From positions 273,149 through 337,148 of the forward strand of contig JAPLKG010000008.1 of NCBI GenBank assembly GCA_026388185.1: 64,000 bases of DNA. Direction: 5' to 3'. The translations under genes were made by a program, and so were the position numbers. The stretch comes from Candidatus Eiseniibacteriota bacterium (GTDB lineage: Bacteria; Eisenbacteria; RBG-16-71-46; JAFGJU01). Position 1 is the stretch's first letter, and the number at the start of each line of letters is the position of its first letter. Positions 1 through 64,000 of this stretch are shown here, piece after piece. Below the pieces are notes generated by a model. It was not told the origin of the DNA. It did no database searches and worked only from the letters and a program-made list of their open reading frames with translations.

Positions 1-444
1 AAAATTTACCTCGGACGCCGGGAGGACGCTAAGGCCTATTCCACAAAGGACGGTTTCGGAATCCTCGTGGCAGGCACGGCAGGCTTGGAAGTCTCCCTCG
101 TGACGGGCCGCAGTTCGGCGAGCGTCACGCGCAGAGCCGGCGAGCTTGGAATCAAGGCCTTTCAGAACGTGGAGGACAAGCTCGCGTGCGTGAGGACCAT
201 CTGCGAGAGAACCGGTCTTGGGCTCGACGAAGTCGGTTTCGCCGGAGACGATCTTAACGATCTCAAGGTCATGAAGGAAGTCGGAGTGGCTTTTGCAGTG
301 GCCAACGCCGCGGACGAGATCAAGGCAGTCGCTCATCTCACGATTTCAAAGAACGGTGGGGAAGGAGCGGCGAGAGAAGTGATCGAACGAATACTCAGGA
401 GCCAAGGAAAGTGGGACGAGGCCGTCAGAAAGTTCGTCGGCTAG
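1..444 (+). CDS. kdsC: 3-deoxy-D-manno-octulosonate 8-phosphate phosphatase KdsC (HAD superfamily), 5'-partial at window edge
   Basis: Frame open from nt 1 (KIYLGRREDAKAYSTKDGFGILVAG...); C-terminal part ...GFAGDDLNDLKVMKEVGVAFAVANAADEIKAVAHLTISKNGGEGAAREV fits HAD-IIIA KdsC; immediately followed by kdsD. Confidence 0.7.
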   Translation, partial: KIYLGRREDAKAYSTKDGFGILVAGTAGLEVSLVTGRSSASVTRRAGELGIKAFQNVEDKLACVRTICERTGLGLDEVGFAGDDLNDLKVMKEVGVAFAVANAADEIKAVAHLTISKNGGEGAAREVIERILRSQGKWDEAVRKFVG

Positions 445-455
445 ACAAGACGTCG

Positions 456-1430
456 ATGTCAGCGCTCGACGTGGCAAGGCAGGTCTTGAGAAAAGAAGGC
501 GAGGCCGTTCTTTCTCTTGCGGAGACGATCGGATCCGAGTTCGAACGTGCCGTTGAGACGGTAATTGCCGGCAAGGGCAGGGTGATCGTGACCGGTGTGG
601 GTAAGTCGGGCATAATTGCCAGCAAGATAGCCGCCACCCTGACCAGCACCGGCACGCCGGCCTTCTTCATACATCCCGGAGACGCCGCCCACGGAGACAT
701 CGGTGTCGTGGAGAAAGGCGATGTTGTGATCTTTGTGTCCAAGAGCGGTGAGACTGCGGAGCTGACGCAACTCCTCCCGGTGCTCAAGAGACTCGGCGTG
801 ACCCTCATCTCCATAACGGCCGCGAAGGATTCTCCGATCGCCCGGGCGAGCCACTGCGTGCTGGAAACTGGCGCCGTCTCCGAGGCCTGTCCGTTTGACG
901 TGGTTCCCACGACGAGCACGACCTGCGCGCTTGCGGTGGGAGATGCTCTTGCCGTAGCTCTGTTGAGGCTCAAGGGTTTTACCAGGGAAAACTTCGCCTT
1001 CTTTCATCCGGGCGGACTCCTTGGGCAGATGCTCAACCTCAAGGTTGAGGACGTCATGCACGCCGGGGACGAGCTTCCCAGGGTGGGAGAAGGCGTTTCC
1101 ATGAAGGACGCAATCCTGGAAATAATGAACAAGGGGTTGGGTGTTACCACGATCGTTGATGCGGGCGGAAAGCTGTCCGGTATCGTGACGGACGGCGACA
1201 TCAAGAGGATTCTCCTGAAATCACGCGACATTTTCACGCTGAAGGTGGGAAACGTGATGTCGAGCAAGCCGCGCACGATTGCCAGGGACGAGCTCGTTGC
1301 CACCGCGGTCAAGAGGATGGAAGAAAACCGGCCTTCTCCAATTACCTGCCTGATAGTCGTCTCGTCTTCCGGCGAGCCGGAAGGAGTCGTCCATCTTCAC
1401 GACTGCCTCAGGGCAAGAGTCACTCGCTGA
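456..1430 (+). CDS. kdsD: Arabinose-5-phosphate isomerase (SIS domain plus tandem CBS domains), KdsD/KpsF family
   Basis: ATG at 456 twelve nt after kdsC stop; SIS motif VTGVGKSGIIASKIAATLTSTGTPAFFIHP and C-terminal CBS pair; Kdo pathway context. Confidence 0.85.
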   Translation: MSALDVARQVLRKEGEAVLSLAETIGSEFERAVETVIAGKGRVIVTGVGKSGIIASKIAATLTSTGTPAFFIHPGDAAHGDIGVVEKGDVVIFVSKSGETAELTQLLPVLKRLGVTLISITAAKDSPIARASHCVLETGAVSEACPFDVVPTTSTTCALAVGDALAVALLRLKGFTRENFAFFHPGGLLGQMLNLKVEDVMHAGDELPRVGEGVSMKDAILEIMNKGLGVTTIVDAGGKLSGIVTDGDIKRILLKSRDIFTLKVGNVMSSKPRTIARDELVATAVKRMEENRPSPITCLIVVSSSGEPEGVVHLHDCLRARVTR

Positions 1431-1520
1431 CGTGATTCCGCCGACAGATATCTTGTTGATGTCTCGCCGATTAGCCTCGACCGCCTTGGCATGGTCTATG
1501 CTTGACGCCTCCCGCCTTTT

Positions 1521-2498
1521 TTGCTAACTTGCCTCAGGGGGAAGACGACTTTGGGTAAACAGCTCAGGTGGGCAACGGTGTATGTTCTTGCCAGAGGTTT
1601 GATGCTGCTGGGCCGCGTTCTTCCGCGCTCGGTGGCGTTGAGATTATTTGGTGGGCTCGGCGCGGCGGGTTTCCTTCTGCTGCGTAGAGACAGGACGAGA
1701 GCTGAGGTCAATCTGTCTCTCGCGTTCTCCGAGTATTCAAGGAAGGAGATTCGCAAGCTCGCTCGCCGTGTTTACGTGGAGCTTGGAAGAAATTGTGTGG
1801 ACGTCTTCGGGCTGTCTGCGTTGAAGTGGCACGAACTGGATGACTTCGTTAGTGTGCAGGGTGTGACTCACTTCGATGAAGCCGTGTCGCGCGGGAAAGG
1901 CGTAATAGCCGTAACGGGTCACATCGGTTGCTGGGAGCTCTTGGCGGCGTACTTTTCAATGATCGGATATCCGCTGGCCGTTATTGTTCGACCGCTCAGG
2001 GATCGGAAGCTCGAGAAGTTGATCGACGACTTGCGGAGGTCAAAGGGAATGAAACCCATCTCGAGAGTGAGCAACGTCAAGGCCGCGTACAGTTGGCTTA
2101 AACGCGGTGGAGTACTGGGGGTGCTCATCGACCAAGACACGTCGGTCAAGGGTACATTCTGTGATTTTTTTGGTCGTCCGGCGTTCACGCCTGTCGGGCC
2201 CGCCTATCTGGCTCTGCGTACGGGCGCAGCGATCGTGCCGATGGCCATTCAAATGGAAGAAGATGGCACTCACACGATACGAATAAGAGAGCCTATCGAC
2301 GTTCCTCGCGACCTGGACACGGAGACGTGCGTGCATTCGGTCATGCAGGCGTGCACGCAGGCCATAGAGGACTACATCAGACGCCGGCCGGCCCAGTGGG
2401 TCTGGATGCACGAAAGATGGAAGACCGCGTCCGCCCCGGCGAACGTGAAGGCCGAAAGCGAGGCTTCGCGAGGAAAAGGATGCGCCGTTCAAACCTGA
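1521..2498 (+). CDS. lpxL: Lipid A biosynthesis acyltransferase (LpxL/HtrB-type lysophospholipid acyltransferase family); true start probably internal (GTG 1578 or ATG 1602)
   Basis: N-terminal hydrophobic segment then acyltransferase core (VTGHIGCWELLAAY..., ...RPAQWVWMHERWK); family-level call only. Confidence 0.7.
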   Translation: MLTCLRGKTTLGKQLRWATVYVLARGLMLLGRVLPRSVALRLFGGLGAAGFLLLRRDRTRAEVNLSLAFSEYSRKEIRKLARRVYVELGRNCVDVFGLSALKWHELDDFVSVQGVTHFDEAVSRGKGVIAVTGHIGCWELLAAYFSMIGYPLAVIVRPLRDRKLEKLIDDLRRSKGMKPISRVSNVKAAYSWLKRGGVLGVLIDQDTSVKGTFCDFFGRPAFTPVGPAYLALRTGAAIVPMAIQMEEDGTHTIRIREPIDVPRDLDTETCVHSVMQACTQAIEDYIRRRPAQWVWMHERWKTASAPANVKAESEASRGKGCAVQT

Positions 2499-3055
2499 AG
2501 TATTTTCTCCTGATTGCCGTTTTCTGTTGCGCGATATGCGTGAGCGTGGCAGGCTGCGAAAAGCACTCGAGTTCGAGTCCCGAAAAGACTCCCGCAGAGA
2601 CACCGGATCAGGAAGTGGGGAATTTTTCCCTGACCGAGAGCCTGGAAGGCACCAAGAAGTGGACTCTTTGGGCAGAGTGGGCAGCCATTTACAACGAAAA
2701 GGCGAAAGTTCATGCGAGAAACGTCCGAATAGACTTCTTTGAGGAGGACGGCACCAAGTTTTCCGAGCTGAAGGCCGACTCCGGGATAATTGACCAGAAA
2801 ACCAACGACATGGAAGCTCGGGGGAACGTGTTCGTAAAAACTGAGGACGGTATCACTCTCGAGACCCAATCCTTGAGTTGGCTCAATCTTGCTCAGAAAA
2901 TACTGTCCGACGATTTCGTGAAGATAACTCAAGGGAGAGACGTACTTACCGGCTTCGGTCTAGTTAGTGATCCCAGCCTCAACGAGTTCGAGATAAAGAA
3001 GAACGTTCAGGCCTTCGTGATCGACAAAGAGGGTAAGCTCGTCCCGAAGGGATAG
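2480..3055 (+). CDS. lptC: LptC-like LPS export periplasmic protein (membrane-anchored, possible lipobox VAGC)
   Basis: ATG 2480 preceded by AGGAAAAGGA; N-terminal hydrophobic anchor then OstA-like beta-rich sequence; directly upstream of lptB. Confidence 0.55.
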   Translation: MRRSNLKYFLLIAVFCCAICVSVAGCEKHSSSSPEKTPAETPDQEVGNFSLTESLEGTKKWTLWAEWAAIYNEKAKVHARNVRIDFFEEDGTKFSELKADSGIIDQKTNDMEARGNVFVKTEDGITLETQSLSWLNLAQKILSDDFVKITQGRDVLTGFGLVSDPSLNEFEIKKNVQAFVIDKEGKLVPKG

Positions 3056-3068
3056 CCAGGAGGCGGCA

Positions 3069-3803
3069 GTGGGGGAAGCGATGAAAGTTCTCAAAGCCGA
3101 GGGGCTTGTAAAGAATTTCGGGAGGTGGACCGTGGTGAACGACGTGAGCCTTGAGGTCGGGCAGGGCGAAGTCGTGGGGCTTCTCGGGCCAAACGGAGCG
3201 GGCAAAACGACCACGTTCCACATGATCGTGGGTCTCCTCAGACCCGACGCGGGCAGAGTCATGCTCGCTTCTGCAAATGTGACTCGCGTCCCCGTTTTTC
3301 GCAGAGCCCGCATGGGACTTGGCTATCTTTCCCAGGAACCCTCCATTTTTAGAAAGCTGACCGTGAGGGAGAACATCCTCTCCATCTTGGAGACCCTGGA
3401 CCTCACCCACAAGGAGCGAGAGACCAGGGTCGCGAGTCTCCTGGAAGAACTCGGAATCTCTCACCTTGGTGATCGGAGTGCCTACAAGCTCTCCGGAGGG
3501 GAGAGAAGGCGAGTGGAGATCACGAGGGCGCTCGTGAGTAATCCAAGTTTCATGCTGCTGGACGAACCCTTTGTCGGCATAGACCCCATCGCCGTCGGCG
3601 AGATTCAAGACATCGTTCTCAGACTGAAGCAGAAAGGAATAGGGGTCCTCATCACGGATCACAGTGTCAGGGAAACTCTTTCGGCCACGGACAGGGCGTA
3701 CGTCATGTTCGAGGGGAGAATACTGCTCTCCGGCACCGGAGAACAGTTGGCCGGCGACCCTCTTGCCAGGAAGATATATCTGGGCGATAAATTCAGGCTC
3801 TAG
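3069..3803 (+). CDS. lptB: LPS export ABC transporter ATP-binding protein LptB
   Basis: Walker A GPNGAGKTT, ABC signature LSGGERRRVEITRAL, Walker B MLLDEP; conserved lptB-rpoN order. Confidence 0.9.
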   Translation: MGEAMKVLKAEGLVKNFGRWTVVNDVSLEVGQGEVVGLLGPNGAGKTTTFHMIVGLLRPDAGRVMLASANVTRVPVFRRARMGLGYLSQEPSIFRKLTVRENILSILETLDLTHKERETRVASLLEELGISHLGDRSAYKLSGGERRRVEITRALVSNPSFMLLDEPFVGIDPIAVGEIQDIVLRLKQKGIGVLITDHSVRETLSATDRAYVMFEGRILLSGTGEQLAGDPLARKIYLGDKFRL

Positions 3804-3823
3804 CGCAGGGATTGGAACGTGAC

Positions 3824-5233
3824 ATGGAACTAAAGCACAGTCTTCAACTGACACAGAAGCCCACGTTGATAATGACACAGAGGCTTCAACAGGCACTGAA
3901 GCTACTGCAAGTGCCCACGCTCGAGCTTCAACAGATCTTGAAGCAAGAGCTTCTTCAGAACCCTCTCCTGGAAGAAGTGGACGAAGAGGAAGAAGTTCAA
4001 GAAACGTCCAGCTCCGAAGAGGAGACGAGCACGGCGGACGAGCCCGAACCCGTGGAGAAAGAGGATCCGCTTGAGTGGGCCGAGTACTATCAGGAAGGCT
4101 ACGATGCATCTCCGGGCAGACCCGACAACTCCGCCGATCTGCCCGAACGGGTCCCGATCACAGTTCCCACACTGCGCGAGCACCTGCAGAGTCAGTTGAG
4201 AATCTCCACCGACGATCCCGAGCTTACTGAGATTGGGGAGTTTCTCATAGGTTCCATCGACGACAGGGGATTCCTCACGATTACCGCCGAAGAAGTGGCG
4301 ACGTTGATTGGAAAACCCGTGGAGAGGGTTGAGGAGGCCATCAAGTTGGTCCAGTCGTTAGAACCTCCGGGCATCGGCGCACGGGATCTGAGGGAATGCC
4401 TCCTCATCCAGTTGAGTCGTGAGGACGCGGCCGAGAGTCTGGCCGCCAGAATAGTCAGAGATCATTTCGATTCCCTCAAGGATAGAAAATTCGCCGAGAT
4501 CGCAAAGAAGATGCGTGTTCCGATCGTACAGATCCAGGCAGCGGGCGACATAATCTCGAGACTCAATCCGAAGCCGGGTTTCTTGATATCGCAGGAGGAA
4601 CCGAGGTACGTGGTTCCGGACCTGGTTGTGGATAAGGTCGAGGACAAGTACGTCGTGTTTCTCAACGACCGCCACGTTCCGAGGCTTCGCATCAACCCTT
4701 CGTATCGAGACATGTTGCGGGGAGAAAAGGCTCGGAAGGACAAGACAAGAGAGTACATCATAGGCAAGCTCAACTCAGCGAAATGGCTTATTCAGACGAT
4801 AGAACAGAGACGAAAGACCATGGTCAAGGTGATGAAATGTATCGTGGACAGTCAGGAGGAATTTCTCGACAAAGGGATCGCCTTCTTGAGGCCTCTGACT
4901 CTGCAACAGGTGGCCAATCAGATTGGAATGCACGAATCAACCGTCAGCAGAGTCACAAACAACAAGTATGTGCAAACCCCGAGAGGGGTGTTCGAGCTCA
5001 AGTTTTTCTTCTCGAGCAAGTTGCAGACCGATGCCGGCGAAGATATGAGCGCGAAGAGCGCGAAGGACATAATCTCCGTGCTGGTGGAGGAAGAAGACAG
5101 GTCGGATCCTCTGAGCGACCAGAAGATTGCCGACATCTTGAGAGATAGAGGTCTCAGGATCGCAAGGCGCACCGTGGCAAAGTACAGAGAGCAGCTGAGA
5201 TTACTACCGGCTCGCTACAGAAAACGACACTAG
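3824..5233 (+). CDS. rpoN: RNA polymerase sigma-54 factor RpoN
   Basis: N-terminal Gln/Leu-rich region (LQLTQKPTLIMTQRLQQALKLLQ), acidic linker, C-terminal RpoN box ARRTVAKYRE. Confidence 0.9.
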   Translation: MELKHSLQLTQKPTLIMTQRLQQALKLLQVPTLELQQILKQELLQNPLLEEVDEEEEVQETSSSEEETSTADEPEPVEKEDPLEWAEYYQEGYDASPGRPDNSADLPERVPITVPTLREHLQSQLRISTDDPELTEIGEFLIGSIDDRGFLTITAEEVATLIGKPVERVEEAIKLVQSLEPPGIGARDLRECLLIQLSREDAAESLAARIVRDHFDSLKDRKFAEIAKKMRVPIVQIQAAGDIISRLNPKPGFLISQEEPRYVVPDLVVDKVEDKYVVFLNDRHVPRLRINPSYRDMLRGEKARKDKTREYIIGKLNSAKWLIQTIEQRRKTMVKVMKCIVDSQEEFLDKGIAFLRPLTLQQVANQIGMHESTVSRVTNNKYVQTPRGVFELKFFFSSKLQTDAGEDMSAKSAKDIISVLVEEEDRSDPLSDQKIADILRDRGLRIARRTVAKYREQLRLLPARYRKRH

Positions 5234-5271
5234 CCGTTCTTGTGTCCACGTTCCCGCAGGGGTAAACGTTG

Positions 5272-6153
5272 ATGGCAGTTGCCAGGCTTCCCCTCTGGGC
5301 CAGAAAGCCGTTCGCCGAAAACAATGCGACGCGTGAAGTCGACCGTCTGTTGGAGACGCTCGGGCTGAACACAGTCTGCAGGAGCGCGCGATGTCCCAAC
5401 AGGTGGGAATGCTATTCTTTGCCTTCCCTCACTTTCATAATCCTTGGCACAGTCTGTACGAGAAAATGTGGGTTCTGCGGCGTCTCGAAAGGAGAGCCTG
5501 GAAGCGTCGATGCCCGAGAGCCGTTCCGCCTCGCGCAGGCCGCGAGGAAGCTCCGGCTCGATTTCGTGGTGCTCACTTCCGTAACGAGGGACGACCTGTC
5601 GGACGGCGGGGCGTCTCATTTTGCCAGGTGCGTGGAGGAACTGCGAGGGATAGAGACCGGGCCGGGAGTCGAAGTTCTGGTCCCTGATTTCGGAGGGGAA
5701 AGCCGATTCTGTTTGCTTGTGCTGGAGGCACGTCCTGATGTATTCTCTCACAACGTGGAAACCATACCCAGGCTTTACCCGACGGTGAGGCCCGGCGCCG
5801 ATTATTCTGTTTCGCTCAAGCTTATCGAAACTGCCGCGCTTCGTGCCTCAGGCAGCGTCGTCGTCAAATCGGGGTTCATGGTCGGTCTTGGTGAGAAAGA
5901 GGAGGAGGTGATGGATGTTCTGAGAGATCTTAGGAATGCGGGCTGCCGGTCTGTCACAATAGGGCAATACCTCAGGCCCACGTTGCGCAGCCTGCCCGTC
6001 AGAGAGTACGTTTCCCCTGAACGTTTCCGCCACTATGAGGAGACGGGAAAGCGGTTGGGATTCGACGCCGTGTATGCTGGCCCCCTGGTCAGAAGTTCAT
6101 ACAAGGCTTTTGAGATTTGGAGGAATGTCAATGGAGATCACGACTCGAAGTAA
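5272..6153 (+). CDS. lipA: Lipoyl synthase LipA (radical SAM)
   Basis: Auxiliary cluster motif CRSARCPNRWEC and radical-SAM CTRKCGFC motif. Confidence 0.85.
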   Translation: MAVARLPLWARKPFAENNATREVDRLLETLGLNTVCRSARCPNRWECYSLPSLTFIILGTVCTRKCGFCGVSKGEPGSVDAREPFRLAQAARKLRLDFVVLTSVTRDDLSDGGASHFARCVEELRGIETGPGVEVLVPDFGGESRFCLLVLEARPDVFSHNVETIPRLYPTVRPGADYSVSLKLIETAALRASGSVVVKSGFMVGLGEKEEEVMDVLRDLRNAGCRSVTIGQYLRPTLRSLPVREYVSPERFRHYEETGKRLGFDAVYAGPLVRSSYKAFEIWRNVNGDHDSK

Positions 6154-6649
6154 GAATTTCACTGCAAGCCCCGCAATCAGGAGTTATACCGAGGAGAAAC
6201 TCTCCAAGCTGGAGAAGTACTCGAAAAAACTCGTTGAGGCCCACGTGATGTTCTCTCTCGAAAGATACAGGCACATTGCTGAAGTCGTGCTTAGGCTTAA
6301 CGGTGGTGATATCACGAGTCGCGCCGAAAGCAACGACATGTATTCTTCCATTGATACGGTTGTTGATAAGCTCGAAAGGATGTTGAATAAGAGGAAAGAC
6401 AAGGTCACGAGCAGGCGCCAGAGGGGCTCTTTGAAGGAGTCTGGGGCCAAGCTCGAGACGTTAGGGAAACTCGCGACCCTCAGGCCGAAAAAGGTCGTGC
6501 CTCGACAAATGACCGTGGAAGAGGCCATGGACGCTCTGGAAAGAAGTCGCGAGGACATTCTGATATTCGTGAATGCTGCGACGGAGAGAACCACGGTGCT
6601 TCAAAAGAGAGGCGACGGAAACTTCGCTCTGATGGAGCCGGTGAGCTAA
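6131..6649 (+). CDS. hpf: Ribosome hibernation promoting factor HPF (long form with C-terminal dimerisation domain)
   Basis: MEITTRSKNFTASPAIRSYTEEKLSKLEKY... typical HPF/YfiA N-terminus; GGAGGA 8 nt upstream of ATG 6131; overlaps lipA 3' end by 23 nt. Confidence 0.8.
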   Translation: MEITTRSKNFTASPAIRSYTEEKLSKLEKYSKKLVEAHVMFSLERYRHIAEVVLRLNGGDITSRAESNDMYSSIDTVVDKLERMLNKRKDKVTSRRQRGSLKESGAKLETLGKLATLRPKKVVPRQMTVEEAMDALERSREDILIFVNAATERTTVLQKRGDGNFALMEPVS

Positions 6650-6650
6650 G

Positions 6651-7619
6651 ATGCACGGAATCACAATTAGCAGATTCTATGATGATAAACGTGAGGATCT
6701 TCATCTGGAACTCCTCACCAAATCCCTCGAGTCCAAGACAGAGATCACGGCGAGTGACGTGAATAGACCGGGCCTCGCTTTTGCAGGGTTCGTCGGGAAT
6801 TTCCTCCACGAAAGGGTTCAAGTCCTCGGGCAGACGGAATCACTCTATCTGGGCACGCTTCCGGCCGACAAGAGGAGGGAGGCAATCGGGAGGCTGTTCA
6901 ATTTCGCTCTCCCTTGCATCATCGTGGCGAAGGGGCTGGACGTGCCGCCCGAATTCATCGAACTCGGAAATGCTCATTCCGTGCCCATTCTCAGGACCTC
7001 CCTCACTACCACTCCTTTCATACGTGAGCTGACGGCCTATCTTGACGACGTGTTTGCTCCGCGCACGGTGGTGCACGGCTCTCTTGTGGACGTCTATGGC
7101 ATAGGGCTTTTGTTCACCGGACGGAGCTCCATCGGTAAGAGCGAGTGCGCGCTTGACCTTGTGGAGAGAGGTCACAGGCTCGTGGCCGACGACGTCGTGA
7201 ACGTCATGAAGCGGCACGGCAATTTCCTCATAGGTATTTCCTCGGAAATCTTGCGGCATCGCATCGAGATCCGAGGACTCGGAATAATCGACGTGAGAAG
7301 CATATTCGGGATCCGATCCGTCAGACTCCAGAAGAGAATCGAAGTGGAAGTCAGGCTCCAGGATTGGAGTGACGCAGATGACTACGAGAGAATAGGGCTC
7401 GAAGATAGGATGACAAACGTACTCGACGTCGAGATTCCGATTGTCACGGTACCGGTCGTGCCCGGCAAGAACATCACTGTCATCGCAGAGGTGATAGCCC
7501 TCAATCACATTGTGAAGATCTACGGATATCATCCTGCCAAAGACTTTGATGAGAAGCTCATGCAGGCCATGCATCGCAAGAGCTTGCAAGACAGGCTCGT
7601 CAGCGGTGATTGGGAATGA
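6651..7619 (+). CDS. hprK: HPr kinase/phosphorylase HprK
   Basis: P-loop GRSSIGKSE and HprK signature HRIEIRGLGIIDV. Confidence 0.9.
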   Translation: MHGITISRFYDDKREDLHLELLTKSLESKTEITASDVNRPGLAFAGFVGNFLHERVQVLGQTESLYLGTLPADKRREAIGRLFNFALPCIIVAKGLDVPPEFIELGNAHSVPILRTSLTTTPFIRELTAYLDDVFAPRTVVHGSLVDVYGIGLLFTGRSSIGKSECALDLVERGHRLVADDVVNVMKRHGNFLIGISSEILRHRIEIRGLGIIDVRSIFGIRSVRLQKRIEVEVRLQDWSDADDYERIGLEDRMTNVLDVEIPIVTVPVVPGKNITVIAEVIALNHIVKIYGYHPAKDFDEKLMQAMHRKSLQDRLVSGDWE

Positions 7620-8527
7620 CGGAGGCAAGTTCTATCAAGACCCAGGACGAAGGCGCATGCGAGACGAAGGCGCCGCGATTTGTGGTGATCACGGGCGTGT
7701 CGGGGGCCGGAAAGAGCTACGCGATCAAATGCCTCGAGGACATCGGATTCTTCTGCGTGGACAACATGCCCGCCACGCTGATTCCCGTTCTTGCCGATCT
7801 CTGCCTTCAGTACGGTGACAAGATTTCTAACATCGCCCTGGTCGTTGACATACGAGAGAGGGATTTTCTTGACAACATTGCCGGCAGCCTTTCCGAACTG
7901 CGCGGCAAAGGAGTCGAGTACGATCTCCTTTTTCTTGACGCGACGGACGAGGCACTTCTGAGGAGGTTCAGGGAGACTCGGAGGAAGCATCCGCTCGGCG
8001 AAGGAGTGGGTGTGCTCGAGGGCCTCCACGAGGAGAGAAGAAGGGTGGCCTTCCTGAGGGACTCTGCAAGAAGGGTGATCGATACTTCTGCAATGACCCC
8101 GGGAGAGTTGAGGGACGTCCTGTTCGCCGCCTTCGCCACGTCGGACACGAAGCCGGAGCTACTCACGACGATAGTCTCCTTCGGGTACAAGTTCGGCTTG
8201 CCTCTTGATTCGGACGTGGTTCTTGACGCTCGCTTCCTGCCCAATCCCCACTACGTACATGAGCTGCGGGCTTACACGGGCAATGACAAGAAGGTCGTCG
8301 CTTTTCTCGAAGCGTGTGACGTGACCCTCGAGTTCCTGGAGCGCCTCGAGAGCTTTCTCGGATTTCTCCTGCCGCGGTTCGAGAAAGAGGGCAAATCCTA
8401 TCTCACGATCGCCGTTGGGTGCACCGGAGGAAGGCATCGCTCCGTCTACGTCGCGAACAAGATCGCGGATGTGCTCGAGAGACAGGGAGTCGACGTGCGG
8501 GTGCAGCACAGGGACGTGAACAGATGA
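7610..8527 (+). CDS. rapZ: RNase adapter / nucleotide-binding protein RapZ (YvcJ/YhbJ family)
   Basis: Walker A ITGVSGAGKS, C-terminal GCTGGRHRSV motif; conserved neighbour of hprK and PTS genes. Confidence 0.85.
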   Translation: MGMTEASSIKTQDEGACETKAPRFVVITGVSGAGKSYAIKCLEDIGFFCVDNMPATLIPVLADLCLQYGDKISNIALVVDIRERDFLDNIAGSLSELRGKGVEYDLLFLDATDEALLRRFRETRRKHPLGEGVGVLEGLHEERRRVAFLRDSARRVIDTSAMTPGELRDVLFAAFATSDTKPELLTTIVSFGYKFGLPLDSDVVLDARFLPNPHYVHELRAYTGNDKKVVAFLEACDVTLEFLERLESFLGFLLPRFEKEGKSYLTIAVGCTGGRHRSVYVANKIADVLERQGVDVRVQHRDVNR

Positions 8528-8627
8528 TCTGAACGGACGGCCTGGGGTTGCACCTGGCCTGGAAACCGATCACTCGGCTGCCCCATGTTTTTCGCGACAA
8601 CGGGGTGAGGGAGACGCAGCCTAGGAA

Positions 8628-9005
8628 ATGACAAGGGCATTATTGGTCACTCACGGAAACCTCGGAAGTGAACTGGTCAACACCGCGCAGCTCATAGTGG
8701 GCCCGCAGACCGGCGTGAAAGTCCTTTCGAATGAAGAACTCTCCTCCGAGAGCCTGTGCGAGGCCGTGCAGGGTGAGGTGCGCACGTACGGCCAGGACGA
8801 TACGGTGATTTTCGTGGACGTGGCTGGAGGCAGTTGCCTCACGGCCTGCAAGTCGGCGCAGAGCGAGTGCAAGAGAATCAAGGTAGTTTCGGGTGTAAAC
8901 CTGCCGATGGTGCTGGAATTCTTTCATTACAGGAGCAAACTCCCGTTTGACGAGCTTGTGGAGAGGATTCTCGCAAAGGGCAGGGGCGGCATCCAGGCCT
9001 TATAG
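8628..9005 (+). CDS. PTS mannose/fructose/sorbose-family EIIA component
   Basis: N-terminal LLVTHGNLG with phosphorylatable His; about 125 aa EIIA-Man fold size. Confidence 0.7.
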   Translation: MTRALLVTHGNLGSELVNTAQLIVGPQTGVKVLSNEELSSESLCEAVQGEVRTYGQDDTVIFVDVAGGSCLTACKSAQSECKRIKVVSGVNLPMVLEFFHYRSKLPFDELVERILAKGRGGIQAL

Positions 9006-9012
9006 GCGTTTT

Positions 9013-9510
9013 GTGAAGCTTGTTTTGATGAGGATAGACGACAGGCTGCTTCACGCCCAGGTGGCGGTGGGCTGGGTCGGCGCGCTCTCGCCGGACGTCG
9101 TCATCGTGGCCGACGATGACGCGGCTTCGACGCCGGGCCAGGCAAAGCTTCTGGGCATGGGCCTGCCTGACAATGTTGAGCTTGTGGTAGCGAAGGTGGG
9201 CGAAGCGGCAGGCATATTGAAGGAAAGAGCCCTCGACACGAAGAAATGCATCTTGCTTGTGCGGGATCCTCTTGGCGCACTTCAAATTCTTGAGGCCGGG
9301 CTCTCCGTGGAATGGATCAACGTCGGCGGAATGCACTTCGGTGAAGGAAAAACGAAACTCCTTCCGTACGTCTTTGTGGACGGGCGGGATTCTGAAATTC
9401 TGCAGGAGCTTGCCGCCGGAGACGTGAGGCTCGTGGCCCAGGATGTGCCTGGGAATCCGTCCTACGACGTTGTCAAACTACTCAGGAAGGGCAAACTTGA
9501 AGAAGACTAG
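9013..9510 (+). CDS. PTS mannose-family EIIB component
   Basis: GTG 9013 gives VKLVLMRIDDRLLHAQV, matching the EIIB-Man N-terminal phospho-His motif (RIDDRLIHGQV-like). Confidence 0.7.
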   Translation: MKLVLMRIDDRLLHAQVAVGWVGALSPDVVIVADDDAASTPGQAKLLGMGLPDNVELVVAKVGEAAGILKERALDTKKCILLVRDPLGALQILEAGLSVEWINVGGMHFGEGKTKLLPYVFVDGRDSEILQELAAGDVRLVAQDVPGNPSYDVVKLLRKGKLEED

Positions 9511-11710
9511 CTTCGTATTCTGTGTACACAATCACCAACCTGTCGGGAATCTGGACTTCGTGCTGGAGGATGCTTTCGAGAGGGCCTACCTGGCCTTTCT
9601 GAACGTCTTGGCCCGACATCCGTCCATCAAGACCGCGTTTCACGTGAGCGGGGCGCTCCTCGAGTGGATTGAGAGGCATCATCCCCAGTACTTTGACCTG
9701 GTGCGTTCACTTGTGACGCGAGGCCAGCTCGAAATCATGACCGGCGGCTTCTACGAGCCGGTGCTTCCCTCGGTACCCGACGAGGACAAGATAGGACAGA
9801 CAAGAAAACTGACTTCGTTCGTGAAAGAGAAATTCGGTTTTCAGGCCAGGGGCTTGTGGCTTGCGGAGAGAGTCTGGGAGCCGTCGCTGGCAAGCGCAAT
9901 CGGGAGGGCCGGCGTTGAATATACGGTCGTGGATGATTCCCATTTCAAGAGCGCAGGTCTACCGGAAAACGAGCTCCTCGGATACTACCTGACAGAGGAT
10001 CAAGGTACGGTCATCAAGGTGTTCTCGGGTAGCAAACGTCTCAGATACCTGATTCCGTATGCCGATCCCCACGAAACGCTGGACTACCTGCGCGAGAAAG
10101 CCTCCGAAACCGAAGACACTCTTCTCGTTTTTGCGGACGACGGAGAGAAATTCGGGATATGGCCCGGGACTCACAAACTCTGCTATGAAGACAAGTGGCT
10201 AGAGAGATTCTTTACAGCATTGGAAGCAAACAAGGAATGGGTGAGCGTTGTCACATTCTCGGAATATATCTCGCAGCACAAACCCCTCGGTTGGGTTTTT
10301 CTTCCCGCGGCGTCGTACGCGGAAATGATGGAGTGGAGTCTTCCCGTCGAGGCTCAGCTCAGGTATCACGAATTCCTAGGAAAGCTGAGTGCGAGCGGTG
10401 AATTCGAGAGATACGAGAGCTTCGTGAAGGGAGGATTCTGGCGCAATTTTCTTAGTAGGTATCCTGAGAGCAATTGGATGCACAAGCGCATGCTGTACGC
10501 AAGGCGTAAGGTGTTGAGAGACGTCCCTTCGGAGCTTCGGAAGGCGTCTTCGGAATCGAGGAGGCCACTCGGGTCGGCCGGGGCTCGCGAGGTCGCCCTC
10601 AACGAAATATGGAAGGCGCAGTGCAATTGCGCGTACTGGCACGGGGTCTTCGGCGGTCTCTATTTGCCTCATCTGAGAGAGGCCATCTACAGGCACATCA
10701 TCCGAGCGGACAAACTGGCGAGTGAGGTGCCGGGGAATGTCGCGCCCGCGCCGACTGTTGAGCGAGTCGATGTTGACGGAGACGGTGCGGAGGAGATCGC
10801 GATCTCGAACGGCAAGCTTGTGTGTTTCATCGCTCCGGCCAGGGGAGGGACCGTCGTAGAGATTGATGACGTGGCTCACGAGATAAACCTCGTCAACACT
10901 CTGGCCCGTCGCAGGGAGGCGTATCACAGTCAGATCAAGACCGGCGCCGGCGATAAATCCGGTGAGAAGGTCGCCAGTATTCATGACGCGGTCGTGGCGA
11001 AGGAGGAAAAACTGGACGAGTTCCTCTTCTACGACAGGTTCCCCAGGGTTTGCCTGCTCGACCATTTTCTGTCGCCCCGGACTTCGCTCAGCGAACTCTT
11101 TGAAAGCAAATTCGAGGACCTGGGGAATTTCGCGGGTGCTCCCTACACCGAGAAATCACCCTTCAGGGATGGGCGAGTCGTGTTGAGCGCCTCGGGGATG
11201 GTCCGTTCGGCGACCGAAACGGCACGCTTGACCATCGACAAGACTCTGTCTGTTCCAGCCGGTGTGGCTTCACTCCAGGTGTCCTACGATCTCAGTTTCG
11301 GAAGCCAGAGGGGCGCGGAGTTGCTGTTTGTTCCCGAACTGAATCTATTGATTCCCTCCGGCCGCGGAGCCCAGGGCAAGGTTGACACAGACGCGTTGGG
11401 CGCGCGGGTTGTAGAACTCTCGAGTCCCGGCGAATTTCTTGGCGTCAGAGGGTTGACATTGACTGACGAACGCGTGGGACTCTCGGTGACGATCTCGATG
11501 GGAACGGCTTGCAAACTCTGGCAATTCCCCGTCGAAACAGTTTCCCTGTCCGAGGGCGGCCTCGAGAAAATCTATCAGGGCACGTGTGTCATGCTGGCCT
11601 GGCCGCTGCCCGCGGGGATCAGGCAAGCGAGCTTCGATATTCGTATGGAGTTCAAAACCTCGGACGCTAAGCACGCTCTGACAAGCAGTACGCGCGCGGC
11701 CGGGAGATAA
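9497..11710 (+). CDS. Glycoside hydrolase family 57 protein (alpha-amylase / 4-alpha-glucanotransferase-like)
   Basis: TTG 9497 with AGGAAGG upstream; N-terminal FVFCVHNHQPVGN and downstream GH57-like blocks (LWLAERVWEPSL, VFADDGEKFGIWPG). Confidence 0.75.
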   Translation: MKKTSFVFCVHNHQPVGNLDFVLEDAFERAYLAFLNVLARHPSIKTAFHVSGALLEWIERHHPQYFDLVRSLVTRGQLEIMTGGFYEPVLPSVPDEDKIGQTRKLTSFVKEKFGFQARGLWLAERVWEPSLASAIGRAGVEYTVVDDSHFKSAGLPENELLGYYLTEDQGTVIKVFSGSKRLRYLIPYADPHETLDYLREKASETEDTLLVFADDGEKFGIWPGTHKLCYEDKWLERFFTALEANKEWVSVVTFSEYISQHKPLGWVFLPAASYAEMMEWSLPVEAQLRYHEFLGKLSASGEFERYESFVKGGFWRNFLSRYPESNWMHKRMLYARRKVLRDVPSELRKASSESRRPLGSAGAREVALNEIWKAQCNCAYWHGVFGGLYLPHLREAIYRHIIRADKLASEVPGNVAPAPTVERVDVDGDGAEEIAISNGKLVCFIAPARGGTVVEIDDVAHEINLVNTLARRREAYHSQIKTGAGDKSGEKVASIHDAVVAKEEKLDEFLFYDRFPRVCLLDHFLSPRTSLSELFESKFEDLGNFAGAPYTEKSPFRDGRVVLSASGMVRSATETARLTIDKTLSVPAGVASLQVSYDLSFGSQRGAELLFVPELNLLIPSGRGAQGKVDTDALGARVVELSSPGEFLGVRGLTLTDERVGLSVTISMGTACKLWQFPVETVSLSEGGLEKIYQGTCVMLAWPLPAGIRQASFDIRMEFKTSDAKHALTSSTRAAGR

Positions 11711-11713
11711 GGA

Positions 11714-12415
11714 ATGTTGAGGGAGATTCTTCTTCTCTGTCTGGCCGGCGGAGTGTGCGCGCTCGACACGGCCACCGCCTGGCAGCTCATGCTGAGCCAG
11801 CCCCTCGTGAGTGGGACGGCTGCGGGCTTGTTGGTCGGCGCCCCCCACGCGGGGATCTTCATAGGACTCGTGCTTCAACTCCTCTGGTCCGCCGCCATTC
11901 CCATGGGAGCCCGCCCCATGCCCGACGCGCCTGTCGGATCCGTGAGCGGGGTCTGGTTCGCCGTGACTCTTCTTGAAACCAATTGCCTCGCTTCGTCTTC
12001 CTTTTGCTATCTTCTCGGCCTGATTGCCGCCTTGGCCGTGGCGCTGTTGGGGAGACGGACAATACTGCTCGAGCGCGAGATCGGTCGAAGGCTCTTCAAG
12101 AGATTCGTGAAAAATGTGAACGACGGTCGGGACGCCCGCCCGGAGAAGGCGGTCTCGCTTGCCGTGGCGATCGGCTTTGCGCGGGGCTTTCTCCTATGTC
12201 TTCTGGCCATGGGTGCTCTGACTCCACTGGCGCTCTTGCTTGCGGAGAATCCCGGCCTGTCAGCGCGTGACTACAGTCTCACGCTTCTAGTTCTTGAGGC
12301 CCTGGGGGTGGGCGTCCTCTTCTCCGTTTTTGTCGGCAGGTCAAGAGCTCGCCTCCTCACCTTCGGGGGTGGTGCGGCCTGGGCTTTTCTCATCATGAGC
12401 GTTTTTCGCCGATGA
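11714..12415 (+). CDS. PTS mannose-family EIIC membrane component
   Basis: Polytopic hydrophobic protein; LMLSQPLVSGTAAGLLVG resembles EIIC-Man N-terminal motif; sits between GH57 gene and IID. Confidence 0.6.
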   Translation: MLREILLLCLAGGVCALDTATAWQLMLSQPLVSGTAAGLLVGAPHAGIFIGLVLQLLWSAAIPMGARPMPDAPVGSVSGVWFAVTLLETNCLASSSFCYLLGLIAALAVALLGRRTILLEREIGRRLFKRFVKNVNDGRDARPEKAVSLAVAIGFARGFLLCLLAMGALTPLALLLAENPGLSARDYSLTLLVLEALGVGVLFSVFVGRSRARLLTFGGGAAWAFLIMSVFRR

Positions 12416-13185
12416 GGTGTCAAGTGGGCGAGAGGAACCTGGGCAAGTTGGATCTTGTTCGGTTGGTGCTCCGTTCCTTCTATCTGCAGGCGGCGTGGAA
12501 CTACGAAGGCCTGCAGACGTTGGGGTTTGCGTATGTGATGTTTCCCGTGGCCCGCAAGCTCGGTTGTGGAACGACCGCGACACGGGAATTCGCAGTGCGA
12601 CATCTCAGGCTTTTCAATACGAATCCTGTTCTTGCTTCGTACATCATCGGGGCTACTGCAAAGCTGGAAGAAGAGCGTGAAAGGGGGAAGGTGAGCGCCG
12701 CCGACGTGGAAGCGCTAAAGAGCTCGCTCGCCGTTCCTCTTGCCGCCGTCGGTGATCGTTTCTTCTGGGCAAGCATGAGACCACTTTCCGGAATGCTGGG
12801 TGTGCTGATTGCGGGTGGGTTCGGGGTCCTGGGCGCGGTTGCGTTGCTCGTGCTGTACAACGTCTTCCACATCTACTACAGGGTGAAGGGTGTGCTCAGA
12901 GGATACACGTTGGGCGCCGGTGTCGTCGGAGAGATTCCGAAGCTTAGGCTCATGACACTGAGCCGGACCGTCGGATGGGTTGGGGCCGCGACAGCGGGCA
13001 TTCTGCTCGTGGGGGTCGTTCATGCCTGGAGCGGTGGGTGGAAACGGGAGGCCCTGTTGCTGCTTCCTGTCGTGGCGATAGCGAGCGGGCTTCTGCGAGA
13101 GTCGTTTCAGAAGAGAATCACCGAGGTCGCCATCGCCGTTGGAGCCGCGGGGCTTGTTTTGACAGCCAGCGGGATTTTCGGTTAG
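12412..13185 (+). CDS. PTS mannose-family EIID membrane component
   Basis: N-terminal LRSFYLQAAWNYEGLQTLGFAY typical of EIID; ATGA start/stop overlap with IIC. Confidence 0.65.
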   Translation: MRCQVGERNLGKLDLVRLVLRSFYLQAAWNYEGLQTLGFAYVMFPVARKLGCGTTATREFAVRHLRLFNTNPVLASYIIGATAKLEEERERGKVSAADVEALKSSLAVPLAAVGDRFFWASMRPLSGMLGVLIAGGFGVLGAVALLVLYNVFHIYYRVKGVLRGYTLGAGVVGEIPKLRLMTLSRTVGWVGAATAGILLVGVVHAWSGGWKREALLLLPVVAIASGLLRESFQKRITEVAIAVGAAGLVLTASGIFG

Positions 13186-13214
13186 TATCACGTGGAACTT
13201 GTTTTGGAAGAACA

Positions 13215-13484
13215 ATGCTTGTGACAACGCTTACAATCACTAACGACCCGGGTGTTCACCTGCGGGCTGCGGCGATATTCGTGAAGGAAGCCAGCCGGTT
13301 TAGGTCGGACATTTGGGTGATGAAAGACGACATCGAAGTCAACGGCAAGAGTATTCTCGGGCTTGTCTCTCTTGTTGCCGAGCGAGGTTCGTCCATCCGT
13401 ATAAGGGTCCAAGGAGAGGATGAAACCGAGGCGCTCGCGATCCTCACTGATCTCGTTCAGAACAAGTTCTACGAGGACCAATAG
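13215..13484 (+). CDS. ptsH: Phosphocarrier protein HPr
   Basis: 89 aa; His15-region GVHLRAAA and Ser46-region GKSILGL (HprK target). Confidence 0.85.
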   Translation: MLVTTLTITNDPGVHLRAAAIFVKEASRFRSDIWVMKDDIEVNGKSILGLVSLVAERGSSIRIRVQGEDETEALAILTDLVQNKFYEDQ

Positions 13485-13496
13485 CAGGTTTTCCGC

Positions 13497-15257
13497 ATGG
13501 CAGTATCCAACTCCAGAATCATCAGAGGCATCCCGGCGTCTCCTGGAATTGCCATCGGCAAAGCTCACATTCTTGAACTCGAAGAGCTCCACGTGAGGGA
13601 GAGACAGGTCGAGCCCCAGGACGTTGAGGAAGAAGTCCGGCGATTCAAGGCCGCTCTTTTCACGGCGCGCAAGGAGATGGAAGCGCTGATAGAAACAATA
13701 GAGGAAGAACTCGGACCGGAGCAGGCGAAGATATTCGACGCACACTTGATGATACTCGATGACGTCGTGGCTGTAGACAAGACGATGAAGGCGATTCGCG
13801 AAGGAAGAAGGAACGCCGAGTTTGCGTACAGAGGAACCCTTTCCGAGATCGCGGAAGGGCTTGACCTCGCCAAGGAAGAGCATTTCAGGGACAGCGCAGC
13901 CGACGTACGTGATGTCAAGAGAAGGGTCATAAGACACCTGCTCGACGAACCTCGACGAGGCCTCGGAACGATAAAGGGACAGGTAGTGCTGCTGGCGCAC
14001 GACCTCACGCCGAGCGAAGCGGTGTTGCTGAGCAAGGACACCGTGCTCGGCTTTGCCACGGACTCTGGTGGCAGGACGTCGCACGCAGCCATAATGGCTC
14101 GGTCGAGAGGCATCCCCGCCGTTGTCGGGCTCAAATACGTGACGGCCCACGTCAAGGCCGGAGACACGGTGGTAGTGGACGGGAATAGGGGCTTGGTCGA
14201 TGTGAATCCCACCGATCAGGCCCTTCAGGAATACAGGAAGAGACAACAGCGGCTACTCGATCTGGAAGGAATGCTACTCGACATAAGAGAGCTGCCCGCG
14301 GTCACGACTGACGGACACAGAATAGAGCTTTCGGCAAACATAGAGATGCCGGAGGAGGTGGAGTCCGCCCTGGCAAAGGGAGCGGGAGGCGTCGGACTGT
14401 ACAGAACGGAATTCTTCTACATGAAGAGTGCCAAACTCCCGGGAGAGGAAGAACAGTACGAGGCATACAAGAAAGTCGCCGAGAGATGTCATCCGTATCC
14501 CGTGATAATTCGCACGGTGGACGTCGGAGGCGACAAGTTTGCCTCCTATCTCGGAGCCGCGAAGGAGAACAATCCATTCCTTGGGTGGAGAGGGATAAGG
14601 TTCTCCCTGGAGAGACAGGAGATATTCAAGATCCAATTGAGGGCGATTTTCCGTGCGGCCGCGGCCGGCAACGTGAAACTGATGTTCCCGATGATTTCCA
14701 GCCTCGACGAACTGAGACAGGCCAACACAATCTGTGCGCAGGTTCAAGAAGATCTGAGGCAGAGAGGCGTGCCTTTCGGAGACAATTGTGAAATAGGGAT
14801 CATGGCGGAAACGCCCGCATCAGTCATGATAGCTGATTCCCTGGCCGGAGAGGCCGATTTTTTCAGCATCGGTACGAACGACCTCATACAATATACGCTC
14901 GCAGTAGACAGAGGCAATGAGAAGATTGCCTATCTGTATGATCCCTTGCATCCGGCCATCCTGAAGTCCATAAAGACACTGGTGGACGCGGGACACAGGC
15001 ACAACATCTGGGTCGGAGTGTGTGGTGAGATGTGCGGTGATCCTGTCGGGGCAGTGATCTTGCTGGGGCTCGGCCTGGACGAATTCAGTACAAGCCCGTA
15101 CCTTCTTCCCGAAATAAAAACGATCGTGCGTTCTGTGAGCTACGCGGAGACCAAGGAGCTTGCAGACAAGGCCTTGTGTCTATCGACGGCTGCAGACGTC
15201 AGAAGCTTCGTCGAGGAAGTGATTGTAGCGAAGTTTCCTCAAATCCTGTCCCCTTGA
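13497..15257 (+). CDS. ptsI: Phosphoenolpyruvate-protein phosphotransferase, PTS Enzyme I
   Basis: 586 aa; phospho-His region GGRTSHAAIMAR, PEP-utilising C-terminal domain. Confidence 0.9.
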   Translation: MAVSNSRIIRGIPASPGIAIGKAHILELEELHVRERQVEPQDVEEEVRRFKAALFTARKEMEALIETIEEELGPEQAKIFDAHLMILDDVVAVDKTMKAIREGRRNAEFAYRGTLSEIAEGLDLAKEEHFRDSAADVRDVKRRVIRHLLDEPRRGLGTIKGQVVLLAHDLTPSEAVLLSKDTVLGFATDSGGRTSHAAIMARSRGIPAVVGLKYVTAHVKAGDTVVVDGNRGLVDVNPTDQALQEYRKRQQRLLDLEGMLLDIRELPAVTTDGHRIELSANIEMPEEVESALAKGAGGVGLYRTEFFYMKSAKLPGEEEQYEAYKKVAERCHPYPVIIRTVDVGGDKFASYLGAAKENNPFLGWRGIRFSLERQEIFKIQLRAIFRAAAAGNVKLMFPMISSLDELRQANTICAQVQEDLRQRGVPFGDNCEIGIMAETPASVMIADSLAGEADFFSIGTNDLIQYTLAVDRGNEKIAYLYDPLHPAILKSIKTLVDAGHRHNIWVGVCGEMCGDPVGAVILLGLGLDEFSTSPYLLPEIKTIVRSVSYAETKELADKALCLSTAADVRSFVEEVIVAKFPQILSP

Positions 15258-15301
15258 TTCGCCGTCCTGCTGGTAACTGTCCGACTTTCTGAGAGGGAAT
15301 C

Positions 15302-16369
15302 ATGATACTTGACGCCCCGATCGAGTTGAGAAAAATGGATCCTTCCGGAATGCTGAGGCTGGTCAGCGATATGCCTCAGCACATCGAGAAGGCGATGGTC
15401 ATCAGTTCCTCCGCCCCGGTGGGTGTGTCCGACTCAGGGTTCAGGCACGTGGCGGTGGCCGGCATGGGGGGCTCGGCCATTGCGGGTGACCTGGTGAAAA
15501 TGCTCATGGAGGAGAGGGCCGGTATTCCGTGCGTTGTGGTGAGGGAGTATGACTCCCCTCTTTTCGTGGGGCAGCGGACGTTGCTCTTCTGTTCGAGTTA
15601 CTCGGGCAACACGGAGGAGTCGCTCTCGCTGTACGAAGACGCCAGGAAGAGAGGTGCGCGCGTCATTTGTCTCGGGTCCGGCGGTGAGCTCCAGAGGCGC
15701 GCCATGGTGGACGGCGTGCCTTTCCTCAAGATGGAAGAGGGATTGCCTCCGAGAGCGGCAATCGGATACTCCTTCTTCATGATGTACGACGTGCTGCGTC
15801 GAATGTCCATTCTTCCCGAAGAGCCTGGAGAAGCGAGCGAGGTCGTCTCGCTACTCAGAAGCAAGACACAAACTTATCACGAGGAGACTCCAACCTCTCA
15901 CAATCCTGCCAAGAAGCTGGCCGCGGAGCTTTTCAACAGGTTCGTGGTCGTCTACGGAAGCAAGCTCACGTCCTGCGTAGCACTAAGGTGGAAATGTCAA
16001 CTGAACGAGAACAGCAAGACGCCGGCCTACGTCGGCAGCTTTCCGGAACTCGATCACAATGAGATTGTGGGTTGGCGTGGGTTGAAGACGCTCGGTATCC
16101 CCACAGAAGCGATCGTTCTGAGAGATTCCTCTGAACACGACAGGGTCGGCAGGCGAATAGACATTACACTCGAGCTGATGAAGGCCGACGGAGTACAAAC
16201 GAAAGAGGTCTGGAGCGAAGGGCGAAGCCTTCTGGCGAGAATCTTTTCATTGATTTACCTCGGCGATTTCGTTAGCATCTACCTTGCCATGCTCCGTGGT
16301 GAAGATCCGACTCCGGTACGAAGAATAGACGAACTCAAGAAGAGATTGTCGGAGGAAACGAACACATGA
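15302..16369 (+). CDS. Bifunctional phosphoglucose/phosphomannose isomerase (SIS-domain, archaeal-type PGI/PMI)
   Basis: SIS-domain sequence with VAVAGMGGSAIAGD and CSSYSGNTEE motifs. Confidence 0.65.
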   Translation: MILDAPIELRKMDPSGMLRLVSDMPQHIEKAMVISSSAPVGVSDSGFRHVAVAGMGGSAIAGDLVKMLMEERAGIPCVVVREYDSPLFVGQRTLLFCSSYSGNTEESLSLYEDARKRGARVICLGSGGELQRRAMVDGVPFLKMEEGLPPRAAIGYSFFMMYDVLRRMSILPEEPGEASEVVSLLRSKTQTYHEETPTSHNPAKKLAAELFNRFVVVYGSKLTSCVALRWKCQLNENSKTPAYVGSFPELDHNEIVGWRGLKTLGIPTEAIVLRDSSEHDRVGRRIDITLELMKADGVQTKEVWSEGRSLLARIFSLIYLGDFVSIYLAMLRGEDPTPVRRIDELKKRLSEETNT

Positions 16370-17346
16370 GGACGAAGGCAATAATCCCAGTGGCCGGCGT
16401 GGGAGCTCGATTGAGGCCCCATACGCACACGGTTCCGAAGGCGCTGATGAATGTTGCCGGCAAGCCTATTCTGGCTCACATTCTTGATCAGCTTCCGGAG
16501 CTCGGAATCCAGGAAGTGGTCATGGTTGTTGGATACATGGGAGACAGGATAAGGCAGTACGTAGAGGGGAACTACTCTCTAAATGTGACGTACGTGGAAC
16601 AGGAGGAGAGAAAGGGTCTCGGTCACGCCGTTCATCTCACGGAGACTCACGTGAAGGACTCCCCGGTTCTCATCGTCTTGGGAGACACGATTTTCAAAGC
16701 AGACTTCTCCAAGGTCGTTGGTGGGACGACCAATTACATAGGCGTCAAGGAGGTCGCGGATCCGCGAAATTTCGGAGTCGTCGAGGTGACAAACGGCCAC
16801 ATCAAGAGGCTCGTCGAGAAACCGGAAGTCCCGCCCAGCAATCTGGCCATAGTCGGTGTGTACTACGTTGCACAGACCGAGCTGATGTTCGAGTGCATTC
16901 GCGAAATCATGCGAAGGAAGATAAGGACCAAGGGCGAATATCAGCTCACGGATGCACTCCAGCTCATGCTTGACCGCGGCTCCGAGATGCAGACCTTTTC
17001 CATCCACGGCTGGTACGATTGCGGCAAGACCGAGACACTGCTCATTGCCAATCGCGATCTCTTGGAGCTTGTCCGACATCAGCCGACAATATCTGGCAGC
17101 ATCATCGTACCTCCCGTGGCAATAGACGAGTCGGCGAAAATCGACAACTGTGTGCTGGGACCGCACGTGTCCGTAGACACAGGTGCGATCGTCAGGAACT
17201 CGATTGTGCGCAATTGCATCATCAATGCCCACGCTTGCGTGGAGGACATACTCCTGGACGCTTCTGTGGTGGGTGAGAACGCGGTGGTACGAGGCGCCTT
17301 CAAGAAGGTGAACGTCGGAGACTCTTCAGAGGTGCAACTGACCTAG
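16366..17346 (+). CDS. Sugar-phosphate nucleotidyltransferase (NDP-sugar pyrophosphorylase) with C-terminal left-handed beta-helix
   Basis: N-terminal KAIIPVAGVGARLRP nucleotidyltransferase motif; hexapeptide-like C-terminus; ATGA overlap with upstream gene. Confidence 0.7.
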   Translation: MRTKAIIPVAGVGARLRPHTHTVPKALMNVAGKPILAHILDQLPELGIQEVVMVVGYMGDRIRQYVEGNYSLNVTYVEQEERKGLGHAVHLTETHVKDSPVLIVLGDTIFKADFSKVVGGTTNYIGVKEVADPRNFGVVEVTNGHIKRLVEKPEVPPSNLAIVGVYYVAQTELMFECIREIMRRKIRTKGEYQLTDALQLMLDRGSEMQTFSIHGWYDCGKTETLLIANRDLLELVRHQPTISGSIIVPPVAIDESAKIDNCVLGPHVSVDTGAIVRNSIVRNCIINAHACVEDILLDASVVGENAVVRGAFKKVNVGDSSEVQLT

Positions 17347-17364
17347 CAAGCGGAGGATCGTTGA

Positions 17365-18507
17365 ATGGAGAAGAATCGTCTCTTTACGTCCGAATCGGTG
17401 AGTGAGGGCCATCCTGACAAAGTTGCGGACCAGATCTCGGACGGGATTCTCGATGCGTTGATCGAACTCGACCCGCTGTGCAGGGTGGCCTGTGAAACCC
17501 TTGTCACCACGGGTCTGGTGTTTGTGGCAGGCGAGATCAGTACGTCCTGCTACGTCGAGATACCTGAGATAGTTCGCTCGATCGTGAGAGACATAGGGTA
17601 TACGGATGCCAGCTACGGCTTTGATTACGAAACCTGTGCGGTCATAACTTCGATTGACGATCAATCCGAGGACATAGCCCTGGGTGTCGACAAGCACGGC
17701 GCGGGTGACCAGGGTCTCATGTTCGGGTACGCCACGACCGAAACCCCGGAGCTCATGCCGCTGCCGATACTGCTCGCGCATCGTCTCGCCAGGAGACTGG
17801 CCCACGTCAGAAAGGCGGGCATACTCCCTTACTTGAGGCCCGACGGAAAAACGCAGGTCACAGTTCGGTACGAAGGAGACAGGCCCGTCGGAGTGGAAAC
17901 CGTCATAGTCTCCACCCAGCATCATCCCGACGTTGCGCACGCCAAGATTGAGAACGACGTCATCGAGTCCGTGATCAAAGCTGTGATTCCCAAGGAGATG
18001 CTCCAGGGCAGAAACGTGAATTATTTCGTAAATCCGACCGGGAGGTTCGTGAAAGGCGGCCCCCTTGCAGACACGGGTCTAACGGGAAGAAAGATAATCG
18101 TCGACACGTACGGTGGCGTCGGTAGCCATGGGGGCGGATGCTTCTCGGGGAAGGATCCATCGAAGGTTGACAGATCCGCGTCCTACGCGTGCAGACACGT
18201 GGCCAAGAACATCGTGGCCGCCGGTCTTGCGACGAAGTGCGAAATACAGGTGGCCTACGCAATCGGAATCGCGAAGCCCGTCTCGGTTACCATAGACACC
18301 TTCGGGACGGGCCAGCTTCCTGATGATGAGATATCGAGGCTCGTAACGAAGCACTTCGATCTCACTCCTCTGGGAATAATCGAAAGGCTCAAGCTCAGAC
18401 GTCCCATATACAGATCTGTGGCCGTCTACGGTCATTTTGGCCGTGAAGAGCCGAATCTCACCTGGGAATTTCGTGACATGGTTGACGTTCTTAAGAAGGG
18501 AGTCTAG
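17365..18507 (+). CDS. metK: S-adenosylmethionine synthetase MetK
   Basis: [21 protein letters not shown] and GGGAFSGKD-like motifs. Confidence 0.95.
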
Positions 18508-18510
18508 GCG

Positions 18511-19782
<1,272 letters not shown>

Positions 19783-19830
19783 GGGAACGGTCTGGGACGG
19801 CAGACCGTACAGGAAGGAGAGCCGTGTCCC

Positions 19831-22131
19831 GTGGGCAAAAGAAGCTCTGGAACTTATTCTTTCGTGACGGGGGCCTTGCTGCTTGTGGCAGGTGTGATGC
19901 TCCTGTCGAGTCTTGTCAGCTACCACGAGGAGGACATCGGTCTCCTTGCTGAGCACGAGGGCAACGTTGCGAACGCCTTCGGGCTGCTCGGCGTCAGGAT
20001 TGCTCAGGGTTTCCTCTCGGCCTTTGGCCTCATCTTTCCTTGGTTCATAGGCATTTTCCTCCTCGCGTGGTCTTGGAACCGCTTCGCGAGAAATCCCGCC
20101 GGCAAACTGTGGCTTCAAACTCTCTTCTCTCTCGGCCTAATCTGGATCCTAACAGTCAGTCTTGCGCTCCTCCCGGGTCTGTCCAGGGTCGGTGATCGGC
20201 GTCTGGCCGGACAGTTCGGTCTGGAAATAGCTGATCGAGGCCACTCGCTGCTGGGTTCCTTCGGAGCTCCCGTGGTCTCCTGGTGTGTCCTCGTCATCCT
20301 GTTCCTCGTCGGACTCGAGACCGGCCTCTTGCCCGGCCTGAAAGCGTTGAGTTTCTTGCGAAGACTGGGACTCCTGGCCGGCAGCATCGCGAACGCGCTG
20401 ATCACGAAAGTGGCCGCGTTCGTTGACGAGAGGGCGCGCCGCACGAAAATCAGCCGGTCTGAAGAGCGACCGGTCGAGAGGAAGGCGCGCGGGCCGGTGA
20501 GGGCAAGTGAGCCATCGAGAGCAAAGATTCCTGCCGAACCCAGGATCACGCCTCCCTCTTCGGAACCGCGGCTTGCCGCTCAGATGCGAATTCCAGCCGC
20601 GGCAGAGTCAAACCAGAGATCAACGTCGCTTTTCCCTGCGACAAGGGAATCCAGGGCGGGAGAGCCTCCAACACGGGAGGCGGAGTTTTCTCTGCCCTCT
20701 CTTTCTCTCCTCGACGATCCTTCGGGACCCGAAACCTACATGTCAAAAGAAGAGCTTCTCGAGTCCTCAAAGATGATAGAGGAGAAGCTCGCGAATTTTG
20801 ATGTGACGGGAAGAGTGACGGAAGTGCACCCGGGACCGGTCATCACAAGGTTCGATTTTGAGCCGGGGCCGAGCATTACCGTTAATCAAATCGCAAGCCG
20901 CGCGGAAGACCTCGCTCTCGGGCTCAAGGTGTCGCGAATAAGGTTGCTTACTCCGGTTCCCGGCAAGGCGGCAGTCGGAATCGAGGTCCCCAACAGGGTA
21001 CCCTCCATTGTGTACATAAAGGAGCTTCTGTCCTCGGACGCCTTCCGCAAACAGGAAGGCCGGCTTGTCCTGGCACTCGGCAAGGATGCTCTGGGCGGAT
21101 GTTTCTACACCGAGCTGTCCAGGATGCCCCATCTCCTGATTGCGGGTGCCACCGGTTCCGGGAAGAGCGTCTGCATCAGCAGCATCATCTTGAGTCTTCT
21201 TTACAGACTCTCGCCCAAGGAACTGAATCTTCTGATGATTGATCCCAAGAAGCTCGAGCTGACGGCCTACAACGGCACTCCGCACCTTGTGATGCCGGTG
21301 ATCAGCGACGCCAGAGAAGCCAGCAGGAGCCTGAGATGGGTGGTGAAGGAGATGGAGCGTAGATACCACGTTCTCGCGGCAAAGGCCGTCAGAAACATTG
21401 ACAGCTTCAACGAGCGTGTTCGCGAGGAGGGCGCAGAGGAACTGCCGTATCTTGTGGTCATAATAGACGAGCTTGCCGACCTCATGTGCATGCTGCCCAC
21501 CGAGATCGAGGAGCCCATCTCCAGGCTTGCCCAGATGGCTCGCGCGGTCGGGATTCATCTGATACTTGCCACGCAGAGGCCGAGCGTGGACGTTATAACC
21601 GGGGTGATCAAGGCAAACTTCCCGACCCGACTGGCATTTCAGGTTGCCTCCAAGGTGGATTCGAGAACGATACTGGACATGAACGGAGCAGAGGCATTGC
21701 TCGGCAGCGGAGACATGCTCTTCTTGCCTGCAGGTCGGGCCGAGCCTGAGAGACTTCACGGGTCGTACGTGTCCGAGAAGGACATAGAGAGGGTGGTTTC
21801 CCATCTGAAGAACTACTCTTGGATGGCAAGGCCATTCGTTGACCTGACAGAGTCTATTGCGGCCGACGGAGGTGAGGCCGGTGCCGAGGACGAACTGCTG
21901 GAAGACGCAGCCAGAGTGGTCATAACTCATCGCCATGGATCCGTGTCCTTACTCCAGAGACGGCTCAAGGTAGGCTACTCGAGAGCGGCAAGGCTCATGG
22001 ACAGGCTTGAAGAAATCGGAGTTGTCGGGCCCGCAGACGGTAGTAAGCCGCGCGACGTTCTCGTCAATGACTCCTTCCTGGATCAAGGAGGACTCTTTGA
22101 GAAAGAGTCTCAGAGCCCGCGGCCGTCTTGA
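19831..22131 (+). CDS. ftsK: DNA translocase FtsK/SpoIIIE
   Basis: N-terminal TM segments, Pro/Ser-rich linker, motor domain with Walker A GATGSGKS, C-terminal gamma domain. Confidence 0.9.
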   Translation: MGKRSSGTYSFVTGALLLVAGVMLLSSLVSYHEEDIGLLAEHEGNVANAFGLLGVRIAQGFLSAFGLIFPWFIGIFLLAWSWNRFARNPAGKLWLQTLFSLGLIWILTVSLALLPGLSRVGDRRLAGQFGLEIADRGHSLLGSFGAPVVSWCVLVILFLVGLETGLLPGLKALSFLRRLGLLAGSIANALITKVAAFVDERARRTKISRSEERPVERKARGPVRASEPSRAKIPAEPRITPPSSEPRLAAQMRIPAAAESNQRSTSLFPATRESRAGEPPTREAEFSLPSLSLLDDPSGPETYMSKEELLESSKMIEEKLANFDVTGRVTEVHPGPVITRFDFEPGPSITVNQIASRAEDLALGLKVSRIRLLTPVPGKAAVGIEVPNRVPSIVYIKELLSSDAFRKQEGRLVLALGKDALGGCFYTELSRMPHLLIAGATGSGKSVCISSIILSLLYRLSPKELNLLMIDPKKLELTAYNGTPHLVMPVISDAREASRSLRWVVKEMERRYHVLAAKAVRNIDSFNERVREEGAEELPYLVVIIDELADLMCMLPTEIEEPISRLAQMARAVGIHLILATQRPSVDVITGVIKANFPTRLAFQVASKVDSRTILDMNGAEALLGSGDMLFLPAGRAEPERLHGSYVSEKDIERVVSHLKNYSWMARPFVDLTESIAADGGEAGAEDELLEDAARVVITHRHGSVSLLQRRLKVGYSRAARLMDRLEEIGVVGPADGSKPRDVLVNDSFLDQGGLFEKESQSPRPS

Positions 22132-22144
22132 CGGAGGGCGATCG

Positions 22145-23530
22145 GTGGCTCTCATTTCACTCGGCTGTCCGAAGAACCTCGTGGATTCTGAGGTGATGCT
22201 TGCCCGGCTGGCCGAATGCGGCTTCAGCACAAAGAGCGACATGGGTGAAGCTGACGTGGTTGTGATCAACACTTGTTCTTTTCTGAACTCTGCCAGAGAC
22301 GAAGCAGAGCAGTGGATAAGGGACGCGGTGCGCCTCAAGAGGCAGGGCAGCCTCAAGGGTGTTGTTGTTGCCGGCTGTCTGCCGGCGTTGGAGAGAGACC
22401 GTCTCTTTGAGGGCTTTGACGAGATCGACGCGATTTTGGGACCGCGTGACAGACTCAAGATAGCGGAGGCGTGCGATGTGGCGCTCGAAGCGAACGGCCG
22501 CAAGGCAAGCTTCCTCGACGACTCCGACTCTCTTGTTCGCCGTCTCCATCCCAGGGCGATTTCCACGGGGAGACACACTGCGTATCTCAAGATCGCCGAA
22601 GGCTGCAATAACAAGTGTTCCTACTGCCTCATCCCCCGCATAAGAGGAAACATGGTGAGTCGCAGCATGCAGAGTCTGGTCGACGAAGCATCGCGTCTTG
22701 CGCAATCCGGGGTACGCGAGCTGTCGCTCATAGCGCAAGACACGACCAATTATGGAGTGGATCTCTACGGGCGACCGAGACTGGCGTCGCTCCTGAAAGG
22801 CCTGTCCCGCGTCGAAGGTGTCGACTGGTTGAGGCTTCTCTACACTCACCCGGCGCACTGGTCCGACGAGATCGTGGAAGCATTCGCTGAGAATCCGAAA
22901 CTCTGCAGGTATGTTGACATACCCGTCCAGCATTTCTCGGAGAAAGTGCTGAGGCTCATGCGAAGGCGCACGTCGCAGAGGGCACTCGTCAGAGTTCTCG
23001 AGAAAATGAGAATGGCAGTGCCCGGCATCTCCCTTAGGACCACCGTGATGGTCGGTTTTCCGGGAGAGGGAGAGAAGGAGTTTGCGGAGCTCCTGGGTTT
23101 TCTCAGAGATTTTCGATTCGACCATCTGGGAGCTTTCGCATATTCCAGAGAGCAGACTACTGGGGCGGCGCGCCTGCCGAATCAAGTGCCGGAGGACGTG
23201 AAAGAAGAACGCCTTCACAGAGTCATGGAGGCGCAGCAAGAGATCTCCAGGTCTAGAAACGAGGCGATGGTCGGCAGGGAAGTCACCGTTCTTGTGGACA
23301 GCGTGGGTCCGACACGGACCAGAGGCGTTGCCAGAACGGAAGGGCAGGCCTTCGAAGTGGACGGCGTAGTTCGCACGAGCGGAGCGAATCTCCAGAGCGG
23401 TCAGTTCTTGAAGGTTCTGATAGTGGGGTTCAACGAATATGATCTTTTCGGGAGGCGCTTTTCTGAAGATGTGTTGACGAATCAAGCGGTGGGAAAGACG
23501 ACTATTACCAAGAGAAGGAGAGTCGAGTGA
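22145..23530 (+). CDS. rimO: Ribosomal protein S12 methylthiotransferase RimO (radical SAM, TRAM domain)
   Basis: GTG 22145 six nt after GGAGGG; N-terminal ISLGCPKNLVDSE (RimO-type), radical-SAM CNNKCSYC, C-terminal TRAM. Confidence 0.8.
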   Translation: MALISLGCPKNLVDSEVMLARLAECGFSTKSDMGEADVVVINTCSFLNSARDEAEQWIRDAVRLKRQGSLKGVVVAGCLPALERDRLFEGFDEIDAILGPRDRLKIAEACDVALEANGRKASFLDDSDSLVRRLHPRAISTGRHTAYLKIAEGCNNKCSYCLIPRIRGNMVSRSMQSLVDEASRLAQSGVRELSLIAQDTTNYGVDLYGRPRLASLLKGLSRVEGVDWLRLLYTHPAHWSDEIVEAFAENPKLCRYVDIPVQHFSEKVLRLMRRRTSQRALVRVLEKMRMAVPGISLRTTVMVGFPGEGEKEFAELLGFLRDFRFDHLGAFAYSREQTTGAARLPNQVPEDVKEERLHRVMEAQQEISRSRNEAMVGREVTVLVDSVGPTRTRGVARTEGQAFEVDGVVRTSGANLQSGQFLKVLIVGFNEYDLFGRRFSEDVLTNQAVGKTTITKRRRVE

Positions 23531-24261
23531 AAAGAAGGCGTCTATTGCTATGGTTCATCGTTGTGACTCTGTCGGTTCTGGCCCTTTGTCCTGTTGCTGC
23601 CTCAGGCCGGGACGTGCTCGGAAAGGGTCTGATGACGAACGTGGCCCTCATGGAGAAAACCACTTCGGCTGCGGTGGACTCGCTCGTTCAACTGTTGCCT
23701 TTTCCTCTGCGCGGGCCCGTACTTCTCGGGCCGGCACTCCCTCATGATGCAGGTTGGATGGTAGAGAACTTCCTCGGGGGAAGACTGAGAGAAAAGGGCG
23801 TCAAGGTAGTAGTCTCGGCGGTTCCTCCTGCCCCGGCCGTTCCCGACACGTCAGAGGCTGACACCACCGTCGTTAGCGATAGCTCGAGGGTCGGCGCAGC
23901 GCCAAAGAGTGAACAGGGGATGTTGACCTTGGAGTACAGGGTTACCGAACTGGGCATGGAATACCCGAGGGCCTGGAGACCTCACTACTTCGGTCAGAAG
24001 ATAGTGGAGCGTGTTGCGGTTGTTTCTCTGTATGGCAGACTGATCGACCAAGACTCCGGCACGCTGGTTTGGGCCGGTGAAGGCCGCGCCACCCAACGTG
24101 ACGTCGTCCCGGCATCCAGGCTGGCATTGCTGGAAGGCAAGGGCCCGGATTGGCAGAAGGGCACCCTGCCGGCCGGAAAGCTAGGCGGCATTGTTGAGCC
24201 CTTCGTCGTTGCTGCCATCGTAGTCGGTTTGGTCTATCTGTTCTACTCCAACAAGGAATAA
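23527..24261 (+). CDS. Hypothetical secreted protein with N-terminal signal peptide and C-terminal hydrophobic anchor
   Basis: Long ORF, host-like codon usage; N-terminal LLWFIVVTLSVLALCPVAASG; no recognisable domain. Confidence 0.4.
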   Translation: MKRRRLLLWFIVVTLSVLALCPVAASGRDVLGKGLMTNVALMEKTTSAAVDSLVQLLPFPLRGPVLLGPALPHDAGWMVENFLGGRLREKGVKVVVSAVPPAPAVPDTSEADTTVVSDSSRVGAAPKSEQGMLTLEYRVTELGMEYPRAWRPHYFGQKIVERVAVVSLYGRLIDQDSGTLVWAGEGRATQRDVVPASRLALLEGKGPDWQKGTLPAGKLGGIVEPFVVAAIVVGLVYLFYSNKE

Positions 24262-24361
24262 TTTTGTCGTCGAAAGCGGCGTGCCGTAGAGAGGACTTTA
24301 CGCTGGACCCGCGAAAGGTACGCGTGAGACGGGCGCGGGTGAAGAAGGAAACAAGAAGGAA

Positions 24362-25138
24362 ATGATGCACAAGAGATTGTTTGCCTGCCTATTTTCGTTT
24401 GGTTTTGCTGCAAGCTTTGTTCTTTCTTGCGCGACGACCGACGGCGCGCGGCCCACGGTCGCGGTCACACAATTCGAGAAGGCCAAGGCAAGGTACGAGG
24501 CGCACAGGTACGCGGAGGCGGCTGAGCAATTCAAGATCCTGCTGGCTCAATTTCCTGGTAGCAAGTACGTCGAACCTGCCACGTTCTTTCTGGGGAAGTC
24601 CTATTTCGGAAGCAAAGAGTATCCGCTCGCCCAGGTGGAGTTCGAGCGAGTCACGAGAGACTATCCCAGGGGAAGCTATGCCGAGGAGGCCACTTTCATG
24701 TTGGGCGTGTGCGCTTACAAGGAGCGTCGGCCTGCCCCTTACGACCAAACCTCAACTGACAAGGCCATAGCACTTCTTGAGGCCTACATCGCTTTCTACC
24801 CGGAGGGAGCCTTTGTGACTCAGGCACAGCAGGAGATCCGCGAATGCCAGTCAATCTTGGCGCAGAAGCTCTACCTGAACGGCCGACTCTATCTGAAACT
24901 GGGGGACTCTGTTGCGGCGCGAAGCTGCTTTGACGAAGTGCTGGCCAAGTACGCCGATTCTTCGTGGACGCAGTGGGCGTCTCTCGGAATCGCCCAATCG
25001 TATGAACGCGAGCGAAACTGGGAAAAGGCGGTGGAGGGGTACGAGAACGTAGTGAACGGAGACAAGAATCCGGAAACCTCCAATGTCGCCAAGGATAGGT
25101 TGAAGAAAATCAGAGGCAAAGCAAAGCGGGCCGGCTGA
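24362..25138 (+). CDS. TPR-repeat outer membrane lipoprotein, BamD/YfiO-like
   Basis: Signal peptide with lipobox-like VLSC; TPR-like repeats; about 250 aa as in BamD. Confidence 0.55.
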   Translation: MMHKRLFACLFSFGFAASFVLSCATTDGARPTVAVTQFEKAKARYEAHRYAEAAEQFKILLAQFPGSKYVEPATFFLGKSYFGSKEYPLAQVEFERVTRDYPRGSYAEEATFMLGVCAYKERRPAPYDQTSTDKAIALLEAYIAFYPEGAFVTQAQQEIRECQSILAQKLYLNGRLYLKLGDSVAARSCFDEVLAKYADSSWTQWASLGIAQSYERERNWEKAVEGYENVVNGDKNPETSNVAKDRLKKIRGKAKRAG

Positions 25139-25186
25139 GAGCGTTGATTACGTTCGCGCTCATTCTTTCCTGCCTGAATTGTCGCG

Positions 25187-25798
25187 ATGGAGAATGACAC
25201 GGTGAAGATCGGTCTCTTCGGAGGCACGTTCGATCCAATCCACGTGGGGCATCTCATGATCGCTGAAGAGGCGCGTGAGAGGCTGGGGCTTGATAGAGTC
25301 ATTTTCGTTCCCTCCGGAATCTCTCCCCACAAGAATCGTCTCAAGATATCGAGCCCGGAGTCACGTCTTGAGATGACCAGGCTCGGAATCGATGGAAACG
25401 AGCATTTCGAGTTCTCCGACTTTGAGGTGAAACGCCAAAGCACATCTTTTACGATAGAAACTGTTTCTTGTTTCAAGAACGCCCTGGGAAACGAAGCGGA
25501 GATCTTTCTCGTCGTTGGAGCAGACAGCATCCTCGAGATTTCCATGTGGAAAGAGCCTCAAAGGCTTGTTTCAGCGTGCCGGCCTGTCGTTCTGAACCGT
25601 CCTGGCTTTGACCTGAGGAAACTTGAACCATGGCTGCGTGACCGCGCCCTGATACTGGATGGGATGCTTGTAGGCATTTCATCCACGGACATACGTGAGC
25701 GGGTCGCCACCGGGCGTTCGATCAGGTATCTTGTTCCTCCCTCCGTCGCCGCTTACGTCTTCGATCACAGACTGTACACGGGCGCCAGCAAAGCTTGA
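25187..25798 (+). CDS. nadD: Nicotinate-nucleotide adenylyltransferase NadD
   Basis: GLFGGTFDPIHVGH nucleotidyltransferase motif. Confidence 0.85.
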   Translation: MENDTVKIGLFGGTFDPIHVGHLMIAEEARERLGLDRVIFVPSGISPHKNRLKISSPESRLEMTRLGIDGNEHFEFSDFEVKRQSTSFTIETVSCFKNALGNEAEIFLVVGADSILEISMWKEPQRLVSACRPVVLNRPGFDLRKLEPWLRDRALILDGMLVGISSTDIRERVATGRSIRYLVPPSVAAYVFDHRLYTGASKA

Positions 25799-25822
25799 CG
25801 AGCTTGGCGCGGAGTTGCGTCC

Positions 25823-28525
25823 ATGAAATCGCGCGTCTACCTTGTTGACGGTTCCGCTTTGGCCTACAGGTCCTATTTCGCCTTCGTGGGAAGGCCTCTC
25901 ACGAATTCGAAGGGCGAAAACACTAGCGCCGTCTACGGCGTAGCGAACATGTTGCTCAAGCTTCTGAGGGAAGAAAGGCCGGACTACATCGGCGTGGTCC
26001 TCGACTCTCGGGTTCCAACCTTCAGACACAAGCGATTTCCGGAATACAAGGCCAATCGCGAAAAGATGCCGGAGGAGATGCGGAGCCAATTCCCTCGCAT
26101 CCTCGAACTCATCAGCGCAATGGGACTGAAGACAATCGAGGCCCCGGGTTTCGAAGCAGACGACGTGATGGGCACGTTGGCGAAGCGCCTGACGAAAGAG
26201 GGAGTGGAAGTGGTTCTGGTCTCGGGAGACAAGGACTTTTGTCAACTGGTCGGAGACGACGTGAGGGTGCTCAACCCGGGCAGGGCCGGAGAGAATCCGG
26301 TTTGGGTTGACAGAAGGCAGGTCGAAGAGCGTTTCGGAGTCGGGCCGGAGAAGGTAGTCGACGTGCTTGCGCTTGCGGGCGATTCGTCCGACAACATTCC
26401 CGGCGTTCCGGGCATAGGGCCGAAGACCGCCTCCAAGTTGGTGTCCAAGTACGGCGGTCTCGAAGAGATCCTGGGGAAGCTTCCCATCGATGGAGAGGAA
26501 CGGCTCTCCGAGAAACTGTCACAATTCTCCGAACAGGCAAGGCTCTCACGCGAGCTCGCCAGCATTTGCCTTGAGGCTCCCGTTTCAATTGAGCTCGGTG
26601 ACCTGCGACCCGGCGAACCGAGGAACGAGAGGCTCAAGTCGCTTCTCGAAGATCTTGAGTTCAAGAAACTCGTGTCTACTATCTTCGAGCCGTCGGAGTT
26701 GCGGTACGAATGGACCGTGGTTGAGACCGAGGACGAGTTCGAAGAGTTTCGCAGGAAGGCCCGCTCGTGGAAGAAAGTCGGATTGGCCGTGCTTGCGGGG
26801 CGCCATCGTTTCTCGCTTCCCGTGGGGTTTGCCGTGGCAGCCTCGGCGAAGGAGTGTTTTTACCTGCCGCTCCGTCGTGGAGGCCGCGACCAGGGAGACC
26901 TCGATCTCGGAGCCCGCGACCCGGCTTCTGCGGCTCAGGTCTCGGAAGCGCTGGCAGTGTTCGTGTCGGATGGAGGCGTACTCAAGTGCACGCACGACCT
27001 CAAGACGCTGCTCCATTCACTCTCGATTCTGGGCACAAGACTGGAGGGCCCGGTCTTTGACGCCATGTTGGTCGCGTATCTGATTGACCCGTCTCCGGCG
27101 AACACTATTTCCTCGATCACCAGGAGATTCGTGGGAGTCGAGTGGGACAGCATGGATTCCTTCCTGGGGAGTTCCCGGGGAAAGGTGTCACTCGAGGACG
27201 TGCCTCTCGAGAAATTGGCTCAATACGGCTGTGGATGCGCCTTCATCGCGCTACGACTGCAGGAGACCATGTTGCCTCGCCTTGCGGGAATGGGGCTCGT
27301 CAGGCTCTATGAACACGTGGAACTGCCCCTCGCAGTCGTCCTGTTCGAGATGGAGAAACTGGGCGTGGCGGTGGACGTTGATTTCCTGAGGGAAATGTCG
27401 GACAGACTCGCCCAGGACATAGAACGGATCGAAAGAGATATTTTCCGATTCGCCGGGTGTCATTTCAATCTGAATTCCCCGGTGCAGCTGTCGAAGGTTC
27501 TGTTCGACGACATGGGGCTTCCGTCTGTGAAAAAAACGAGAGAGAAACGGCTGCACTCGACGGACGAAGAGGTCTTGGAGGAGCTGGCTGTTCATCACGA
27601 CGTGGCGCGGGAGATCCTCAAGTACCGTCAGCTCACGAAGCTCAAAGGTACGTACGTGGACGTTTTCCCCAAGATGATTGATCCTTCGACCGGTCGCCTC
27701 CACGCGAACTTCAATCAGGCCGTCACCGCTACCGGTAGGCTCTCGATGAGTGAGCCTAATCTGCAGAACATACCGGTGAGGAGCGAGCAGGGCAGAGAAA
27801 TCAGGAAGGCGTTCACTGCCGGTGAAAAGGGTTGGATCCTATTGTCGGCGGACTATTCCCAGGTCGAGTTGAGGCTCATGGCGCACTTTTCCGGCGACGA
27901 GAAGCTAATAGAAACGTTCAAGCAGAACGAAGATGTCCATTCGAACACCGCCTCTCTGCTGTTCGGTGTTTCTCCCGACGCGGTGCCTCCGGAACTGAGG
28001 GCCCGGGCCAAGGTAGTCAATTTCGGAATAATCTACGGAATGAGCCCGTACGGTCTCTCGAAGGAGCTGGGCATCACAACTGCCGAGGCCAAAGAGTTCA
28101 TGGCCGGTTACTACAGGCTTTATCCGGGTGTGGCGGAGTACGTCCGCCGGACGATCGAGGAGGCAAGACGCAATGGGTGTGCCACCACGTTGCTGGGCAG
28201 ACGGAGGCCGCTCGAGACTCTGAAGAGTGAGAACTCGCGCGTGAGGGCCGAGGCCGAGAGGATGGCAATCAATACGCCAATTCAGGGCTCCGCCGCGGAC
28301 ATGATAAAGCTGGCAATGATAGCGATTTCGAAGGAGCTCGGAGTACTCGGACTGAGAGCGCGGCTCATTCTTCAAATCCACGACGAGCTGCTGTTTGAGC
28401 TGCCCAGAGAAGAAGGGACGAAGCTGAGCGAGCTTGTGCGGCACGAGATGGAACATGCCCTGGAGCTGAGGGTGCCCGTGAGGGTGGAGATCTGCGAGGG
28501 TGAGAACTGGTTCGAAACACACTGA
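25823..28525 (+). CDS. polA: DNA polymerase I
   Basis: 900 aa; N-terminal 5'-3' exonuclease (YLVDGSALAYRSYFAF), C-terminal family A polymerase motifs (LLSADYSQVELRLMAHFS, QIHDELLFE). Confidence 0.95.
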   Translation: MKSRVYLVDGSALAYRSYFAFVGRPLTNSKGENTSAVYGVANMLLKLLREERPDYIGVVLDSRVPTFRHKRFPEYKANREKMPEEMRSQFPRILELISAMGLKTIEAPGFEADDVMGTLAKRLTKEGVEVVLVSGDKDFCQLVGDDVRVLNPGRAGENPVWVDRRQVEERFGVGPEKVVDVLALAGDSSDNIPGVPGIGPKTASKLVSKYGGLEEILGKLPIDGEERLSEKLSQFSEQARLSRELASICLEAPVSIELGDLRPGEPRNERLKSLLEDLEFKKLVSTIFEPSELRYEWTVVETEDEFEEFRRKARSWKKVGLAVLAGRHRFSLPVGFAVAASAKECFYLPLRRGGRDQGDLDLGARDPASAAQVSEALAVFVSDGGVLKCTHDLKTLLHSLSILGTRLEGPVFDAMLVAYLIDPSPANTISSITRRFVGVEWDSMDSFLGSSRGKVSLEDVPLEKLAQYGCGCAFIALRLQETMLPRLAGMGLVRLYEHVELPLAVVLFEMEKLGVAVDVDFLREMSDRLAQDIERIERDIFRFAGCHFNLNSPVQLSKVLFDDMGLPSVKKTREKRLHSTDEEVLEELAVHHDVAREILKYRQLTKLKGTYVDVFPKMIDPSTGRLHANFNQAVTATGRLSMSEPNLQNIPVRSEQGREIRKAFTAGEKGWILLSADYSQVELRLMAHFSGDEKLIETFKQNEDVHSNTASLLFGVSPDAVPPELRARAKVVNFGIIYGMSPYGLSKELGITTAEAKEFMAGYYRLYPGVAEYVRRTIEEARRNGCATTLLGRRRPLETLKSENSRVRAEAERMAINTPIQGSAADMIKLAMIAISKELGVLGLRARLILQIHDELLFELPREEGTKLSELVRHEMEHALELRVPVRVEICEGENWFETH

Positions 28526-29153
28526 CGTCGGCGTCCTTACCGTCGCCGTGACTGGCGGCATTGCGTCCGGCAAGACCTCTGTTTGCCGCTTCTTCGAGCG
28601 TCGCGGCGCCAAGATAATCGACGCCGATGCGATAGGTCGCCGAATAGTCGAGGAAGAAGGCAGTGTTCTTTCCGAACTGGTCGGGGTGTTTGGCGATGGC
28701 ATATTGGGCCGCGACCGCAAGCTCGACAGGAGCGCGCTGGCGAGGCTCGCCTTCTGTGATAAGGCGAGCCTCGAGAAGCTCAACAAAGTAGTGCATCCGC
28801 TCCTCATCAAAGAAATTCGCGCGCAGATAGCGGGAGTTGTTCGGAAGGGATTCAAGGGCATGATCGTCGTGGACGCTGCGCTGATCTTCGAATGGAATCT
28901 GGTTGTTATTTTCGACGCCGTTGTGGTAGTTTCTTGTAGCGAGAGCGTCCAGCAGGCGAGGATGCGAGAGAGAGATTCGCTCGGAGCTGACGAGGCGCTT
29001 TCCAGGATACGCTGCCAAATTCCCCAGGCGGAGAAAGTGGCCGGAGCCGACTTTCGCATTGAGAATGAGGCCGGACTTCGAGAACTCGAAGAGAAGGCGG
29101 CCGGGGTCTGGGAAGAACTGCAAGAGCTGCTGAAATCCAAAGAAGGAGGATGA
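28500..29153 (+). CDS. coaE: Dephospho-CoA kinase CoaE
   Basis: GTG 28500; P-loop VTGGIASGKTS; about 217 aa. Confidence 0.8.
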   Translation: MRTGSKHTDVGVLTVAVTGGIASGKTSVCRFFERRGAKIIDADAIGRRIVEEEGSVLSELVGVFGDGILGRDRKLDRSALARLAFCDKASLEKLNKVVHPLLIKEIRAQIAGVVRKGFKGMIVVDAALIFEWNLVVIFDAVVVVSCSESVQQARMRERDSLGADEALSRIRCQIPQAEKVAGADFRIENEAGLRELEEKAAGVWEELQELLKSKEGG

Positions 29154-29159
29154 GTCTAG

Positions 29160-30258
29160 ATGTGGGAAGAAACCAAGGTCAGAATTGCATCGTGTGAAAA
29201 ATCCCTCGAAGAATTGAGTGATTGTCTTTGACGTCGCATCGAAGCGGAACAGTATTCTGCGAATCGACCAGGAGATGTCCAAGCCCGGCTTTTGGGACAG
29301 GGAGAGCTCCAAGCAAGTAGTTCAAGAGCTGGCCACAGCGAAGAGGGCGGTGGAGGAGTGGAATTCTCTCAACGAAAAAATCAAGGAGATCAAGGTCCTT
29401 CTTGAGCTGGCAGAGGAAGAGCAGGACGATGCCGTGCTACAAGATGTGATTTCGGACTGCAACCAGCTTGAGAGAGTGCTGGGTGAATTCAGGCTCAAGA
29501 GTCTTCTGGCCGGCGAACACGACAGAGGCGGAGCAATAGTGAGCATTCACCCTGGAGCCGGAGGGACGGAGTCGCAGGACTGGGCCCAGATGCTGATGCG
29601 CATGTACCTGAGATGGATCGAGTCCAGGGGGTTCGGTTATTCGGTTCTCGATCATCAGGCCGGTGAAGAGGCCGGCATAAAGGACGTGACGATTCAGGTC
29701 GACGGAGAGTACGCGTACGGATACATGAGGGGCGAGAGCGGCGTCCACAGGCTTGTCAGAATATCGCCCTTCGACGCCGCCCAGCGGAGGCACACGTCCT
29801 TCGCTTCTGTTTTCGTGTTTCCTCAGGTGGACGAGACGATCGAGATTGACATAAAGGACGGTGACCTTCGGGTCGACACCTTCCGCGCGAGCGGAGCAGG
29901 CGGACAGCACGTCAACAAGACCGACTCCGCGGTGCGCATCACGCATATTCCGACCGGAATCGTCGTTCAATGTCAGAGTGAAAGGTCGCAGCACCGGAAC
30001 CGTGACAACGCCATGAAGATCTTGAGGGCGAGGCTCTACGTCTATTACCAGGAAGAGAAGAGAAAGAAACTTGACAAGCTCCACGACGGCAAGAAGGAGA
30101 TCGCGTGGGGCAGCCAGATAAGGTCCTACGTGTTTCAACCGTACACTCTCGTCAAGGATCACAGGACTGGCCATGAAACATCGGACGTCGGCAAGGTTCT
30201 GGACGGTGACATAGATCCTTTCATAAACGCTTTTCTCGGATCAAAGGAGAAGTGTTAG
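29160..30258 (+). CDS. prfB: Peptide chain release factor 2, expressed through a programmed +1 ribosomal frameshift (29160..29228 in frame 0, then 29230..30258)
   Basis: ORF1 MWEETKVRIASCEKSLEELSDCL ends at in-frame TGA inside CTT TGA C (29226..29232); +1 frame continues DVASKRN... to full RF2 with SPF and GGQ motifs. Confidence 0.9.
29226..29232 (+). other. prfB +1 programmed frameshift site CTT TGA C
   Basis: Exact canonical RF2 autoregulatory heptamer at the junction of the two prfB reading frames. Confidence 0.85.
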
Positions 30259-30363
30259 GATTTTGTCCCTCGGTGCATTCAGGAGCAGAGCCCGTCGCTG
30301 CGAGCCGGGAGGATGATCCTGGAGTACCGGTCGGGAAGAGGTATCGAGAGGAGAAACGGCCCC

Positions 30364-31737
30364 ATGGCGATCAATCCGCACATCTTCCGCGAATACGACA
30401 TTCGCGGTCTGGCAGAGGAAGAACTCACCGATGAAGTCGCGTTTGCCGTGGGCAGAGCTTTCGGGACTTTCGTTGGTGGTTCAGGCAGGGTTACGGTCGG
30501 CAGGGACGTGAGGTTGAGCTCCTTCAGGTTGAACTCGAGTTTTTCCAGGGGATTGGTCGCCAGCGGTTGCGACGTGGTGGAGCTCGGCGCCGTGCCCACG
30601 CCGTTGGTCTACTTCTCGCTGTTCAACCTCGGCTCGCGAGCGTCCGCCGTGGTGACCGGCAGTCACAATCCCGTACAATACAACGGATTCAAGCTCGCGC
30701 TGGGAGATCTCTCCCTCTACGGACCCGAGATACAGGACGTCAGAAAAATCATAGAATCTTCTCGCTATTCCTCTGGGAAGGGGAGCTCGAGTTCCAGCGT
30801 GATAGTCTCCGCGTACATCGAGGAGATTTCCCGGAAGATCAACGTCGGAAGAAAGCTCCGTGTCGCCATGGACGCAGGAAATGGAACGGCAGGACCCGTT
30901 GCTCTGGAGCTTTTCGAGAAGCTCGGAGTCGAAGTGGTTCCTCTCTTCTGTGAACCCGACGGGAGATTTCCCAATCATCTTCCCGACCCGACGATTCCGG
31001 AGAACGTGGAGGATCTCAGAAAGCTCGTGCTGGCGCAAGGCCTTGATCTGGGAATCGCCTACGACGGAGATGGCGACAGGATAGGGGCGATTGACAGCGA
31101 GGGTAGAATCATCTGGGGAGACCAGCTCGTCGCGATTTTCGCCGGCGAGATTCTCAAGAAGACCCCCGGGGGAACCATAATCTTCGACGTGAAGTGTTCT
31201 CAGGGACTCGAAGAACACATAAGGGTGCTGGGAGGAAGGCCTCTCATGTGGAAGACGGGACATTCTCTGATAAAGCGAAAGCTCAAAGAAACGAAGGGGC
31301 TCTTGGCCGGGGAGATGTCGGGGCACATGTTTTTTGCGGACGACTACTACGGCTACGACGACGCCATTTTCGCCTCCGCAAGGCTGGTGGCTCTGGTTTC
31401 GAATTCGGAGAAGTCTCTCTCTCGTCTGGTGGATGAGCTTCCGCAGTACGTGTCGACCCCCGAGATGCGGCTTGAATGTCCCGACGAGCTCAAGTTTCAG
31501 TTGGTGGACGCGGTGAGGGAGTTTTTCAAGAAGAGTCATAGTGTCATCGAAATAGACGGTGCGCGGATCCTGTTTGGAGATGGCTGGGGTCTCGTTCGGG
31601 CGTCGAACACACAGCCGGCTCTCGTGGCAAGATTTGAGGCGAAGTCTGAGAAAAGGCTTGAGGAAATCAAGTCCGAGGTGCTTGCCGAGGTGGCGCATCT
31701 CAAGTCGGAAATGGCACGCACGCGCTCGGGCGACTGA
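30364..31737 (+). CDS. Phosphomannomutase/phosphoglucomutase (alpha-D-phosphohexomutase family)
   Basis: Active-site serine loop TGSHNP, metal-binding DGDGDR, sugar-binding GEMSGH. Confidence 0.85.
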   Translation: MAINPHIFREYDIRGLAEEELTDEVAFAVGRAFGTFVGGSGRVTVGRDVRLSSFRLNSSFSRGLVASGCDVVELGAVPTPLVYFSLFNLGSRASAVVTGSHNPVQYNGFKLALGDLSLYGPEIQDVRKIIESSRYSSGKGSSSSSVIVSAYIEEISRKINVGRKLRVAMDAGNGTAGPVALELFEKLGVEVVPLFCEPDGRFPNHLPDPTIPENVEDLRKLVLAQGLDLGIAYDGDGDRIGAIDSEGRIIWGDQLVAIFAGEILKKTPGGTIIFDVKCSQGLEEHIRVLGGRPLMWKTGHSLIKRKLKETKGLLAGEMSGHMFFADDYYGYDDAIFASARLVALVSNSEKSLSRLVDELPQYVSTPEMRLECPDELKFQLVDAVREFFKKSHSVIEIDGARILFGDGWGLVRASNTQPALVARFEAKSEKRLEEIKSEVLAEVAHLKSEMARTRSGD

Positions 31738-31779
31738 ATAGCGGAACTGAGACGGACGCGTGCACGCGGGAAGGAGGAG

Positions 31780-32901
31780 ATGACATTGGAGGGCCAAAGA
31801 AAAAAGGCTCGGCCGCGCAAGGTTGCCGGCGAAAAGAGGGTGGGTACCGGGGCGAAGAAGAGGACCAAGGGAGCTTCGAAGCGAACTCGTATGAGCGCGA
31901 GTGCGAGTGGGGTAGGCAAGCGCAAGGCGGCAGGCAGGGACGCCGCGAGAGGTAGCGCCAAGAAGGGCGTCAGGAAGGCCGGCTCTTTCCGCGGTTCCAA
32001 GAAACCTTCCGCAGAAACCTCGCTATCGGCGCCTTCGGTCGAAAGAGTGAGAGAAGAAGCCAGGGCGCTCGAGGAACGTGGTCCTGGTAAGGTTGAATCC
32101 GAGCTCCAATACACACTGCCGGATTCGTACGGGAGAGATCGCGTCGTGGCAATGTCGAGAGACCCTTACTGGATTCACGCTTACTGGGAAATCACGGAGG
32201 AGACTCTCTCCCGTGCCTTGGAGAGCCTGGGTTCCGCCCAACTGAATGTTCGGAGGGTACTCAGAGTGTACGTCAAGGAGGGGGAAGGTGCAGGCGCAGA
32301 GCGAGTTCTTTTTGACGTTTTTCTGACCCCCGGGGCTCGAAACTGGTACATAAACGTAGGAGGTCCCGGGAGAACGTATCGCGTGGACGTGGGTCTTCTC
32401 ACAGCCAGGGGCAAGTTTGTTTGCCTGGCGAGCTCCAATATCGTGAGGACGCCGAGCGACAGAATGTCCGACGTTCTGGATGAGAAGTGGATGAGCCTCC
32501 CGTCAGAATATGAAGAAATGTATGCGCTGTCGGGTGGTCTTACTCGCGGCGTGAGTTCCCCTGAACTTCACGAAAGATTGGCGCGCGAACTCGAAGTGAA
32601 GCTTGCGTCGCCGCTTTTCAGCCCGGGCATACGTGAAGTCCGCGGGGAAAAGGGTCTGGCCAAGTCGTTCTGGTTCATTGTGGACACAGATTTGGTTGTC
32701 TACGGGGCGACCGTTCCGGGCTCTACACTCAAGATCAACGGTGGAGACTGGCGGCTCAGGGAAGACGGGACGTTCTCCTTCAGATGTCATCTTCCGGATG
32801 GCCCCAAGGAAATAAGCGTTTCGGCCCGCTCGTCCGACGGCGCCGGGAACGAGCAAGTGAAACTCAAGGTGAGCAGAGGCACCCGTCAGACGAGCAGCTG
32901 A
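31780..32901 (+). CDS. Hypothetical protein with strongly basic Lys/Arg-rich N-terminal region; possibly DUF4912-like
   Basis: First ~75 aa KR-rich (RKKARPRKVAGEKRVGTGAKKRTKGASKRTR...); remainder unrecognised; lies between PMM/PGM and GH57 branching enzyme. Domain name from memory, not verified. Confidence 0.4.
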   Translation: MTLEGQRKKARPRKVAGEKRVGTGAKKRTKGASKRTRMSASASGVGKRKAAGRDAARGSAKKGVRKAGSFRGSKKPSAETSLSAPSVERVREEARALEERGPGKVESELQYTLPDSYGRDRVVAMSRDPYWIHAYWEITEETLSRALESLGSAQLNVRRVLRVYVKEGEGAGAERVLFDVFLTPGARNWYINVGGPGRTYRVDVGLLTARGKFVCLASSNIVRTPSDRMSDVLDEKWMSLPSEYEEMYALSGGLTRGVSSPELHERLARELEVKLASPLFSPGIREVRGEKGLAKSFWFIVDTDLVVYGATVPGSTLKINGGDWRLREDGTFSFRCHLPDGPKEISVSARSSDGAGNEQVKLKVSRGTRQTSS

Positions 32902-32999
32902 GGAGTTCCGGTATCGAGCCGCTCGTTCGTCGGAGATTTCTGCTGGATCGAGACGTCGATTGAGGCACGTTGCGCCTTGTTTGACGAGATGGTGGAAAA

Positions 33000-34598
33000 A
33001 TGAGTGCAGATCACAAAGGCTATCTCTGTCTCGTACTTCACGCACACCTTCCGTACGTTAGGCATCCCGAGTACGAGCTTTTCTTGGAAGAGGATTGGCT
33101 CTACGAGAGTATTACGGAAACGTACATTCCTCTTCTGATGGTTCTGGAAAGGCTGACTGCCGAAGGTGTTCCTTACAGAGTGACGATTTCACTTAGTCCG
33201 AGTCTGGTAGGCATGCTGCGGGACCCGCTCCTCCAGGATCGTTATGTTCGACACATCGAGCGATTGATCGACCTTGCCCACAGAGAGGTGGAACGAACCC
33301 AAGGAGATTCGGACTTCAATAGGCTTGCTCGGATGTATCTCGATAGCTTCACGAGCGCCAGGAACTACTTCTTGGATAGATGCCGGAAAGATCTCACTCA
33401 AGGTTTTCGAGACCTCCAGGAACACGGTGGAGTTGAGCTCATACCTTGTGCGGCCACGCACGGATATCTTCCGCTCATGACAATGGTGCCCGAGGCCGTA
33501 CGGGCTCAGATTAGTGTCGCCGCGAGCCACCACGAACGGTGCTTCGGCCGCAGGCCTCGAGGCATGTGGCTGCCGGAGTGCGGGTACGAACCGGGTATCG
33601 ACCGCTTCCTCAAGGAAGCAGGACTGAGATTCTTCTTTACCGACGCCCACGGGATTCTGCACGCTTCTCCGAGACCCAAGCACGGGGTCTTTGCTCCGAT
33701 TTTCTGTCCTTCCGGGACCGCCGCCTTCGGAAGAGACCTCGAATCGTCAAAACAAGTCTGGAGCTCCGTTGAAGGCTATCCGGGAGACTACTGGTACAGA
33801 GAATTCTACCGGGACATCGGCTACGACATGGACTACGAATACATCAGGCCTTACATTTGTGCCGACGGGAAGAGAAAGAACACGGGAATCAAGTATTATC
33901 GCGTGACCGGGCGCACTCCGCGCAAAGAGATATACGATCCTGACGCGGCGCTCGAGAAGGCCGCGATGCACGCGGCAAACTTCATGTTCAACAGGGAAAA
34001 GCAGGTGGAGTACCTCTACGACAAGATGGACGGACGTCGCCCCATCATAGTGGCGCCGTACGACGCCGAGCTTTTCGGACACTGGTGGTACGAGGGACCT
34101 CGGTGGATAGAGTTCCTGATCAGAAAGATGGCCTACGACCAGAAGACTCTGAAACTTGTGACGCCCAGCGAATATCTGGACGAAAACCCTCAGAACCAGA
34201 TTGCCACTCCCTCTCTTTCGAGTTGGGGTTGGAAGGGTTACAGCGAGGTATGGCTTGAGGGCAGTAACGACTGGATCTATCCCCACCTTCACATGGCGGC
34301 GCAGCGGATGGTCGAACTGGCCACGACTTTCAAGGAGCCCACGCCTTTGGAAGGGCGCGCCCTGGCGCAGGCTGCCCGCGAACTACTCTTGGCTCAGAGC
34401 AGTGACTGGGCGTTCATAATGACGTCAGGCACGATGGTTCCCTACGCCGTGAGAAGAACAAAGGAACACGTGGGCAGGTTCACAGAACTGTACGACGGCC
34501 TGAGGTCTCATTGCATCGACGTGAGAAAACTCGAGGAAATGGAATGGAAAGATAACATCTTTCCTGAGATCGACTATCGCGTGTACGCCCCCAGGTAA
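33000..34598 (+). CDS. GH57-family 1,4-alpha-glucan branching enzyme (DUF1957-type)
   Basis: N-terminal LCLVLHAHLPYVRHPE resembles characterised GH57 branching enzymes as I recall them; about 530 aa. Confidence 0.8.
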   Translation: MSADHKGYLCLVLHAHLPYVRHPEYELFLEEDWLYESITETYIPLLMVLERLTAEGVPYRVTISLSPSLVGMLRDPLLQDRYVRHIERLIDLAHREVERTQGDSDFNRLARMYLDSFTSARNYFLDRCRKDLTQGFRDLQEHGGVELIPCAATHGYLPLMTMVPEAVRAQISVAASHHERCFGRRPRGMWLPECGYEPGIDRFLKEAGLRFFFTDAHGILHASPRPKHGVFAPIFCPSGTAAFGRDLESSKQVWSSVEGYPGDYWYREFYRDIGYDMDYEYIRPYICADGKRKNTGIKYYRVTGRTPRKEIYDPDAALEKAAMHAANFMFNREKQVEYLYDKMDGRRPIIVAPYDAELFGHWWYEGPRWIEFLIRKMAYDQKTLKLVTPSEYLDENPQNQIATPSLSSWGWKGYSEVWLEGSNDWIYPHLHMAAQRMVELATTFKEPTPLEGRALAQAARELLLAQSSDWAFIMTSGTMVPYAVRRTKEHVGRFTELYDGLRSHCIDVRKLEEMEWKDNIFPEIDYRVYAPR

Positions 34599-34609
34599 AG
34601 AGCGTCTTC

Positions 34610-34647
34610 CGGCGCGAGAAGTCTCTCACGCGGCGCGAGAAGTCTCT
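34610..34647. repeat. Tandem direct repeat, two copies of a 21-nt unit with a 17-nt identical core CGGCGCGAGAAGTCTCT
   Basis: Copies at 34610..34626 and 34631..34647, just after the branching-enzyme stop and about 110 bp upstream of the next gene. Confidence 0.8.
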
Positions 34648-34756
34648 TTCCAGCGTGCTTGAGCTTTTTGGCCTTGACAACTCCCAGAGTCCTCTTTACT
34701 CTTCTTGGGCAGCGTAGCTGCCGGGGGTCGGCCTGTACAACGAGAGGTTTGCTCAA

Positions 34757-35836
34757 ATGAAAAAACTTTGTCTTCGCTTTGCGCTAGGAGCTATTGCGCT
34801 GGTTCTTGTTCTCGGCATTGGTTGTAGTGAGAAGAGCACGTGGTCGGTTCCTGGCGTTGTTCTCGAGTCGGTTTTTACGACCGAGCCGCCTCGGATTGAC
34901 GGAAAAGCGCTTGACAGAGAGTGGTTCTCGGCTCCCGAGCTCATGGTTGCCGTGGGAGACAACAACGGAAACGGTGGCGGCAGCTTCTACGTCAGGATTA
35001 AGTCCGTGTACACCGCTTATGATACGGTCTACTTCTTGCTTCAGTGGGCCGACGCAGAGGAAAGCGCGTATCCCGATCGCTTGATTTACTGCGGAGAACC
35101 CTGGAGAGAGAGGTCTTGCGCATCCGATCTCGGCCTGGTGCAGTCCAGTAGCTGGACGAGACGCCCGTGGGAGATCGAGAATGAAGACAGGGCCGCCTTC
35201 ATGTTTGAGATTACTCCCGCCAGCGATGCGTCGGGGACGTTTGCCTCTCGGGGGTGCAGCGTGGCGTGTCACGGAAACATGCATCCGACCGCAGGCAAGC
35301 TCGACGTGTGGTACTGGATGGCCGTTAGGACGAACCAGGTGAGTCGTTGCGACGATATGCGCGCTGATTCTGCCGGACTCGCGGGAGACACCGGTGACGG
35401 GACTTGGAGAATCAATTGGAGAGATCCGACCTTCGTGCCAAAGTACTTAGCGCAGGGCGATAACGGAGGTCTGAGCCCCGCCAAGTGCATCTACGATCCC
35501 GGCATCTTTGGCAGGGGATTCAACCAGTGTGACACGATCAATCCTTATTCAGGCCTTGCCTGGGGCGACACGCTGAATCCTGAGGGGTTCGACTACGTGC
35601 CTGCCTACGTCGTGAAATGGCCTACCGGAAGCAGAGGGGACATCGTTGCCAAGGGTTTCTGGGATGATGGCCGCTGGACGGTCGAGATTAAGAGAGCCAT
35701 GCGCCCGGCAGGTCACGAAAGTGAAGACGTTTTCTTCTACCCTGCCAGAACGTACAACTTTGCGGTAGCAATCATGAACGGATCGCGGGAGATTCACAGC
35801 GGCTCAGATCCTCTCGTCTTGAAGTTCAGGCAGTAG
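34757..35836 (+). CDS. Putative lipoprotein with a Cys-rich CSVACH motif (possible non-canonical heme site)
   Basis: Signal peptide and lipobox-like LGIGCS; RGCSVACHGNMHP (CX3CH); Trp-rich; no confident family assignment. Confidence 0.4.
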   Translation: MKKLCLRFALGAIALVLVLGIGCSEKSTWSVPGVVLESVFTTEPPRIDGKALDREWFSAPELMVAVGDNNGNGGGSFYVRIKSVYTAYDTVYFLLQWADAEESAYPDRLIYCGEPWRERSCASDLGLVQSSSWTRRPWEIENEDRAAFMFEITPASDASGTFASRGCSVACHGNMHPTAGKLDVWYWMAVRTNQVSRCDDMRADSAGLAGDTGDGTWRINWRDPTFVPKYLAQGDNGGLSPAKCIYDPGIFGRGFNQCDTINPYSGLAWGDTLNPEGFDYVPAYVVKWPTGSRGDIVAKGFWDDGRWTVEIKRAMRPAGHESEDVFFYPARTYNFAVAIMNGSREIHSGSDPLVLKFRQ

Positions 35837-35859
35837 TTCTTTTCGGATCGAAGGGTTCT

Positions 35860-35894
35860 GAGCCTCGGAGCGTGTAGTTCCGAGGCTCTTTTTT
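35860..35894 (+). terminator. Rho-independent terminator
   Basis: Perfect 10-bp stem GAGCCTCGGA/TCCGAGGCTC, 9-nt loop, then TTTTTT, 24 nt after the lipoprotein stop. Confidence 0.8.
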
Positions 35895-35896
35895 CC

Positions 35897-35925
35897 TTGA
35901 CACTGCCGGTTATCGCCACTAGAAT
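35897..35925 (+). promoter_or_regulatory. Sigma-70-type promoter TTGACA-17 bp-TAGAAT
   Basis: Consensus -35 with 17-nt spacer and near-consensus -10, right after the terminator and about 125 bp upstream of the outer-membrane gene start. Confidence 0.55.
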
Positions 35926-36049
35926 TCACTGACGTTTTTCAGTTCGCAAATGGCCCTGTGTTGCCGTTTTTTTGTTTTCTTACTGAAGGATTCCCTGATT
36001 ACTGGAGACGGGTTCGTCGCGGGGTTGAAACGGGAAAGGAGACTTTGCT

Positions 36050-37588
36050 ATGGGCAGAGAAAGAAGCGCACTGCTTCTTTTGCTGGTAGTCTCACTCGTG
36101 CTGCTTGCTATTCCCACGTCTTCTTCCGCTTACCTGGAAACTATATGGCTTCGCGGTACCGGTGTTGAGCTCATTCAAGGGTCCGGAACAATCCGTCTTG
36201 CCGGCATGGGGAACCTGACAGTAGCGATTGAAGACGAAAACAATCAAGTTGACCTCTACGATTTCACGGGTAACGTCGCCGCCCTCGCTCTGGACAAGAA
36301 CACGAGCAATGTGGATTCCTGGGCCAGCTACGGCAAGTGGGCTGATGAGAAGGACGATTTCCGATGGCAGGACATCGACATTGTGCAGAGTGGGGCACTC
36401 GTCGTACTGAGAGGCAAGGGCGACTATGCGGGGGGAGTGACCATCTCAACTCGCAGACTCGATCTCAATAGAGTTGACGACCGGAATCTGAGGGAACTGC
36501 TGAAAGTAAGCTTTCCGAAGAGTGAGACTGCAAGGCCCGAAACCTCTCTGGTCGATACGGAGATAACGAGTGACCTTGTGGAGGGATACTACACTCACAA
36601 GGTTTTCGGCCGTGCTTTCCTCGGGGTGCACGGATGGGGGATGTTCGATGCTGAAAAAAAACCCGTGCGACTTCATTATGACCTGACCGACGATGTGGAC
36701 GATTTTGGTGGAGGCCTGGGCCTTGTAGTCCTGCCGACCAAGTGGATGCAAATCGGCGGAACCGTGGACTTGAATTCTCAACTTGTTGAAGCCACAAGCG
36801 TGGACGCTTTTCATCAGGATACGTACACTCAGAAACGTGGCATACTTACTGTTTCATCGCACGCCTTGCTAGAATTCATGGGCAAGCTGCGCGGCGTGAT
36901 GAACTACAAACATTCTTCCTTTGATAGCGACGAGACGTTGGACCTGCACTGGTCTGAGCTCTACGTGTTGAATCCGCAGTTGGAAACGGACGTCCGCATG
37001 AAGCTCAAGGTTGCTTCCGAGTCGCACGTGTCCGATTTTTTCGCCACTCGTTGGATCGTCTCGGGGCTTGGATTACCGCTCACGGTGAGCGGCTATTTTG
37101 ATATGTTGAACGAGGAGTTCTGGCTTCACAACGAGCCGAATGTGATCCTTTGGGTGGACGAGTATGACGAGGCCCTGAACGAATGGAATCTCAGGGGTGG
37201 GGCGTCATACAAGATTGGAGAGAAAGGGCAGGCGGGAATGGAGGTACGTCTCAATAGAGGAAAGTTGGAGAACCGACTCCCCATTGAGGAAGGATACCGG
37301 AATTTCCGCACCCTGGATGTCAGAGGTGGCGGTGAGTATCGCCTCCTGAGATGGCTCGCTCTCAGGGCCGGATATTCCCGAGCTAAAGAAGAGAGAAGCA
37401 TAGGAGTGCCCGAATACGATTTCAATTCGAACACGCTCTCTGTGGGTGCTGGGTGCTTCCTGAGAAAAGATAGCCTGAGTCTCGACGCCGCTTTCGTCAA
37501 CAAGGTGACCAGGCCGGAACAGGACATCGGTGACGGGAGAGAGACCAGGGATCAAAGCTTTACACTGTACGGTCGGTTCCTCTTCTAG
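36050..37588 (+). CDS. Putative outer-membrane beta-barrel protein
   Basis: Signal peptide LLLLLVVSLVLLAIPTSSSA; alternating amphipathic pattern; C-terminal ...YGRFLF with terminal Phe. Confidence 0.4.
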   Translation: MGRERSALLLLLVVSLVLLAIPTSSSAYLETIWLRGTGVELIQGSGTIRLAGMGNLTVAIEDENNQVDLYDFTGNVAALALDKNTSNVDSWASYGKWADEKDDFRWQDIDIVQSGALVVLRGKGDYAGGVTISTRRLDLNRVDDRNLRELLKVSFPKSETARPETSLVDTEITSDLVEGYYTHKVFGRAFLGVHGWGMFDAEKKPVRLHYDLTDDVDDFGGGLGLVVLPTKWMQIGGTVDLNSQLVEATSVDAFHQDTYTQKRGILTVSSHALLEFMGKLRGVMNYKHSSFDSDETLDLHWSELYVLNPQLETDVRMKLKVASESHVSDFFATRWIVSGLGLPLTVSGYFDMLNEEFWLHNEPNVILWVDEYDEALNEWNLRGGASYKIGEKGQAGMEVRLNRGKLENRLPIEEGYRNFRTLDVRGGGEYRLLRWLALRAGYSRAKEERSIGVPEYDFNSNTLSVGAGCFLRKDSLSLDAAFVNKVTRPEQDIGDGRETRDQSFTLYGRFLF

Positions 37589-37603
37589 GGGAGATGAGAA
37601 GGA

Positions 37604-39046
37604 ATGAAAGATCTCGCCCTTCTCGCCATGGACGTCGCCAAGGCTGGTGGAGCCAGCTACGGTGACATCCGAATGATCGAGACGAAAGTGGAGAACGTCT
37701 CCACAAAGAACGGCAAAGTCGGCTCTTACGAAGCCATAGAGGACATCGGGTTCGGAGTGCGCGTCATTGCGTCTGGTTCGTGGGGCTTCGCCAGCAGCGA
37801 CGACCTTTCGAGAGAATCTGTCCAGGCGACCGCCAGGCGGGCCATAGAGACTGCCCTTGCCAGCTCAAAGCTCAAGGAACAGGAGACTGTGCTGATTCCC
37901 GAGGGCGCGCACGTGGGCAGGTGGAGTACGCCCTGCAAGATCGATCCTTTCAATGTGCCTCTCGACCAAAAACTGTCATTCTTATTTCAGGTGGACGAGG
38001 GCTTGAGGCGGGTCAAGGGGCTCACGATTGCGGAGTGTTCCCTCGGTTTCTTGCGCGAGAAGCAGATCTACGCCAGCACGGAAGGCTCTTACATAGAGCA
38101 AGAGCTTCTTCATTCCGGTGGCGGGATGGTGGCTTTTGCGGTGGGGCAGGGAGACGTCCAGCGTCGCTCTTTCCCTTCAAGTGAGGGCCATTACGCTTCG
38201 GGTGGATACGAGATTGTGGAGGGACTGAACCTTCTCGAGAACTGTGAACGTGTTGGTCGGGAGGCGGTCGCTCTTCTTTCCGCCGACGAGTGTCCTTCCG
38301 GAAAGAAAGACATCATTCTCGACGGTGCGCAATTGTGCCTCCAGATTCATGAGTCCGTGGGGCACCCCTCTGAACTTGATAGAGTGCTGGGCACGGAGGC
38401 CAATTACGCCGGTACCAGCTATCTCAGTCTTGATAAGCACAAGAAGCTCCAGCTTGGCTCTGAGCACGTGACCATCGTTGCCGATTCCACGCTGCCTGGT
38501 GGGCTTGCCACCGCAGGCTTTGACGACGAGGGCGTTGCGGCGCAGAAGTGGGAGCTTGTTTCGAAGGGTCGTTTTGTGGGCTACCTCACTTCCCGGGAGT
38601 TTGCGGCCGTATGCGGTGACGATAGGAGCAGAGGCTGCATGAGAGCTGACGGTTGGAACAGGATTCCACTCGTCAGAATGACGAACATCGGCCTTGCTCC
38701 CGGTAACTGGGACCTTGAGGATTTGATCGCGGACACCAAAGACGGCATCTTCATGCTCACCAACAAGAGCTGGAGCATCGACCAGATGCGCTACAACTTC
38801 CAGTTCTCCACCGAGATTGCCTGGGAGATCAAAAACGGGAAGCGGGGACGCATGCTGAAGAATCCCAATTACCAGGGGATAAGCACGGAGTTTTGGTCTT
38901 CCTGCGACGCGGTGTGCAAGCAATCGCAATGGATTCCTTGGGGAATCGTCAATTGTGGCAAGGGGCAGCCAGGCCAGATAGCGCGGATGACGCACGGTGC
39001 TGCGCCTGCAAGATTCAGAAACGTGAATGTTGGAGTCACCAAGTAG
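37604..39046 (+). CDS. tldD: Metalloprotease TldD
   Basis: HESVGHPSE metal-binding motif; about 480 aa; followed by pmbA. Confidence 0.9.
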   Translation: MKDLALLAMDVAKAGGASYGDIRMIETKVENVSTKNGKVGSYEAIEDIGFGVRVIASGSWGFASSDDLSRESVQATARRAIETALASSKLKEQETVLIPEGAHVGRWSTPCKIDPFNVPLDQKLSFLFQVDEGLRRVKGLTIAECSLGFLREKQIYASTEGSYIEQELLHSGGGMVAFAVGQGDVQRRSFPSSEGHYASGGYEIVEGLNLLENCERVGREAVALLSADECPSGKKDIILDGAQLCLQIHESVGHPSELDRVLGTEANYAGTSYLSLDKHKKLQLGSEHVTIVADSTLPGGLATAGFDDEGVAAQKWELVSKGRFVGYLTSREFAAVCGDDRSRGCMRADGWNRIPLVRMTNIGLAPGNWDLEDLIADTKDGIFMLTNKSWSIDQMRYNFQFSTEIAWEIKNGKRGRMLKNPNYQGISTEFWSSCDAVCKQSQWIPWGIVNCGKGQPGQIARMTHGAAPARFRNVNVGVTK

Positions 39047-40395
39047 TGGATGGAGCCAAGGCGGAGGCCATACTCAAGAAAGCCCTCGGGTTTTCCCGTG
39101 CGGACGAGTCTGAAGTCTTCATTGGCGGGGGCAGCTATTCTCTCACTCGATTTGCCAACAGCATTATCCACCAGAACGTAAATGAGACGCGTTACCAGCT
39201 ATCGGTGAGGAGCGTGTTCGGCAAGAAGACAGGGCGCGCAGTCACGAACAGGTTCAGTGACGATGACCTCGCCTCCATTGTGAAGAAGTCCGAAGCCGTG
39301 GCACGGGTTCAACCTGACATACCCGAACTTCTTCCCGTACCAGGACCGCAATCGTACCAGCGTGTAGAGGCCTTCGACGCAGAAACGGCGTCCTTCTCGC
39401 CCGACGCGCGGGCAGAGGCCGTGAAGAAAGCGGTGGAGATCTGCAAGAAAAGCGGGTTTCAGGCCGCCGGCTATTTTTCCACGGCCTGCGGTTCCATAGG
39501 TAGCTACGGCGAGATTTCTCCTCTCGCCATCGCCAACTCCAACGGGCTGTTCGCGCATCACTGCGGGACAGAGGCCTCCTTCAGCATTACCGCCATGGCG
39601 GATGATAGTTCCGGCTGGGCACAGGCGACCTCGTGGAAGGTGTCAGACATAGACGCGGTGGAGCTTGCGTCCGTCGCCGTTGAGAAGGCAAAGCGCAGCA
39701 GGAATCCAAGGGCAATCGAGCCGGGCAAGTACACAGTTATTCTTGAACCCGCGGCCGTCGCAGAGCTTCTTGGATACATGGCCTGGGTGGGTTTCGGGGC
39801 ACTCCAGGTGCAAGAACACAGAAGCTTCATGTCGGACAAGATTGGACAGCCTCTTTTCGGACCGAACGTCACGATCTACGACGACGTATACAACGACCTG
39901 TTGAGGGGGCGTCCTTTCGATTACGAGGGCGTGCCCGTGCGGAAGGTCGCCATAGCTGAGAACGGCGTCATAAAGGGGCCCATCTATGACCGGATGACCG
40001 CCGCCAAGGAGAATAGGCAGAGCACGGGACACGGTTTGCCTGTACCCAATACGCTGGGCCCGCAATCTGCTTCCGTAGTTATGGACGCCGCGAAGCCTGT
40101 GACTCTTGCAGAGCTACAGAGCGCAGCAGATAACTGCATACTTGTCACACGGTTCTGGTACGTGAACGTGGTGGACCCCATGAAGGTGATCCTGACCGGT
40201 ATGACCAGGGATGGCACCTTTCTCATTGAGAAGGGAAAGATTGCGAGCGGCATCCGGAATTTTAGATTCAACCAGAACGTGATAGAATTGCTCAACAACA
40301 TCAAGGCCATGTCGGCTCCGATTCGGTCTGGAATGTGTGTGGTGCCGGGCCTCTTGGTGACTGAGTTTAATTTCTCAAGCGGGACGGAGTTCTGA
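39046..40395 (+). CDS. pmbA: Metalloprotease partner PmbA/TldE
   Basis: GTG 39046 overlaps tldD stop (TAGTG); TldD/PmbA-family protein lacking the HExxxH motif. Confidence 0.8.
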   Translation: MDGAKAEAILKKALGFSRADESEVFIGGGSYSLTRFANSIIHQNVNETRYQLSVRSVFGKKTGRAVTNRFSDDDLASIVKKSEAVARVQPDIPELLPVPGPQSYQRVEAFDAETASFSPDARAEAVKKAVEICKKSGFQAAGYFSTACGSIGSYGEISPLAIANSNGLFAHHCGTEASFSITAMADDSSGWAQATSWKVSDIDAVELASVAVEKAKRSRNPRAIEPGKYTVILEPAAVAELLGYMAWVGFGALQVQEHRSFMSDKIGQPLFGPNVTIYDDVYNDLLRGRPFDYEGVPVRKVAIAENGVIKGPIYDRMTAAKENRQSTGHGLPVPNTLGPQSASVVMDAAKPVTLAELQSAADNCILVTRFWYVNVVDPMKVILTGMTRDGTFLIEKGKIASGIRNFRFNQNVIELLNNIKAMSAPIRSGMCVVPGLLVTEFNFSSGTEF

Positions 40396-40625
40396 GACGA
40401 AGAGAATTTGCTACCTTCGTCATCTCTGGTGTGGTTATCTAGTAACCACCAAAGCCGCTTGATGTGCAATGTGCTTGCGTTTCAAGCCGGGATTGTGGTG
40501 ACACCGGTTTCAGACGGGAGTAGGCTCGCGAGGAGGGACGCAAGGGCCGTTTTTTTGCAGCCCAGTAACTGGTTGCAACGACTAGTATTAGAGAGTACGA
40601 AGAGGTAAGAGGATAAGCTCCGGCG

Positions 40626-40641
40626 TGGCACAGTTTGTGCT
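40626..40641 (+). promoter_or_regulatory. Candidate sigma-54 (-24/-12) promoter TGGCACA-N4-GTGC
   Basis: TGGCAC at 40626..40631, GC at 40639..40640 with the canonical GG-to-GC spacing; in the 400-bp leader upstream of the TonB-dependent receptor; rpoN is in this window. Confidence 0.35.
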
Positions 40642-40804
40642 CAAGACCTCTGCGAGAGAGTCTTTTCGCACTTTGTCAGTTTCACCCTCTTGCGCATAAG
40701 TCGTTTGCATGGGGTCGGGGCTCGCGCTCACGTCAAGAAGAAACCATTCAGGTTGTTCCAGTCTGTCGAATGTTGCGCGGCTGTAAGGAAAGGAGTGCGT
40801 GGAG

Positions 40805-43492
40805 ATGCGCCGTTGTCACAAGCTCTTAGTTCTGAGCCTGATGTGCGTCTTCGTTGTTTCAAGCCCTTCAATCAGCTTGGCCCAGGGCTCAGGGAAGATC
40901 GCAGGCAAAGTGGTGGACGCGGCTACAGGCCAGCCCCTTGCCTTCGCGAGCGTGGTTGTGCTCGGAACCACCCTGGGTGCGACGGCCCTTAGTGACGGCT
41001 CTTTCGTGATCAACAAGGTGCCAGTCGGAGTCCACTCCGTCAGGGCAATGATGATGGGCTACGACACTGCGACCAGGGCCGATCTCTCCGTCGATGCCGA
41101 CAGGACCAGCTCGGTAGAGTTTTCGCTACATTCGAAGGTAGCCGCAACACTTGACGAGATCAGGGTGAAGGGGCAGCGAGAGCAGATAGATTTCAAGAGT
41201 TCGTCAACGAAGCACGTGGTGGAAGCCAAGGAACTCACCCAACTGCCCGTCGACTCCTTCCAGGAAGCCATCGCCTTGCGGTCAGGGATAGTGGCACAGG
41301 GAGGAGAGCTGCACTTTAGGGGCGGCCGTACGAGTGAAGTCCTCTACATGGTCGACGGTATACCCGTTCGTGACCCTCTTGTCGGGGGGGCGGTTGACCT
41401 CGCCACCATGGCGATGTCCGAGTCCGAAATCCTGGTCGGCGGACTTGATGCCCAGTACGGCAACGCCCAGTCCGGCATTGTAAACGTGTCGACAAGAGAA
41501 GGCGGGAGCACTTTCTCGGGGGAGATGCGCTTTCTCACCGATGACTACGGAGCCAAGGACAAGACCTACGACAACTTCGATAGGATCAGCGTGGGTTTTG
41601 GCGGCCCGTTCTTCGTGAAGGACATGACTTACTTCATGTCCTACGACGGCACTTTCACCGATACCTATTTGAAGACTTCCGAGCTCCGATCTCGTTACAG
41701 GCTGTTGGACTTCATCTCGCTGGGTAACAGGCAGAATAATGAGTCCAAGTTCCAGGGCAAGTTGGCATACAACATCTCGAGCAACCACAAGCTGACTGCC
41801 GAGTACGTCCAGAACTACCAACTTTGGGACAGCTACCTGCACATGTGGAGCAGAGACGGCTACGTGCAGACTATGCCCGACACCGCGACGAGCGGCGAGA
41901 TCAAGACGCTATATGGAGATTGGTCATGGTACAAGGTTGATTCGACCTACGTTGCTTACAACCCTGCCGAGCACACGCCCGACAACCTTAATGAATTCCG
42001 CCAGCTCAAGTTGGTCTGGAAGCAGAAGATAAGACCGAATCTCTTCTACACGGCTAAGGTCAGTCGCCATTCGTACTATTTTGTCTCGAGCGTTCTTGGC
42101 AAGAAACCCTGGGAATACTCTATTCGCTATCCTCAATATTGGTACAACTGGATAGAGGGCACGGTGGAACCCTTCTACGTAACCCACGGTGACTTTCCCG
42201 CTTACACGGAGAGGGCCACGACCGTGTGGACCTCGGTGGGTGATGTCACTGCGACGCACAGAGGGCACACGCTGCAGTCGGGATACGAAGCGACGTACAA
42301 CGACATGAGACTCCTATCTATTCGTTATCCTGAGCAGACCAACGCCCAAGGTTTGTACGGGGCACTGAGGAGCGACTACCATTACTACAACCCCGAAGGA
42401 GCATTCTACGTCCAGGACAAGTGGGAACACGAGGGCATGGTGCTCAACATAGGGCTCCGGTATGACGTTTTCTCAGTGGGAGATCAGATAGACGCCTCCG
42501 AGATCACGGACAGGGTCAAGGATCAGATCAGCCCCAGGATCGGGATCGCGTATCCGATTTCTGATAGGGACGTTCTTAGTTTCCACTACGGCCGTTACTA
42601 CCAGATTCCGAACAGACAATACATCTTCGAGGACAGGGCAAGCACGAGTGCGGTCATCACCAGAGGTAACCCGGACCTCACGAACGAAACGACCGTTTCT
42701 TATCAGGCCGCCGTTCAGCACATGTTCACAAGCACGGTGTTCGGGCAGTTTTCCGTCTACTACAAGGACATCTTTGGATTGCTTTCCGCCCAAGAAAGGG
42801 TTGTGGCGGACAGTCCGCAGCCGGTGTACGTATATGTGAATCAGGACTACGCTTCCAGTAGAGGTTTCGAGCTTACCCTCAGAAAACGTTTCAGTTACAA
42901 CTTCGCAGGAGAGCTTTCATACACGTACGGGCTTGCCACCGGTGTGGCGTCTGATCCCGACGCGCAGACGAGAACGCCGTTCCTCTATCTGCCGATCGCA
43001 GAGCAACCGCTCGACTGGGACCAGAGGCATACTGTGAGCGCACAGCTCCAAGTGAGTGTGCCTGAAGAGTGGAGCGTCAGCTTCGTTTGGAGATACGGCA
43101 CGGGGTTCCCGTATACGCCTGTCAGCAGAGACCAGAGGGTGCAGGATCCCTCTTTGGTCAATTCCAAGAGACTTCCCAGCTCGACCACTCTGGACATGCA
43201 GGCCGACAAGACTTACAGACTTTGGGGGCAGCACCTTACGGTATTTATGCAAGCCATGAATCTGCTTGACGCCAAGAACATTGCAGATCTGGCACCGACG
43301 AACTGGCCCGTCTCGCCATATAGCGACACGGACGACTACATAATCTACTACACGGAGACCGGAAGAGCCGGCGGAGCGTATAACGCAGGAGACGTCAACG
43401 GTGATGGTCTGGACGATTATTACCCCGTCAACGATCCTCGCGTGTGGGACGAAGGCACTTCTGTGAGGATAGGCGTAGGGATTCAGTTTTAG
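40805..43492 (+). CDS. TonB-dependent outer-membrane receptor with N-terminal carboxypeptidase-regulatory-like domain (SusC-like architecture)
   Basis: Signal peptide, GKIAGKVVDAATGQPLAFASVVV... domain, plug domain, long barrel ending in Phe. Confidence 0.8.
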   Translation: MRRCHKLLVLSLMCVFVVSSPSISLAQGSGKIAGKVVDAATGQPLAFASVVVLGTTLGATALSDGSFVINKVPVGVHSVRAMMMGYDTATRADLSVDADRTSSVEFSLHSKVAATLDEIRVKGQREQIDFKSSSTKHVVEAKELTQLPVDSFQEAIALRSGIVAQGGELHFRGGRTSEVLYMVDGIPVRDPLVGGAVDLATMAMSESEILVGGLDAQYGNAQSGIVNVSTREGGSTFSGEMRFLTDDYGAKDKTYDNFDRISVGFGGPFFVKDMTYFMSYDGTFTDTYLKTSELRSRYRLLDFISLGNRQNNESKFQGKLAYNISSNHKLTAEYVQNYQLWDSYLHMWSRDGYVQTMPDTATSGEIKTLYGDWSWYKVDSTYVAYNPAEHTPDNLNEFRQLKLVWKQKIRPNLFYTAKVSRHSYYFVSSVLGKKPWEYSIRYPQYWYNWIEGTVEPFYVTHGDFPAYTERATTVWTSVGDVTATHRGHTLQSGYEATYNDMRLLSIRYPEQTNAQGLYGALRSDYHYYNPEGAFYVQDKWEHEGMVLNIGLRYDVFSVGDQIDASEITDRVKDQISPRIGIAYPISDRDVLSFHYGRYYQIPNRQYIFEDRASTSAVITRGNPDLTNETTVSYQAAVQHMFTSTVFGQFSVYYKDIFGLLSAQERVVADSPQPVYVYVNQDYASSRGFELTLRKRFSYNFAGELSYTYGLATGVASDPDAQTRTPFLYLPIAEQPLDWDQRHTVSAQLQVSVPEEWSVSFVWRYGTGFPYTPVSRDQRVQDPSLVNSKRLPSSTTLDMQADKTYRLWGQHLTVFMQAMNLLDAKNIADLAPTNWPVSPYSDTDDYIIYYTETGRAGGAYNAGDVNGDGLDDYYPVNDPRVWDEGTSVRIGVGIQF

Positions 43493-43539
43493 AGAGTTGG
43501 CTCTTGTGCACCTTCTAAGAGTCTGATGGAGGTCAGGAA

Positions 43540-46002
43540 ATGAGTTTCGTCAAGCGGGTGATGCCGCCGAGCTTCTTCGTCGTCTGTGGGTTGGTGGTGG
43601 GTGTGATGCTGGCTGCCAACCCTTGCCTTGCCCGGGGGCCTATGGACGATCCTTTTGAAGGTGTTCCCGGTGCGCAAGGAATCTACTGCTTAAGGCCTCC
43701 CAACGTCTACACACACGACGTTGGAAAGGTGACGCTCCAGGTCACAAACCTTGGCTTTTTCGGCAATCCTTACATCGAGGCCATCTCGATGGGTTGGCGG
43801 GGTGGAGAGTATCTTTACGTGGCAGGGTTGTGGATAGGGGCAATGGACGAAGACAATGTTCCTCACGTGTCCACGGCCGCGTATCAGGCGGAATTCAGAC
43901 CCAGCATGAACACTCTTGACCACATTTACGTCTCCTACGAAGGCATGCCTGGCGGCAAGAGGTATGGACTCGGGAATAGCAGCGGTGACGACGACGGCGA
44001 TGGGAAGGTTGACGAAGATTTCCAGGACGGTTATGACAACGACGGCGACGGCAAGATTGACGAGGACTTCGGGGCCATCGGCCAGCAGATGTTCTCGTGC
44101 GTATACAGAGATGACACTCCGGAGGCCAGGGCCTCTTACACCGAGCACGTGCCCTGGGGGCTCAAGGTGGAGCAAAGGAGTTTTGGTTGGGCCGTGAGCG
44201 GTTCCAACGAATTCATAGGTGTAGACTACAACATCTATCATGATGGTTCCGACGTCATGCGCAACGTCTACGTAGGCTTCTTCGTGGACGCGGACGCCGG
44301 GCCGAAGGGTCAGGAAAATCCCGGTTACTGGACAGACGATCTGGCCGGATACGCCGACACTCTTGTGCAGATATACGACGCCACGCAAATTGCGGGATGC
44401 GAGACTGACACTATTCGGATTCAAGTTGCATACATATGGGACGTTCCGGACAACGGCACGACTGCAAAGGGTGGGGACGTGGATGGAGCCGTAGGTGTTA
44501 TGTTTCTCGGCCACAAGACCGATCGCACCGGCGTAACCGCTCCCGAGTCGGTCAAGGTCGCCACTGTCCGATGGTTCAGTTCGACGGCGCCTTACCCGGA
44601 AGGCGACCCCGGAACCGACCCTGAGCGATACGACCTCATGGCCAGCCGTCGGATTCCGAGTCGAAACGCCACCACTCCAAACGACTACAGATTCCTGCTC
44701 TGCGCCGGGCCTTTCCCGGTTGTTTCGCCGGGAGATGTTCTTCCCTTCCAGGTGGCCTTCGTGGTCGGCAAGGGCTTTGACGGAATGCTGGAGAACGCGA
44801 TAGCGGCTCAGAGAATTTACAACGGCCAGTACTACAGCATGGACCCCAGCGCTACGTGGGGCTGGAACGGCAAGGAATCGCTGGTCAAGTGCGAAGGGGT
44901 GGGGTGCTACCAGTGCGTGGATGATGATTGCGACTCGCTCACTTCCTGCGTGATCATAAAGACGGGACAACAGGTCGCCGCCGATCTGGATTGCGACCTT
45001 TGCACCGGCGTCGCTGGCAAGGAAAGCCTTGTCCACTGGGTGGGTTCCACCGCGCCGCCGCCCCCTATTTGGAATGACGATCCTACTCTCTGGAATGATG
45101 ATCCAACCGATGATCCTGTTCCGCCCGCTGCTACGGCGTCGATGGTTGGCCCTGCCGGCGACAAGAAAGTCGTGCTGCAATGGGACAACTCGAGTGAGAT
45201 AGTGCCCGATCCTCTTTCTGCAAAGCTGAGGTTTGAGGGATACAGAATCTGGAAGGCCGCAAACTGGAAGCGGCCCGTGGGCGAAGTGGGTCCTTCCACC
45301 GACCTGTGGATGTTGATGGGAGACTTTGCGTATCATCCTATTGACAGTCTGGGCGCGAATTCTCCCAAGTATCTGGGCAACACCAGGGAATGGGGTGAGA
45401 ACATCGCGTACGTCATCTGCGACACGTCTCTTGCATATTATGACTCGGACACACTCGCACTTCCTGGAGAGGAGGGTGAGGAACCGGACACCGTGATAGT
45501 GCATCACTATCCGGTGGGCAGGTACACGTTCACTGACCCCAATGTGATCAACGGGATGATCTACTTCTACAGCATTACGCCGTATGCGAAATGGTTTGAC
45601 ACTGCTTCGCAGGAGTGGATTGAGATTCAGACTCAGCCTGCTGCCACCGAGAACATTGCCATAATTCCGAGGGCAAACGCCCAGGACAAGCTTGGAAAGG
45701 TCACGGTAGTGCCGAATCCGTACGTGGGAGCCGCGGCGTGGGATCTGACCCCCAGCGACACTGACCCGACCGGCACCAAGATAGGCTTTTTCGGCCTGCC
45801 GAAGTGCAAGAGCACTCTTCGCATTTTCAGCCTATCGGGTGATCTGATCAGAGAGATGGCTCACGACGGTTCTGACGGCAACGGGACAATCTACTGGAAC
45901 ATGGTCACGAGAAACGGGCAGGACGTGGTGAGTGGAGTCTACCTGTTCTCCGTGGAGAGTGATTGGGGAACGTACGTAGGGAAATTCGTTATAATCAGAT
46001 AG
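43540..46002 (+). CDS. Large secreted protein with Asp-rich calcium-binding-like repeats and a T9SS-type C-terminal sorting domain
   Basis: Signal peptide; DDDGDGKVDEDFQDGYDNDGDGKIDEDF; Cys-rich block; C-terminus ...TLRIFSLSGDLIREMAHDGSDGNGTIYWNMVTRNGQDVVSGVYLFSVESDWGTYVGKFVIIR resembles Por/T9SS CTDs. Confidence 0.55.
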   Translation: MSFVKRVMPPSFFVVCGLVVGVMLAANPCLARGPMDDPFEGVPGAQGIYCLRPPNVYTHDVGKVTLQVTNLGFFGNPYIEAISMGWRGGEYLYVAGLWIGAMDEDNVPHVSTAAYQAEFRPSMNTLDHIYVSYEGMPGGKRYGLGNSSGDDDGDGKVDEDFQDGYDNDGDGKIDEDFGAIGQQMFSCVYRDDTPEARASYTEHVPWGLKVEQRSFGWAVSGSNEFIGVDYNIYHDGSDVMRNVYVGFFVDADAGPKGQENPGYWTDDLAGYADTLVQIYDATQIAGCETDTIRIQVAYIWDVPDNGTTAKGGDVDGAVGVMFLGHKTDRTGVTAPESVKVATVRWFSSTAPYPEGDPGTDPERYDLMASRRIPSRNATTPNDYRFLLCAGPFPVVSPGDVLPFQVAFVVGKGFDGMLENAIAAQRIYNGQYYSMDPSATWGWNGKESLVKCEGVGCYQCVDDDCDSLTSCVIIKTGQQVAADLDCDLCTGVAGKESLVHWVGSTAPPPPIWNDDPTLWNDDPTDDPVPPAATASMVGPAGDKKVVLQWDNSSEIVPDPLSAKLRFEGYRIWKAANWKRPVGEVGPSTDLWMLMGDFAYHPIDSLGANSPKYLGNTREWGENIAYVICDTSLAYYDSDTLALPGEEGEEPDTVIVHHYPVGRYTFTDPNVINGMIYFYSITPYAKWFDTASQEWIEIQTQPAATENIAIIPRANAQDKLGKVTVVPNPYVGAAAWDLTPSDTDPTGTKIGFFGLPKCKSTLRIFSLSGDLIREMAHDGSDGNGTIYWNMVTRNGQDVVSGVYLFSVESDWGTYVGKFVIIR

Positions 46003-46042
46003 TCGGATCTGACGGTACCTGACAAAAGGAGGAGGTAAAGCC

Positions 46043-46978
46043 GTGAAAAGGCTTGCGACAATTGCTCTCTTACTACTGTTCATTCCTGCAACGTGTCTGG
46101 GCGCTGCCATATTCGAGAAAGTCGGAACCGTGGGCGGGCAATTTCTCAAGCTTGGGATAGGTGCCAGAGCTGCCGGAATGGGAGGAGCATACGTGTCGGT
46201 TGCAGATGATGCGACGGCCGTCTTCTGGAACCCTGCGGGTATAGCCCGCATTACGGGCAACGAGGTGTCGATCAACCACATGGTGATGCCTGCTGGCATA
46301 GCGTTCGACCAGCTTACGTACGTGTTCTCGTTAGGCTTCATCCCGGGCGCTTTTGCGGTCAATGCAAGGGCTCTAACGATGGACGACATGCCCCGCACCA
46401 CGGTTTTCTATCCCGGCGGCGACGGTACCTACTTCGACGCAGGTGACATGGCGTTCGGGCTTTCCTATGGGCGTTCACTGACCGACAAGTTCTCCGCGGG
46501 TGCGACCTTGAACGTGGTGAGGTCGGGTCTTGACGAGTATTCGGCTCAATCAAACACGATTGACTTTGGGACCATATACGACACCGGTTTCAGATCCATA
46601 AGGATTGGCATGTGCATCTCCAACACCGGCTCGGAAATGAAGTTCATTGACAGGGGCGTGAAGATGCCGGTGATATTCCGGGTTGGCATGTCCATGAGTG
46701 TTTTCCAGAACGGACCGCATTCCATACTCTCCGCCGCGGAGTTCTCGCATCCGCCCGATAACGCCGAGAGGGCGAACTGGGGAGCCGAGTATTCTTTCCA
46801 GGACTTCTTCTTTGCGCGCGCGGGGTACAATTTCAACTACGACAGTGACGGCGTTGCGTTCGGTGCAGGCTTCAAGTTTCCGGTGAGCGGAACTGCTGTC
46901 GCAAGGCTTGATTATGCATACACCGACTGGCAAACCCTTGGTGGACTTCACAGGGTTTCCATGGAGCTGTCCTTCTAG
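46043..46978 (+). CDS. Outer-membrane beta-barrel protein, PorV/PorQ-like (candidate T9SS shuttle component)
   Basis: Signal peptide; GIGARAAGMGGAYVSVADDATAVFWNPAGIA motif as I recall for PorV/PorQ; C-terminal ...SMELSF; adjacent to CTD cargo gene. Confidence 0.45.
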   Translation: MKRLATIALLLLFIPATCLGAAIFEKVGTVGGQFLKLGIGARAAGMGGAYVSVADDATAVFWNPAGIARITGNEVSINHMVMPAGIAFDQLTYVFSLGFIPGAFAVNARALTMDDMPRTTVFYPGGDGTYFDAGDMAFGLSYGRSLTDKFSAGATLNVVRSGLDEYSAQSNTIDFGTIYDTGFRSIRIGMCISNTGSEMKFIDRGVKMPVIFRVGMSMSVFQNGPHSILSAAEFSHPPDNAERANWGAEYSFQDFFFARAGYNFNYDSDGVAFGAGFKFPVSGTAVARLDYAYTDWQTLGGLHRVSMELSF

Positions 46979-47003
46979 TTGACGTCTTCTTTTGTCAGGT
47001 AAT

Positions 47004-47043
47004 GGAATGGGTGTCGTATCCAGCGACACCTATTCCATTTTCC
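47004..47043 (+). terminator. Rho-independent terminator
   Basis: 13-bp stem GGAATGGGTGTCG/CGACACCTATTCC (one G-U), 7-nt loop, then ATTTTCC, 26 nt after the barrel-gene stop. Confidence 0.7.
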
Positions 47044-47065
47044 GGGCTGAAAGGTAGCCAGTACC

Positions 47066-48565
47066 GTGATGGCGTCTCTGTCTGCAAGAACTCTTGTCCT
47101 GGCATTGGTGGTCTCAGCCTCTTGCGCTGTCGTAACGCCACTTAGTGCCGGAGGTTTTCCCGTTGAGGGCACGGGAGACATCGAGTTCCAGGCGGACTGT
47201 GCCAGCTTTCTTGGACCCGACGGTACGGTTGAAGAGGAATTCTATGTCAGGGTGCAGAGCGAGCAGCTCAACTTCGAGAGAAGAGGCAAGAAGAATGAAG
47301 CTCACGTGCTTCTGACAGTGACTTTCGTCAACGAGTTGGGAGACGCCTACGAGATCAAGAGCCGGGAGTTCACCCCCGATCTGGAGGACAAGCCTGCGCG
47401 GGATGACTCCAATCTCTTCATGGTGCGTTACCCGATAACTCCCGCCGCAAAAAAGGTCCTAATCACGCTCGAAGATTTGAGGGCGCGCAGGCGGGGCATT
47501 TTCTACCTGTTCACCAAGGAAAGAAGGAAGGGAATCGCTGAGGCTGACGTCGAGGTTTCTGTACCCCTTTCCGGGACTCTCTCCATGAGCGACATCCAAT
47601 TTGCGCGCTCCGTCAGTCCCAGTCAGTCGCAGAGTTCCGGATCCTTCGCGAAGAGCGGGCTTGACGTGATTCCGAATCCTACAAGAAGCTACGGTCTCCG
47701 AAGGGGAACGCTGTTTGCCTATTTTGAGGTCTACGATCAGACAGAATTCGCCCTCGAGAGGGGCAGAGTCTTCTACGACGTCGTGACGTCCATTCTGGAC
47801 GTTAACAGGGAAACAGCGCTCTCAGACACCCAGAAAATCGTGTCGTCTTCTCGGCAATGGGTGCACACGATAGCCTTGGACGTCTCAAAATTGCCGACCG
47901 GAAGCTACTGGTTCAGGACCGAAGTCTGCCAGCAAGAAGGACTGAATAGAATTCTGCGTCAGAGCCAATTCAATGTGCTCTGGCAGGACGCTTCCTGGCA
48001 GAGGAACGACAGCTACGTCCTCGATGAAGCCAGTCTCTTTCTTACCAACGGGCAGTACAAGGCGTTCAAGCGCATGAATGCCGGAGAGAGAGAAGGATTC
48101 CTCGACGGATTCTGGAGACGCCTGGACCCCACGCCCGGAACCGCGACAAATGAGGTCAGGGAGGAGTTCGATCGAAGGGTAGCCTACGCAAACGCCCAGT
48201 TTTCCTTCTTCACCAAGGGCATGCTGTCCGACCGCGGGCGGATCTACGTGAGATACGGAGAGCCGGACCTCATCGACAAGCAAGTCGTGCCGACGGCGGG
48301 AGACGCGGCAGATATTCTCCTGGATGCCACCCTGAGCACGGAACAGGAAAATCTGGACCGCAGAGGAATAACGCCGAGGCTTGTCGGAAATGACAAGAGA
48401 TCGTACGAAGTGTGGATATACAACATGAAGGGGAGGCCCCTGTTCTCGGGACAGGATCAGATGATGACGCAGTCGCTCGGGTTGAAGTTCGTATTTGTTG
48501 ACGACACAGGCGCTGGGAACTACGTGCTTGACTACAGCAGCGACCGCAGCAACAAGTACCGCTAG
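47066..48565 (+). CDS. GWxTD domain-containing secreted protein
   Basis: Signal peptide; C-terminal block FLDGFWRRLDPTPGTATNEVREEFDRRVAYANAQFSFFTKGMLSDRGRIYVRYGEPDL fits the GWxTD pattern with GMLSD in place of GWxTD. Confidence 0.6.
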   Translation: MMASLSARTLVLALVVSASCAVVTPLSAGGFPVEGTGDIEFQADCASFLGPDGTVEEEFYVRVQSEQLNFERRGKKNEAHVLLTVTFVNELGDAYEIKSREFTPDLEDKPARDDSNLFMVRYPITPAAKKVLITLEDLRARRRGIFYLFTKERRKGIAEADVEVSVPLSGTLSMSDIQFARSVSPSQSQSSGSFAKSGLDVIPNPTRSYGLRRGTLFAYFEVYDQTEFALERGRVFYDVVTSILDVNRETALSDTQKIVSSSRQWVHTIALDVSKLPTGSYWFRTEVCQQEGLNRILRQSQFNVLWQDASWQRNDSYVLDEASLFLTNGQYKAFKRMNAGEREGFLDGFWRRLDPTPGTATNEVREEFDRRVAYANAQFSFFTKGMLSDRGRIYVRYGEPDLIDKQVVPTAGDAADILLDATLSTEQENLDRRGITPRLVGNDKRSYEVWIYNMKGRPLFSGQDQMMTQSLGLKFVFVDDTGAGNYVLDYSSDRSNKYR

Positions 48566-48636
48566 CTTTTTGTCGCAGAAACGGGCTCCGCATCTCCCGG
48601 TGGTACTCCGCATTCCTGCGGCGCGCGGGTTTTCGC

Positions 48637-48666
48637 TTGACATTCCATGCCCGCCTCTCTTATACA
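48637..48666 (+). promoter_or_regulatory. Sigma-70-type promoter TTGACA-18 bp-TATACA
   Basis: Consensus -35 at 48637..48642, -10-like TATACA at 48661..48666, about 65 bp upstream of the pfk start. Confidence 0.45.
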
Positions 48667-48731
48667 TATTTCACCAATCTTGTGAGAACGGACGTCTTTT
48701 CCGTGTGGTTTTCTATTCGGTGGAGGTCAAA

Positions 48732-49769
48732 GTGAGGATTGCAATCCTGACCGGTGGTGGTGATTGTCCCGGTCTCAACGCTGTCATAAGGGCTGTGGTC
48801 AGGAGGACGTTTCAAAGCTACGGAGGTCAAGTTCTGGGCATAAGTGACGGGTGGGCGGGACTAATTGAGGGAAGGCTTTCCCCGCTGGACATGCGCGCAG
48901 TTTCTGGGATTCTTCCCAAAGGCGGGACTATACTGGGCACGTCCAGAACGAATCCGTTCAAGGTGGAACAAGGTGTGGAGAGGATCAGGGAAAATCTGGC
49001 GAAATTCGGCATCGAGGCCTTGATCGTGGTTGGAGGGGAAGACACCCTGGGCGTGGCCACCACACTTTTCGAAATGGGTTTCAAGATCGTCGGCGTACCG
49101 AAGACAATCGACAATGACCTCTCCGGGACGGACTACACCTTCGGATTTGACACGGCCGTGAACGTCGCCACTGAGGCCATAGACAGGCTCCACACCACTG
49201 CCGAATCCCACAACCGCGTCATGGTGGTGGAAGTCATGGGCAGGCACACGGGTTGGATAGCAGTGGAGGCCGGCATGGCAGGTGGGGCCGATGTCGTGCT
49301 GATACCCGAGATTCCCATCAGCGTGGACGAGGTCTGTAAGCTCATCGTGCAGCGTCATCAGAAAGGGAAGGACTTCAGTATCGTTGTCGTGGCGGAGGGC
49401 GCCAAATTCCAGGACAAGGACATCTCTCGCATGATTGTGCAGGACGAAAAGGTGGACGCCTTCGGTCATGTTCGTCTGGGCGGAATCGGTGCCATTCTGG
49501 CTCGTGCGATAGAGGAGAAGATAGGGTTCGAAACCAGGTACACGGTGCTGGGACACATACAGAGGGGAGGCACCCCGACGGCGTTCGACAGGGTCCTCGG
49601 GACTCGATTCGGCGTGGCCGCCGCCGACCTCGTGGCGAAGGGGGATTTCGGCAAGATGGTCAGCCTTCAGGGCAACAAGATCAGGGCCGTGGACCTCAAG
49701 GAAGCGATCGGCAAACTGAAGACGGTCGACATGGAGCTCTACGAGATGGCAACCATCTTCTTTGGTTAG
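48732..49769 (+). CDS. pfk: 6-phosphofructokinase, probably pyrophosphate-dependent
   Basis: GTG 48732 five nt after GGAGG; GGDCPGLNAVIR; GGEDT (Asp at the ATP/PPi discriminating position) and PKTIDND (Lys). Confidence 0.8.
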   Translation: MRIAILTGGGDCPGLNAVIRAVVRRTFQSYGGQVLGISDGWAGLIEGRLSPLDMRAVSGILPKGGTILGTSRTNPFKVEQGVERIRENLAKFGIEALIVVGGEDTLGVATTLFEMGFKIVGVPKTIDNDLSGTDYTFGFDTAVNVATEAIDRLHTTAESHNRVMVVEVMGRHTGWIAVEAGMAGGADVVLIPEIPISVDEVCKLIVQRHQKGKDFSIVVVAEGAKFQDKDISRMIVQDEKVDAFGHVRLGGIGAILARAIEEKIGFETRYTVLGHIQRGGTPTAFDRVLGTRFGVAAADLVAKGDFGKMVSLQGNKIRAVDLKEAIGKLKTVDMELYEMATIFFG

Positions 49770-49843
49770 ACGAAGCGGAGTGGACGGGTTTTTCGGGCCG
49801 CAATCGGGAAGTTACGACGACACGAAAAGCGAGGTATGGAAAA

Positions 49844-50773
49844 GTGACATTGGTGACCAATCGCGAGCTGCTGCAGAGAGCAACCAAAGAAGGTTACGCA
49901 GTCGGAGCCTTCAACACTAACAATCTGGAATTCCTTCAGGCCGTCACCTCAGCGGCAAGTGAAGAGAACTCACCAGTGATAGTCGCAATCTCCGAGGGGG
50001 CGCTCAAGTATGCGGGATTCGGCATGATTGTGACAATGGTGAGAGAGATTGCCACGAGACTGCCCGTGCCCGTTTCGCTTCATCTTGATCACGGCAAGGA
50101 TGCTGCCGTTATCAAGGAATGCGTCGAGGGCGGATTCACGTCGGTCATGGTAGACGCCTCGGACAAGGAATTCGACGAGAACGTCCGGATTACGAGGAGT
50201 GTCGTTGAGCTTGCAAGACCCAGGGGTGTTTCCGTCGAGGCCGAGTTGGGCAGGCTTTCAGGCATAGAGGAGGGGATTTCGGTGACCGAGAGAGAAGCAT
50301 TTCTGACCGACCCTTCCCAGGCGGCCGAGTTTGTCAAGAGAACGGGTGTAGACTCTCTGGCGGTGGCCGTGGGTACGTCGCACGGTGCTTACAAATTCAA
50401 AGGAGAGTCCGTCTTGGTGATTGAGAGGATACGCGAGATAAGGGATGCGACGGGTGGTTTACCGCTCGTTCTTCACGGCGCCTCCGGTGTGAGTCAGGAG
50501 CTTGTTGCGAAAGCGACACGCTATGGAGCAAGTCTGGGAAGGCCCGCGGGTGTTCCGGATGACAGCATCAGAGAAGCAATAAGACTGGGCGTGGGCAAGG
50601 TGAACATAGACACAGACATGAGGCTTGCGTTCATGGCCTCGCTGAGGGAGACCTTGTCGACCAAGACTAGCGAGTTCGATCCTCGTAAGATACTGGGTCC
50701 GGCCAGAGATTCCGTCAAAGAGGTGGTAAAGGGGAAGATGAGGCTCTTTGGGAGCAGCAATAGGATTTCTTGA
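49844..50773 (+). CDS. fba: Class II fructose-bisphosphate aldolase
   Basis: SLHLDHG and TSHGAYKF metal/substrate motifs; about 309 aa. Confidence 0.85.
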   Translation: MTLVTNRELLQRATKEGYAVGAFNTNNLEFLQAVTSAASEENSPVIVAISEGALKYAGFGMIVTMVREIATRLPVPVSLHLDHGKDAAVIKECVEGGFTSVMVDASDKEFDENVRITRSVVELARPRGVSVEAELGRLSGIEEGISVTEREAFLTDPSQAAEFVKRTGVDSLAVAVGTSHGAYKFKGESVLVIERIREIRDATGGLPLVLHGASGVSQELVAKATRYGASLGRPAGVPDDSIREAIRLGVGKVNIDTDMRLAFMASLRETLSTKTSEFDPRKILGPARDSVKEVVKGKMRLFGSSNRIS

Positions 50774-50928
50774 CGACGTTCGCCGGGCTCGAAGGGCCTT
50801 GTCGGCATTCTCGGCAACTCCTCCCACCTTTCAGGGGTGAACATCACGCCCCGTCATCGCCTGCAGCGGCTCAGTGGCAGATTCTACTCCGATCTGCGCA
50901 CGCCCTTTCACTCTCGGTGGAAACCGCG

Positions 50929-51957
50929 ATGGGAAAATCAAGAATAATCTGCACCTTGGGGCCTTCCAGCCAGGACGCGTCCACGCTCGGCGCCATGATG
51001 CGAGCGGGGATGGCCGTGGCCAGGCTCAATTTCTCTCACGGCACTCATCGCGAGCACCAATCTCGACTGGACCTCGTGAGGAGACTAAGCGAGAAACACG
51101 GCCGGGACGTGAGGATACTTCAGGATCTCCAGGGTTACAGAATAAGGATCGGCAAGTTTAAGGGCCGAAAATGGATTGTGCTGAAGGCGGGACAAATAGT
51201 TTTTCTGACCAACAAAAGCGAATTGACGGGCCGGGATATCGTGCCTTTCGACTACAGGGGTTCGCTGGCCGACATCAAGACAGGTAGTTCAATATACGTT
51301 GACGACGGCAACATAGCGTTGAAGGTCCGGACTAAGACCAAGGACTACATTCGGGCGGAGGTGATCGTTCCGGGAGTGCTCAAGGAGAACAAAGGCGTCA
51401 ACATCCCGGAAGTCAATCTGCGATTCAAGGGGCTCACGGACAAAGACAGAACGGACCTCGAATTCGGCGTCAGGAACAGAGTCGACTTCGTCGCCCAGTC
51501 GTTTGTGAGCGGCAAAGAGGACATTCTTTGTCTGAGAAGCGTCCTACGTGAGAGCCGAGCCGATTGCCGAGTGATCGCAAAGATCGAGAATCGCAGGGGG
51601 ATAGACAACATAGACGAGATACTGAGTGTGTCCGACGGCATCATGATAGCCCGCGGAGATATGGGGGTCTCTTTGCCGATATTCCAAATTCCTGTGCTCC
51701 AAAAGATGATTATCAGAAAGTGCAAACAAAGAAGAAAATTCGCCGTCACGGCCACTCAGATGCTTGAAAGCATGACGGAGCACCTGAGGCCCACTCGCGC
51801 AGAAGTGAGCGACGTGGCCAACGCGATGATAGACGGCTCGGATTACCTCATGCTCTCTGCAGAAACGGCCGTCGGCAAGCACCCCGTGGAGGCCGTTGAG
51901 ATGATGACCGAGATTATCGATTTCACGACGCGTTCTCTCGGAAAACTCCATTCTTGA
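50929..51957 (+). CDS. pyk: Pyruvate kinase, short form lacking the C-terminal alpha/beta domain
   Basis: SRIICTLGPSS and ARLNFSHG motifs, PK signature VIAKIENRRGIDNIDEI, MIARGDMGV; protein ends after the A domain at 342 aa. Confidence 0.75.
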   Translation: MGKSRIICTLGPSSQDASTLGAMMRAGMAVARLNFSHGTHREHQSRLDLVRRLSEKHGRDVRILQDLQGYRIRIGKFKGRKWIVLKAGQIVFLTNKSELTGRDIVPFDYRGSLADIKTGSSIYVDDGNIALKVRTKTKDYIRAEVIVPGVLKENKGVNIPEVNLRFKGLTDKDRTDLEFGVRNRVDFVAQSFVSGKEDILCLRSVLRESRADCRVIAKIENRRGIDNIDEILSVSDGIMIARGDMGVSLPIFQIPVLQKMIIRKCKQRRKFAVTATQMLESMTEHLRPTRAEVSDVANAMIDGSDYLMLSAETAVGKHPVEAVEMMTEIIDFTTRSLGKLHS

Positions 51958-52009
51958 GAGACTCGTCGAGAGGCAAGGTGCGAGGAGCCTGGAGCGCAGG
52001 TAGAACAAC

Positions 52010-53113
52010 ATGAAGAAGACGGCACAACCGAAGAAACGAATTGCAGTTCTCACCGGCGGAGGAGATTGCCCCGGCATAAACGCGGTCATCAGGGCGGTGA
52101 CGAAGAAGGCGATCGTTGCGTACGGCATGGAAGTCATCGGAATCGAAGATGGCTACGAAGGAATCATTCACGGCTGGCATAGGAAGCTTACGTACGAAGA
52201 CGTTTCCGGAATACTTACACTGGGTGGTACGATACTTGGCGCCTCCAAGACGGCAAACCCATACAAGTACGCTGTGAAGCGAAAAGGCAAGCTGGAGTTC
52301 GAGGACGTCTCGCGCGTCGCGATCGACAACCTGCAGAAGCTCGACGTAGCGGGCCTTGTGTGCATAGGCGGAGATGGAACGCTGGGCATTGCACGCGACC
52401 TGTGCGAAGACGGCGTCCGCGTCGTCGGAGTGCCGAAGACGATCGACAACGACATCAGGGGGACCGACGTCTGCTTCGGTTTTGACTCCGCGGTGTGGGT
52501 CGCCACGGAAGGTATTGACAGGATTCACACGACTGCCCAATCGCATCATCGCATAATGATTGTGGAGGTGATGGGGCACAAGGCCGGATGGATTGCCCTT
52601 CATTCCGGAGTCGCCGGTGGAGGAGACATCATCCTCATCCCGGAGATTCCGTATGACGTTGAAAAGATCGCTTTGAAGATACAGGAACGGCATCACAGAC
52701 GCAGGAGCTTCACCATCGTGGTCGTGGCCGAGGGGGCAAGGCCAAAGGGAGGAGACGTCGTAATACAGAGGATGGTCAAGGAAAGCGCCGATCCTGTCCG
52801 CCTGGGCGGCGTAGGCTTTGTTCTTGGAGAAAAATTGGAGCGACTCACAGGTTTCGAAACACGAACCACCGTAATGGGACACGTTCAGAGGGGGGGGAGC
52901 CCGACGCCGTTTGACAGGGTACTGGCCACCGAGCTGGGTGCAAGGGCGGTGGACATGATAGAGGAAAAAGCCTTCGGCCACATGGTGGGGGTGAAAGGAA
53001 ATGCGCTCGTCGACGTCCCTTTGGGCGTTGTGACGGGAGGGCCAAGGGTGGTGCCGCGCAACCAGAGATTGTTAGAGGCGGCGCGCGCCCTGGGGACATA
53101 TTTCGGCGACTGA
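52010..53113 (+). CDS. pfk: 6-phosphofructokinase (ATP-type GGDG signature)
   Basis: GGDCPGINAVIR, CIGGDGTLG, PKTIDND, MGHKAGWIA. Confidence 0.85.
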   Translation: MKKTAQPKKRIAVLTGGGDCPGINAVIRAVTKKAIVAYGMEVIGIEDGYEGIIHGWHRKLTYEDVSGILTLGGTILGASKTANPYKYAVKRKGKLEFEDVSRVAIDNLQKLDVAGLVCIGGDGTLGIARDLCEDGVRVVGVPKTIDNDIRGTDVCFGFDSAVWVATEGIDRIHTTAQSHHRIMIVEVMGHKAGWIALHSGVAGGGDIILIPEIPYDVEKIALKIQERHHRRRSFTIVVVAEGARPKGGDVVIQRMVKESADPVRLGGVGFVLGEKLERLTGFETRTTVMGHVQRGGSPTPFDRVLATELGARAVDMIEEKAFGHMVGVKGNALVDVPLGVVTGGPRVVPRNQRLLEAARALGTYFGD

Positions 53114-53144
53114 TCAGACACGCTGTTCGAACGGAGGCGATGAC

Positions 53145-54863
53145 GTGAATTTCCGAAAGGAAAAGACGAGGATTGCCTATTTTTCCATGGAGATAGGTCT
53201 TGATTCGAAGATACCCACCTACAGCGGAGGTCTGGGGGTCTTGGCCGGGGACACGATAAGATCCTGCGCCGATCTGAACGTGCCCATTATTGCTGTCACC
53301 CTTCTGTATCGAGACGGATACTTCCGCCAGAAACTGGACGCGTATGGAAACCAGGAGGAACTGGCGTCGGAGTGGAATCCAGGGGAACTCCTGGCGCTAT
53401 TGCCCGTCAAGGTGAGCGTTCAGATAGAGACGAGAACCGTGTCTGTCCAGGCGTGGGAGTATCTAGTGACGGGTATTGGCGGCCACGTTGTGCCCGTGAT
53501 TTTCCTGGATGCGGATGTTCCCGAAAACGGAGCGTACGACCGCAGCCTGACGCATTGCCTCTATGGCGGCGACGACAAGTACAGACTTTGCCAGGAAGTG
53601 ATATTGGGAGTCGGTGGGGTGAGAATGCTCAAGGAACTCGGATACCACGAGATAGTGCGGTACCACATGAATGAAGGTCATTCGAGTCTGCTGACGCTCG
53701 AGCTGCTGAACGAGAGAAAGAAATCTGGCGCTGGAAGGAAAAGGGTCGACAAGATTGACGACACAAGATCCGATTGGGACGTTGACGGAGTGAGGAGGAT
53801 GTGTGTGTTTACGACCCACACGCCTGTTCCCGCGGGACACGACCAATTCTCTTATAGTCTTGTGAGTCAGGTGTTTGGCGATTTCATTCCCGTGGACTTC
53901 CTGAAGCAAATTGGCGGCGGCGACACGTTCAACATGACTCTTCTGGCCATGAATCTGAGCCACTACGAGAATGGCGTTGCAAAGGAGCACGGCAAGGTCT
54001 CTCAAGTGCTGTATCCGGGATATCACATCGACTCGATAACCAACGGGATCTATTCGGCCAACTGGGTCTGCGACAGCTTCAAGGGGTTGTTCGACAAATA
54101 CATTCCGGGCTGGAGAAACGACCCGTTCTCTCTGCGTTACGCCCTCAGTATCCCCAAGGAAGAAATATGGAGCGCTCATCGAGAGGCGAAAAGAGAGCTC
54201 ATAGACTATACGAACGCCAAGGCAAACGCGGGCATGGATGGCGAAGTTCTGACGATCGGCTTCGCGCGCAGGGCGACGGCTTATAAGAGAGCGAATCTCG
54301 TCTTCTCTGACGTCGAGAGATTGACGAGTATTGCCGGAACCTCCGGCAGGGTGCAGTTCATCTTCTCCGGCAAGGCCCACCCCAGAGACATGCAGGGGAA
54401 GGAGCTGATCAAGCAGGTGGTTGCCGTGTCCCGGCGACTCGGAGACCAAGTCAGGGTCGCTTATCTGGAGAACTACGACATGGAATTGGCGAGAATGCTG
54501 ATTGCCGGAGCAGACCTGTGGCTCAACACGCCTAGAAAACCTGAGGAGGCTTCCGGAACCTCCGGCATGAAGGCGGCTCACAACGGAGTTCCAAGCCTCA
54601 GCATTCTTGACGGCTGGTGGATCGAAGGATGCATCGAGGGTCTCACGGGATGGTCGATCGGGACGGTCGTGGCTGAGGAGAGCAGCGACGTCGAGGACGC
54701 CGGTTATCTGTATGACAGGCTGGAGAAGGTAGTCATTCCCACGTTCTACGGGAACCGTGACAGGTGGATCGAGATGATGCGGCATTCAATCGCCATCAAT
54801 GGTTCATTCTTCAACACACACAGGATGGTGCTGCAGTACGTACTGAACGCCTACACGTATTGA
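53145..54863 (+). CDS. glgP: Alpha-glucan (glycogen/maltodextrin) phosphorylase, short GT35-type
   Basis: N-terminal IAYFSMEIGLDSKIPTYSGGLGVLAGD and PLP-site region EASGTSGMKAAHNGVPSLSILDGWW. Confidence 0.85.
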   Translation: MNFRKEKTRIAYFSMEIGLDSKIPTYSGGLGVLAGDTIRSCADLNVPIIAVTLLYRDGYFRQKLDAYGNQEELASEWNPGELLALLPVKVSVQIETRTVSVQAWEYLVTGIGGHVVPVIFLDADVPENGAYDRSLTHCLYGGDDKYRLCQEVILGVGGVRMLKELGYHEIVRYHMNEGHSSLLTLELLNERKKSGAGRKRVDKIDDTRSDWDVDGVRRMCVFTTHTPVPAGHDQFSYSLVSQVFGDFIPVDFLKQIGGGDTFNMTLLAMNLSHYENGVAKEHGKVSQVLYPGYHIDSITNGIYSANWVCDSFKGLFDKYIPGWRNDPFSLRYALSIPKEEIWSAHREAKRELIDYTNAKANAGMDGEVLTIGFARRATAYKRANLVFSDVERLTSIAGTSGRVQFIFSGKAHPRDMQGKELIKQVVAVSRRLGDQVRVAYLENYDMELARMLIAGADLWLNTPRKPEEASGTSGMKAAHNGVPSLSILDGWWIEGCIEGLTGWSIGTVVAEESSDVEDAGYLYDRLEKVVIPTFYGNRDRWIEMMRHSIAINGSFFNTHRMVLQYVLNAYTY

Positions 54864-55041
54864 TGGGCGCTGACAATCGGTGTCGAAGCCCGGTGTCGAC
54901 GGAACGCACCGCCGCAAGGCCCGAGCAACGTCGAAGACGCGCGTCGGCACGGCTCCTGCGCCTCACTTTGTGGTTCACTTCGAGGGCGTTCTGTGCTAGA
55001 GTTGCCGGCAATAAGTACCCTAGCTAACGGAGGTAAGAGCA

Positions 55042-56046
55042 ATGGCAATCAGAGTTGGCATTAACGGATTTGGACGGATAGGAAGGCTTGTTCTCAGGTC
55101 CGGATACAAGGAAAGCGGCCTCGAATTCGTTGCGGTAAACGACGTGACTGACGTAGCCACGATGGCGCATCTGCTCAAGTACGACTCGGTCCACGGGATA
55201 TTTCCTGACGAGATAAAGAGGGAGGCCGAGACCATCAAAATCGGTTCCAGCGCCAGCGTGAAGGTATTCTCCGAGAAAGACCCCGCCAATCTACCCTGGA
55301 AGTCGCTGGGTGTGGATATTGTGATTGAATCCACGGGCAAGTTCACGGAGAGGGATCTGGCCGCCAAACACATTTCCGCTGGGGCGAGAAAGGTGATGAT
55401 TTCCGCGCCGGGAAAGAAGGCCGACGCGACTATTGTGATGGGAGTAAACGAGAACGTCTACGATCCTTCCAAGCACCACGTTGTTTCCATCGCTTCGTGT
55501 ACGACGAACTGCCTTGCCCCCGTCGCGAAGGTGCTCAACGACAAATTTCAGATTGTTCACGGCCTCATGACGACCATACACGCTTACACGAACGATCAGG
55601 TGATTCTTGATTTTCCGCACAAGGATCTGAGAAGGGCCAGGGCGGCGGCCGTTTCAATGATTCCCACGACGACGGGCGCGGCGAAGGCGATCGGCCTCGT
55701 GCTGCCGGAGCTCGAAGGGAAGCTGGACGGCCTGGCAGTGAGGGTGCCCGTGGTTGACGCCTCTCTGGTGGACCTGGTCGTCGACGTGAAGAAAGCCACG
55801 ACCGTGGATGAAGTCAGAAACGTCTTCAAGGAAGCCGCGAATGGCGCCATGAAGCGCTACCTGCAGTACAACGAGGACCCCATCGTCTCTGTTGACATCG
55901 TGGGAAATCCGCACAGTTCAATCGTCGACGGACCCCTCTGCTCGGTCATCGGCGGCACCATGGTCAAGGTTCTGGCCTGGTATGACAACGAGTGGGGTTT
56001 CTGTCAGCGTGTGATTGACCTTCTCAGACTCATGATGAAGACCTGA
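55042..56046 (+). CDS. gap: Glyceraldehyde-3-phosphate dehydrogenase (type I)
   Basis: INGFGRIGR NAD-binding motif and active site ASCTTNCLAP. Confidence 0.95.
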   Translation: MAIRVGINGFGRIGRLVLRSGYKESGLEFVAVNDVTDVATMAHLLKYDSVHGIFPDEIKREAETIKIGSSASVKVFSEKDPANLPWKSLGVDIVIESTGKFTERDLAAKHISAGARKVMISAPGKKADATIVMGVNENVYDPSKHHVVSIASCTTNCLAPVAKVLNDKFQIVHGLMTTIHAYTNDQVILDFPHKDLRRARAAAVSMIPTTTGAAKAIGLVLPELEGKLDGLAVRVPVVDASLVDLVVDVKKATTVDEVRNVFKEAANGAMKRYLQYNEDPIVSVDIVGNPHSSIVDGPLCSVIGGTMVKVLAWYDNEWGFCQRVIDLLRLMMKT

Positions 56047-56096
56047 AGAAGGAAGGGGACCGTCGGAACCGAAGAATCCAGAAAGGGGACTCGGAG

Positions 56097-57299
56097 ATGC
56101 TGAGAAAGCTCAGCGTGAGGGATCTTCCTCTCTCGGGAAAGAGAGTACTTACCAGAGTCGATTTCAACGTTCCTCTCGACAAAGAGGGGAACATCTCGGA
56201 TTCGACGCGTATTGAAGCCTCCATGCCTACCATTCGCTACATGGTTGAGAAGGGCGGGCGAATAGTCCTGATGTCTCATCTCGGCAGACCGAAGGGCAAG
56301 GTCGTTGCAGGGATGAGCCTGGCCCCGGTGGCCGATAAGCTCCGGAGTTTTCTCCGCAAAGACGTTCTGTTCGCAACGGATTGCATAGGCGATCCCGCAA
56401 TGAAGGCGGCGCTCTCCCTCAAGGACGGAGACGTTGCATTGCTGGAGAATCTCCGATTCCATCGGGAGGAAGAGGCCAACGACGAAAAATTCTCGCGCGA
56501 ACTGGCTTCGCTCGGAGAGGTCTACGTCAACGACGCCTTTGGTTCGGCCCACAGAGCCCATGCGTCTACGGTCGGTGTGACCAGATACATCAGTCTGTGC
56601 GCGGCCGGCTTTCTCATGCAGAAGGAGGTCGAGTATCTGGGAAAACTCCTGGAAGAGCCCAAGCGACCTTTCGTGGCGGTGTTTGGCGGTGCGAAGGTGT
56701 CGGACAAGATCGGCGTCGTTCGGAACCTCGTTGACAAGGTCGACAAGATCCTCATAGGTGGGGGCATGATGTTCACGTTTCTGGCCGCCAAGGGATTGAA
56801 GATCGGGCAATCGATTCTGGAAGAGGAGAGCATTCCCGTTGCCAAAGAGATAATGGAGAGAGCCAGGAACAAGTCCGTTGAACTCATCCTGCCCGTTGAT
56901 TGCGTCGTGTCCCCCTCCGTGAAAGACGCCGCCGAGACCAGGATCGTCCCCGTTGAAGAAATCCCCGAAGGACTTGCCGGTGTTGACATAGGTCCTCGCA
57001 CGATAGAGCAATTCAGGGGAGCCCTGGCCGGTGCCAAGACAGTGCTTTGGAACGGACCGATGGGCGTTTTCGAAATAGAAGCCTATAGTGCCGGCACGGA
57101 GGCCGTGGCTCGCATGCTCGCAGAAGCCACTTCCTCGGGTGCGACCACGATCGTCGGTGGAGGGGATTCCGCGGCGGCGATTGTCAAGGCCGGCTTGGAG
57201 AATAGGGTCTCTCACGTGTCCACCGGTGGTGGGGCTTCTCTTGAGTTTCTTGAGGGTCTGGAACTCCCCGGGGTGGCCGCCCTCACAGACAAGCGTTGA
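56097..57299 (+). CDS. pgk: Phosphoglycerate kinase
   Basis: RVDFNVPL N-terminal motif and full-length Pgk organisation. Confidence 0.95.
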   Translation: MLRKLSVRDLPLSGKRVLTRVDFNVPLDKEGNISDSTRIEASMPTIRYMVEKGGRIVLMSHLGRPKGKVVAGMSLAPVADKLRSFLRKDVLFATDCIGDPAMKAALSLKDGDVALLENLRFHREEEANDEKFSRELASLGEVYVNDAFGSAHRAHASTVGVTRYISLCAAGFLMQKEVEYLGKLLEEPKRPFVAVFGGAKVSDKIGVVRNLVDKVDKILIGGGMMFTFLAAKGLKIGQSILEEESIPVAKEIMERARNKSVELILPVDCVVSPSVKDAAETRIVPVEEIPEGLAGVDIGPRTIEQFRGALAGAKTVLWNGPMGVFEIEAYSAGTEAVARMLAEATSSGATTIVGGGDSAAAIVKAGLENRVSHVSTGGGASLEFLEGLELPGVAALTDKR

Positions 57300-57314
57300 C
57301 AAAGGAAAGAGGCC

Positions 57315-58067
57315 ATGCGGAAAAAGATCGTAGCAGGCAATTGGAAGATGTATAAAACCCCCGGCGAAGCCGTTTCTCTGGTGACACAGATCATCGCGTC
57401 CGCTCCTCCTCGTTCGGATCGTGACGTCGTGCTCTGCCCTCCGTTCACGGCTCTTTCCCGCGTGTCACAACTGCTCAAGGGCTCGCGTATCGAGCTGGGA
57501 GCGCAAAACCTGCACTGGGAGAAGGAGGGGGCCTACACCGGAGAGATCTCCGCGCCGATGCTCAAAGAGCTGGGATGCGAATACGTGATTGTGGGACATT
57601 CTGAGCGCAGGCAGTACTTCGGCGATGACGATTCGGTCGTTGCCAAGAAGCTTGGGGCGGTGCTTGCGGAGGGAATGACGCCCATCCTCTGCGTCGGCGA
57701 GAAGCTGGAGGAGAGAGAGGCAGCGAGAACGGAAAGTGTGCTTGAGTCGCAGATCAAGGGAGCTCTGGGCGGCTTTGACGCAAGGCAACTCGTGGACCTG
57801 GTGGTTGCATACGAACCCGTCTGGGCGATAGGGACGGGTAAGACAGCCACGTCGGAGATGGCTGTGGGAGCTCATAAATTCATAAGGAAGCTGCTTGACA
57901 CCATGTTCGGGTCTCCCTTCGCAGAGCAAACCCGAATTCAGTACGGGGGAAGCGTCAAACCGGAGAACGCTTCCGAACTCCTTGGGGAGTCCGAGATTGA
58001 CGGAGCACTCGTAGGTGGGGCGAGCCTCAAGGCCGATTCGTTCCTGAGAATCGTCGCCGCCGGTTGA
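57315..58067 (+). CDS. tpiA: Triosephosphate isomerase
   Basis: AGNWKM, IVGHSERR, AYEPVWAIGTG motifs. Confidence 0.95.
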   Translation: MRKKIVAGNWKMYKTPGEAVSLVTQIIASAPPRSDRDVVLCPPFTALSRVSQLLKGSRIELGAQNLHWEKEGAYTGEISAPMLKELGCEYVIVGHSERRQYFGDDDSVVAKKLGAVLAEGMTPILCVGEKLEEREAARTESVLESQIKGALGGFDARQLVDLVVAYEPVWAIGTGKTATSEMAVGAHKFIRKLLDTMFGSPFAEQTRIQYGGSVKPENASELLGESEIDGALVGGASLKADSFLRIVAAG

Positions 58068-58124
58068 GAGTGCGAGGTGCGATGCGGGCCGGCCGGGGCG
58101 ACCGCCCGGCGACGGTAAGGCCCG

Positions 58125-58153
58125 TTGACGCGAGGGAGAATTTCTGTTAAAGT
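58125..58153 (+). promoter_or_regulatory. Possible sigma-70-like promoter TTGACG-17 bp-TAAAGT upstream of secG
   Basis: -35-like hexamer at 58125..58130, 17-nt spacer, weak -10 at 58148..58153. Confidence 0.3.
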
Positions 58154-58212
58154 AAGGTGTTGTTGTAGAATTGGGTTGGCGTACCGTTTTTTGTTCATGA
58201 TGGGGGTCTGAC

Positions 58213-58758
58213 GTGTTTGCCTTCTTATTGGTTCTTCACTTGCTGATAACCGCTGCTCTGGTCATTGTCATTCTGCTTCAATCTGGCAAGGGAGGGGGGC
58301 TCGCCGGAGCATTTGGGGGGGGAGGCGGCAGCCAGACGATTTTCGGCGGCAGGGGTGCTGCGACTTTCTTGAGCAGGTCTACCGCCGTGCTGGGCGCCGC
58401 GTTCATGCTCACTTCCATGAGCTTGGCCCTGCTGACGACTAGGGGTCCAGTGAAGCGAGAGCGGAGCGTGATTGAGAACGTCATCAGGAAGGAGAGGGCG
58501 TCACAGCCCGCCCAGACACCACAAGGCGGAGTTCCTTCAGGGAGTCTTCCTGCGGGGAGAGTTCCGCTTGGGCAAACTCCAATCGGCGGTTCTTCTCAGT
58601 CGACGTCTCCGGCCGGTACTCAGTCAACCGTGACTCCGGGAACGGGACAAGTGGCCCCGGGAGCCGGTGTAGTCCCTAGTCAGACGGCGCCTGCTGCCGG
58701 GACGACGCAACCGACCCAACAGAAGAAGCCAACCGGAACATCGGCTACCGGAAAATAG
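58213..58758 (+). CDS. secG: Preprotein translocase subunit SecG with long low-complexity C-terminal extension
   Basis: GTG start; two TM segments flanking Gly-rich loop (LLQSGKGGGLAGAFGGGGGSQTIFG); ~100-aa Q/T/P/G/S-rich tail; conserved gap-pgk-tpiA-secG-tRNA-Leu order. Confidence 0.8.
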   Translation: MFAFLLVLHLLITAALVIVILLQSGKGGGLAGAFGGGGGSQTIFGGRGAATFLSRSTAVLGAAFMLTSMSLALLTTRGPVKRERSVIENVIRKERASQPAQTPQGGVPSGSLPAGRVPLGQTPIGGSSQSTSPAGTQSTVTPGTGQVAPGAGVVPSQTAPAAGTTQPTQQKKPTGTSATGK

Positions 58759-58777
58759 ACGCCCTAGCTTCCCACGT

Positions 58778-58862
<85 letters not shown>

Positions 58863-58944
58863 TAAATCCCATAACTGCTTGTCGCCGTGTAAGTTGGCAC
58901 GACAGACACTTTTCCTTTTCGCATCCCCAATCAACAGTGACCGA

Positions 58945-59964
58945 TCATCGTACACGCTCCCACTTCCGCACTGTAACTGAGTCTCTAACAGCGAGCATTT
59001 CGTAGATTGAACCGTCTGTCCCTACAATCCAGGGCCCCTTGCCGTAGGTTAAAGTCGAGCGTTCATACCTCGGGAAGTCAATCACGGCGAGCATTCTTCC
59101 ATCTGGAGAATATTTGCTTATCCTTTCGGACGAAGCAGTATCTGTGACCACGAAACTCTGTAGATAGACATTACTCAGACTATCTGTCCCCAAAGAGTCT
59201 CCCGGTAACTCTGCCCAGCCTTTGACCAACTTGCCTTCGTCATCAAACAGAATCGGGTTCCCTTTTACATCCACCTTGCTGTTGCACCGCGCGAAGGACC
59301 GAAAAGGACCTGTGGATGCAAAGATCCCTTCCCGCAAACTCGACAATTGGCTAGAGTCAGGGAGAACTCTTCCCCTTTCCACGAGCTTTATTGATTTCGT
59401 TGCGCGCCAATCGGCTAAATAGACATTCTCATGTTGATCCGACACAATCCCCGCCGAATTGAACTGCGGATACCCCTCTTCCGAACGGCAGAAACTCCAA
59501 GGCACTGCGACTGGCACATTTCTCACTGAATCCACGCCTGCTGCCTTCAAGAACACCCTATATCTGTCCTCCGCATCAGAAGTCTCGCAGAGAATGTATA
59601 TGTCGCCGTTAGGGGGCAGAGTCATGTCCGTGGGAAACAGTAGGTCAACTTGCCAGGCCACGGCCTTGATCGTGTCCACGAATGCTCCATTATTTCCGTA
59701 GACCTTTATGTTTCCTTTCACCCCATCATATATGTAGATGTTCCCATCGGCGCCCATAGTGAAAAATAGAGCCCCGAGATAATTCCCATCGTATCCGTAG
59801 ACCTTCTTCAGTCCGAATTCACTCTCCCCGCCACCGTACTGAGCCTGAATGAGGTTTCGGGGTCTGTAATTCTCGGCCGACAACGCGGTAGCAGGAATGA
59901 GCAAGGCCAAACCCAGCAACGCCGCGATCGATACCAGTCTTGTATTGACTCTCGAACAATCCAT
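58945..59964 (-). CDS. Hypothetical secreted protein, beta-propeller-like repeats; foreign codon usage
   Basis: ATG 59964 (complement) nine nt after AAGGAGG; signal peptide RLVSIAALLGLALLIPATALSAE; repeated GNIYIYDG / GDIYIL / NVYLAD segments; third positions A/T-rich. Confidence 0.5.
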   Translation of the reverse strand: MDCSRVNTRLVSIAALLGLALLIPATALSAENYRPRNLIQAQYGGGESEFGLKKVYGYDGNYLGALFFTMGADGNIYIYDGVKGNIKVYGNNGAFVDTIKAVAWQVDLLFPTDMTLPPNGDIYILCETSDAEDRYRVFLKAAGVDSVRNVPVAVPWSFCRSEEGYPQFNSAGIVSDQHENVYLADWRATKSIKLVERGRVLPDSSQLSSLREGIFASTGPFRSFARCNSKVDVKGNPILFDDEGKLVKGWAELPGDSLGTDSLSNVYLQSFVVTDTASSERISKYSPDGRMLAVIDFPRYERSTLTYGKGPWIVGTDGSIYEMLAVRDSVTVRKWERVR

Positions 59965-60207
59965 CAGCCACACCTCCTTAACTCGGAGAACTGGCGGATA
60001 ACACGCACCCTAGCCCAGGATGGTGATCAAGATACAGGTGCTTTACACTAAACGCCCAGAGAAGCTCAGGAGCGATTCGGGGGACACCGATACACTATAC
60101 TCTCCGATTCCTGTGCTTTGGGTCAACGCGTGACACGAGAGCACGGGATCCGTTCAAAATCCCTGACAGTTTTGCCTGAAGTTGGTCCTGTCGCAACATG
60201 GGTGAAA

Positions 60208-60222
60208 TCCCGCTCCCCGCAC
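60208..60222. repeat. Direct repeat of tRNA-Leu 3' end (candidate att site copy)
   Basis: 15/15 identity to 58846..58860, with flanking partial similarity (GGGTGAAA vs GGGTTCAAC). Confidence 0.7.
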
Positions 60223-60694
60223 TGAAAAATCAGTAAGCCCGAATTTGTGATTCAGCCTCTAAACGCTGCCGTCTCTACTCTGTGCCTCCCTCTAGAAACG
60301 CACGTGCTATTTGCAGTTACTGCTTCTCTGGGTCTTCTGCCAACGACTTTCGGTGAGTGTACAGCTTGGGGTCCTCGGGATGGGAGCCTGACACCGCACC
60401 TTCTACTCCGGCCTTCTGGGTTGGTTTTCCGCTCCGATCCGAACATCTCGGCGCTCCCACTGAAAGAATCTTCCGGATTGCGGGCACAGCGTGCGGTTCT
60501 CTTTCCTCGTTCCCGACTCTGTGATAGCATGTAGTTGGGAATCTGTTGTCACTGTAGTTGCAGATTATCTCCTAAGATCCCCAACAGGTAGTGCTCTATG
60601 GCTGACGGATCCGCATTCACTCCACGGCAGAAGCCCGAGATTCAGGGCGGCATGGTCTCCGTCTTCTGTCGGACGCGGGCAAGGGTGTCCGAAA

Positions 60695-63600
60695 ATGGCA
60701 CGTCGTGATTTGACCTTTCGCGTTTTTGTTAGTTCCACTTTCAGCGACCTAATTGTCGAACGGAATGCGCTTCATGAGCGCGTATTCCCTAAGCTGCGTG
60801 AGTTGTGCCTTCAGCATAGCTGCCGCTTTCAGGCGATTGACCTGCGTTGGGGTGTGAGCCAAGAAGCGACGCTGGACCAGCAGACCATGAACATCTGCTT
60901 GCAGGAGTTGGAGCGCTGCCGATCAATCACCCCCAGACCGAACTTCATGGTGCTCCTGGGCGACCGTTATGGTTGGCAGCCTTTGCCGCCACAGATCGAA
61001 GCCGGAGAGTTTGAAGCAATTCTGGAATGGGTCTCGCCCGAGGAAAAGAAGCTTCTCCTCTGGGGTGATGATCAACCCAAGGGTTCAAAGGGTTGGTATC
61101 GAAAGGATGAGAACGCGGTTCCTGCCGAATACTGTCTCAGGCCACGTGAGCTCAATGTTCCAGAGAATGTGACTGATAAGGAGAGACGGGGGGCCTTAGA
61201 CCGAGAGGCCAAGGAATGGGAAGAGACAGAAAGGATGTTGCGGTCAATTCTCCTTCGGGCTCTGGACCAGCTTGGCTGGCCCGAGGGTGATCCCCGTCGC
61301 ATCAAGCATGAGTACTCAGCCACGCACCAGGAGATAATAGACGGGGCGTTACGTGTGCCAGATGCGCATGAGCACGTGTACTGCTTTTTCAGGGAAATTG
61401 AGGGGTTGCCAATAGAGTCAAGCGCAAGAGGTTTTATTGACCTTGACGAGACCGGACATCTGGATAGTGATGCGCGTGGGAAGCTACAAAGTCTCAAGCA
61501 AAGCATGCGTGATCTCTTGCCCGGCAACGTACGTGAGTACAAGGTGGGATGGGCTGGACGGGGCGTTACGACAGAGCATTTGAACGAGCTCTGCGATGAC
61601 GTTTACAGTGGGTTATCGCGCGTGATACTGGAACAGATCCGGACACTTGAGAAGGTAGATGAGCTGAAAACGGAAATCGAAGAACATGAGTCCTGGGGTA
61701 AGGAACGCGCGCGATTTTTCACCGGTCGAACAAGCATCCTACAACGAATAAGTGATTACCTGAGAGGCACAGATACTCATCCGTTGGCTATCTTCGGTGT
61801 GTCTGGTTCTGGCAAGACAGCGCTGATGGCACACGCGGCACAAAAAGCGCGGGAGATGCTTCCCGGTGCCCGAGTCGTCGTGCGTTTCATAGGTGCTACC
61901 CCGGGCTCATCAGACGGGCGTTCCGTGTTGGAAGACGCCTGTCGTCACATATACAGAGTATTCGATTTTGAAGAACAAAAACAGAACCTCCTTATTGACG
62001 TGCGAGAGATTGGTGAAGAGGAACATAAGAAACGGCAGCGTATTAAGGACGAGTATTCCATCCCCACGGAGTTTCAGAAGCTTTGCGTAACTTTCCAGGA
62101 GTTCGTTGCGAAGATACCACGGTCAGAGAGCCTAATCCTCTTTCTGGATGCTTTGGAGCAACTTTCCGAAAGTGACGACGCGAGAAGCCTCTCCTGGTTA
62201 CCCACTGAACTGCCCCCGAATGTGCGCCTCATTGTTTCATGCCTTGTGGGCAAGTGTCTCTCAGTGCTCCAGGAAGCGCTGCCCGCTGCAAACCTTGTGG
62301 AGTTGGGGTCAATGGAGCCTCAAGAAGGTGAGAGACTCTTGGACCTCTGGCTCCAAGATGCCCGAAGGACTCTTCAGCCTCGGCAGGGGACAGAGATCTT
62401 GGCGAAGTTCCGGAAATGTGCTCTCCCTTTGTATATGAGACTTGCATTTGAGGAGGTCAGGCTCTGGAAGTCTCATACCGAACAGAAAGAGCTGGGTCTC
62501 GACATAGGAGGCGTCATCGGCAACTTATTCCAACGGCTTTCGTCGGATGCGAACCACGGGAGAGTGGTGGTTTCGCGCAGCTTGGGATATCTGGCCGCTG
62601 CGAAGAACGGCCTCGCCGAAGATGAATTGCTGGACATTCTGTCCCAGGATGAAGAGGTTGTGGCAGACTTCCTGCGCCGTTCGCCGCGGTCGCCGCGTGT
62701 TAAGCAGCTGCCTGTTGCCGTGTGGTCGCGCCTGTACTTCGAGCTCAAACCATACTTGACCGAGCGGCGCGCCGATCGGACGTCCCTGCTTGGGTTCTAT
62801 CATATGCAGGTGCGACAGGTCGTGACGGAAAGATACCTGCAGCGTGAGCGGGAACAGATAGTCCGGGACGGGCTGATCCAGTACTTTGGCTGTCAGCCTC
62901 ACCAGCTAGTTGATTCCGCGGGAGGCAAGGCACCCAATGCTCGCAAACTCTCGGAATTGCCCTTTGCCCTTCGACGGTCATGCAGATGGATTGAGCTATC
63001 TGTGCTCTTGACCGACTACGATTTCGTGGAAGCCGAGGTGCAAGCCGGAATGGTCATCGATCTCGTCGGACACTATGGCGAGATTCTGGCAGCAGGGACG
63101 TCGCGGCTGGAAGGGCAGGAGGAGGTACAACTCAGAGCTTGGGCTAACTTCGTGAGGAGCTCGGCTCACCTGCTACTACGCGGCGATGACCCATTTTTTC
63201 AGCTGGCCCTTAACCACGCCGATCGTGGCCCCGTGGTTGCCGCGGCTGAGGAGAGGGCTAGATATCATCCGGGACCGTGGCTCCGCCTGCTCAACCGACC
63301 TGTGCAGGCACAGTACCCGGCATGCTTCCGCACACTGGAAGGCCACACGGACGGCGTTAGTGCACTAGCCTTGACGCCGGATGGTCGCAGGATTGTCTCC
63401 GGTAGCGCTGATCGAACCTTGCGGCTTTGGGACCTTGAGAGCGGGCAATGCGTTCGTACCTTAGGAAAAGACATCGAGACGATAGAGTCCCTTGAAGTCT
63501 CGCCGGACGGTCGGCGCGTGGTTTCAAGTTGCAGATACAGAACGGTACGCGTGTGGGATCTCGAAGGTGGACGGTGTTTGCGCACTTACCGCGGGGGGTG

Positions 63601-64000
63601 GGGAGTGACCGAAAAGGTCACTGTCACTCCGGACGCCCACCTGGCGATATCTTACAGGGTGGACAGACGATTGACTAGGTGTGGTGGCCCTTTGAAACTG
63701 GACGGCACTTTGCGGGTGTGGGACTTGGATGTGGGTGACTGCGTGCGTAGCCTGGTTGGGCATCGTGAGCGGGTCCGAGCTGTTGTGGTAAGCGCAGATG
63801 GGCAAATCGCGCTCTCGGTCGGAGAGGATGGCATCAGGGTTTGGGCGTTGCGTACGGGCCAATGCCTGTGGCTCCTGGGGCGGGCCTCGACCTGGGTGGT
63901 CGCGATGACGCCGGACGGCCACCGCGCGGTCACGTGCAGCTTTGGGGAAGAGGCTCTGCGTATCTGGGATCTCAGTAGCGGGAGATCTTTGCAGACGTTC
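60695..64000 (+). CDS. STAND-type P-loop NTPase (NACHT-like) with DUF4062-like N-terminal domain and C-terminal WD40 repeats; 3'-partial, runs off window
   Basis: Not in ORF track (no stop in window). Hand translation from ATG 60695 is open to nt 64000: MARRDLTFRVFVSSTFSDLIVERNALHERVFPKL...; Walker A IFGVSGSGKTALMAHAAQ near nt 61800; WD40 repeats from ~63330 (GHTDGVSALALTPDGRRIVSGSADRTLRLWDL..., LRVWDLD, LRIWDLS). A/T-ending codons. Confidence 0.75.
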   Translation, partial: MARRDLTFRVFVSSTFSDLIVERNALHERVFPKLRELCLQHSCRFQAIDLRWGVSQEATLDQQTMNICLQELERCRSITPRPNFMVLLGDRYGWQPLPPQIEAGEFEAILEWVSPEEKKLLLWGDDQPKGSKGWYRKDENAVPAEYCLRPRELNVPENVTDKERRGALDREAKEWEETERMLRSILLRALDQLGWPEGDPRRIKHEYSATHQEIIDGALRVPDAHEHVYCFFREIEGLPIESSARGFIDLDETGHLDSDARGKLQSLKQSMRDLLPGNVREYKVGWAGRGVTTEHLNELCDDVYSGLSRVILEQIRTLEKVDELKTEIEEHESWGKERARFFTGRTSILQRISDYLRGTDTHPLAIFGVSGSGKTALMAHAAQKAREMLPGARVVVRFIGATPGSSDGRSVLEDACRHIYRVFDFEEQKQNLLIDVREIGEEEHKKRQRIKDEYSIPTEFQKLCVTFQEFVAKIPRSESLILFLDALEQLSESDDARSLSWLPTELPPNVRLIVSCLVGKCLSVLQEALPAANLVELGSMEPQEGERLLDLWLQDARRTLQPRQGTEILAKFRKCALPLYMRLAFEEVRLWKSHTEQKELGLDIGGVIGNLFQRLSSDANHGRVVVSRSLGYLAAAKNGLAEDELLDILSQDEEVVADFLRRSPRSPRVKQLPVAVWSRLYFELKPYLTERRADRTSLLGFYHMQVRQVVTERYLQREREQIVRDGLIQYFGCQPHQLVDSAGGKAPNARKLSELPFALRRSCRWIELSVLLTDYDFVEAEVQAGMVIDLVGHYGEILAAGTSRLEGQEEVQLRAWANFVRSSAHLLLRGDDPFFQLALNHADRGPVVAAAEERARYHPGPWLRLLNRPVQAQYPACFRTLEGHTDGVSALALTPDGRRIVSGSADRTLRLWDLESGQCVRTLGKDIETIESLEVSPDGRRVVSSCRYRTVRVWDLEGGRCLRTYRGGWGVTEKVTVTPDAHLAISYRVDRRLTRCGGPLKLDGTLRVWDLDVGDCVRSLVGHRERVRAVVVSADGQIALSVGEDGIRVWALRTGQCLWLLGRASTWVVAMTPDGHRAVTCSFGEEALRIWDLSSGRSLQTF

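Follow-up and report, generated by a model that had tools for sequence, protein, structure and literature searches.

On the plus strand of the window (the whole stretch of 64,000 nucleotides analysed, from a Candidatus Eiseniibacteriota bacterium), positions 8628-13185 hold a block of five genes in the order EIIA-EIIB-GH57-EIIC-EIID, each of which scores above its Pfam cut-off. The first-pass annotation had proposed this order, with a GH57 protein of 737 amino acids in the middle and with overlapping or abutting junctions, and open reading frames and Pfam matches confirm it. The block belongs to a longer co-directional run, lptB-rpoN-radical SAM-hpf-hprK-rapZ-EIIA-EIIB-GH57-EIIC-EIID-HPr-EI-PGI/PMI-NTP transferase-metK. 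Upstream of rpoN lie lptC (2327-3055; LptC domain) and lptB (3069-3803; ABC_tran). They are followed on the plus strand by rpoN itself, encoding sigma-54 (3824-5233; Sigma54_AID/CBD/DBD), a lipoyl-synthase-like radical SAM protein gene (5272-6153; Pfam Radical_SAM), the ribosome hibernation factor gene hpf (6131-6649; Ribosomal_S30AE and S30AE_C), the HPr kinase/phosphorylase gene hprK (6651-7619; Hpr_kinase_N 124 bits, Hpr_kinase_C 211 bits) and a rapZ-like gene (7610-8527; RapZ-like_N and PapZ_C). The calls for rpoN and hpf also appear in the independent gene call of an identical public contig (L081). Downstream of the block, again on the plus strand, we found genes for HPr (13215-13484; PTS-HPr, 88 bits), Enzyme I of the sugar type (EI, 13497-15257), a bifunctional phosphoglucose/phosphomannose isomerase (PGI/PMI, 15302-16369; NCBIfam NF006426, 384.5 bits, cut-off 295) and a sugar-1-phosphate nucleotidyltransferase (16366-17346; NTP_transferase, with rmlA_long as the best NCBIfam match, below its cut-off). 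The radical SAM gene also lies between rpoN and hpf in seven related loci (Krumholzibacteriota, Eisenbacteria and unclassified MAGs), and PGI/PMI lies 3' of EI in most Eisenbacteria and Krumholzibacteriota loci.

The genes within the block are tightly packed. The EIIB stop codon TAG occupies 9508-9510 and the GH57 gene starts at TTG 9497, which gives an overlap of 14 nt; the sequence 5' of this TTG is AGGAAGGG. The GH57 stop codon TAA (11708-11710) is separated by 3 nt from the EIIC start codon ATG 11714, and the end of EIIC and the start of EIID have the ATGA at 12412-12415 in common. The length of 737 amino acids for GH57 is also found in the L081 gene call. The most plausible start of EIIB is GTG 9016 (giving VKLVLMRIDDRLLHAQV) or ATG 9028; TTG 8947, the start of the longest open reading frame, is used by gene callers and is probably not the true one. 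An exact-sequence look-up of EIID with the ATG 12412 start gave no match. The public gene call starts at the alternative codon GTG 12424 (P0001, 253 amino acids), and this public protein is 100% identical to the EIID of the window. Scans with crude consensus sequences for sigma-70 promoters and terminators between 3500 and 19000 gave no signals above chance, and a search for the sigma-54 consensus returned 27 matches against 26 expected, none of them upstream of EIIA. Co-transcription of the run is predicted solely from how closely its genes are spaced and from the absence of signals in these crude scans. No regulator gene was found within 3800-18500.

The PTS is of the mannose family, with all four EII parts present, including the family-specific EIID: EIIA (8628-9005; EIIA-man, 54.5 bits, cut-off 21.4), EIIB of the mannose/sorbose family (9016-9510; PTSIIB_sorb, 123 bits, cut-off 27), EIIC (11714-12415, 233 amino acids; EII-Sor, 53.8 bits, cut-off 26.3) and EIID (12412-13185; EIID-AGA, 143 bits, cut-off 25). 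EIIC is a divergent homologue of ManY. A PDB search with the single sequence did not find ManY; the family profile alone reaches E. coli ManY (6K1H_Y/7DYR_Y, E 9e-26), while EIID matches ManZ (6K1H_Z, E 1e-30). Both are intact, conserved open reading frames with ManY/ManZ homology, which rules out that they are pseudogenes, a possibility that the first-pass annotation had named as fatal to its proposal. The phospho-acceptor His9 of EIIA (in THG), His9 of EIIB in RIDDRLLHAQV together with the R, D, R, L, H and Q of this motif, and G13, H15, R17, K45 and S46 of HPr are invariant in the 27 loci with the same arrangement described below. The invariance of EIIA His9, EIIB His9 and HPr His15/Ser46 suggests that the phospho-relay is functional in form. 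EI (586 amino acids) carries PEP-utiliser domains only (PEP-utilisers_N, PEP-utilizers and PEP-utilizers_C, in the L081 gene call) and no GAF domain. None of the NCBIfam models for sugar specificity matches the EII proteins above its equivalog cut-off. By analogy with Endomicrobiaceae, the substrate is probably glucose. In relevant passages of two papers, the PTS of that family is treated as a complete mannose-type system, probably for glucose, and taken by inference as the glucose uptake system (PMC11257099; PMC8809381). The same passages report that Endomicrobium proavitum grows on glucose (PMC8809381) and that the PTS of Endomicrobiaceae compensates for the loss of glucokinase (PMC11257099).

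The GH57 protein (9497-11710, plus strand) has three Pfam domains, namely the catalytic (beta/alpha)7 domain (Glyco_hydro_57, PF03065; 174.6 bits, cut-off 21.2), the helical middle domain (AmyA-A_glucT_m, PF09094; 110 bits) and the C-terminal beta-sandwich (AmyA-gluTrfs_C, PF09095; 217 bits), and is predicted to be of the 4-alpha-glucanotransferase/alpha-amylase type. It matches the 4-alpha-glucanotransferase of Thermococcus litoralis over its full length (1K1W; query residues 1-706, E 2e-151). The two proteins have in common the three-domain architecture (1K1W/1K1X/1K1Y), five conserved regions (HNHQP, GQLEI, WLAERVW, DDGEKFG and AQCNCAYWHG) and both catalytic residues, which by this alignment are the predicted nucleophile Glu124 (in WLAERVW) and the acid/base Asp215 (in DDGEKFG). 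The window protein differs in being bacterial and 78 residues longer, through loop insertions and a C-terminal tail, and its activity is a prediction only. To our knowledge, the archaeal enzyme is not encoded within a PTS operon. No NCBIfam model was found for the protein, and public records name it "DUF1926 domain-containing" or "alpha-amylase/4-alpha-glucanotransferase domain-containing". A signal peptide was not found in GH57 and the catalytic motif HNHQP begins at residue 11; therefore, the enzyme acts in the cytoplasm, and the same two features rule out an extracellular processing of starch coupled to uptake.

Genes of glycogen metabolism, which the first-pass annotation had mentioned nearby, are indeed present. 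A separate block on the plus strand (30313-34598) contains PGM/PMM (30313-31737), DUF4912 (31780-32901) and a GH57 branching enzyme (33000-34598), all identified with Pfam and NCBIfam. An alpha-glucan phosphorylase (53145-54863, plus strand; TIGR02094, 550 bits, cut-off 192) lies within a glycolysis run at 48495-58067 (pfk, fba, pyk, pfk, gap, pgk, tpi).

A comparison of gene neighbourhoods had been set beforehand as a test of the arrangement, and we carried it out on the best 80 GH57 loci in GTDB species genomes. The order EIIA-EIIB-GH57-EIIC-EIID-HPr-EI was present in 27 of these, labelled Eisenbacteria, Krumholzibacteriota, Firestonebacteria, Elusimicrobiota and FCPU426. The distance between EIIB and GH57 ranged from -59 to +126 nt in 24 of 26 loci, and that between GH57 and EIIC from -40 to +79 nt in 26 of 27. 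Endomicrobium MAGs likewise have EIIB-GH57-EIIC, as does the cultured E. proavitum, whose complete genome (CP009498.1) shows 4-nt overlaps on either side of GH57. With the insertion point constant in 27 of the 80 loci, across several phyla, and in E. proavitum, the order is no chance adjacency. One could suppose that the EIIB/EIIC junction is merely a tolerated site, into which a GH57 gene functionally unrelated to the PTS inserted once and was then inherited. Operons that lack GH57 exist, an unrelated methyltransferase sits at the GH57/EIIC junction of one locus (L017), and neighbour-joining trees are compatible with a single old insertion. These trees, for GH57 and for EI, broadly follow taxonomy, but their backbones lack the resolution needed to decide between one origin and repeated gain or loss. 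However, GH57 identity between phylum-level groups is only about 40%, yet order and overlapping frames have been kept over this distance. Some Elusimicrobiota have added further glycogen genes inside the PTS operon, at two different junctions; in one locus (L022), DUF4912 and a pair of genes for GH57 branching enzymes have become part of the operon. Moreover, GH57 has stayed next to HPr-EI where EII genes have been lost. A neutral passenger is therefore extremely unlikely.

Five loci (L032, L034, L036, L038 and L045) carry GH57 directly before HPr-EI and have neither EIIC nor EIID; loci of this kind have mostly lost the soluble EII genes too. Two of them (L032 and L036) nest among EII-bearing Elusimicrobiota in both the GH57 and the EI tree. 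That the adjacency to HPr-EI outlives the loss of EIIC and EIID suggests that GH57 is tied to the PTS core, beyond the permease. In phyla where the orthologous GH57 is not linked to a PTS, it adjoins GlgC (above the equivalog cut-off) and GH57 branching enzymes. Judged from such gene contexts, a functional tie between the GH57-PTS locus and glycogen metabolism is well supported. The link may consist in shared expression, in a metabolic hand-over of glucose or in control at the protein level.

We consider shared expression the best reading as a whole and give it about an even chance (roughly 0.5): an ordinary alpha-glucan enzyme would be co-expressed with the general PTS of the cell at a carbon-status locus. 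GH57 would be an unremarkable cytoplasmic enzyme of the 4-alpha-glucanotransferase/amylase type that acts on alpha-1,4-glucans in the turnover of glycogen and maltodextrins, with its gene placed inside a general mannose-family PTS operon at the rpoN-hpf-hprK-rapZ locus. It would be co-transcribed with EIIA-EIIB upstream and EIIC-EIID-HPr-EI downstream, often with translational coupling, so that alpha-glucan turnover would be made in step with the PTS for a hexose, probably glucose, and with HprK/HPr signalling. The selective benefit would presumably lie in coordinating storage-glucan metabolism with PTS activity. A role in synthesis would fit the PGI/PMI and nucleotidyltransferase genes downstream, and a role in breakdown would fit the combination of a 4-alpha-glucanotransferase with the alpha-glucan phosphorylase at 53145-54863. 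Related lineages, for example in Gemmatimonadales, have the same PTS operon without GH57, so the coupling is not an obligate one.

Co-expression by itself leaves unexplained that GH57 is invariably inserted between EIIB and EIIC. In the 27 loci and in E. proavitum, the GH57 gene falls precisely at the boundary between the EII genes for phosphoryl donation (EIIA-EIIB) and those for sugar binding (EIIC-EIID). This position would fit a metabolic hand-over, in which GH57, like MalQ, frees glucose from glycogen-derived maltodextrins and EII-Man converts it to glucose-6-phosphate, either at a site that faces inward or, once glucose has leaked out, on its recapture, so that the PTS would serve as the glucose kinase of glycogen breakdown. 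PGI/PMI 3' of EI in many loci, the reported compensation for glucokinase loss in Endomicrobiaceae and, as a parallel in the window, the glucose-1-phosphate-producing alpha-glucan phosphorylase within the glycolysis operon speak for it. Phosphorylation of intracellular glucose by a mannose-type PTS has been reported in streptococci; the wild-type EII proteins of E. coli, in contrast, phosphorylate internal sugar poorly. The five loci without EIIC and EIID also count against a hand-over, since the enzyme kept there does not depend on the permease. On balance, we regard it as unlikely. Its stronger form, in which EII-Man and GH57 would constitute a glycogen-to-glucose-6-phosphate unit, with the 4-alpha-glucanotransferase perhaps attached to the complex in the membrane and releasing glucose that is phosphorylated from the cytoplasmic side with PEP, seems to us rather improbable.

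Control at the protein level would mean that GH57 is bound or phosphorylated by a PTS protein (HPr, P-Ser-HPr, EIIA or EIIB), which would adjust its activity to the PEP/pyruvate and FBP state. It would account for the adjacency of GH57 to HPr-EI where EII genes are gone, and hprK and the Ser46 site of HPr are conserved. Regulation of a glycogen enzyme by HPr also has a precedent in the direct link of HPr with glycogen phosphorylase in E. coli (PMC13324651; PMC11046441). In that case the two proteins interact although their genes are unlinked, and the enzyme belongs to another family, GT35, whereas the link in the window is a genomic one. An evolved interface or phosphorylation site should, however, have left a trace. 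Across 81 GH57 sequences, Glu124, the Asp214-Asp215 pair and the conserved regions do not vary, and we found no residue that separates PTS-linked from other orthologues. An indel confined to one group was not found either. Sequence identity averages 0.42-0.43 within the PTS-linked and the other group and 0.41 between them. The residue and indel comparison speaks against a specialised PTS-linked paralogue, and the window enzyme appears indistinguishable from orthologues in ordinary glycogen clusters. As orthologues from phyla without a PTS context look alike and no specific motif is present, direct control of GH57 is distinctly improbable.

A further possibility is a catabolic operon for alpha-glucosides, in which EII-Man would import and phosphorylate maltose or a short alpha-glucoside and GH57 would process the phosphorylated product, which is how known PTS clusters that contain a glycosidase gene operate. 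Such an operon would be compatible with the lack of an assigned sugar specificity for the EII proteins. Against it, we know of no GH57 enzyme that acts on phospho-sugars. The PTS of the Lacticaseibacillus casei gnb cluster, a catabolic system for lacto-N-biose/galacto-N-biose, is of the mannose class. Glycoside hydrolases are common in PTS clusters, and the gnb cluster has, as here, a cytoplasmic one, GH35 GnbG, among its EII genes (PMC10432377). The gnb genes form an operon dedicated to catabolism, which brings its own regulator and, of the PTS, encodes just the sugar-specific EII proteins, whereas the operon in the window carries the general PTS proteins, and its GH57 is predicted to be of a polymer-active type common to glycogen clusters. 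With HPr, EI and HprK in the run, a position by rpoN, hprK and rapZ, no dedicated sugar regulator and an undifferentiated GH57, the locus does not belong to the class of dedicated catabolic PTS-glycosidase operons. Together with the reported growth of E. proavitum on glucose and the occurrence of the same operon without the hydrolase in other lineages, this makes a catabolic operon very improbable.

Operons that lack the hydrolase are exemplified by a Gemmatimonadales MAG (L085) and the metagenome contigs L083, L084 and L086, in which (hpf)-hprK-(rapZ)-EIIA-EIIB-EIIC-EIID-HPr-EI-metK is uninterrupted. PTS order and the flanking hprK and metK are as in the window, with an EIID identity of 32-42%, but GH57 between EIIB and EIIC and PGI after EI are absent; in L083, L084 and L086, a ManC-type nucleotidyltransferase and PGM follow a few genes downstream. 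Other comparators are the hprK-rapZ-EIIA-Man-HPr-EI clusters of other Gram-negative bacteria, which are rpoN-linked regulatory PTS loci, and the PTS-Ntr of E. coli (lptB-rpoN-hpf-ptsN-rapZ-npr). The locus in the window shares its chromosomal position and its neighbours with these loci, namely lptC, lptB, rpoN, hpf, rapZ and an HPr-family gene. It differs in that its EI lacks GAF, its EIIA is of the mannose type and not EIIA-Ntr (PTS_EIIA_2), and it has a full EIIC/EIID permease and the embedded glycogen enzyme; therefore, it is a positional analogue of PTS-Ntr and not a member. The window and some related loci differ in ptsN, which is absent from the former and occurs as an extra gene in L038, L088, L089 and L090. 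Reviews on PHA tie the proteobacterial PTS-Ntr to the control of carbon-storage polymers.

Among the closest described cases is E. proavitum Rsa215 (CP009498.1), which has the same operon within hpf-ptsN-hprK-rapZ-CofD-EIIA-EIIB-GH57-EIIC-EIID-HPr-EI. The window, by comparison, has rpoN and the radical SAM gene upstream, PGI/PMI and the nucleotidyltransferase after EI, and neither ptsN nor CofD. The first-pass annotation was not aware of GH57 enzymes in such operons, a remark that holds with a qualification: the arrangement was already contained in this published genome; we found no paper that comments on it. In a full-text literature search, we came across no account of GH57 inside a PTS of the mannose type, and the passages searched in PMC11257099 and PMC8809381 make no mention of the embedded GH57. 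Of the two interpretations offered at that stage, the tie to glycogen metabolism has gained from the orthologues beside GlgC and branching enzymes and from the additional glycogen genes in PTS operons of Elusimicrobiota. The coupling of uptake with alpha-glucan processing has become weaker, the enzyme being cytoplasmic, unchanged relative to orthologues without a PTS and kept where EIIC and EIID are missing.

The role of HprK and of rpoN-adjacent PTS genes in bacteria of the Gram-negative type is still poorly understood. From the recurrence of the arrangement across several phyla and in one cultured species, we suggest that glycogen turnover is linked to sugar-uptake signalling in a way not described before. 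The comparative evidence points to a locus that coordinates sugar phosphorylation and signalling with the turnover of storage glucan and that has been kept across mostly uncultured phyla; the identical arrangement in cultured E. proavitum makes this idea testable at the bench. It also offers a physiological context for a large, poorly named group of bacterial GH57 proteins annotated as DUF1926 in public records. If EII-Man and GH57 did form a glycogen-to-glucose-6-phosphate unit, a PTS "transporter" would be the kinase of a pathway that breaks down a storage polymer, and a physiological role would be defined for the mannose-type PTS that is linked to rpoN/hprK and widespread in non-model phyla.

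The first-pass annotation had placed a GH57 gene inside a mannose-family PTS operon of the order EIIA-EIIB-GH57-EIIC-EIID, with overlapping or abutting boundaries. This order, the coordinates, and all junctions were borne out by ORF calls, reading of the sequence, Pfam searches, and a separate gene call on L081, a public contig identical to the window. The genes of the block lie on the plus strand, and each exceeded the Pfam cut-off: EIIA-Man (8628-9005), EIIB (ending at 9510 with the stop TAG 9508-9510), GH57 (9497-11710; 737 aa, the length also called on L081), EIIC (11714-12415), and EIID (12412-13185). The GH57 start TTG 9497 is preceded by AGGAAGGG and overlaps the end of EIIB by 14 nt, 3 nt separate the GH57 TAA from the EIIC ATG, and ATGA is common to the EIIC end and the EIID start. 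For EIIB, GTG 9016 (VKLVLMRIDDRLLHAQV) or ATG 9028 is a likelier start than TTG 8947 of the longest ORF. EIID is 100% identical to the public protein P0001, which comes from an NCBI MAG labelled Candidatus Eisenbacteria and is annotated to start at GTG 12424.

The spacing suggests that GH57 is co-transcribed with the PTS genes. Crude scans for promoters, terminators, and the sigma-54 consensus gave nothing above chance. The best sigma-70-like match of the scanned region (13159-13188; TTGACA, 18-nt spacer, TAGTAT; 10/12) lies within the final EIID codons, 27 nt ahead of where HPr starts (13215), and may serve HPr-EI as an internal promoter. The scan as a whole stayed at chance level. Elsewhere in the window, a TonB-dependent receptor gene (40799-43492) has a sigma-54-like -24/-12 element with 1 mismatch (40626-40641, TGGCACAGTTTGTGCT) about 160 nt upstream; over the window as a whole, such matches are as frequent as expected by chance.

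A scan of GTDB species genomes with the GH57 sequence confirmed 569 relatives, and the best 80 were retained. Within this biased sample of the best 80 of 569, the top GH57 hit, from an Eisenbacteria MAG, shares 57% identity and the others about 40%, and tblastn and iterative HMM searches recovered the order EIIA-EIIB-GH57-EIIC-EIID-HPr-EI in 27/80 loci. These carry the labels Eisenbacteria, Krumholzibacteriota, Firestonebacteria, Elusimicrobiota, FCPU426, or unclassified, and the junctions of GH57 with its neighbours are tight in nearly all of them. The sole locus with a wide GH57-EIIC gap, L017 from a MAG labelled Clostridia, has a class I SAM-dependent methyltransferase gene in between (10299-10931). 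Searches with Endomicrobiales GH57 queries led via Endomicrobium MAGs to the cultured Endomicrobium proavitum Rsa215 (CP009498.1), which has the order lptC-lptA-lptB-hpf-ptsN-hprK-rapZ-CofD-EIIA-EIIB-GH57-EIIC-EIID-HPr-EI, with a 4-nt overlap on each side of GH57. EIID homologues (~36-42% identity) and a Gemmatimonadales protein are encoded in operons that GH57 does not interrupt, of the order (hpf)-hprK-(rapZ)-EIIA-EIIB-EIIC-EIID-HPr-EI-metK; GH57 was therefore either gained by an older conserved operon or lost from it. An orphan EIID followed by HPr and EI was observed on a 12.6-kb contig (L087:5652-8517), with no EIIA, EIIB, or EIIC nearby.

The block belongs to a long co-directional run in the window, comprising kdsD-like (SIS+CBS), lipid A acyltransferase, lptC, lptB, rpoN, a radical SAM gene, hpf, hprK, and rapZ, followed by EIIA, EIIB, GH57, EIIC, EIID, HPr, EI, PGI/PMI, a sugar-1-phosphate nucleotidyltransferase, and metK. 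The radical SAM gene (5272-6153) encodes lipoyl-synthase-like Cys motifs and occupies the same rpoN/hpf position in seven related loci (L033, L045, L049, L059, L060, L071, L073) from Krumholzibacteriota, Eisenbacteria, and unclassified MAGs. In E. coli, the gene order lptB-rpoN-hpf-ptsN-rapZ-npr is found at the corresponding chromosomal position. At this position, however, the window has HprK, HPr, a full set of mannose-family EII components, and an EI of the sugar type with no GAF domain; the locus is a positional analogue of PTS-Ntr but lacks the defining features of that system. Further downstream lie PGM/PMM, DUF4912, and a GH57 branching enzyme (30313-34598) and a glycolysis run (pfk, class II fba, pyk, second pfk, gap, pgk, tpi; 48495-58067). 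Between its second pfk and gap, this run contains an alpha-glucan phosphorylase gene (53145-54863; TIGR02094, 550 bits), the second glycogen enzyme of the window inside a central-carbon operon. Three sizeable ORFs without a Pfam match are located at 43540-46002 (820 aa; with a TonB-dependent receptor gene on one side and a PorV/FadL-like gene on the other), 23527-24261 (244 aa), and 58945-59973 on the minus strand (342 aa). Across positions 1-64000, nearly all long ORFs are on the plus strand, GC skew is positive in 31/32 2-kb bins, and cumulative GC skew climbs steadily, which fits one leading-strand replichore segment.

Residues 1-706 of GH57 align with the Thermococcus litoralis 4-alpha-glucanotransferase (PDB 1K1W; E 2e-151), and the alignment takes in all five conserved regions along with Glu124 and Asp215, the predicted nucleophile and acid/base, respectively; regions and both residues are invariant in 81 orthologues. 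The protein thus carries all sequence-level features of the T. litoralis-type group. Since the catalytic motif begins at residue 11, GH57 is predicted to lack a signal peptide and to be cytoplasmic. No residue was found in ≥80% of PTS-linked GH57 proteins but ≤25% of other orthologues, nor any indel specific to the PTS-linked group, and mean identity is 0.42-0.43 within the PTS-linked and other groups and 0.41 between them. At the level of sequence, the PTS-linked proteins are ordinary orthologues, with the genomic context altered and the enzyme apparently unaltered. Control of GH57 at the protein level by HPr, EIIA, or EIIB has a precedent in the action of HPr on glycogen phosphorylase in E. 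coli, but is improbable given that the PTS-linked enzymes show no sequence signature in its favour. That the locus is a dedicated alpha-glucoside catabolic operon is highly improbable: glycosidases do occur in PTS clusters, L. casei gnb among them, but the general PTS genes in the operon, the chromosomal locus, the hydrolase-free operon versions, and the unchanged GH57 all fit poorly, and the locus does not match the pattern of such PTS-glycosidase operons.

EIIA His9, EIIB His9, and HPr His15 and Ser46 are invariant in the 27 loci. EIID matches E. coli ManZ (E 1e-30) and, while EIIC is divergent, its family profile matches ManY (E 9e-26); the EII genes show the features of the mannose family, and NCBIfam models assigned no sugar specificity to their products. 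The genes for GH57, the phospho-relay, and the membrane components look functional.

Several relatives tie the operon to glycogen. In two Elusimicrobiota loci, L022 (2754-10130) and L036 (4705-10136), the stretch from rapZ to EIIA contains DUF4912 and a GH57 branching enzyme; in L022, EIIB and the T. litoralis-type GH57 flank a second branching-enzyme paralogue (GH57/BE_C), and L036 has kept EIIA without EIIB, EIIC, and EIID. In L032, L034, L036, L038, and L045, which are without EIIC/EIID, GH57 is still immediately 5' of HPr-EI, and in the GH57 tree as well as the EI tree, L032 and L036 fall within EII-bearing Elusimicrobiota. Three of these five loci have the order rapZ-CofD/YvcK-GH57-HPr-EI, with the CofD/YvcK-family gene directly 5' of GH57-HPr-EI (L032:6991-8004, L034:6663-7988, L038:5362-6618). 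This order recalls the Bacillus subtilis cluster yvcJ(rapZ)-yvcK-whiA-crh. A CofD/YvcK-family gene also follows rapZ in L089 and L090, and L038, L088, L089, and L090 carry a PtsN-type EIIA. In phyla without the PTS context, the orthologous GH57 adjoins GlgC and GH57 branching enzymes. A metabolic hand-over, in which the surrounding EII phosphorylates glucose freed by GH57, has in its favour the exact insertion point, the PGI after EI, and the phosphorylase likewise embedded in a glycolysis operon, but it is doubtful in view of the lineages that retain GH57 without EIIC/EIID. Neutral hitch-hiking of GH57 is very unlikely, because the arrangement with its overlapping frames is kept over phylum-level distances and further glycogen genes were recruited repeatedly.

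The passages searched in PMC11257099 and PMC8809381 regard the mannose-type PTS of Endomicrobiaceae as a glucose uptake system able to compensate for glucokinase loss, and make no mention of GH57 inside the operon. A full-text literature search found no description of the arrangement; as far as searched, this conserved combination is undescribed, although annotated public genomes contain it.

Overall, the best-supported reading, to which we assign a probability of about 0.5, is that GH57 is a standard cytoplasmic alpha-glucan enzyme whose gene is an integral, co-expressed member of a general PTS operon located at a carbon-status locus. Being expressed as part of this operon, GH57 would make storage-glucan turnover follow the status of the hexose PTS with its HprK/HPr module. 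The locus combines known elements, namely an rpoN/hprK-linked PTS, glycosidase genes in PTS clusters, and control of storage polymers by the PTS. The finding is a conserved signal across several phyla, not a new mechanism, and E. proavitum, as a cultured model organism that carries the arrangement, makes it testable.

Follow-up and report, generated by a model that had tools for sequence, protein, structure and literature searches.

An RF2 gene with a predicted +1 frameshift site and a degenerate internal Shine-Dalgarno element in a subclade of Candidatus Eisenbacteria

Positions 29160-30258 of the window (the whole 64,000-nt stretch of DNA that was analysed) were read as prfB, the gene for RF2, and the sequence indicates, with a probability of about 0.93, that the gene is expressed by the classical autoregulatory +1 programmed frameshift and that the internal Shine-Dalgarno (SD) element of its shift site is degenerate in the subclade to which it belongs. 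The frame-0 part, ORF0, opens at ATG 29160 and consists of 23 sense codons (MWEETKVRIASCEKSLEELSDCL; 29160..29228, + strand). The initiation SD, AAGGAGG, was read from the sequence at 29143..29149 (+ strand), 10 nt 5' of the ATG and within the last codons at the 3' end of coaE; in the alignment of relatives, this position carries GGAGG or GGGGG in all of them. The stop codon of coaE (29151-53) sits between the SD and the ATG of prfB. ORF0 runs into the shift cassette CUU UGA C (29226..29232, + strand), which is composed of CTT at 29226-28, the in-frame TGA at 29229-31, and C at 29232, and thus offers the slippery CUU_U, an RF2-specific stop, and a C that makes for weak termination. The rest of RF2, which matches Pfam PCRF and RF-1, lies in the +1 frame and extends from GAC for 342 codons to a TAG stop (29230..30258, + strand). 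The codon that would stand in the E site when the shift occurs was read as UGU (Cys; 29223..29225, + strand). At the position of the canonical AGGGGG lies a degenerate SD-like element, UGAGUGAUU (29215..29223, + strand), which adjoins the E-site codon with a 1-nt overlap. The sequence 5' of the shift site was read again as GAAUUGAGUGAUUGU, the same as had been quoted in a preliminary description of this DNA; its account of 23 codons ending at an in-frame TGA within CTT TGA C and continued in the +1 frame from GAC 29230 agrees with the letters and with the translation.

The reading frames leave little room for the position of the shift. A TGA at 29215-17 closes the +1 frame, which is open from GTG 29218 onwards; from there, 346 codons run to the TAG at 30256-58. 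Since the +1 frame is closed until 29218 and frame 0 stops at 29229-31, the shift must fall within 29218-29231, and CUU_U is the sole known slippery site in this interval. A program-made list of open reading frames contains only 29218..30258 (346 aa), as had been pointed out for the track. UGA is present in both alternative frames of the element at 29215-29221, the +1 frame having it at 29215-17 and the +2 frame at 29219-21, so that a ribosome leaving its frame before the cassette would terminate at once; these UGA triplets are probably incidental.

The identity of the product was evaluated with the joined protein of 365 aa, obtained by connecting 29160-29228 with 29230-30258. Its score with TIGR00020, the NCBIfam model of prfB, was 521.4 bits (cutoff, 370), and RF1 models gave 267-269 bits, which are under their cutoffs of 400 and 423. 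The Pfam domains PCRF (PF03462) and RF-1 (PF00472) were matched at 2.4e-54 and 2.8e-45, respectively. The SPF motif for RF2-specific stop-codon recognition is encoded at 29764-29772 (residue 202 of the joined protein), and the catalytic GGQ is encoded at 29899-29907 (residue 247). The top matches among solved structures were RF2 chains (E about 1e-116), and the alignment with the RF2 structure 9fy1 spans residues 7-362 and crosses the junction; in the structure alignment, L23-D24 at the junction pairs with L-D of B. subtilis RF2. The ORF0-encoded residues take part in these matches, residues 7-23 aligning with the N-terminus of B. subtilis RF2 and residues 11-23 with positions 3-15 of TIGR00020. 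The preliminary description had called the gene prfB with a canonical +1 site and had proposed aligning the joined translation with RF2 proteins. Both points were borne out, as the joined protein scores above the cutoff of the RF2 equivalog model and RF2 structures align from residue 7 through the L23-D24 junction.

These alignments bear on the alternative that RF2 is made with no frameshift, by internal initiation at GTG 29218 (346 aa), ORF0 being an unrelated upstream ORF. Although the +1 frame has no earlier start than GTG 29218, which is also the one that gene callers pick, no SD precedes it (duplex, -1.0 kcal/mol), and the peptide encoded by ORF0 is homologous to the N-terminal helix of RF2. 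Besides, ORF0 is conserved as a frame-0 protein among the relatives described below, and two of them (L172/L173) have GAC TGT instead of a GTG there, their gene calls starting at a downstream ATG. Internal initiation is, thus, extremely improbable, and the frameshift reading is retained.

The relatives comprise 13 loci, 12 found by exact-protein look-up and one (L089) found in a metagenome scan among the matches listed. They come from separate JGI, ENA, NCBI, and Logan records and include one complete genome of 2.69 Mb. The best named homologues belong to Candidatus Eisenbacteria/Eiseniibacteriota, including a metagenome-assembled genome formerly labelled Latescibacteria DG_63; no identical RF2 protein was present in the collection searched, in which the best match was 90% identical. 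In all 13 loci, ORF0 is 23 codons long and the CTTTGAC that comes after it is identical. The RF2 proteins are 73-90% identical, yet of the degenerate codon columns in which the amino acid is invariant, no more than 9-13% keep to one codon. On the 5' side of the site, substitutions among the relatives were seen at 15 of 18 frame-0 third positions as against 7 of 18 and 9 of 18 at the others, and on the 3' side at 14 of 14 third positions of the +1 frame as against 9 of 15 and 6 of 14; the codon-position pattern is thus that of frame 0 before the shift site and that of frame +1 after it. The conserved ORF0, the conserved cassette, and this pattern together exclude a sequencing error, a pseudogene, and an unrelated upstream ORF. 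The gene order polA-coaE-prfB-phosphomannomutase/phosphoglucomutase-DUF4912-GH57 branching-enzyme-like (25823-34598 in the window) is kept from polA to GH57 in L082-L088 and L170-L173 where flanking sequence is available; L081 has its DUF4912 gene directly 3' of prfB.

The site was also compared with a panel of 144 other prfB shift sites, mostly of distant RF2, which were taken from genome and metagenome scans among the matches listed. CTTTGAC is the cassette of 120 of these 144 sites and was also present in 70 of 80 diverse GTDB genomes that were retrieved by means of the protein, again among the matches listed; the remaining 10 GTDB loci have no shift site. With the 7-mer at the corresponding place in the 13 relatives' loci as well, its presence in the window is no coincidence. 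Three of the panel sites listed have UAA instead of UGA (CTTTAAA, CTTTAAG). The preliminary description had allowed for a sequencing error at 29226..29232, such as a single-base insertion, and under this alternative an indel from sequencing or assembly broke a gene that in reality has one continuous frame. Nothing speaks for it beyond the general possibility of such errors and a short T run at the site, but the 13 loci come from separate records and share the same 23-codon ORF0 and CTTTGAC, and the 7-mer is the exact cassette of the 120 listed panel sites. The chance that an indel created the frame break is negligible, a sequencing error being ruled out by the identity of the cassette in the relatives' loci.

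We evaluated the strength of the SD-like element by calculating the duplex of the 16 nt 5' of the shift site with the core anti-SD (ASD), ACCUCCUUA; all pairing energies in this report assume the universal 16S tail GAUCACCUCCUU, which may not be that of this lineage. No 16S 3' end was found in the 883 kb of sequence searched, and a canonical 16S tail was assumed because genes of the window carry ordinary SDs (GGAGG, AAGGAG, and GGAGGTG). In addition, half of the regions upstream of first starts in the window reach -6 kcal/mol or better, as compared to 17% of random positions. The ribosome of this organism evidently uses its anti-SD. The duplex of the window and its clade with ACCUCCUUA was -2.2 kcal/mol, whereas that of the panel averaged -8.0 kcal/mol (sd 2.3, n=144), none of the sites listed being weaker than the window's. 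No G-rich SD (consensus AGGGGG) was found 3 nt 5' of CUU, where the sequence is GAGUGAU UGU CUU. Pairing ranged from -4.2 kcal/mol (UCACCUCCUUA) to -7.6 kcal/mol (UCACCUCCUUUCU) in RNAduplex, an energy program different from that of Naeem et al., whose bins for weak pairing with the ASD (nt 1532-1544) are above -7 or above -4 kcal/mol (PMC10798248). The weak pairing follows the clade: it is common to its 10 distinct sequences and absent in the sister lineages. These observations uphold the earlier statement that there is no strong SD-like element just upstream of the shift site and qualify it, since some rRNA complementarity, GUGAU(U):(G)AUCAC, is present. Because the SD is known from PMC10798248 to be dispensable in many clades, the absence of a G-rich SD does not remove this prfB from the frameshift system.

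As to the E-site codon, NNU is present at 120 of the 144 panel sites listed, with CAU at 54 sites and UAU at 41. UGU, the codon of the window, occurs once in the panel; this site, L001, is likewise weak in its SD, as is L006, whose codon is UGC. Almost no rRNA complementarity is seen in two further panel sites, L135 (CGGGCCTAT) and L044 (CAGAGACTCT).

The relatives were grouped on the basis of an RF2 identity matrix. GAGTGATTGT is common to the window, L081, and L082, to L083, L084, L085, and L170 (with GAGTGATTAT in L083), and to a separate lineage, L087. Within the group of the window, the element is changed in a derived pair, to GAGTGGTTGT in L169 and to GAAAGACTGT in L172/L173, the replacements being GGU and AAAGAC, respectively. 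The outgroup, L088 and L171 (73-78% identical RF2), carries the canonical CGGAGGTTTT and CGGGGGTTTT (GGAGG and GGGGG), and a more distant Eisenbacteria genome (L004) carries AGGGGAC. A canonical SD in the outgroup and a degenerate one in the subclade place the loss of the SD in the ancestor of the subclade.

The degenerate element is itself conserved. Of the 10 distinct sequences of the clade, 8 have an identical UGAGUGAUU, and within these 8 no stretch of the gene free of nucleotide changes is longer than TGAGTGATT (29215-23). A single codon is used in only 27 of the 215 amino-acid-invariant degenerate columns of the 8 GAGTGAT sequences, with GAA, AGT, and GAT, immediately 5' of the E-site codon, among those kept, although this statistic is partly circular as the 8 were defined by sharing the motif. 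The Glu codon at 29211-29213, five before the stop, is GAA in L081-L089 and L169-L173, including both SD-bearing outgroups, and it is the only single-codon column of the 17 invariant Glu columns in the set of 8. This GAA could extend the pairing with rRNA if the 16S tail ends in UUUCU.

This conservation can be explained in another way, namely that UGAGUGAUU is not a decayed SD but a register-shifted stimulator that pairs with 16S nt 1530-1538, GAUCAC(C)UC, in place of AGGGGG:CCUCCU. The proposed pairing consists of GUGAU(U):(G)AUCAC and GAG:CUC, separated by a one-base bulge, leaves the same 3-nt mRNA spacer to CUU as in the canonical site, and amounts to -6.7 kcal/mol with GAUCACCUCCUUA, the 18th percentile of the panel among the matches listed; it reaches -8.5 to -10.1 kcal/mol if the tail is GAUCACCUCCUUUCU, which has the UUUCU end. 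These energies were computed on the assumed universal tail rather than that of this lineage. T29219 (in AGT) and T29222 (in GAT), both synonymous positions, do not vary among the 8 sequences, and columns with a single codon are few; as noted above, however, the 8 were picked by the motif. The A-to-G change in L169 retains a G.U pair with U1532, and about 11 other panel sites among the matches listed use GGUG/GGUGA, which pairs with (U)CACC, 5' of the CCUCC core. These loci are L001, L006, L014, L074, L106, L116, L125, L132, L134, L160, and L167, and they include KSB1, Cytophagia, Clostridia, and metagenome bins. On the other hand, L172/L173, whose RF2 is 87% identical, have AAAGAC instead (duplex, -1.8 kcal/mol), which implies that the element is dispensable, and pairing at 1530-1534 adjoins helix 45 and may be sterically constrained. 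Because two relatives are without the element, we treat the pairing of UGAGUGAUU with 16S 1530-1538 as a hypothesis only, and we consider a register-shifted stimulator unlikely. If it were true, what counts for the +1 stimulator would be where on the mRNA the duplex ends, and not which rRNA nucleotides are paired.

An RNA structure might also take the place of the SD. Engineered hairpins are known to mimic the SD:anti-SD duplex (PMC6321510), and an upstream hairpin, AAUCNCUC:GAGUGAUU, could refold behind the ribosome and do the same here. RNAalifold predicted an interrupted stem of 7 bp at alignment columns 61-84, and the local fold was -6.3 kcal/mol in the window and -7.1 kcal/mol in L087. 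However, the consensus energy of the RNAalifold model was only -4.0 kcal/mol with a covariation term of 0.02, the 136-nt region had z=+0.18, and z was about 0 for the 30 nt upstream in most clade members. The element is unpaired in the ensemble of L081, L082, L083, and L085, the stem is broken in L169 and L172, and T29219 is unpaired in the model, so that its conservation is left unexplained. A hairpin acting as an SD mimic is therefore very improbable, being largely refuted by the absence of covariation in the consensus fold, the single-sequence folds, and the shuffles. A search of Rfam gave no RNA family in the prfB region, the sole match in the window being a tRNA.

From this anatomy we infer a frameshift event under autoregulation by RF2, which would proceed as described below. 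Initiation at ATG 29160, downstream of AAGGAGG, would be followed by translation of 23 codons, after which the ribosome would pause, its A site holding UGA C and its peptidyl-tRNA-Leu paired to CUU. Abundant RF2 would bring about termination at UGA C. When RF2 is scarce, tRNA-Leu would re-pair on UUU (+1), GAC 29230 would be decoded, and the 365-aa protein would be made. Most likely, the slippery site and the weak stop context do most of the work, rRNA pairing contributing little if anything. According to work cited in PMC10798248, E. coli frameshifting is almost lost when the SD is mutated. If RF2 is made here in adequate amounts with no strong SD, either less frameshifting must be required or another feature must compensate. 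Judging from F. johnsoniae and from the E. coli SD mutants cited in that paper, frameshifting is probably less efficient than in E. coli, and the strong initiation SD may offset the lower efficiency.

The tRNA match is a tRNA-Leu with anticodon GAG at 58778-58862 (+ strand), predicted by both ARAGORN and Rfam; no other RNA gene was detected in the window. This isoacceptor would be expected to decode CUU and so to be the one that slips at the prfB site. Among + strand ORFs of at least 120 aa in the window, the stops were about 18 TGA, 16 TAG, and 5 TAA, these being approximate counts from mechanical gene calls. TAG, the stop of prfB as well, thus makes up close to 40% of them, an unusually large part for a bacterium; the high share of TAG may bear on the balance of demand between RF1 and RF2 and on the tolerance of a weak shift site.

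The main value of these results is practical. The warning that automated annotation would truncate the gene is confirmed by the databases: nine homologue clusters (343-346 aa) begin with VIVFD, MIVFD, or MVVFD, which corresponds to the equivalent GTG, and other homologues begin at a downstream ATG (326-327 aa). Among the homologues, only NCBI entries have the joined 365-aa RF2, and most metagenome gene calls of the relatives are recorded as the GTG-start product. The correct annotation is one RF2 of 365 aa with ribosomal slippage at 29228/29230 and not a protein of 346 aa from GTG 29218.

The site shares most of its parts with E. coli prfB, whose frameshift was described in 1987 and is summarised in PMC12421855 and PMC5009743. 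Both have a short ORF0 (23 codons here and 25 in E. coli), CUU_U, UGA followed by C, an L-D junction, an NNU codon in the E site, and the rest of the gene in the +1 frame. Unlike E. coli prfB as given there, the present site has GAGUGAU in place of AGGGGG, with no G-rich SD 3 nt upstream, and its E-site codon is UGU rather than UAU. In a survey of prfB in more than 12,000 genomes (Prince, Lin and Feaga, mBio 2025, PMC12421855), the SD-like sequence and its spacing were almost universally conserved, which makes SD-degenerate clades a minority; the subclade of Eisenbacteria agrees with the consensus of that survey in the slippery site, the TGA, and the C after the stop, and is among the exceptions in the SD-like sequence.

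The departure from the E. coli paradigm that had been remarked on earlier is thus real, but it is not new. Naeem et al. (RNA 2024, PMC10798248), who analysed 2,686 bacteria, report that many clades have lost the prfB SD, whether or not SDs are widely used in their genomes. SD-degenerate sites are reported there for Winogradskyella psychrotolerans and other Flavobacteriales and for most Planctomycetota, Firmicutes_A/B, and Cyanobacteria, and the SD-less Winogradskyella site gave 5-12% frameshifting in F. johnsoniae. Like those sites, the present one keeps CUU UGA C and has lost or degraded the internal SD clade-wise, and the loss is unrelated to genome-wide SD use, the genes of the window having canonical SDs. 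It differs from the cases described there in its lineage, a subclade of Candidatus Eisenbacteria that is unnamed in the main text of the paper, and in its residual element, which is conserved at the nucleotide level in most members and complementary to 16S 1530-1538. The analysis adds a lineage to the prfB sites with no strong internal SD, within a candidate phylum that itself uses SDs. The SD-bearing sister lineages provide a usable natural contrast on the contribution of the SD to RF2 autoregulation, although this opens no new question. The SD-degenerate prfB site of this subclade is one more clade of an already described variant.

Follow-up and report, generated by a model that had tools for sequence, protein, structure and literature searches.

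Organization of the Gene Cluster

Examination of the window, i.e., the whole 64-kb stretch of DNA analyzed, revealed four co-directional ORFs on the plus strand, referred to here as genes A, B, C and D. Four neighboring envelope genes had been described at this position in the initial annotation, and each of the ORFs and domain assignments held up. The following features were recognized.

40799..43492, + strand: gene A, TonB-dependent transporter, 897 aa (Pfam profiles)
N-terminus of A, + strand: signal peptide
40898-41128, + strand: CarboxypepD_reg N-terminal extension of A (57 bits)
41144-41173, + strand: TonB-box-like strand of A, ATLDEIRVKG, aa 116-125 (motif level only)
41198-41476, + strand: plug of A, PF07715 (27.7 bits; cutoff 23.9)
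41945-43264, + strand: barrel of A, PF00593 TonB_dep_Rec (87.3 bits; cutoff 27)
43540..46002, + strand: gene B, secreted protein, 820 aa
B aa 1-32, + strand: signal peptide, hydrophobic N-terminus ending in an AxA-type site
43672-44829, + strand: beta supersandwich of B, aa ~45-430
43984..44067, + strand: two tandem calcium-type repeats, DxDxDGxxDxD, in a supersandwich loop of B, aa 149-176
44890..45003, + strand: Cys-rich module (knot) of B, seven Cys, aa 451-488
45070..45108, + strand: duplicated WNDDPT in a Pro-rich linker of B, aa 511-516 and 518-523
45157-45639, + strand: Ig/Fn3-like beta domain of B, aa ~540-700
45691..45999, + strand: C-terminal seven-strand beta sandwich of B, aa 718-820 (AlphaFold model)
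46043..46978, + strand: gene C, PorV/PorQ-family outer-membrane barrel, 311 aa (NF033709)
47001..47040, + strand: strong 17-bp hairpin in the C-D spacer, followed by UUUUCC
47066..48565, + strand: gene D, GWxTD-domain protein, 499 aa (TIGR04514, PF20094)
D aa 33-305, + strand: two beta-sandwich domains, preceded by a signal peptide
48020-48424, + strand: GWxTD domain of D, helical/alpha-beta, aa 319-453

The gene A ORF starts at position 40799, with position 40805, earlier given as its start, being an internal ATG. The gaps between A and B, B and C, and C and D (47, 40 and 87 nt, respectively) are operon-like, GGAGG-type ribosome-binding sites are found in the module, and 403 nt of non-coding DNA lie upstream of A. 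The C-D spacer folds at -39.2 kcal/mol, as compared to -20.1 kcal/mol in shuffled sequences (z -5.9), with none of 200 shuffles being as stable. The hairpin found there is possibly an intra-operon attenuator or an mRNA-stabilizing element.

Distribution of the Module

Of 78 related loci in Candidatus Eisenbacteria, Krumholzibacteriota and UBP1, about 50 keep the order A-B-C-D, placing the arrangement far from chance. Seen from gene B, 45 of 88 copies sit between an A and a C, with D coming next wherever the contig goes on. The same order was also found in two distant AT-rich metagenome lineages, L083 and L084, where the flanking genes differ. Homology in these lineages was detected for gene A (E 6e-62 in L083 and 9e-28 in L084), gene C (1e-27 and 5e-52), gene D (5e-23 and 2e-18) and the sorting domain of B (7e-13 and 4e-17). 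The module is surrounded by housekeeping genes and, in Eisenbacteria, these surroundings are largely syntenic as well (gap, pgk, tpi, secG). The source organisms of the module are all uncultured. No description of the four-gene module was found in the literature searched.

Gene B is also present outside this arrangement. Solo B paralogs occur at about 26 loci lacking A, C or D within 8 kb, several per genome and with no A, C or D of their own, while additional B copies are inserted in or beside the module at L003, L008, L010, L017, L055, L058 and L079. Duplication of B within lineages has been repeated and recent, and the B genes placed between A and C form a single clade in Krumholzibacteriota. 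The favored explanation is that the four genes work together as a single conserved outer-membrane unit.

Gene A Encodes a TonB-Dependent Transporter

The prediction that A is a TonB-dependent receptor was borne out, with the plug and the 22-strand barrel both scoring above curated cutoffs. The 50 A orthologs compared share a conserved alternating-hydrophobic strand that follows the N-terminal extension and precedes the plug; LPVD and LHxRG in the plug and a C-terminal Phe are conserved as well. The NCBIfam hits of A included no SusC/RagA model, and a sequence-based search of the PDB returned nothing at E<=1e-3. PF25183, which we take to be the Oar-like barrel family, gave no match to the A protein of the window at E<=0.1 and faint or weak matches in A orthologs.

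Linkage to genes of the Ton motor was next considered. In Krumholzibacteriota, exbB-exbD-exbD-tonB lies directly 3' of D in all 10 loci with enough downstream DNA, and three more loci, all truncated, begin an exbB after D. In Eisenbacteria, Ton genes were seen at a distance of 7-8 kb on the downstream side, namely exbB/exbD in L086 and a TonB_2 gene in L001. No Ton motor genes were found within the 64-kb window.

Gene B Encodes a Multidomain Secreted Protein with a Sorting-Domain-Like Tail

The large family to which B belongs gave no above-threshold Pfam or NCBIfam match. In the AlphaFold model, the N-terminal ~400 residues of B adopt a supersandwich fold of the galactose-mutarotase-like type, which is associated with carbohydrate binding. 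As a supersandwich is also found in YidC P1, the fold alone is no proof of sugar binding. The Asp-rich calcium-type repeats, the Cys-rich module and the duplicated WNDDPT motif listed in the initial annotation are all present in the B sequence. The repeats read DDDGDGKVDED (aa 150-160) and DNDGDGKIDED (aa 166-176), with D151, D154, G164, D166, D168, D170, D174 and D176 being invariant across 52 B homologs; judging by the motif type, presumably thrombospondin type 3-like, they are likely to bind calcium. In the Cys-rich module, C464, C485 and C488 are invariant among homologs, and disulfide bonding is probable. The second WNDDPT copy is peculiar to the B protein of the window, relatives having one, and thus reflects a local duplication with no evident function; residues 519-536 of this linker are modeled with pLDDT < 50.

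The C-terminus of B had been likened to T9SS sorting domains. In the model, this region indeed forms a sandwich of seven strands between residues 722 and 818, with a disordered insert (aa 728-744) separating strands 1 and 2, such that B combines a Sec signal with a C-terminal seven-strand Ig-like sandwich. PorZ and PorU keep their sorting domains. These are the two T9SS proteins described with such domains, the fold of which has been detailed (PMC11285876). The tail of B resembles the type A, PorZ and PorU sorting domains, and it is at the level of the family and of structure that the likeness is supported; for the single protein, TIGR04183 yielded 15.5 bits, below the cutoff of 23, and neither this model nor PF18962 was matched above cutoff. 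The PorZ model NF052228 gave 20.5 bits of the 260 required, with only the tail being matched (sorting-domain part, E 1.3e-4). Among 52 B relatives, 43 matched PorZ, 20 matched TIGR04183 and nine matched PorU (NF033707), the TIGR04183 matches being counted at E<=0.01 and, like those to NF033707, all sub-threshold. A Foldseek comparison of the B model with the PorZ structure 5m11 gave E 3.6e-4 and 19% identity over 153 columns, the aligned region being unreported. In addition, an HMM of the B-family sorting domain matches the tail of an L083 protein with a precomputed Pfam hit to Por_Secre_tail, distant B relatives exceed the FlgD_ig cutoff (38-47 bits versus 27), and an unrelated BNR-repeat protein on a Krumholzibacteriia contig (L064) bears the same kind of tail.

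Several identities considered for B were rejected. B is not PorZ, as the model contains no beta-propeller, rather than two, and presents supersandwich and Ig-like domains instead, and as the PorZ score falls far short. Nor is B the PorU sortase, since no gingipain-type C25 peptidase domain was matched in Pfam or NCBIfam. B gave no SusD-like Pfam match and is all-beta in the model; with A not matching SusC/RagA, assignment of the pair to the SusC/RagA subfamily with a SusD partner was likewise dismissed. No conserved lipobox was found in B. Finally, none of the T9SS core genes (sprA, gldK/L/M/N, porU) was found within the 64-kb window.

Genes C and D Encode a PorV/PorQ-Family Barrel and a GWxTD Protein

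C carries a signal peptide and a C-terminal Phe and scores 194.6 bits against the family model NF033709 (cutoff 90), which was matched by all 22 C orthologs (best E 7.8e-63). The proposed PorV/PorQ-like barrel was therefore upheld as to family, but not as the PorV that shuttles cargo, given that the equivalog scores of C all lie under cutoff (PorQ, 100.5 of 220; PorV2, 70.5 of 325; PorV, 60.8 of 250), PorQ being the closest. C was accordingly not assigned as PorV, PorQ or PorV2 proper. The same holds for all 22 orthologs, with the family model matched and equivalog cutoffs unreached. When the C family profile was compared to the PDB, the sole match was Flavobacterium johnsoniae PorV (6h3i_F; E 2.4e-21). 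Weak PorP/SprF matches were seen in seven of the 22 orthologs, and, in line with PorV-family barrels being members of the FadL superfamily, weak matches to Toluene_X and TodX were obtained.

The GWxTD assignment of D stands, with scores of 86.4 bits against TIGR04514 (cutoff 28) and 37.6 bits against PF20094 (cutoff 26.9). Profile searches thus support the barrel family and GWxTD and left the T9SS sorting domain below threshold. In the clade containing D, the GWxTD core motif reads GMLSD. In L084 and L085, GWxTD genes lie directly 5' of a lipid A acyltransferase gene.

Discussion

The module recalls several known systems, each in part. As in SusC/SusD and TbpA/TbpB, where import is Ton-powered, a transporter, here with a CarboxypepD_reg extension, is followed by a gene encoding a secreted protein whose fold is of a ligand-binding kind. 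A, however, does not match SusC/RagA, and B is all-beta rather than TPR-like helical as SusD, has solo paralogs and, lacking a conserved lipobox, would be anchored through its sorting-domain-like tail to a PorV-type barrel. As in PorZ-PorQ and PorU-PorV of Porphyromonas and Flavobacterium, a protein of about 800 residues with an Ig-like C-terminal sandwich, best matching the PorZ/PorU tails, adjoins a PorV/PorQ-family barrel, the large protein preceding the barrel as in porU-porV. Yet B lacks propellers and a C25 match, all equivalog scores are far under cutoff, B is multi-copy, and the module also includes genes for a TonB-dependent transporter and a GWxTD protein and is linked to Ton genes. 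Genetic linkage of a cargo gene to a FadL-like barrel is likewise seen with type B sorting-domain cargo, whose own PorP/SprF barrel decides secretion and surface anchoring (PMC12618676, PMC9143113), whereas B ends in a type A/FlgD_ig-like tail and C is of the PorV/PorQ family. In BamG-BamH of the Flavobacterium BAM complex, a pair conserved across FCB phyla, a FadL-family barrel serves, as C may do, as pedestal for an extracellular carbohydrate-binding-fold protein, with a calcium-rich partner, BamM; BamH, however, is a lipoprotein, whereas B has a sorting-domain-like tail, and bamG (Fjoh_1412) and bamH (Fjoh_0823) are not clustered, with no adjoining TonB-dependent transporter gene reported (PMC12611786). 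In the PDB set, for which the presence of BamG is unconfirmed, the C family matched PorV only and the family of an upstream barrel (U2) matched TbuX only, with no named BAM subunit being matched.

We favor, tentatively and at somewhat less than an even chance, the reading that the module is a Ton-powered uptake unit in which B acts as the capture protein and barrel C retains it at the surface. A would be a genuine TonB-dependent gated channel. B would leave the cytoplasm by Sec, would next cross the outer membrane, and would be kept at the cell surface by its sorting-domain-like sandwich staying bound to C as a dedicated barrel, much as PorZ on PorQ or PorU on PorV. The supersandwich of B, stabilized by calcium, would catch a ligand, with a glycan the likeliest candidate, and hand this ligand over to A for import driven by the ExbB-ExbD-TonB motor, with D serving as a periplasmic accessory. 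Arguing for uptake are the operon-like layout, the conserved order and the Ton genes adjoining D in Krumholzibacteriota; the plug, barrel, conserved TonB-box-like strand and terminal Phe of A; the PorZ/PorU matches of the B tail together with the best equivalog score of C being for PorQ; and the precedent of type B cargo linked to a barrel (PMC12618676). Counting against it are the sub-cutoff sorting-domain and PorQ/PorV matches, the lack of T9SS core genes in the window, the fact that D is left without explanation, and the solo B paralogs, unlike the paired SusC/SusD genes. Indeed, B paralogs with no A, C or D of their own better fit a shared anchor or export route than strict one-to-one pairing of the SusC/SusD type.

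It is also conceivable, if unlikely, that B and C serve a housekeeping role in these phyla, in T9SS attachment or in outer-membrane biogenesis, as a PorZ/PorQ- or PorU/PorV-like pair handling surface glycan or LPS to anchor other cargo, with A and D being co-regulated envelope components and no nutrient importer involved. The preference of B tails for PorZ over the generic type A model, the PorU matches among them, the top equivalog score of C, the housekeeping surroundings, the single Krumholzibacteriota clade of B genes lying between A and C, and the lipid A acyltransferase gene adjoining GWxTD genes would all be in keeping with this, as would the B-C order, mirroring porU and porV, which are adjacent in Bacteroidota. 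A glycan-binding fold would moreover suit LPS delivery, a role shown for PorZ (PMC8545088). Against such a role, B has neither the propellers of PorZ nor the peptidase of PorU, the PorZ and PorU model scores are far under cutoff, repeated recent duplication is unusual for a machine subunit, and known T9SS attachment complexes are not tightly linked to TonB-dependent transporters and Ton operons as this module is. Distinctly improbable is that A, in the manner of Oar, is instead an outer-membrane translocon energized by ExbBD-TonB that exports B and its paralogs, C receiving and anchoring the exported protein and D helping in the periplasm, for a minimal, SprA-independent route for sorting-domain proteins. 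Oar carries a CarboxypepD_reg domain, as does A at its N-terminus, and may transport protein outward; to our knowledge, PopC has neither a sorting-domain tail nor a PorV-type partner. The requirement for Oar in secretion of the PopC protease by Myxococcus xanthus (PMC6434023) provides the precedent, and the faint PF25183 matches in A orthologs, the adjoining Ton motor genes, the window being devoid of T9SS core genes, and B paralogs without their own A, expected if several cargoes share one exporter, are compatible with it. The A protein of the window, however, does not match that Oar-type profile, and sorting domains and barrels of the PorV family otherwise go together with the SprA translocon, which is reportedly specific to FCB bacteria and, of the FCB phyla sampled, absent only from Chlorobiota (PMC12611786). 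The B-like tail of the unrelated L064 protein also argues for a general sorting pathway.

Very unlikely, in our estimation, is that the four genes are conserved neighbors sharing no mechanism, for instance a FadL-type channel for hydrophobic compounds (C), an ordinary siderophore or oligosaccharide receptor (A) and two unrelated secreted proteins (B and D). PorV-family barrels being FadL superfamily members would allow for this, and the synteny around the module in Eisenbacteria means that conserved order alone may reflect ancestry. Still, the order survives in Krumholzibacteriota, L083 and L084 although every flanking gene differs, further B copies have been inserted in or beside the module, and the intergenic gaps are short.

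Nutrient capture or surface display, as had been suggested for this locus, thus remains the best reading and is in part supported, having been strengthened by the cross-phylum A-B-C-D order, the Ton motor operon of Krumholzibacteriota and the carbohydrate-binding-type fold of B. If the uptake reading is true, the module would be a functional analogue of SusC/SusD or TbpA/TbpB in which a T9SS-style protein anchor replaces the lipid anchor.

Organization of the module

The four genes considered here are similarly oriented and closely spaced.

Genes of the module and the element lying between C and D
40799-43492, + strand: A, encoding a TonB-dependent transporter (897 aa)
43540-46002, + strand: B, encoding a secreted protein with a sorting-domain-like tail (820 aa)
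46043-46978, + strand: C, encoding a PorV/PorQ-family barrel (311 aa)
47001-47040, + strand: hairpin with a perfect 17-bp stem, followed by UUUUCC, in the C-D spacer
47066-48565, + strand: D, encoding a GWxTD-domain protein (499 aa)

Gaps of 47, 40, and 87 nt separate A from B, B from C, and C from D, respectively, with GGAGG-type ribosome-binding sites being found upstream of both B and C. A non-coding stretch of 403 nt lies 5' of A, where no sigma-70-type promoter was found, such a search being uninformative for this phylum. The hairpin inside the presumed operon greatly exceeds shuffled sequence in stability (z -5.9) and could either attenuate transcription into D or stabilize the A-B-C message. 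A terminator-like site (48615-48629) is seen 50 nt 3' of D; because it is no more stable than shuffled sequence, the 3' boundary of the operon is not established. All four products present signal-peptide-like N-termini, and those of A and C end in Phe, as is usual for outer-membrane barrels.

Conservation of gene order and linkage to the Ton motor

Named homologs were from Candidatus Eisenbacteria, where a copy of D sharing 100% identity is also annotated in a metagenome-assembled genome. Cluster look-ups of distant B relatives returned no taxa beyond Eisenbacteria. A scan for relatives of B, using one genome per species, yielded 403 loci, the best 80 of which belong to Eisenbacteria, Krumholzibacteriota, UBP1, and a single Latescibacterota genome. 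By tblastn and iterated profile searches, about 50 of 78 loci were seen to carry all four genes co-directionally and in the order A-B-C-D, with 45 of 88 B genes being flanked by A and C. Additional features of the compared loci are as follows.

Features of related loci in other genomes
L011, 5318-11299: second, partial arrangement, B-B-C, in the same genome as locus L010
L054, 354-4277 and 13047-18334: flanks of the module in an example Krumholzibacteriota locus
L064, 2497-5742, + strand: BNR-repeat (sialidase-like) protein of 1082 aa, adjoining a solo B paralog on a Krumholzibacteriia contig
L084, 9473-10360: lipid A acyltransferase gene (Lip_A_acyltrans) directly 3' of the GWxTD gene
L085, 10413-11351: lipid A acyltransferase gene (Lip_A_acyltrans) directly 3' of the GWxTD gene

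Extra copies of B sometimes sit upstream of A, in the C-D interval, or downstream of D, and in some 26 loci B occurs as a solo paralog, A, C, and D all being absent within 8 kb. In a neighbor-joining tree of B, an old clade of solo paralogs was found in Krumholzibacteriota, with the solo and extra copies of Eisenbacteria being repeated, recent duplicates of the module copy. Neither A nor D was detectable in the B-B-C arrangement of L011, indicating that the B-C pair can duplicate on its own.

Much more distant GWxTD genes lie in the same four-gene arrangement in L083 and L084, two AT-rich metagenome contigs in which all four products are detectably homologous and the flanking genes are unrelated. 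In two further Eisenbacteria-like contigs, genes encoding a large protein, a PorV-like barrel, and a GWxTD protein are followed by pfk-gap-pgk-tpi. One GWxTD gene stands alone and another adjoins a starch-utilization cluster; a second profile search for GWxTD relatives in cultured organisms, limited by its word prefilter, added almost nothing. The lipid A acyltransferase neighbors in L084 and L085 hint at a link between GWxTD proteins and lipopolysaccharide or outer-membrane biogenesis. Glycosyltransferases are also present 3' of the GWxTD gene in L085, which, like L084, represents an AT-rich lineage, the two being distinct.

In Krumholzibacteriota, Pfam searches revealed exbB-exbD-exbD-tonB directly 3' of D in 10 of the 10 loci offering enough downstream sequence, and three truncated loci begin exbB after D. 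In Eisenbacteria, by contrast, D is followed by glycolysis genes, with Ton genes being found 7-8 kb further downstream in two loci. Genes encoding V/A-type ATPase subunits A, B, and D upstream of the module, and TolC-like, ABC ATPase, and HlyD-like genes after exbB-exbD-exbD-tonB, were observed in L054 and 12 other Krumholzibacteriota loci.

Assignment of the A, C, and D products

The initial annotation of A as a TonB-dependent receptor was borne out by Pfam matches to CarboxypepD_reg (57 bits), Plug (27.7 bits; cutoff 23.9), and the TonB-dependent barrel (87 bits), with no SusC/RagA match being found in NCBIfam. Fifty A orthologs have in common a TonB-box-like strand located after the N-terminal extension and ahead of the plug; its sequence in the window is ATLDEIRVKG. 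They also share LPVD and LHxRG motifs in the plug, as well as the C-terminal Phe. D, likewise, passes both GWxTD models, as had been proposed. The PorV/PorQ assignment of C stands at the level of the subfamily (194.6 bits; cutoff 90) but not of any one member, since C falls below the equivalog cutoffs for PorQ (100 against 220), PorV2 (70 against 325), and PorV (61 against 250). The same behavior was seen with 22 C orthologs, whose profile had Flavobacterium PorV as its sole PDB match (E 2.4e-21). Sequence searches of the PDB with A, the B and D profiles, and the two envelope genes upstream of the module yielded nothing useful. Comparison of D with B by hhalign revealed no shared domain, and a 'PNP' motif in D was rejected as a sorting domain.

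The B protein and its C-terminal tail

B matches no Pfam or NCBIfam family above threshold, as is true of the family to which it belongs, numbering thousands of members. Alignment of 52 homologs (41-80% identity) revealed dense conservation. Invariant residues include H203, H325, Q404, C464, C485, C488, the Asp positions in a pair of DxDxDGxxDxD repeats, and several Asp, Trp, and Arg residues, among them D250, D252, and R384. In the AlphaFold model (pLDDT 75.9; pTM 0.74), which is almost wholly beta, an N-terminal domain spanning about 390 aa precedes a Cys-rich segment, a Pro-rich disordered linker, an Ig/Fn3-like domain, and a C-terminal seven-strand sandwich. The duplicated WNDDPT motifs noted earlier are indeed present in the linker, although the duplication is peculiar to the B of the window. 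More distant relatives of 500-650 aa retain the N-domain, and in 5 of 10 such proteins scanned, FlgD_ig scored above the Pfam cutoff at the C-terminal end.

The resemblance of the B C-terminus to type IX secretion system (T9SS) sorting domains, also proposed from the sequence, is weak in B itself but consistent across the family, where tails matched models of PorZ (43 of 52), TIGR04183 (20 of 52), and PorU (9 of 52); Foldseek, moreover, matched B to a PorZ structure (E 3.6e-4). B is not itself PorZ or PorU, as both were ruled out by the wrong domains. An HMM of the sorting domain, derived from B-family members, matched the tail of an L083 protein with a precomputed Pfam match to Por_Secre_tail and, weakly (E 0.0033), that of the L064 BNR-repeat protein, which also gave below-cutoff matches to the PorU and FlgD_ig models and a sub-threshold match to choice-of-anchor D. 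The latter tail, of FlgD_ig/PorU-like type, shows the type to be common to unrelated secreted proteins. On this evidence, the B tail belongs, in diverged form, to the T9SS type A/FlgD_ig class of sorting domains. When the HMM was run over some 1.3 Mb of related loci, only three more ORFs with such a tail were found beyond the B family, a sample too limited to serve as a cargo census.

Genes surrounding the module

All scanned genes around the module, including a kdsD-like gene, rpoN, hprK, rapZ, PTS enzyme I, ftsK, and polA, were of the housekeeping type, except for two upstream envelope genes. The 64-kb window contains no T9SS core gene.

Other features of the window
34757-35836, + strand: EB_dh/DOMON-like protein with a lipobox-like N-terminus, first gene of the upstream envelope pair
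36050-37588, + strand: barrel of 512 aa, a distant relative of the PorV family, second gene of this pair
37604-40395, + strand: tldD/pmbA metallopeptidase pair, between the upstream barrel and A
9443-11710, 15302-17346, 30313-34598, and 48495-58067, one strand: glycogen/glycolysis genes around the module
58945-59973, - strand: 342-aa secreted protein; no other minus-strand gene of appreciable size lies near the module
60464-64000, + strand: large ORF of at least 1178 aa, open at the 3' end of the window

The upstream barrel, for which a weak TbuX match was obtained, is related to the C family (hhalign E 5.7e-5), with the RxxGMGG...NPAG motif being present in both. The envelope pair is found ahead of the module in about 30 loci of Eisenbacteria, being absent from this position in Krumholzibacteriota, and by analogy recalls BamH/BamG, a surface lipoprotein with a FadL-type barrel; sequence profiles lent no support to either C or the upstream barrel being BamG. 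The tldD/pmbA insertion is limited to the window and its closest relatives, L003 and L007, whereas in other Eisenbacteria the upstream barrel directly precedes A. The TTG start listed for the second tldD/pmbA gene (38893) creates a 154-nt overlap with the first gene; the true start probably lies further downstream.

Glycogen/glycolysis genes occur at unusual density on one strand around the module, comprising those for two GH57 enzymes, pgi, a nucleotidyl transferase, pgm, a DUF4912 protein, two pfk paralogs, fba, pyk, phosphorylase, gap, pgk, and tpi. The 342-aa protein gave no Pfam match and only a faint match of the NHL-repeat type. The ORF at the 3' end contains DUF4062, a STAND NTPase (nSTAND1/AAA_16), a winged helix, and WD40 repeats, and looks like a signaling or defense-type STAND ATPase.

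A model for the module

What has been shown is which families the proteins belong to, how B folds, that gene order is conserved, and that the module is linked to Ton genes. The best-supported model, still a tentative one, is that A-B-C-D serves as a Ton-energized surface capture and import unit. Here, B would be a surface-exposed, calcium-stabilized, and probably glycan-binding partner, held by C through its retained C-terminal domain and handing ligand over to A for import, with D possibly acting as a periplasmic accessory. The proposed hold of C on the B tail is modeled on the PorQ-PorZ and PorV-PorU pairs. PorP/SprF barrels with type B cargo offer a further parallel (PMC12618676), as does the Flavobacterium BAM structure, in which a FadL-type barrel anchors an extracellular protein with a carbohydrate-binding fold (PMC12611786).

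The same PorV/PorQ-type barrel and PorZ-like tail could instead reflect a role in T9SS attachment or, given the lipid A acyltransferase neighbors of GWxTD genes, in envelope biogenesis. This is considered unlikely. Ton-powered export of B through A, paralleled by Oar-PopC (PMC6434023), is quite improbable. In a further reading, A-D, together with ExbB-ExbD-ExbD-TonB, would comprise a self-sufficient system for Ton-powered export and anchoring of sorting-domain proteins without SprA/GldKLMN, A acting as translocon, C as receiver and anchor, and the GWxTD protein D as periplasmic adaptor. Such a system is thought very unlikely; if real, it would stand in deep FCB lineages as a relative of type IX secretion, either minimal or ancestral in character. 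It seems equally doubtful that A, B, C, and D are merely conserved neighbors.

The components of the module are of known kinds. No paper was found that describes their four-part combination, in which a TonB-dependent transporter, a sorting-domain protein from a family lacking any curated match, a PorV/PorQ-type barrel, and a GWxTD protein are kept together in different phyla and linked to a Ton operon. Nor were papers found that mention 'GWxTD', or that join Eisenbacteria with type IX secretion or 'FlgD Ig-like' with T9SS, those on Eisenbacteria and 'secretion system' being irrelevant. The module would supply a first genomic context and a testable role for two large orphan families, namely, the B family and the GWxTD domain. 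It would also mean that PorV/PorQ-type barrels and T9SS-style tails are wired to a TonB-dependent transporter and its motor outside Bacteroidota, suggesting an alternative to lipoprotein-based SusCD surface capture or, on the less likely reading, a Ton-driven protein export route. Given its conservation in many genomes of Eisenbacteria and Krumholzibacteriota, which are widespread in soil and sediment, the module may rank as a major cell-surface feature of these bacteria.

Follow-up and report, generated by a model that had tools for sequence, protein, structure and literature searches.

The locus described here lies in a window of 64,000 nucleotides from a Candidatus Eiseniibacteriota bacterium and carries two phosphofructokinase genes of the PFK-A family, PFK1 and PFK2, which flank fba and a short pyk. 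The block runs on the plus strand in the order PFK1-fba-pyk-PFK2, followed by glgP, gap, pgk, tpiA, and secG (Table 1). Both the gene content and the single co-directional glycolytic arrangement, as proposed in the first-pass annotation, are borne out by the profile matches and the open reading frame positions. PFK1 and PFK2, which are 50% identical, match PF00365 end to end (E = 3.6e-114 and 4e-104, respectively), and the family-level E-values leave no room for chance; PFK1, fba, pyk, and PFK2 are real genes. The start codon of PFK1 is GTG, with GGAGG located 6 nt upstream.

Table 1. Features of the glycolytic block (positions within the window).
Feature	Position	Strand	Description
PFK1	48732..49769	+	345 aa; group III PFK-A, PPi-type signature
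fba, class II fructose-1,6-bisphosphate aldolase	49844..50773	+	TIGR01859 372 bits (cutoff 343); PF01116 E = 2.2e-103
pyk, short pyruvate kinase	50929..51957	+	342 aa; PF00224 = residues 3-323
PFK2	52010..53113	+	367 aa; group III-like PFK-A, G104/I108/K124
glgP, alpha-glucan (glycogen/maltodextrin) phosphorylase	53145..54863	+	TIGR02094 550 bits
gap, glyceraldehyde-3-phosphate dehydrogenase	55042..56046	+	ORF translation; orthologs carry Gp_dh_N/Gp_dh_C (loci L014, L017)
pgk, phosphoglycerate kinase	56097..57299	+	ORF translation; orthologs carry PF00162 (loci L014, L017)
tpiA, triosephosphate isomerase	57315..58067	+	ORF translation; orthologs carry PF00121 (loci L014, L017)
secG-like gene, end of conserved block	58213..58758	+	ORF translation; N-terminal SecG-like membrane segment

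The PFK1-fba-pyk-PFK2 operon is kept in related MAGs (Latescibacteria DG_63 and Eiseniibacteriota CP070702.1). Relative to related genomes, glgP, which starts 31 nt downstream of PFK2, is an insertion, being missing at the equivalent position in loci L014 and L017; in these loci, the gap orthologs are 78% identical to the gene described here and SecG (PF03840) follows tpi. Glycogen genes are also present elsewhere in the window. The pyk product comprises the A/B barrel domains only, the C-terminal domain being missing, and matches profile positions 2–335 of the 476 of TIGR01064. The solved pyruvate kinases matching it all have at least 470 aa and align to it within their first ~340–400 residues, their C-terminal ~130 or more residues never being aligned; the 120 closest homologs range from 336 to 377 aa in length.

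For residue mapping, both proteins were aligned by L-INS-i to the PfkA sequence of a fetched E. coli record, and positions follow the literature numbering, in which Met is not counted and D127 is the catalytic residue. D127 is kept in both proteins, as is the entire F6P site (T125, R162, M169, E222, R243, H249, and R252). In PFK1, GGEDTLGV (49032–49055) provides E103, D104, and V108, and PKTIDND (49098–49118) provides K124; R72 and R171 are both present, and there is no loop insertion. GGEDT with V108 recurs in 116 of the 120 closest homologs, and D104 in all 119 readable ones. Together with GGEDT, the D104/K124 pair, read as a PPi-PFK pattern already in the first-pass annotation, conforms to GG(D/E)D(S/T), the motif published for PPi enzymes, and by this motif PFK1 fits the prediction of a PPi-type enzyme. 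In size class and in each of these features, it resembles the short (about 40 kDa, group III) PPi-PFK-As of Amycolatopsis methanolica (Pfp, Q59126), Thermoproteus tenax, and Methanospirillum hungatei; unlike these, it comes from an uncultured FCB-group phylum. To the fetched actinobacterial sequences, which are G104 types, PFK1 is only about 54–56% identical. A census of representatives of clusters formed at 50% identity gave 10 D104/K124 sequences, all of which combine R72 with V, L, or M at position 108 and have no insertion, like PFK1.

In PFK2, GGDGTLGI (52367–52390) and PKTIDND (52433–52453) yield D103/G104/I108 and K124, respectively, so that the earlier reading of G104 combined with K124 is correct. 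Its description as an ATP-like, mixed signature does not hold, as the G104/K124 pair is the normal state among nucleotide-dependent group III enzymes; the distinctive features are, instead, I108, a K rather than R at position 72 (own K80, 52247–52249), and an 11-residue insertion inside TANPYKYAVKRKGKLEFEDV (52250–52309). Furthermore, position 171 is H (own H190, 52577–52579), in contrast to the otherwise universal R171, while D103, D127, and D129 are kept. The clade signature is found in 119–120 of 120 homologs spanning many phyla, with G104 in every one of them, and at 60% identity or above the clade was found in uncultured lineages only. PFK2 itself is identical (100%) to a protein of an NCBI Candidatus Eisenbacteria MAG. 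The K72/H171 pair belongs to the whole PFK2 clade and is absent from all characterised and reference PFKs compared.

It is highly improbable that PFK1 and PFK2 are plain isoenzymes sharing one phosphoryl donor, with the residue differences reflecting regulation or kinetics. Such a reading could draw on their common membership in one broad, "mixed-substrate" family, since TIGR02483 (PFK_mixed) is the best profile match for both (478.7 bits for PFK1, over the cutoff of 430.55, and 427.6 bits for PFK2, slightly under it) and the proteins are half identical; moreover, reviews regard donor prediction from sequence as unreliable in the PFK-A family. However, D104 versus G104 is the best-validated donor determinant, as replacing this Asp by Gly turned the PPi-using E. 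histolytica PFK into an ATP-using enzyme, and each residue is fixed among the respective homologs. The tree (NJ only, 100 bootstraps), in which group III, the clade that according to the literature holds the A. methanolica PPi-PFK and the S. coelicolor ATP-PFK, is represented by the fetched G104-type actinobacterial sequences, also separates them: PFK1 groups with the actinobacterial sequences, leaving PFK2 outside, in 91/100 bootstraps, and the two do not fall into one functional clade. PFK2 groups with cyanobacterial and Ilyobacter sequences to the exclusion of PFK1 in 62/100 bootstraps (a deep node of moderate support), and the cyanobacterial clade leaves PFK2 outside in 89/100. Given D104 versus G104, the separate clades, and the match of PFK1 to the PPi motif, different donors are likely. 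This part of the dual ATP/PPi glycolytic entry suggested in the first-pass annotation stands; ATP as the donor of PFK2 is disfavoured by an ADP-type signature.

According to Shen et al. (2024), ADP-dependent PFK-As, reported from cyanobacteria and some alphaproteobacteria, are marked by GGDGSxxI, the loss of Arg72, and a loop insertion, and the ATP signature is GGDGSxxG plus G124. GGDGTLGI with K124 fits the former motif and not the latter, albeit with T at position 105 where the ADP motif has S, and two further hallmarks of ATP use, R72 and a Gly or Ala at position 108, are missing from PFK2; on these grounds, ADP is predicted to be a more likely donor than ATP. With the cyanobacterial ADP-PFK-A1/A2 (Synechocystis Sll1196 and Sll0745) and the Azospirillum brasilense enzyme, PFK2 shares G104, I108, K124, the absence of R72, an insertion after residue ~75, and the intact F6P site; it differs from the cyanobacterial enzymes in T105 and H171 and in having K72 instead of the S/N typical of ADP-PFK-As, and it lies outside the experimentally validated ADP clade. 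Its identity to Nostoc and Acaryochloris PFKs is 35–42%, varying by sequence and method, and lies near the 40% that is given as the limit for ADP-PFK-As. All 33 census representatives with G104/I108/K124 lack R72 (N in 28, S in 4, and T in 1), exactly as described for ADP-PFK-As; their commonest motif spacing, 48, equals that of PFK2, and cyanobacterial plasmid PFKs carry the same signature and insertion.

That PFK2 is instead ATP-dependent, and maybe PPi-inhibited, next to a PPi-dependent PFK1 is possible, but we consider it unlikely. G104 permits nucleotide binding, and Bapteste et al., as cited in later work, class the G104/K124 pair as ATP-associated; K124 occurs also in the T. brucei ATP-PFK and, together with G104, in the actinobacterial group III sequences, relatives of ATP-PFKs according to the literature. 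K72 is positively charged, like the Arg at this position in ATP-PFKs, and could restore the contact to the third phosphate; organisms with both ATP- and PPi-PFKs, in which PPi inhibits the ATP enzyme, are also on record. The NCBI name "ATP-dependent 6-phosphofructokinase" is an automatic family-level label, given alike to ADP-type cyanobacterial PFKs. Like the group III ATP-PFKs of Streptomyces coelicolor and Mycobacterium tuberculosis (PfkA in both), PFK2 is short and has G104 and K124; however, residue 108 is Gly in all solved ATP-PFK structures, and the actinobacterial enzymes, 46–47% identical to PFK2, have GGEGTxxA (A108), R72, R171, and no insertion. Their bootstrap separation from PFK2 likewise argues against ATP, as does the inactivity of the sole clade III G104/K124 enzyme tested with both ATP and GTP, CDQ83_10650 of P. 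thermosuccinogenes, for which PPi was also tried.

This inactivity, together with that of PfkC (BT3356), one of the three PfkA-family paralogs of B. thetaiotaomicron, with ATP and PPi (the donors tried), bears on a further alternative, namely that PFK2 does not work as an F6P 1-kinase with any of the standard donors, being a regulatory paralog, one of weakened catalysis, or an enzyme that phosphorylates a different sugar phosphate (such as sedoheptulose-7-P or tagatose-6-P), and that PFK1 carries the flux alone. Both orphan clade III PFK-As carry residues corresponding to G104 and K124 and show an N-terminal offset implying an insertion, and the nearest cultured-organism relative of the PFK2 clade is a Bacteroides-type paralog with GGNGT (48–50% identity, EVMGH shared), probably PfkC by elimination. 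In addition, two near-universal transition-state arginines are replaced in PFK2 (R72 to K, R171 to H). We nevertheless regard this alternative as improbable: the Bacteroides paralog has N103 and R72, whereas PFK2 retains D103, D127, D129, and every F6P-binding residue; the signature, conserved throughout its homologs, indicates selection on the active site; the gene lies midway in a conserved glycolytic operon; and the inactivity of the relatives refers to ATP, PPi, and in one case GTP as donors, which leaves room for ADP.

We favour, with moderate confidence, PFK1 as a reversible PPi-PFK and PFK2 as a nucleotide-dependent PFK, likelier to use ADP than ATP; both donor assignments rest on motifs. 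The operon would encode two short, K124-bearing (group III) isoenzymes with different donors. The PFK1 reaction would be near equilibrium, running from F6P to FBP in glycolysis and from FBP to F6P in gluconeogenesis, so that PFK1 could serve both, and PFK2 would be effectively one-way. Gly104 would give room for the nucleotide, while Ile108 would fill the adenine cleft used by ATP-PFKs and Arg72 is absent, as in cyanobacterial ADP-dependent PFK-As; for these latter two reasons, ADP (F6P + ADP → FBP + AMP) would be the likelier donor. There is no independent sign of an economy built on PPi in the window, where PPDK, H+-PPase, and other PPi-linked genes were not found; neither was FBPase, 64 kb being too short to judge its genome-wide absence.

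Two PFKs in one genome are ordinary, and the idea of a dual ATP/PPi entry is not new, since ATP- and PPi-PFKs in one organism are described as common: C. thermocellum, T. maritima, A. methanolica, and B. thetaiotaomicron have two to three PFK-A paralogs, one PPi-dependent and reversible and the other nucleotide-dependent. Among organisms with a checkable sequence or phylogenetic placement, the nucleotide-dependent PFK belongs to the canonical group I type, as for C. thermocellum PfkA, which groups with Geobacillus and Lactobacillus PFKs, and the Parabacteroides counterparts, with GGDG[ST]xxG plus G124. Here, in contrast, the two enzymes both resemble group III, and their genes lie on either side of fba-pyk within a single conserved operon; no description of both genes in one operon was found in the literature consulted on coexisting PFKs with different donors. 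If the favoured reading is true, PFK1 and PFK2, together with glgP and the glycogen genes of the window, would channel glycogen into glycolysis without ATP cost.

Two paralogs of the PFK-A type of phosphofructokinase, here called PFK1 (upstream) and PFK2 (downstream), enclose genes for an aldolase and a short pyruvate kinase (PK); the coordinates and the PF00365 matches bear out this arrangement, which had been proposed from the sequence. The PF00365 profile is matched over its full length by both PFK1 (E = 3.6e-114, profile positions 1-276 of 277) and PFK2 (E = 4e-104, positions 1-277 of 277), and the two proteins share 50% identity. Both were aligned with PfkA of E. coli, and the numbering used here is set by the catalytic Asp at 127. 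The catalytic base D127 and the F6P-binding residues T125, R162, M169, E222, R243, H249 and R252 are kept in both paralogs. Against TIGR02483 (group III/mixed-substrate PFK; curated cutoff 430.55 bits), PFK1 scores 478.7 bits and PFK2 427.6 bits, i.e., 3 bits under the cutoff, this nevertheless being the top-scoring family for PFK2. A PDB sequence search with both proteins returned group I, eukaryotic and long PPi-PFK structures only, with no group III structure found. An NCBI Candidatus Eisenbacteria MAG encodes proteins that are 100% identical to PFK2 and to the short PK.

Features of the glycolytic block (window positions)
Feature	Position	Strand	Remarks
GWxTD-domain protein	47066..48565		directly 5' of PFK1
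PFK1	48732..49769	+	345 aa; start GTG, GGAGG upstream of start
Class II FBP aldolase (fba)	49844..50773		between PFK1 and PFK2
Pyruvate kinase	50929..51957		342 aa, barrel domain only; between PFK1 and PFK2
PFK2	52010..53113	+	367 aa
PFK2 K80 (position 72)	52247..52249
PFK2 H190 (position 171)	52577..52579
Alpha-glucan phosphorylase	53145..54863	+	31 nt 3' of PFK2
gap	55042..56046	+
pgk	56097..57299	+
tpiA	57315..58067	+
secG-like	58213..58758	+	181 aa

All functional assignments made here are predicted from sequence, and published work ties the phosphoryl donor of PFK-A enzymes to particular residues. [quoted passage not shown] Lys124 contacts PPi, but is not diagnostic alone, being present in the T. 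brucei ATP-PFK. In the canonical ATP motif GGDGSxxG, G104 and G108 hold the adenine cleft open, and residue 108 is Gly in all solved ATP-PFK structures. Shen et al. (2024) reported that cyanobacterial PFK-As and one Azospirillum PFK-A use ADP and not ATP, and assigned the motifs GGDGSxxG to ATP, GGDGSxxI to ADP and GG(D/E)D(S/T)xxx to PPi; in the ADP enzymes, K124 is kept and R72 is swapped, mostly for Ser or Asn.

The first-pass annotation had read GGED with PKTIDND in the upstream copy and GGDG with PKTIDND in the downstream copy, and the alignment confirms both readings (D104/K124 in PFK1, G104/K124 in PFK2). PFK1 carries GGEDTLGV (E103, D104, V108), with GGEDT at residues 101-105 fitting the PPi motif, and PKTIDND at residues 123-129 providing the Lys124 expected of a PPi-PFK-A; R72 and R171 are retained and a loop insertion is absent. 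Among its 120 closest homologs, 116 have GGEDT/V108 and three GGDDT/V108, and both R72 and R171 are found in 118 of 119 readable sequences. PFK1 is thus likely to be PPi-dependent. Its reaction, F6P + PPi ↔ FBP + Pi, would then proceed near equilibrium and could serve gluconeogenesis as well as glycolysis. Like other PPi-PFKs, PFK1 may also accept sedoheptulose-7-P.

PFK2 presents a different donor site, GGDGTLGI with PKTIDND (D103, G104, I108, K124). It deviates from the canonical ATP motif by having Ile at position 108, despite G104, and from the short ATP-PFKs by having K124 in place of the G124 (PGTIDND) encoded in the pfkA genes of E. coli, Anoxybacillus and Parabacteroides. The actinobacterial group III ATP-PFK pattern (GGEGTxxA, R72, insertion-free) does not fit either, given I108, K72 and an 11-residue insertion. 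The ADP motif GGDGSxxI, on the other hand, is matched apart from Thr replacing Ser at 105, and the Lys124 characteristic of ADP-PFK-As is present. Close homologs share this constellation, with I108 in 119 of 120 and K124 in all 120. R72 is swapped in PFK2 as well, though for Lys and not for Ser or Asn, and K72 recurs in 120/120 clade members; at position 171, His is found in 114 of 120 homologs and Asn in four. An insertion after residue ~75 is common to PFK2 and the PFKs of Nostoc PCC 7120 (plasmid alpha), Ilyobacter, Pseudoalteromonas and Monoglobus.

Among 93 single-domain proteins representing clusters at 50% identity, residue 72 covaries strongly with G104/I108/K124, position-72 states being ungapped, motif-anchored counts, as the fast MAFFT alignment moves this position by one residue. 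All ten D104/K124 sequences have R72, V, L or M at 108 and no insertion, while R72 is absent from each of the 33 G104/I108/K124 sequences (N in 28, S in four, T in one). The latter class has R171 in 30/30 readable members, and its commonest GGT-to-GGDG spacing, 48, is that of PFK2. The PFK2 clade is set apart by the linked changes K72 and H171, where its G104/I108 neighbours carry Asn or Ser and Arg, respectively, and the pair is absent from every characterised or reference PFK compared. Together, the two changes seem to move a positive charge from one place to another in the phosphoryl-transfer site.

A neighbour-joining (NJ) tree was built from 134 sequences and 335 columns with 100 bootstraps. 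The deep nodes of this distance tree are moderately supported; it contains cyanobacterial plasmid genes in place of the assayed Synechocystis enzymes and no assayed PPi-PFK or ADP-PFK sequences. A plasmid search with the Nostoc protein as query did not find Azospirillum, the source of an assayed ADP-PFK. In 91/100 bootstraps, PFK1 falls together with actinobacterial group III sequences and PFK2 stays outside. According to published work, this cluster holds a PPi-PFK (A. methanolica) as well as an ATP-PFK (S. coelicolor); all actinobacterial sequences in the present comparison are of the GGEGTxxA type (G104/A108). The PFK2 clade is monophyletic in 100/100 bootstraps. Since its NJ sister, the library representative P0271, has the ordinary N72/R171, PFK2 seems to be a derived offshoot of the class that bears the ADP signature. 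A wider I108 group of PFK2, cyanobacterial and Ilyobacter sequences, with PFK1 excluded, is recovered in only 62/100 bootstraps.

An ADP-PFK-A in the sense of Shen et al. (2024) would be expected to show identity above 40% to known ADP-PFK-As and monophyly with the cyanobacterial/alphaproteobacterial clade. PFK2 is 39.9% (tblastn) or 41.0% (alignment) identical to the Nostoc PFK and ~35-37% (tblastn) or 42% (alignment) identical to the Acaryochloris PFKs. The cyanobacterial clade excludes PFK2 in 89/100 bootstraps, and PFK2 lies outside the validated ADP clade. On its residues, we give ADP about an even chance of being the donor of PFK2. ATP use, as implied by the ATP-like mixed pattern first attributed to this copy, would be compatible with G104 and with the K124 of the T. 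brucei ATP-PFK, but has to accommodate an Ile at a position that is Gly in all solved ATP-PFK structures, and we regard it as rather unlikely. With either nucleotide as donor, the PFK2 reaction would effectively be one-way and nucleotide-driven.

A further alternative is that PFK2 is without standard activity or serves another role. Precedents are the clade III PFK of P. thermosuccinogenes, whose Gly117/Lys137 correspond to G104/K124 and which is inactive with ATP, GTP and PPi, and PfkC of B. thetaiotaomicron, which is inactive with ATP and PPi, while the other two of the three PfkA-family paralogs of this organism are ATP-dependent. The closest cultured-organism relative of the PFK2 clade, at 48-50% identity, is a GGNGT/K124/EVMGH paralog, as found at 298-1308 of the Bacteroides finegoldii locus L008 and at 298-1374 of the Monoglobus locus L102. 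This paralog is probably the B. thetaiotaomicron PfkC, by elimination, because both canonical Parabacteroides paralogs carry GGDG[ST]xxG with PGTIDND. The GGNGT family has Asn where the Mg-binding Asp103 would be; PFK2 itself has D103 and an intact set of catalytic and F6P-binding residues, and a lack of standard activity or a different role appears improbable. The GGNGT paralogs and the inactive P. thermosuccinogenes PFK form a set of orphans for which the published donor trials comprise ATP and PPi and, for the P. thermosuccinogenes enzyme, also GTP.

Relatives of PFK2 at 60% identity or more were found by genome scan in uncultured genomes only, labelled as Omnitrophota, Planctomycetes, Syntrophaceae, Dehalococcoidia, Atribacteria, Aerophobetes and Aminicenantes, in addition to the Eisenbacteria lineage itself. 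Tentatively, and with somewhat less confidence than for ADP use by PFK2 itself, we propose that PFK2 represents a large lineage of ADP-dependent or other non-ATP-donor PFK-As with a K72/H171-rewired active site. Shen et al. described ADP-PFK-A homologs as rare in the FCB group, the PVC group and Thermodesulfobacteriota. Among the best-scoring PFK2 relatives are also the double-length or far longer proteins P0241 (730 aa), P0243 (2620 aa), P0253 and P0291, each with 2-6 PFK-like stretches. They may represent PFK tandems or fusions distinct from the duplication known in eukaryotes, or else assembly or eukaryotic sequences.

Apart from the glucan phosphorylase, the Latescibacteria genome DG_63 and the Eiseniibacteriota genome CP070702.1 (2.69 Mb) repeat the gene order of the block, from the GWxTD protein through PFK1, fba, the short PK, PFK2, gap, pgk and tpi to secG, with the GWxTD-domain gene directly 5' of PFK1 in all three. 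The phosphorylase lies between PFK2 and gap in the present genome only; in the other two blocks, PFK2 is followed directly by gap. The pairing of PFK1 and PFK2 is a trait of the Eisenbacteria-related lineage, since in 25 loci of other lineages either PFK type stands alone within ~5 kb. Between 48300 and 58600, predicted promoters and terminators were no more numerous than expected from shuffled sequence. The SecG-like protein exceeds its counterparts of 152-154 aa in related genomes and ends in a long C-terminal tail rich in Pro, Thr, Gln and Gly.

The pyruvate kinase of the block is devoid of the C-terminal domain, which comprises the allosteric and tetramer-interface portions. A truncation artefact was ruled out, the 120 closest homologs being equally short (336-377 aa) and all consisting of the barrel domain only; their sources are Zixibacteria, Planctomycetota, Phycisphaerae, Omnitrophota and Nitrospirota. 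Solved PKs matching the short PK are all at least 470 aa long, and an NCBIfam PK model of 352 aa (NF005234) gives a weak match.

Elsewhere, the window is rich in sugar and glycogen genes, which encode two GH57 proteins (an amylase/glucanotransferase and a branching enzyme), PTS IIC/IID, Enzyme I, PGI, PGM and a sugar-1-P nucleotidyltransferase. When 30 further ORFs were scanned against Pfam, PTS, glycogen and housekeeping genes emerged, whereas PPDK, H+-PPase and FBPase were not found in the 64-kb window; a PEP-utilising protein (13497-15257) was considered as PPDK and rejected, its domain architecture being that of Enzyme I. Glycogen could plausibly be converted to triose phosphates with a saving of ATP, because the phosphorylase starts 31 nt past PFK2 and glycogen genes are nearby.

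PFKs with different donors in one organism are textbook knowledge among specialists, and the literature calls the co-occurrence of PPi- and nucleotide-dependent PFKs common. As such coexistence is documented in several bacteria (A. methanolica, T. maritima, C. thermocellum and Bacteroides), the dual ATP/PPi glycolytic entry highlighted in the first-pass annotation is not new. Our literature search gave nothing relevant on Eisenbacteria glycolysis, and we found no published description of a conserved operon with both isoenzymes around fba-pyk, of the K72/H171 variant clade, or of the size of the G104/I108/non-R72 class among uncultured bacteria. The added value lies in PFK2, a member of a widespread, conserved clade seen at 60% identity or more in uncultured organisms only, whose donor-site residues fit the 2024 ADP-PFK-A signature and not that of ATP. 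If PFK2 uses ADP, glycogen would pass through the preparatory phase of glycolysis at zero ATP cost, in an operon that combines PFK2 with the probable PPi-PFK, the glucan phosphorylase and a PK lacking its regulatory domain. ADP-dependent PFK-As would then be far more common than cyanobacteria and a few alphaproteobacteria suggest, and ATP-yield estimates would shift for many candidate phyla, where these genes are auto-annotated as "ATP-dependent". The same reading would account for the "inactive" third PFK paralogs in Clostridia and Bacteroides, and orphan paralogs inactive with ATP or PPi would merit a fresh assay.

For three sizeable ORFs of the window, at 23527-24261, 36050-37588 and 58945-59973 (- strand), encoding proteins of 244, 512 and 342 aa, Pfam gave no hit at E ≤ 1e-5. 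A co-directional stretch (3812-15257) contains rpoN (sigma-54), HPr kinase, RapZ, the GH57 amylase/4-alpha-glucanotransferase, mannose-family PTS IIC/IID and Enzyme I, and looks like a regulatory PTS or carbon-control module beside the glycogen genes. The + strand carries nearly all sizeable genes between 1 and 58800, and only one 2-kb bin (58001-60000) lacks a positive GC skew; strand bias and skew are consistent with a long leading-strand stretch.
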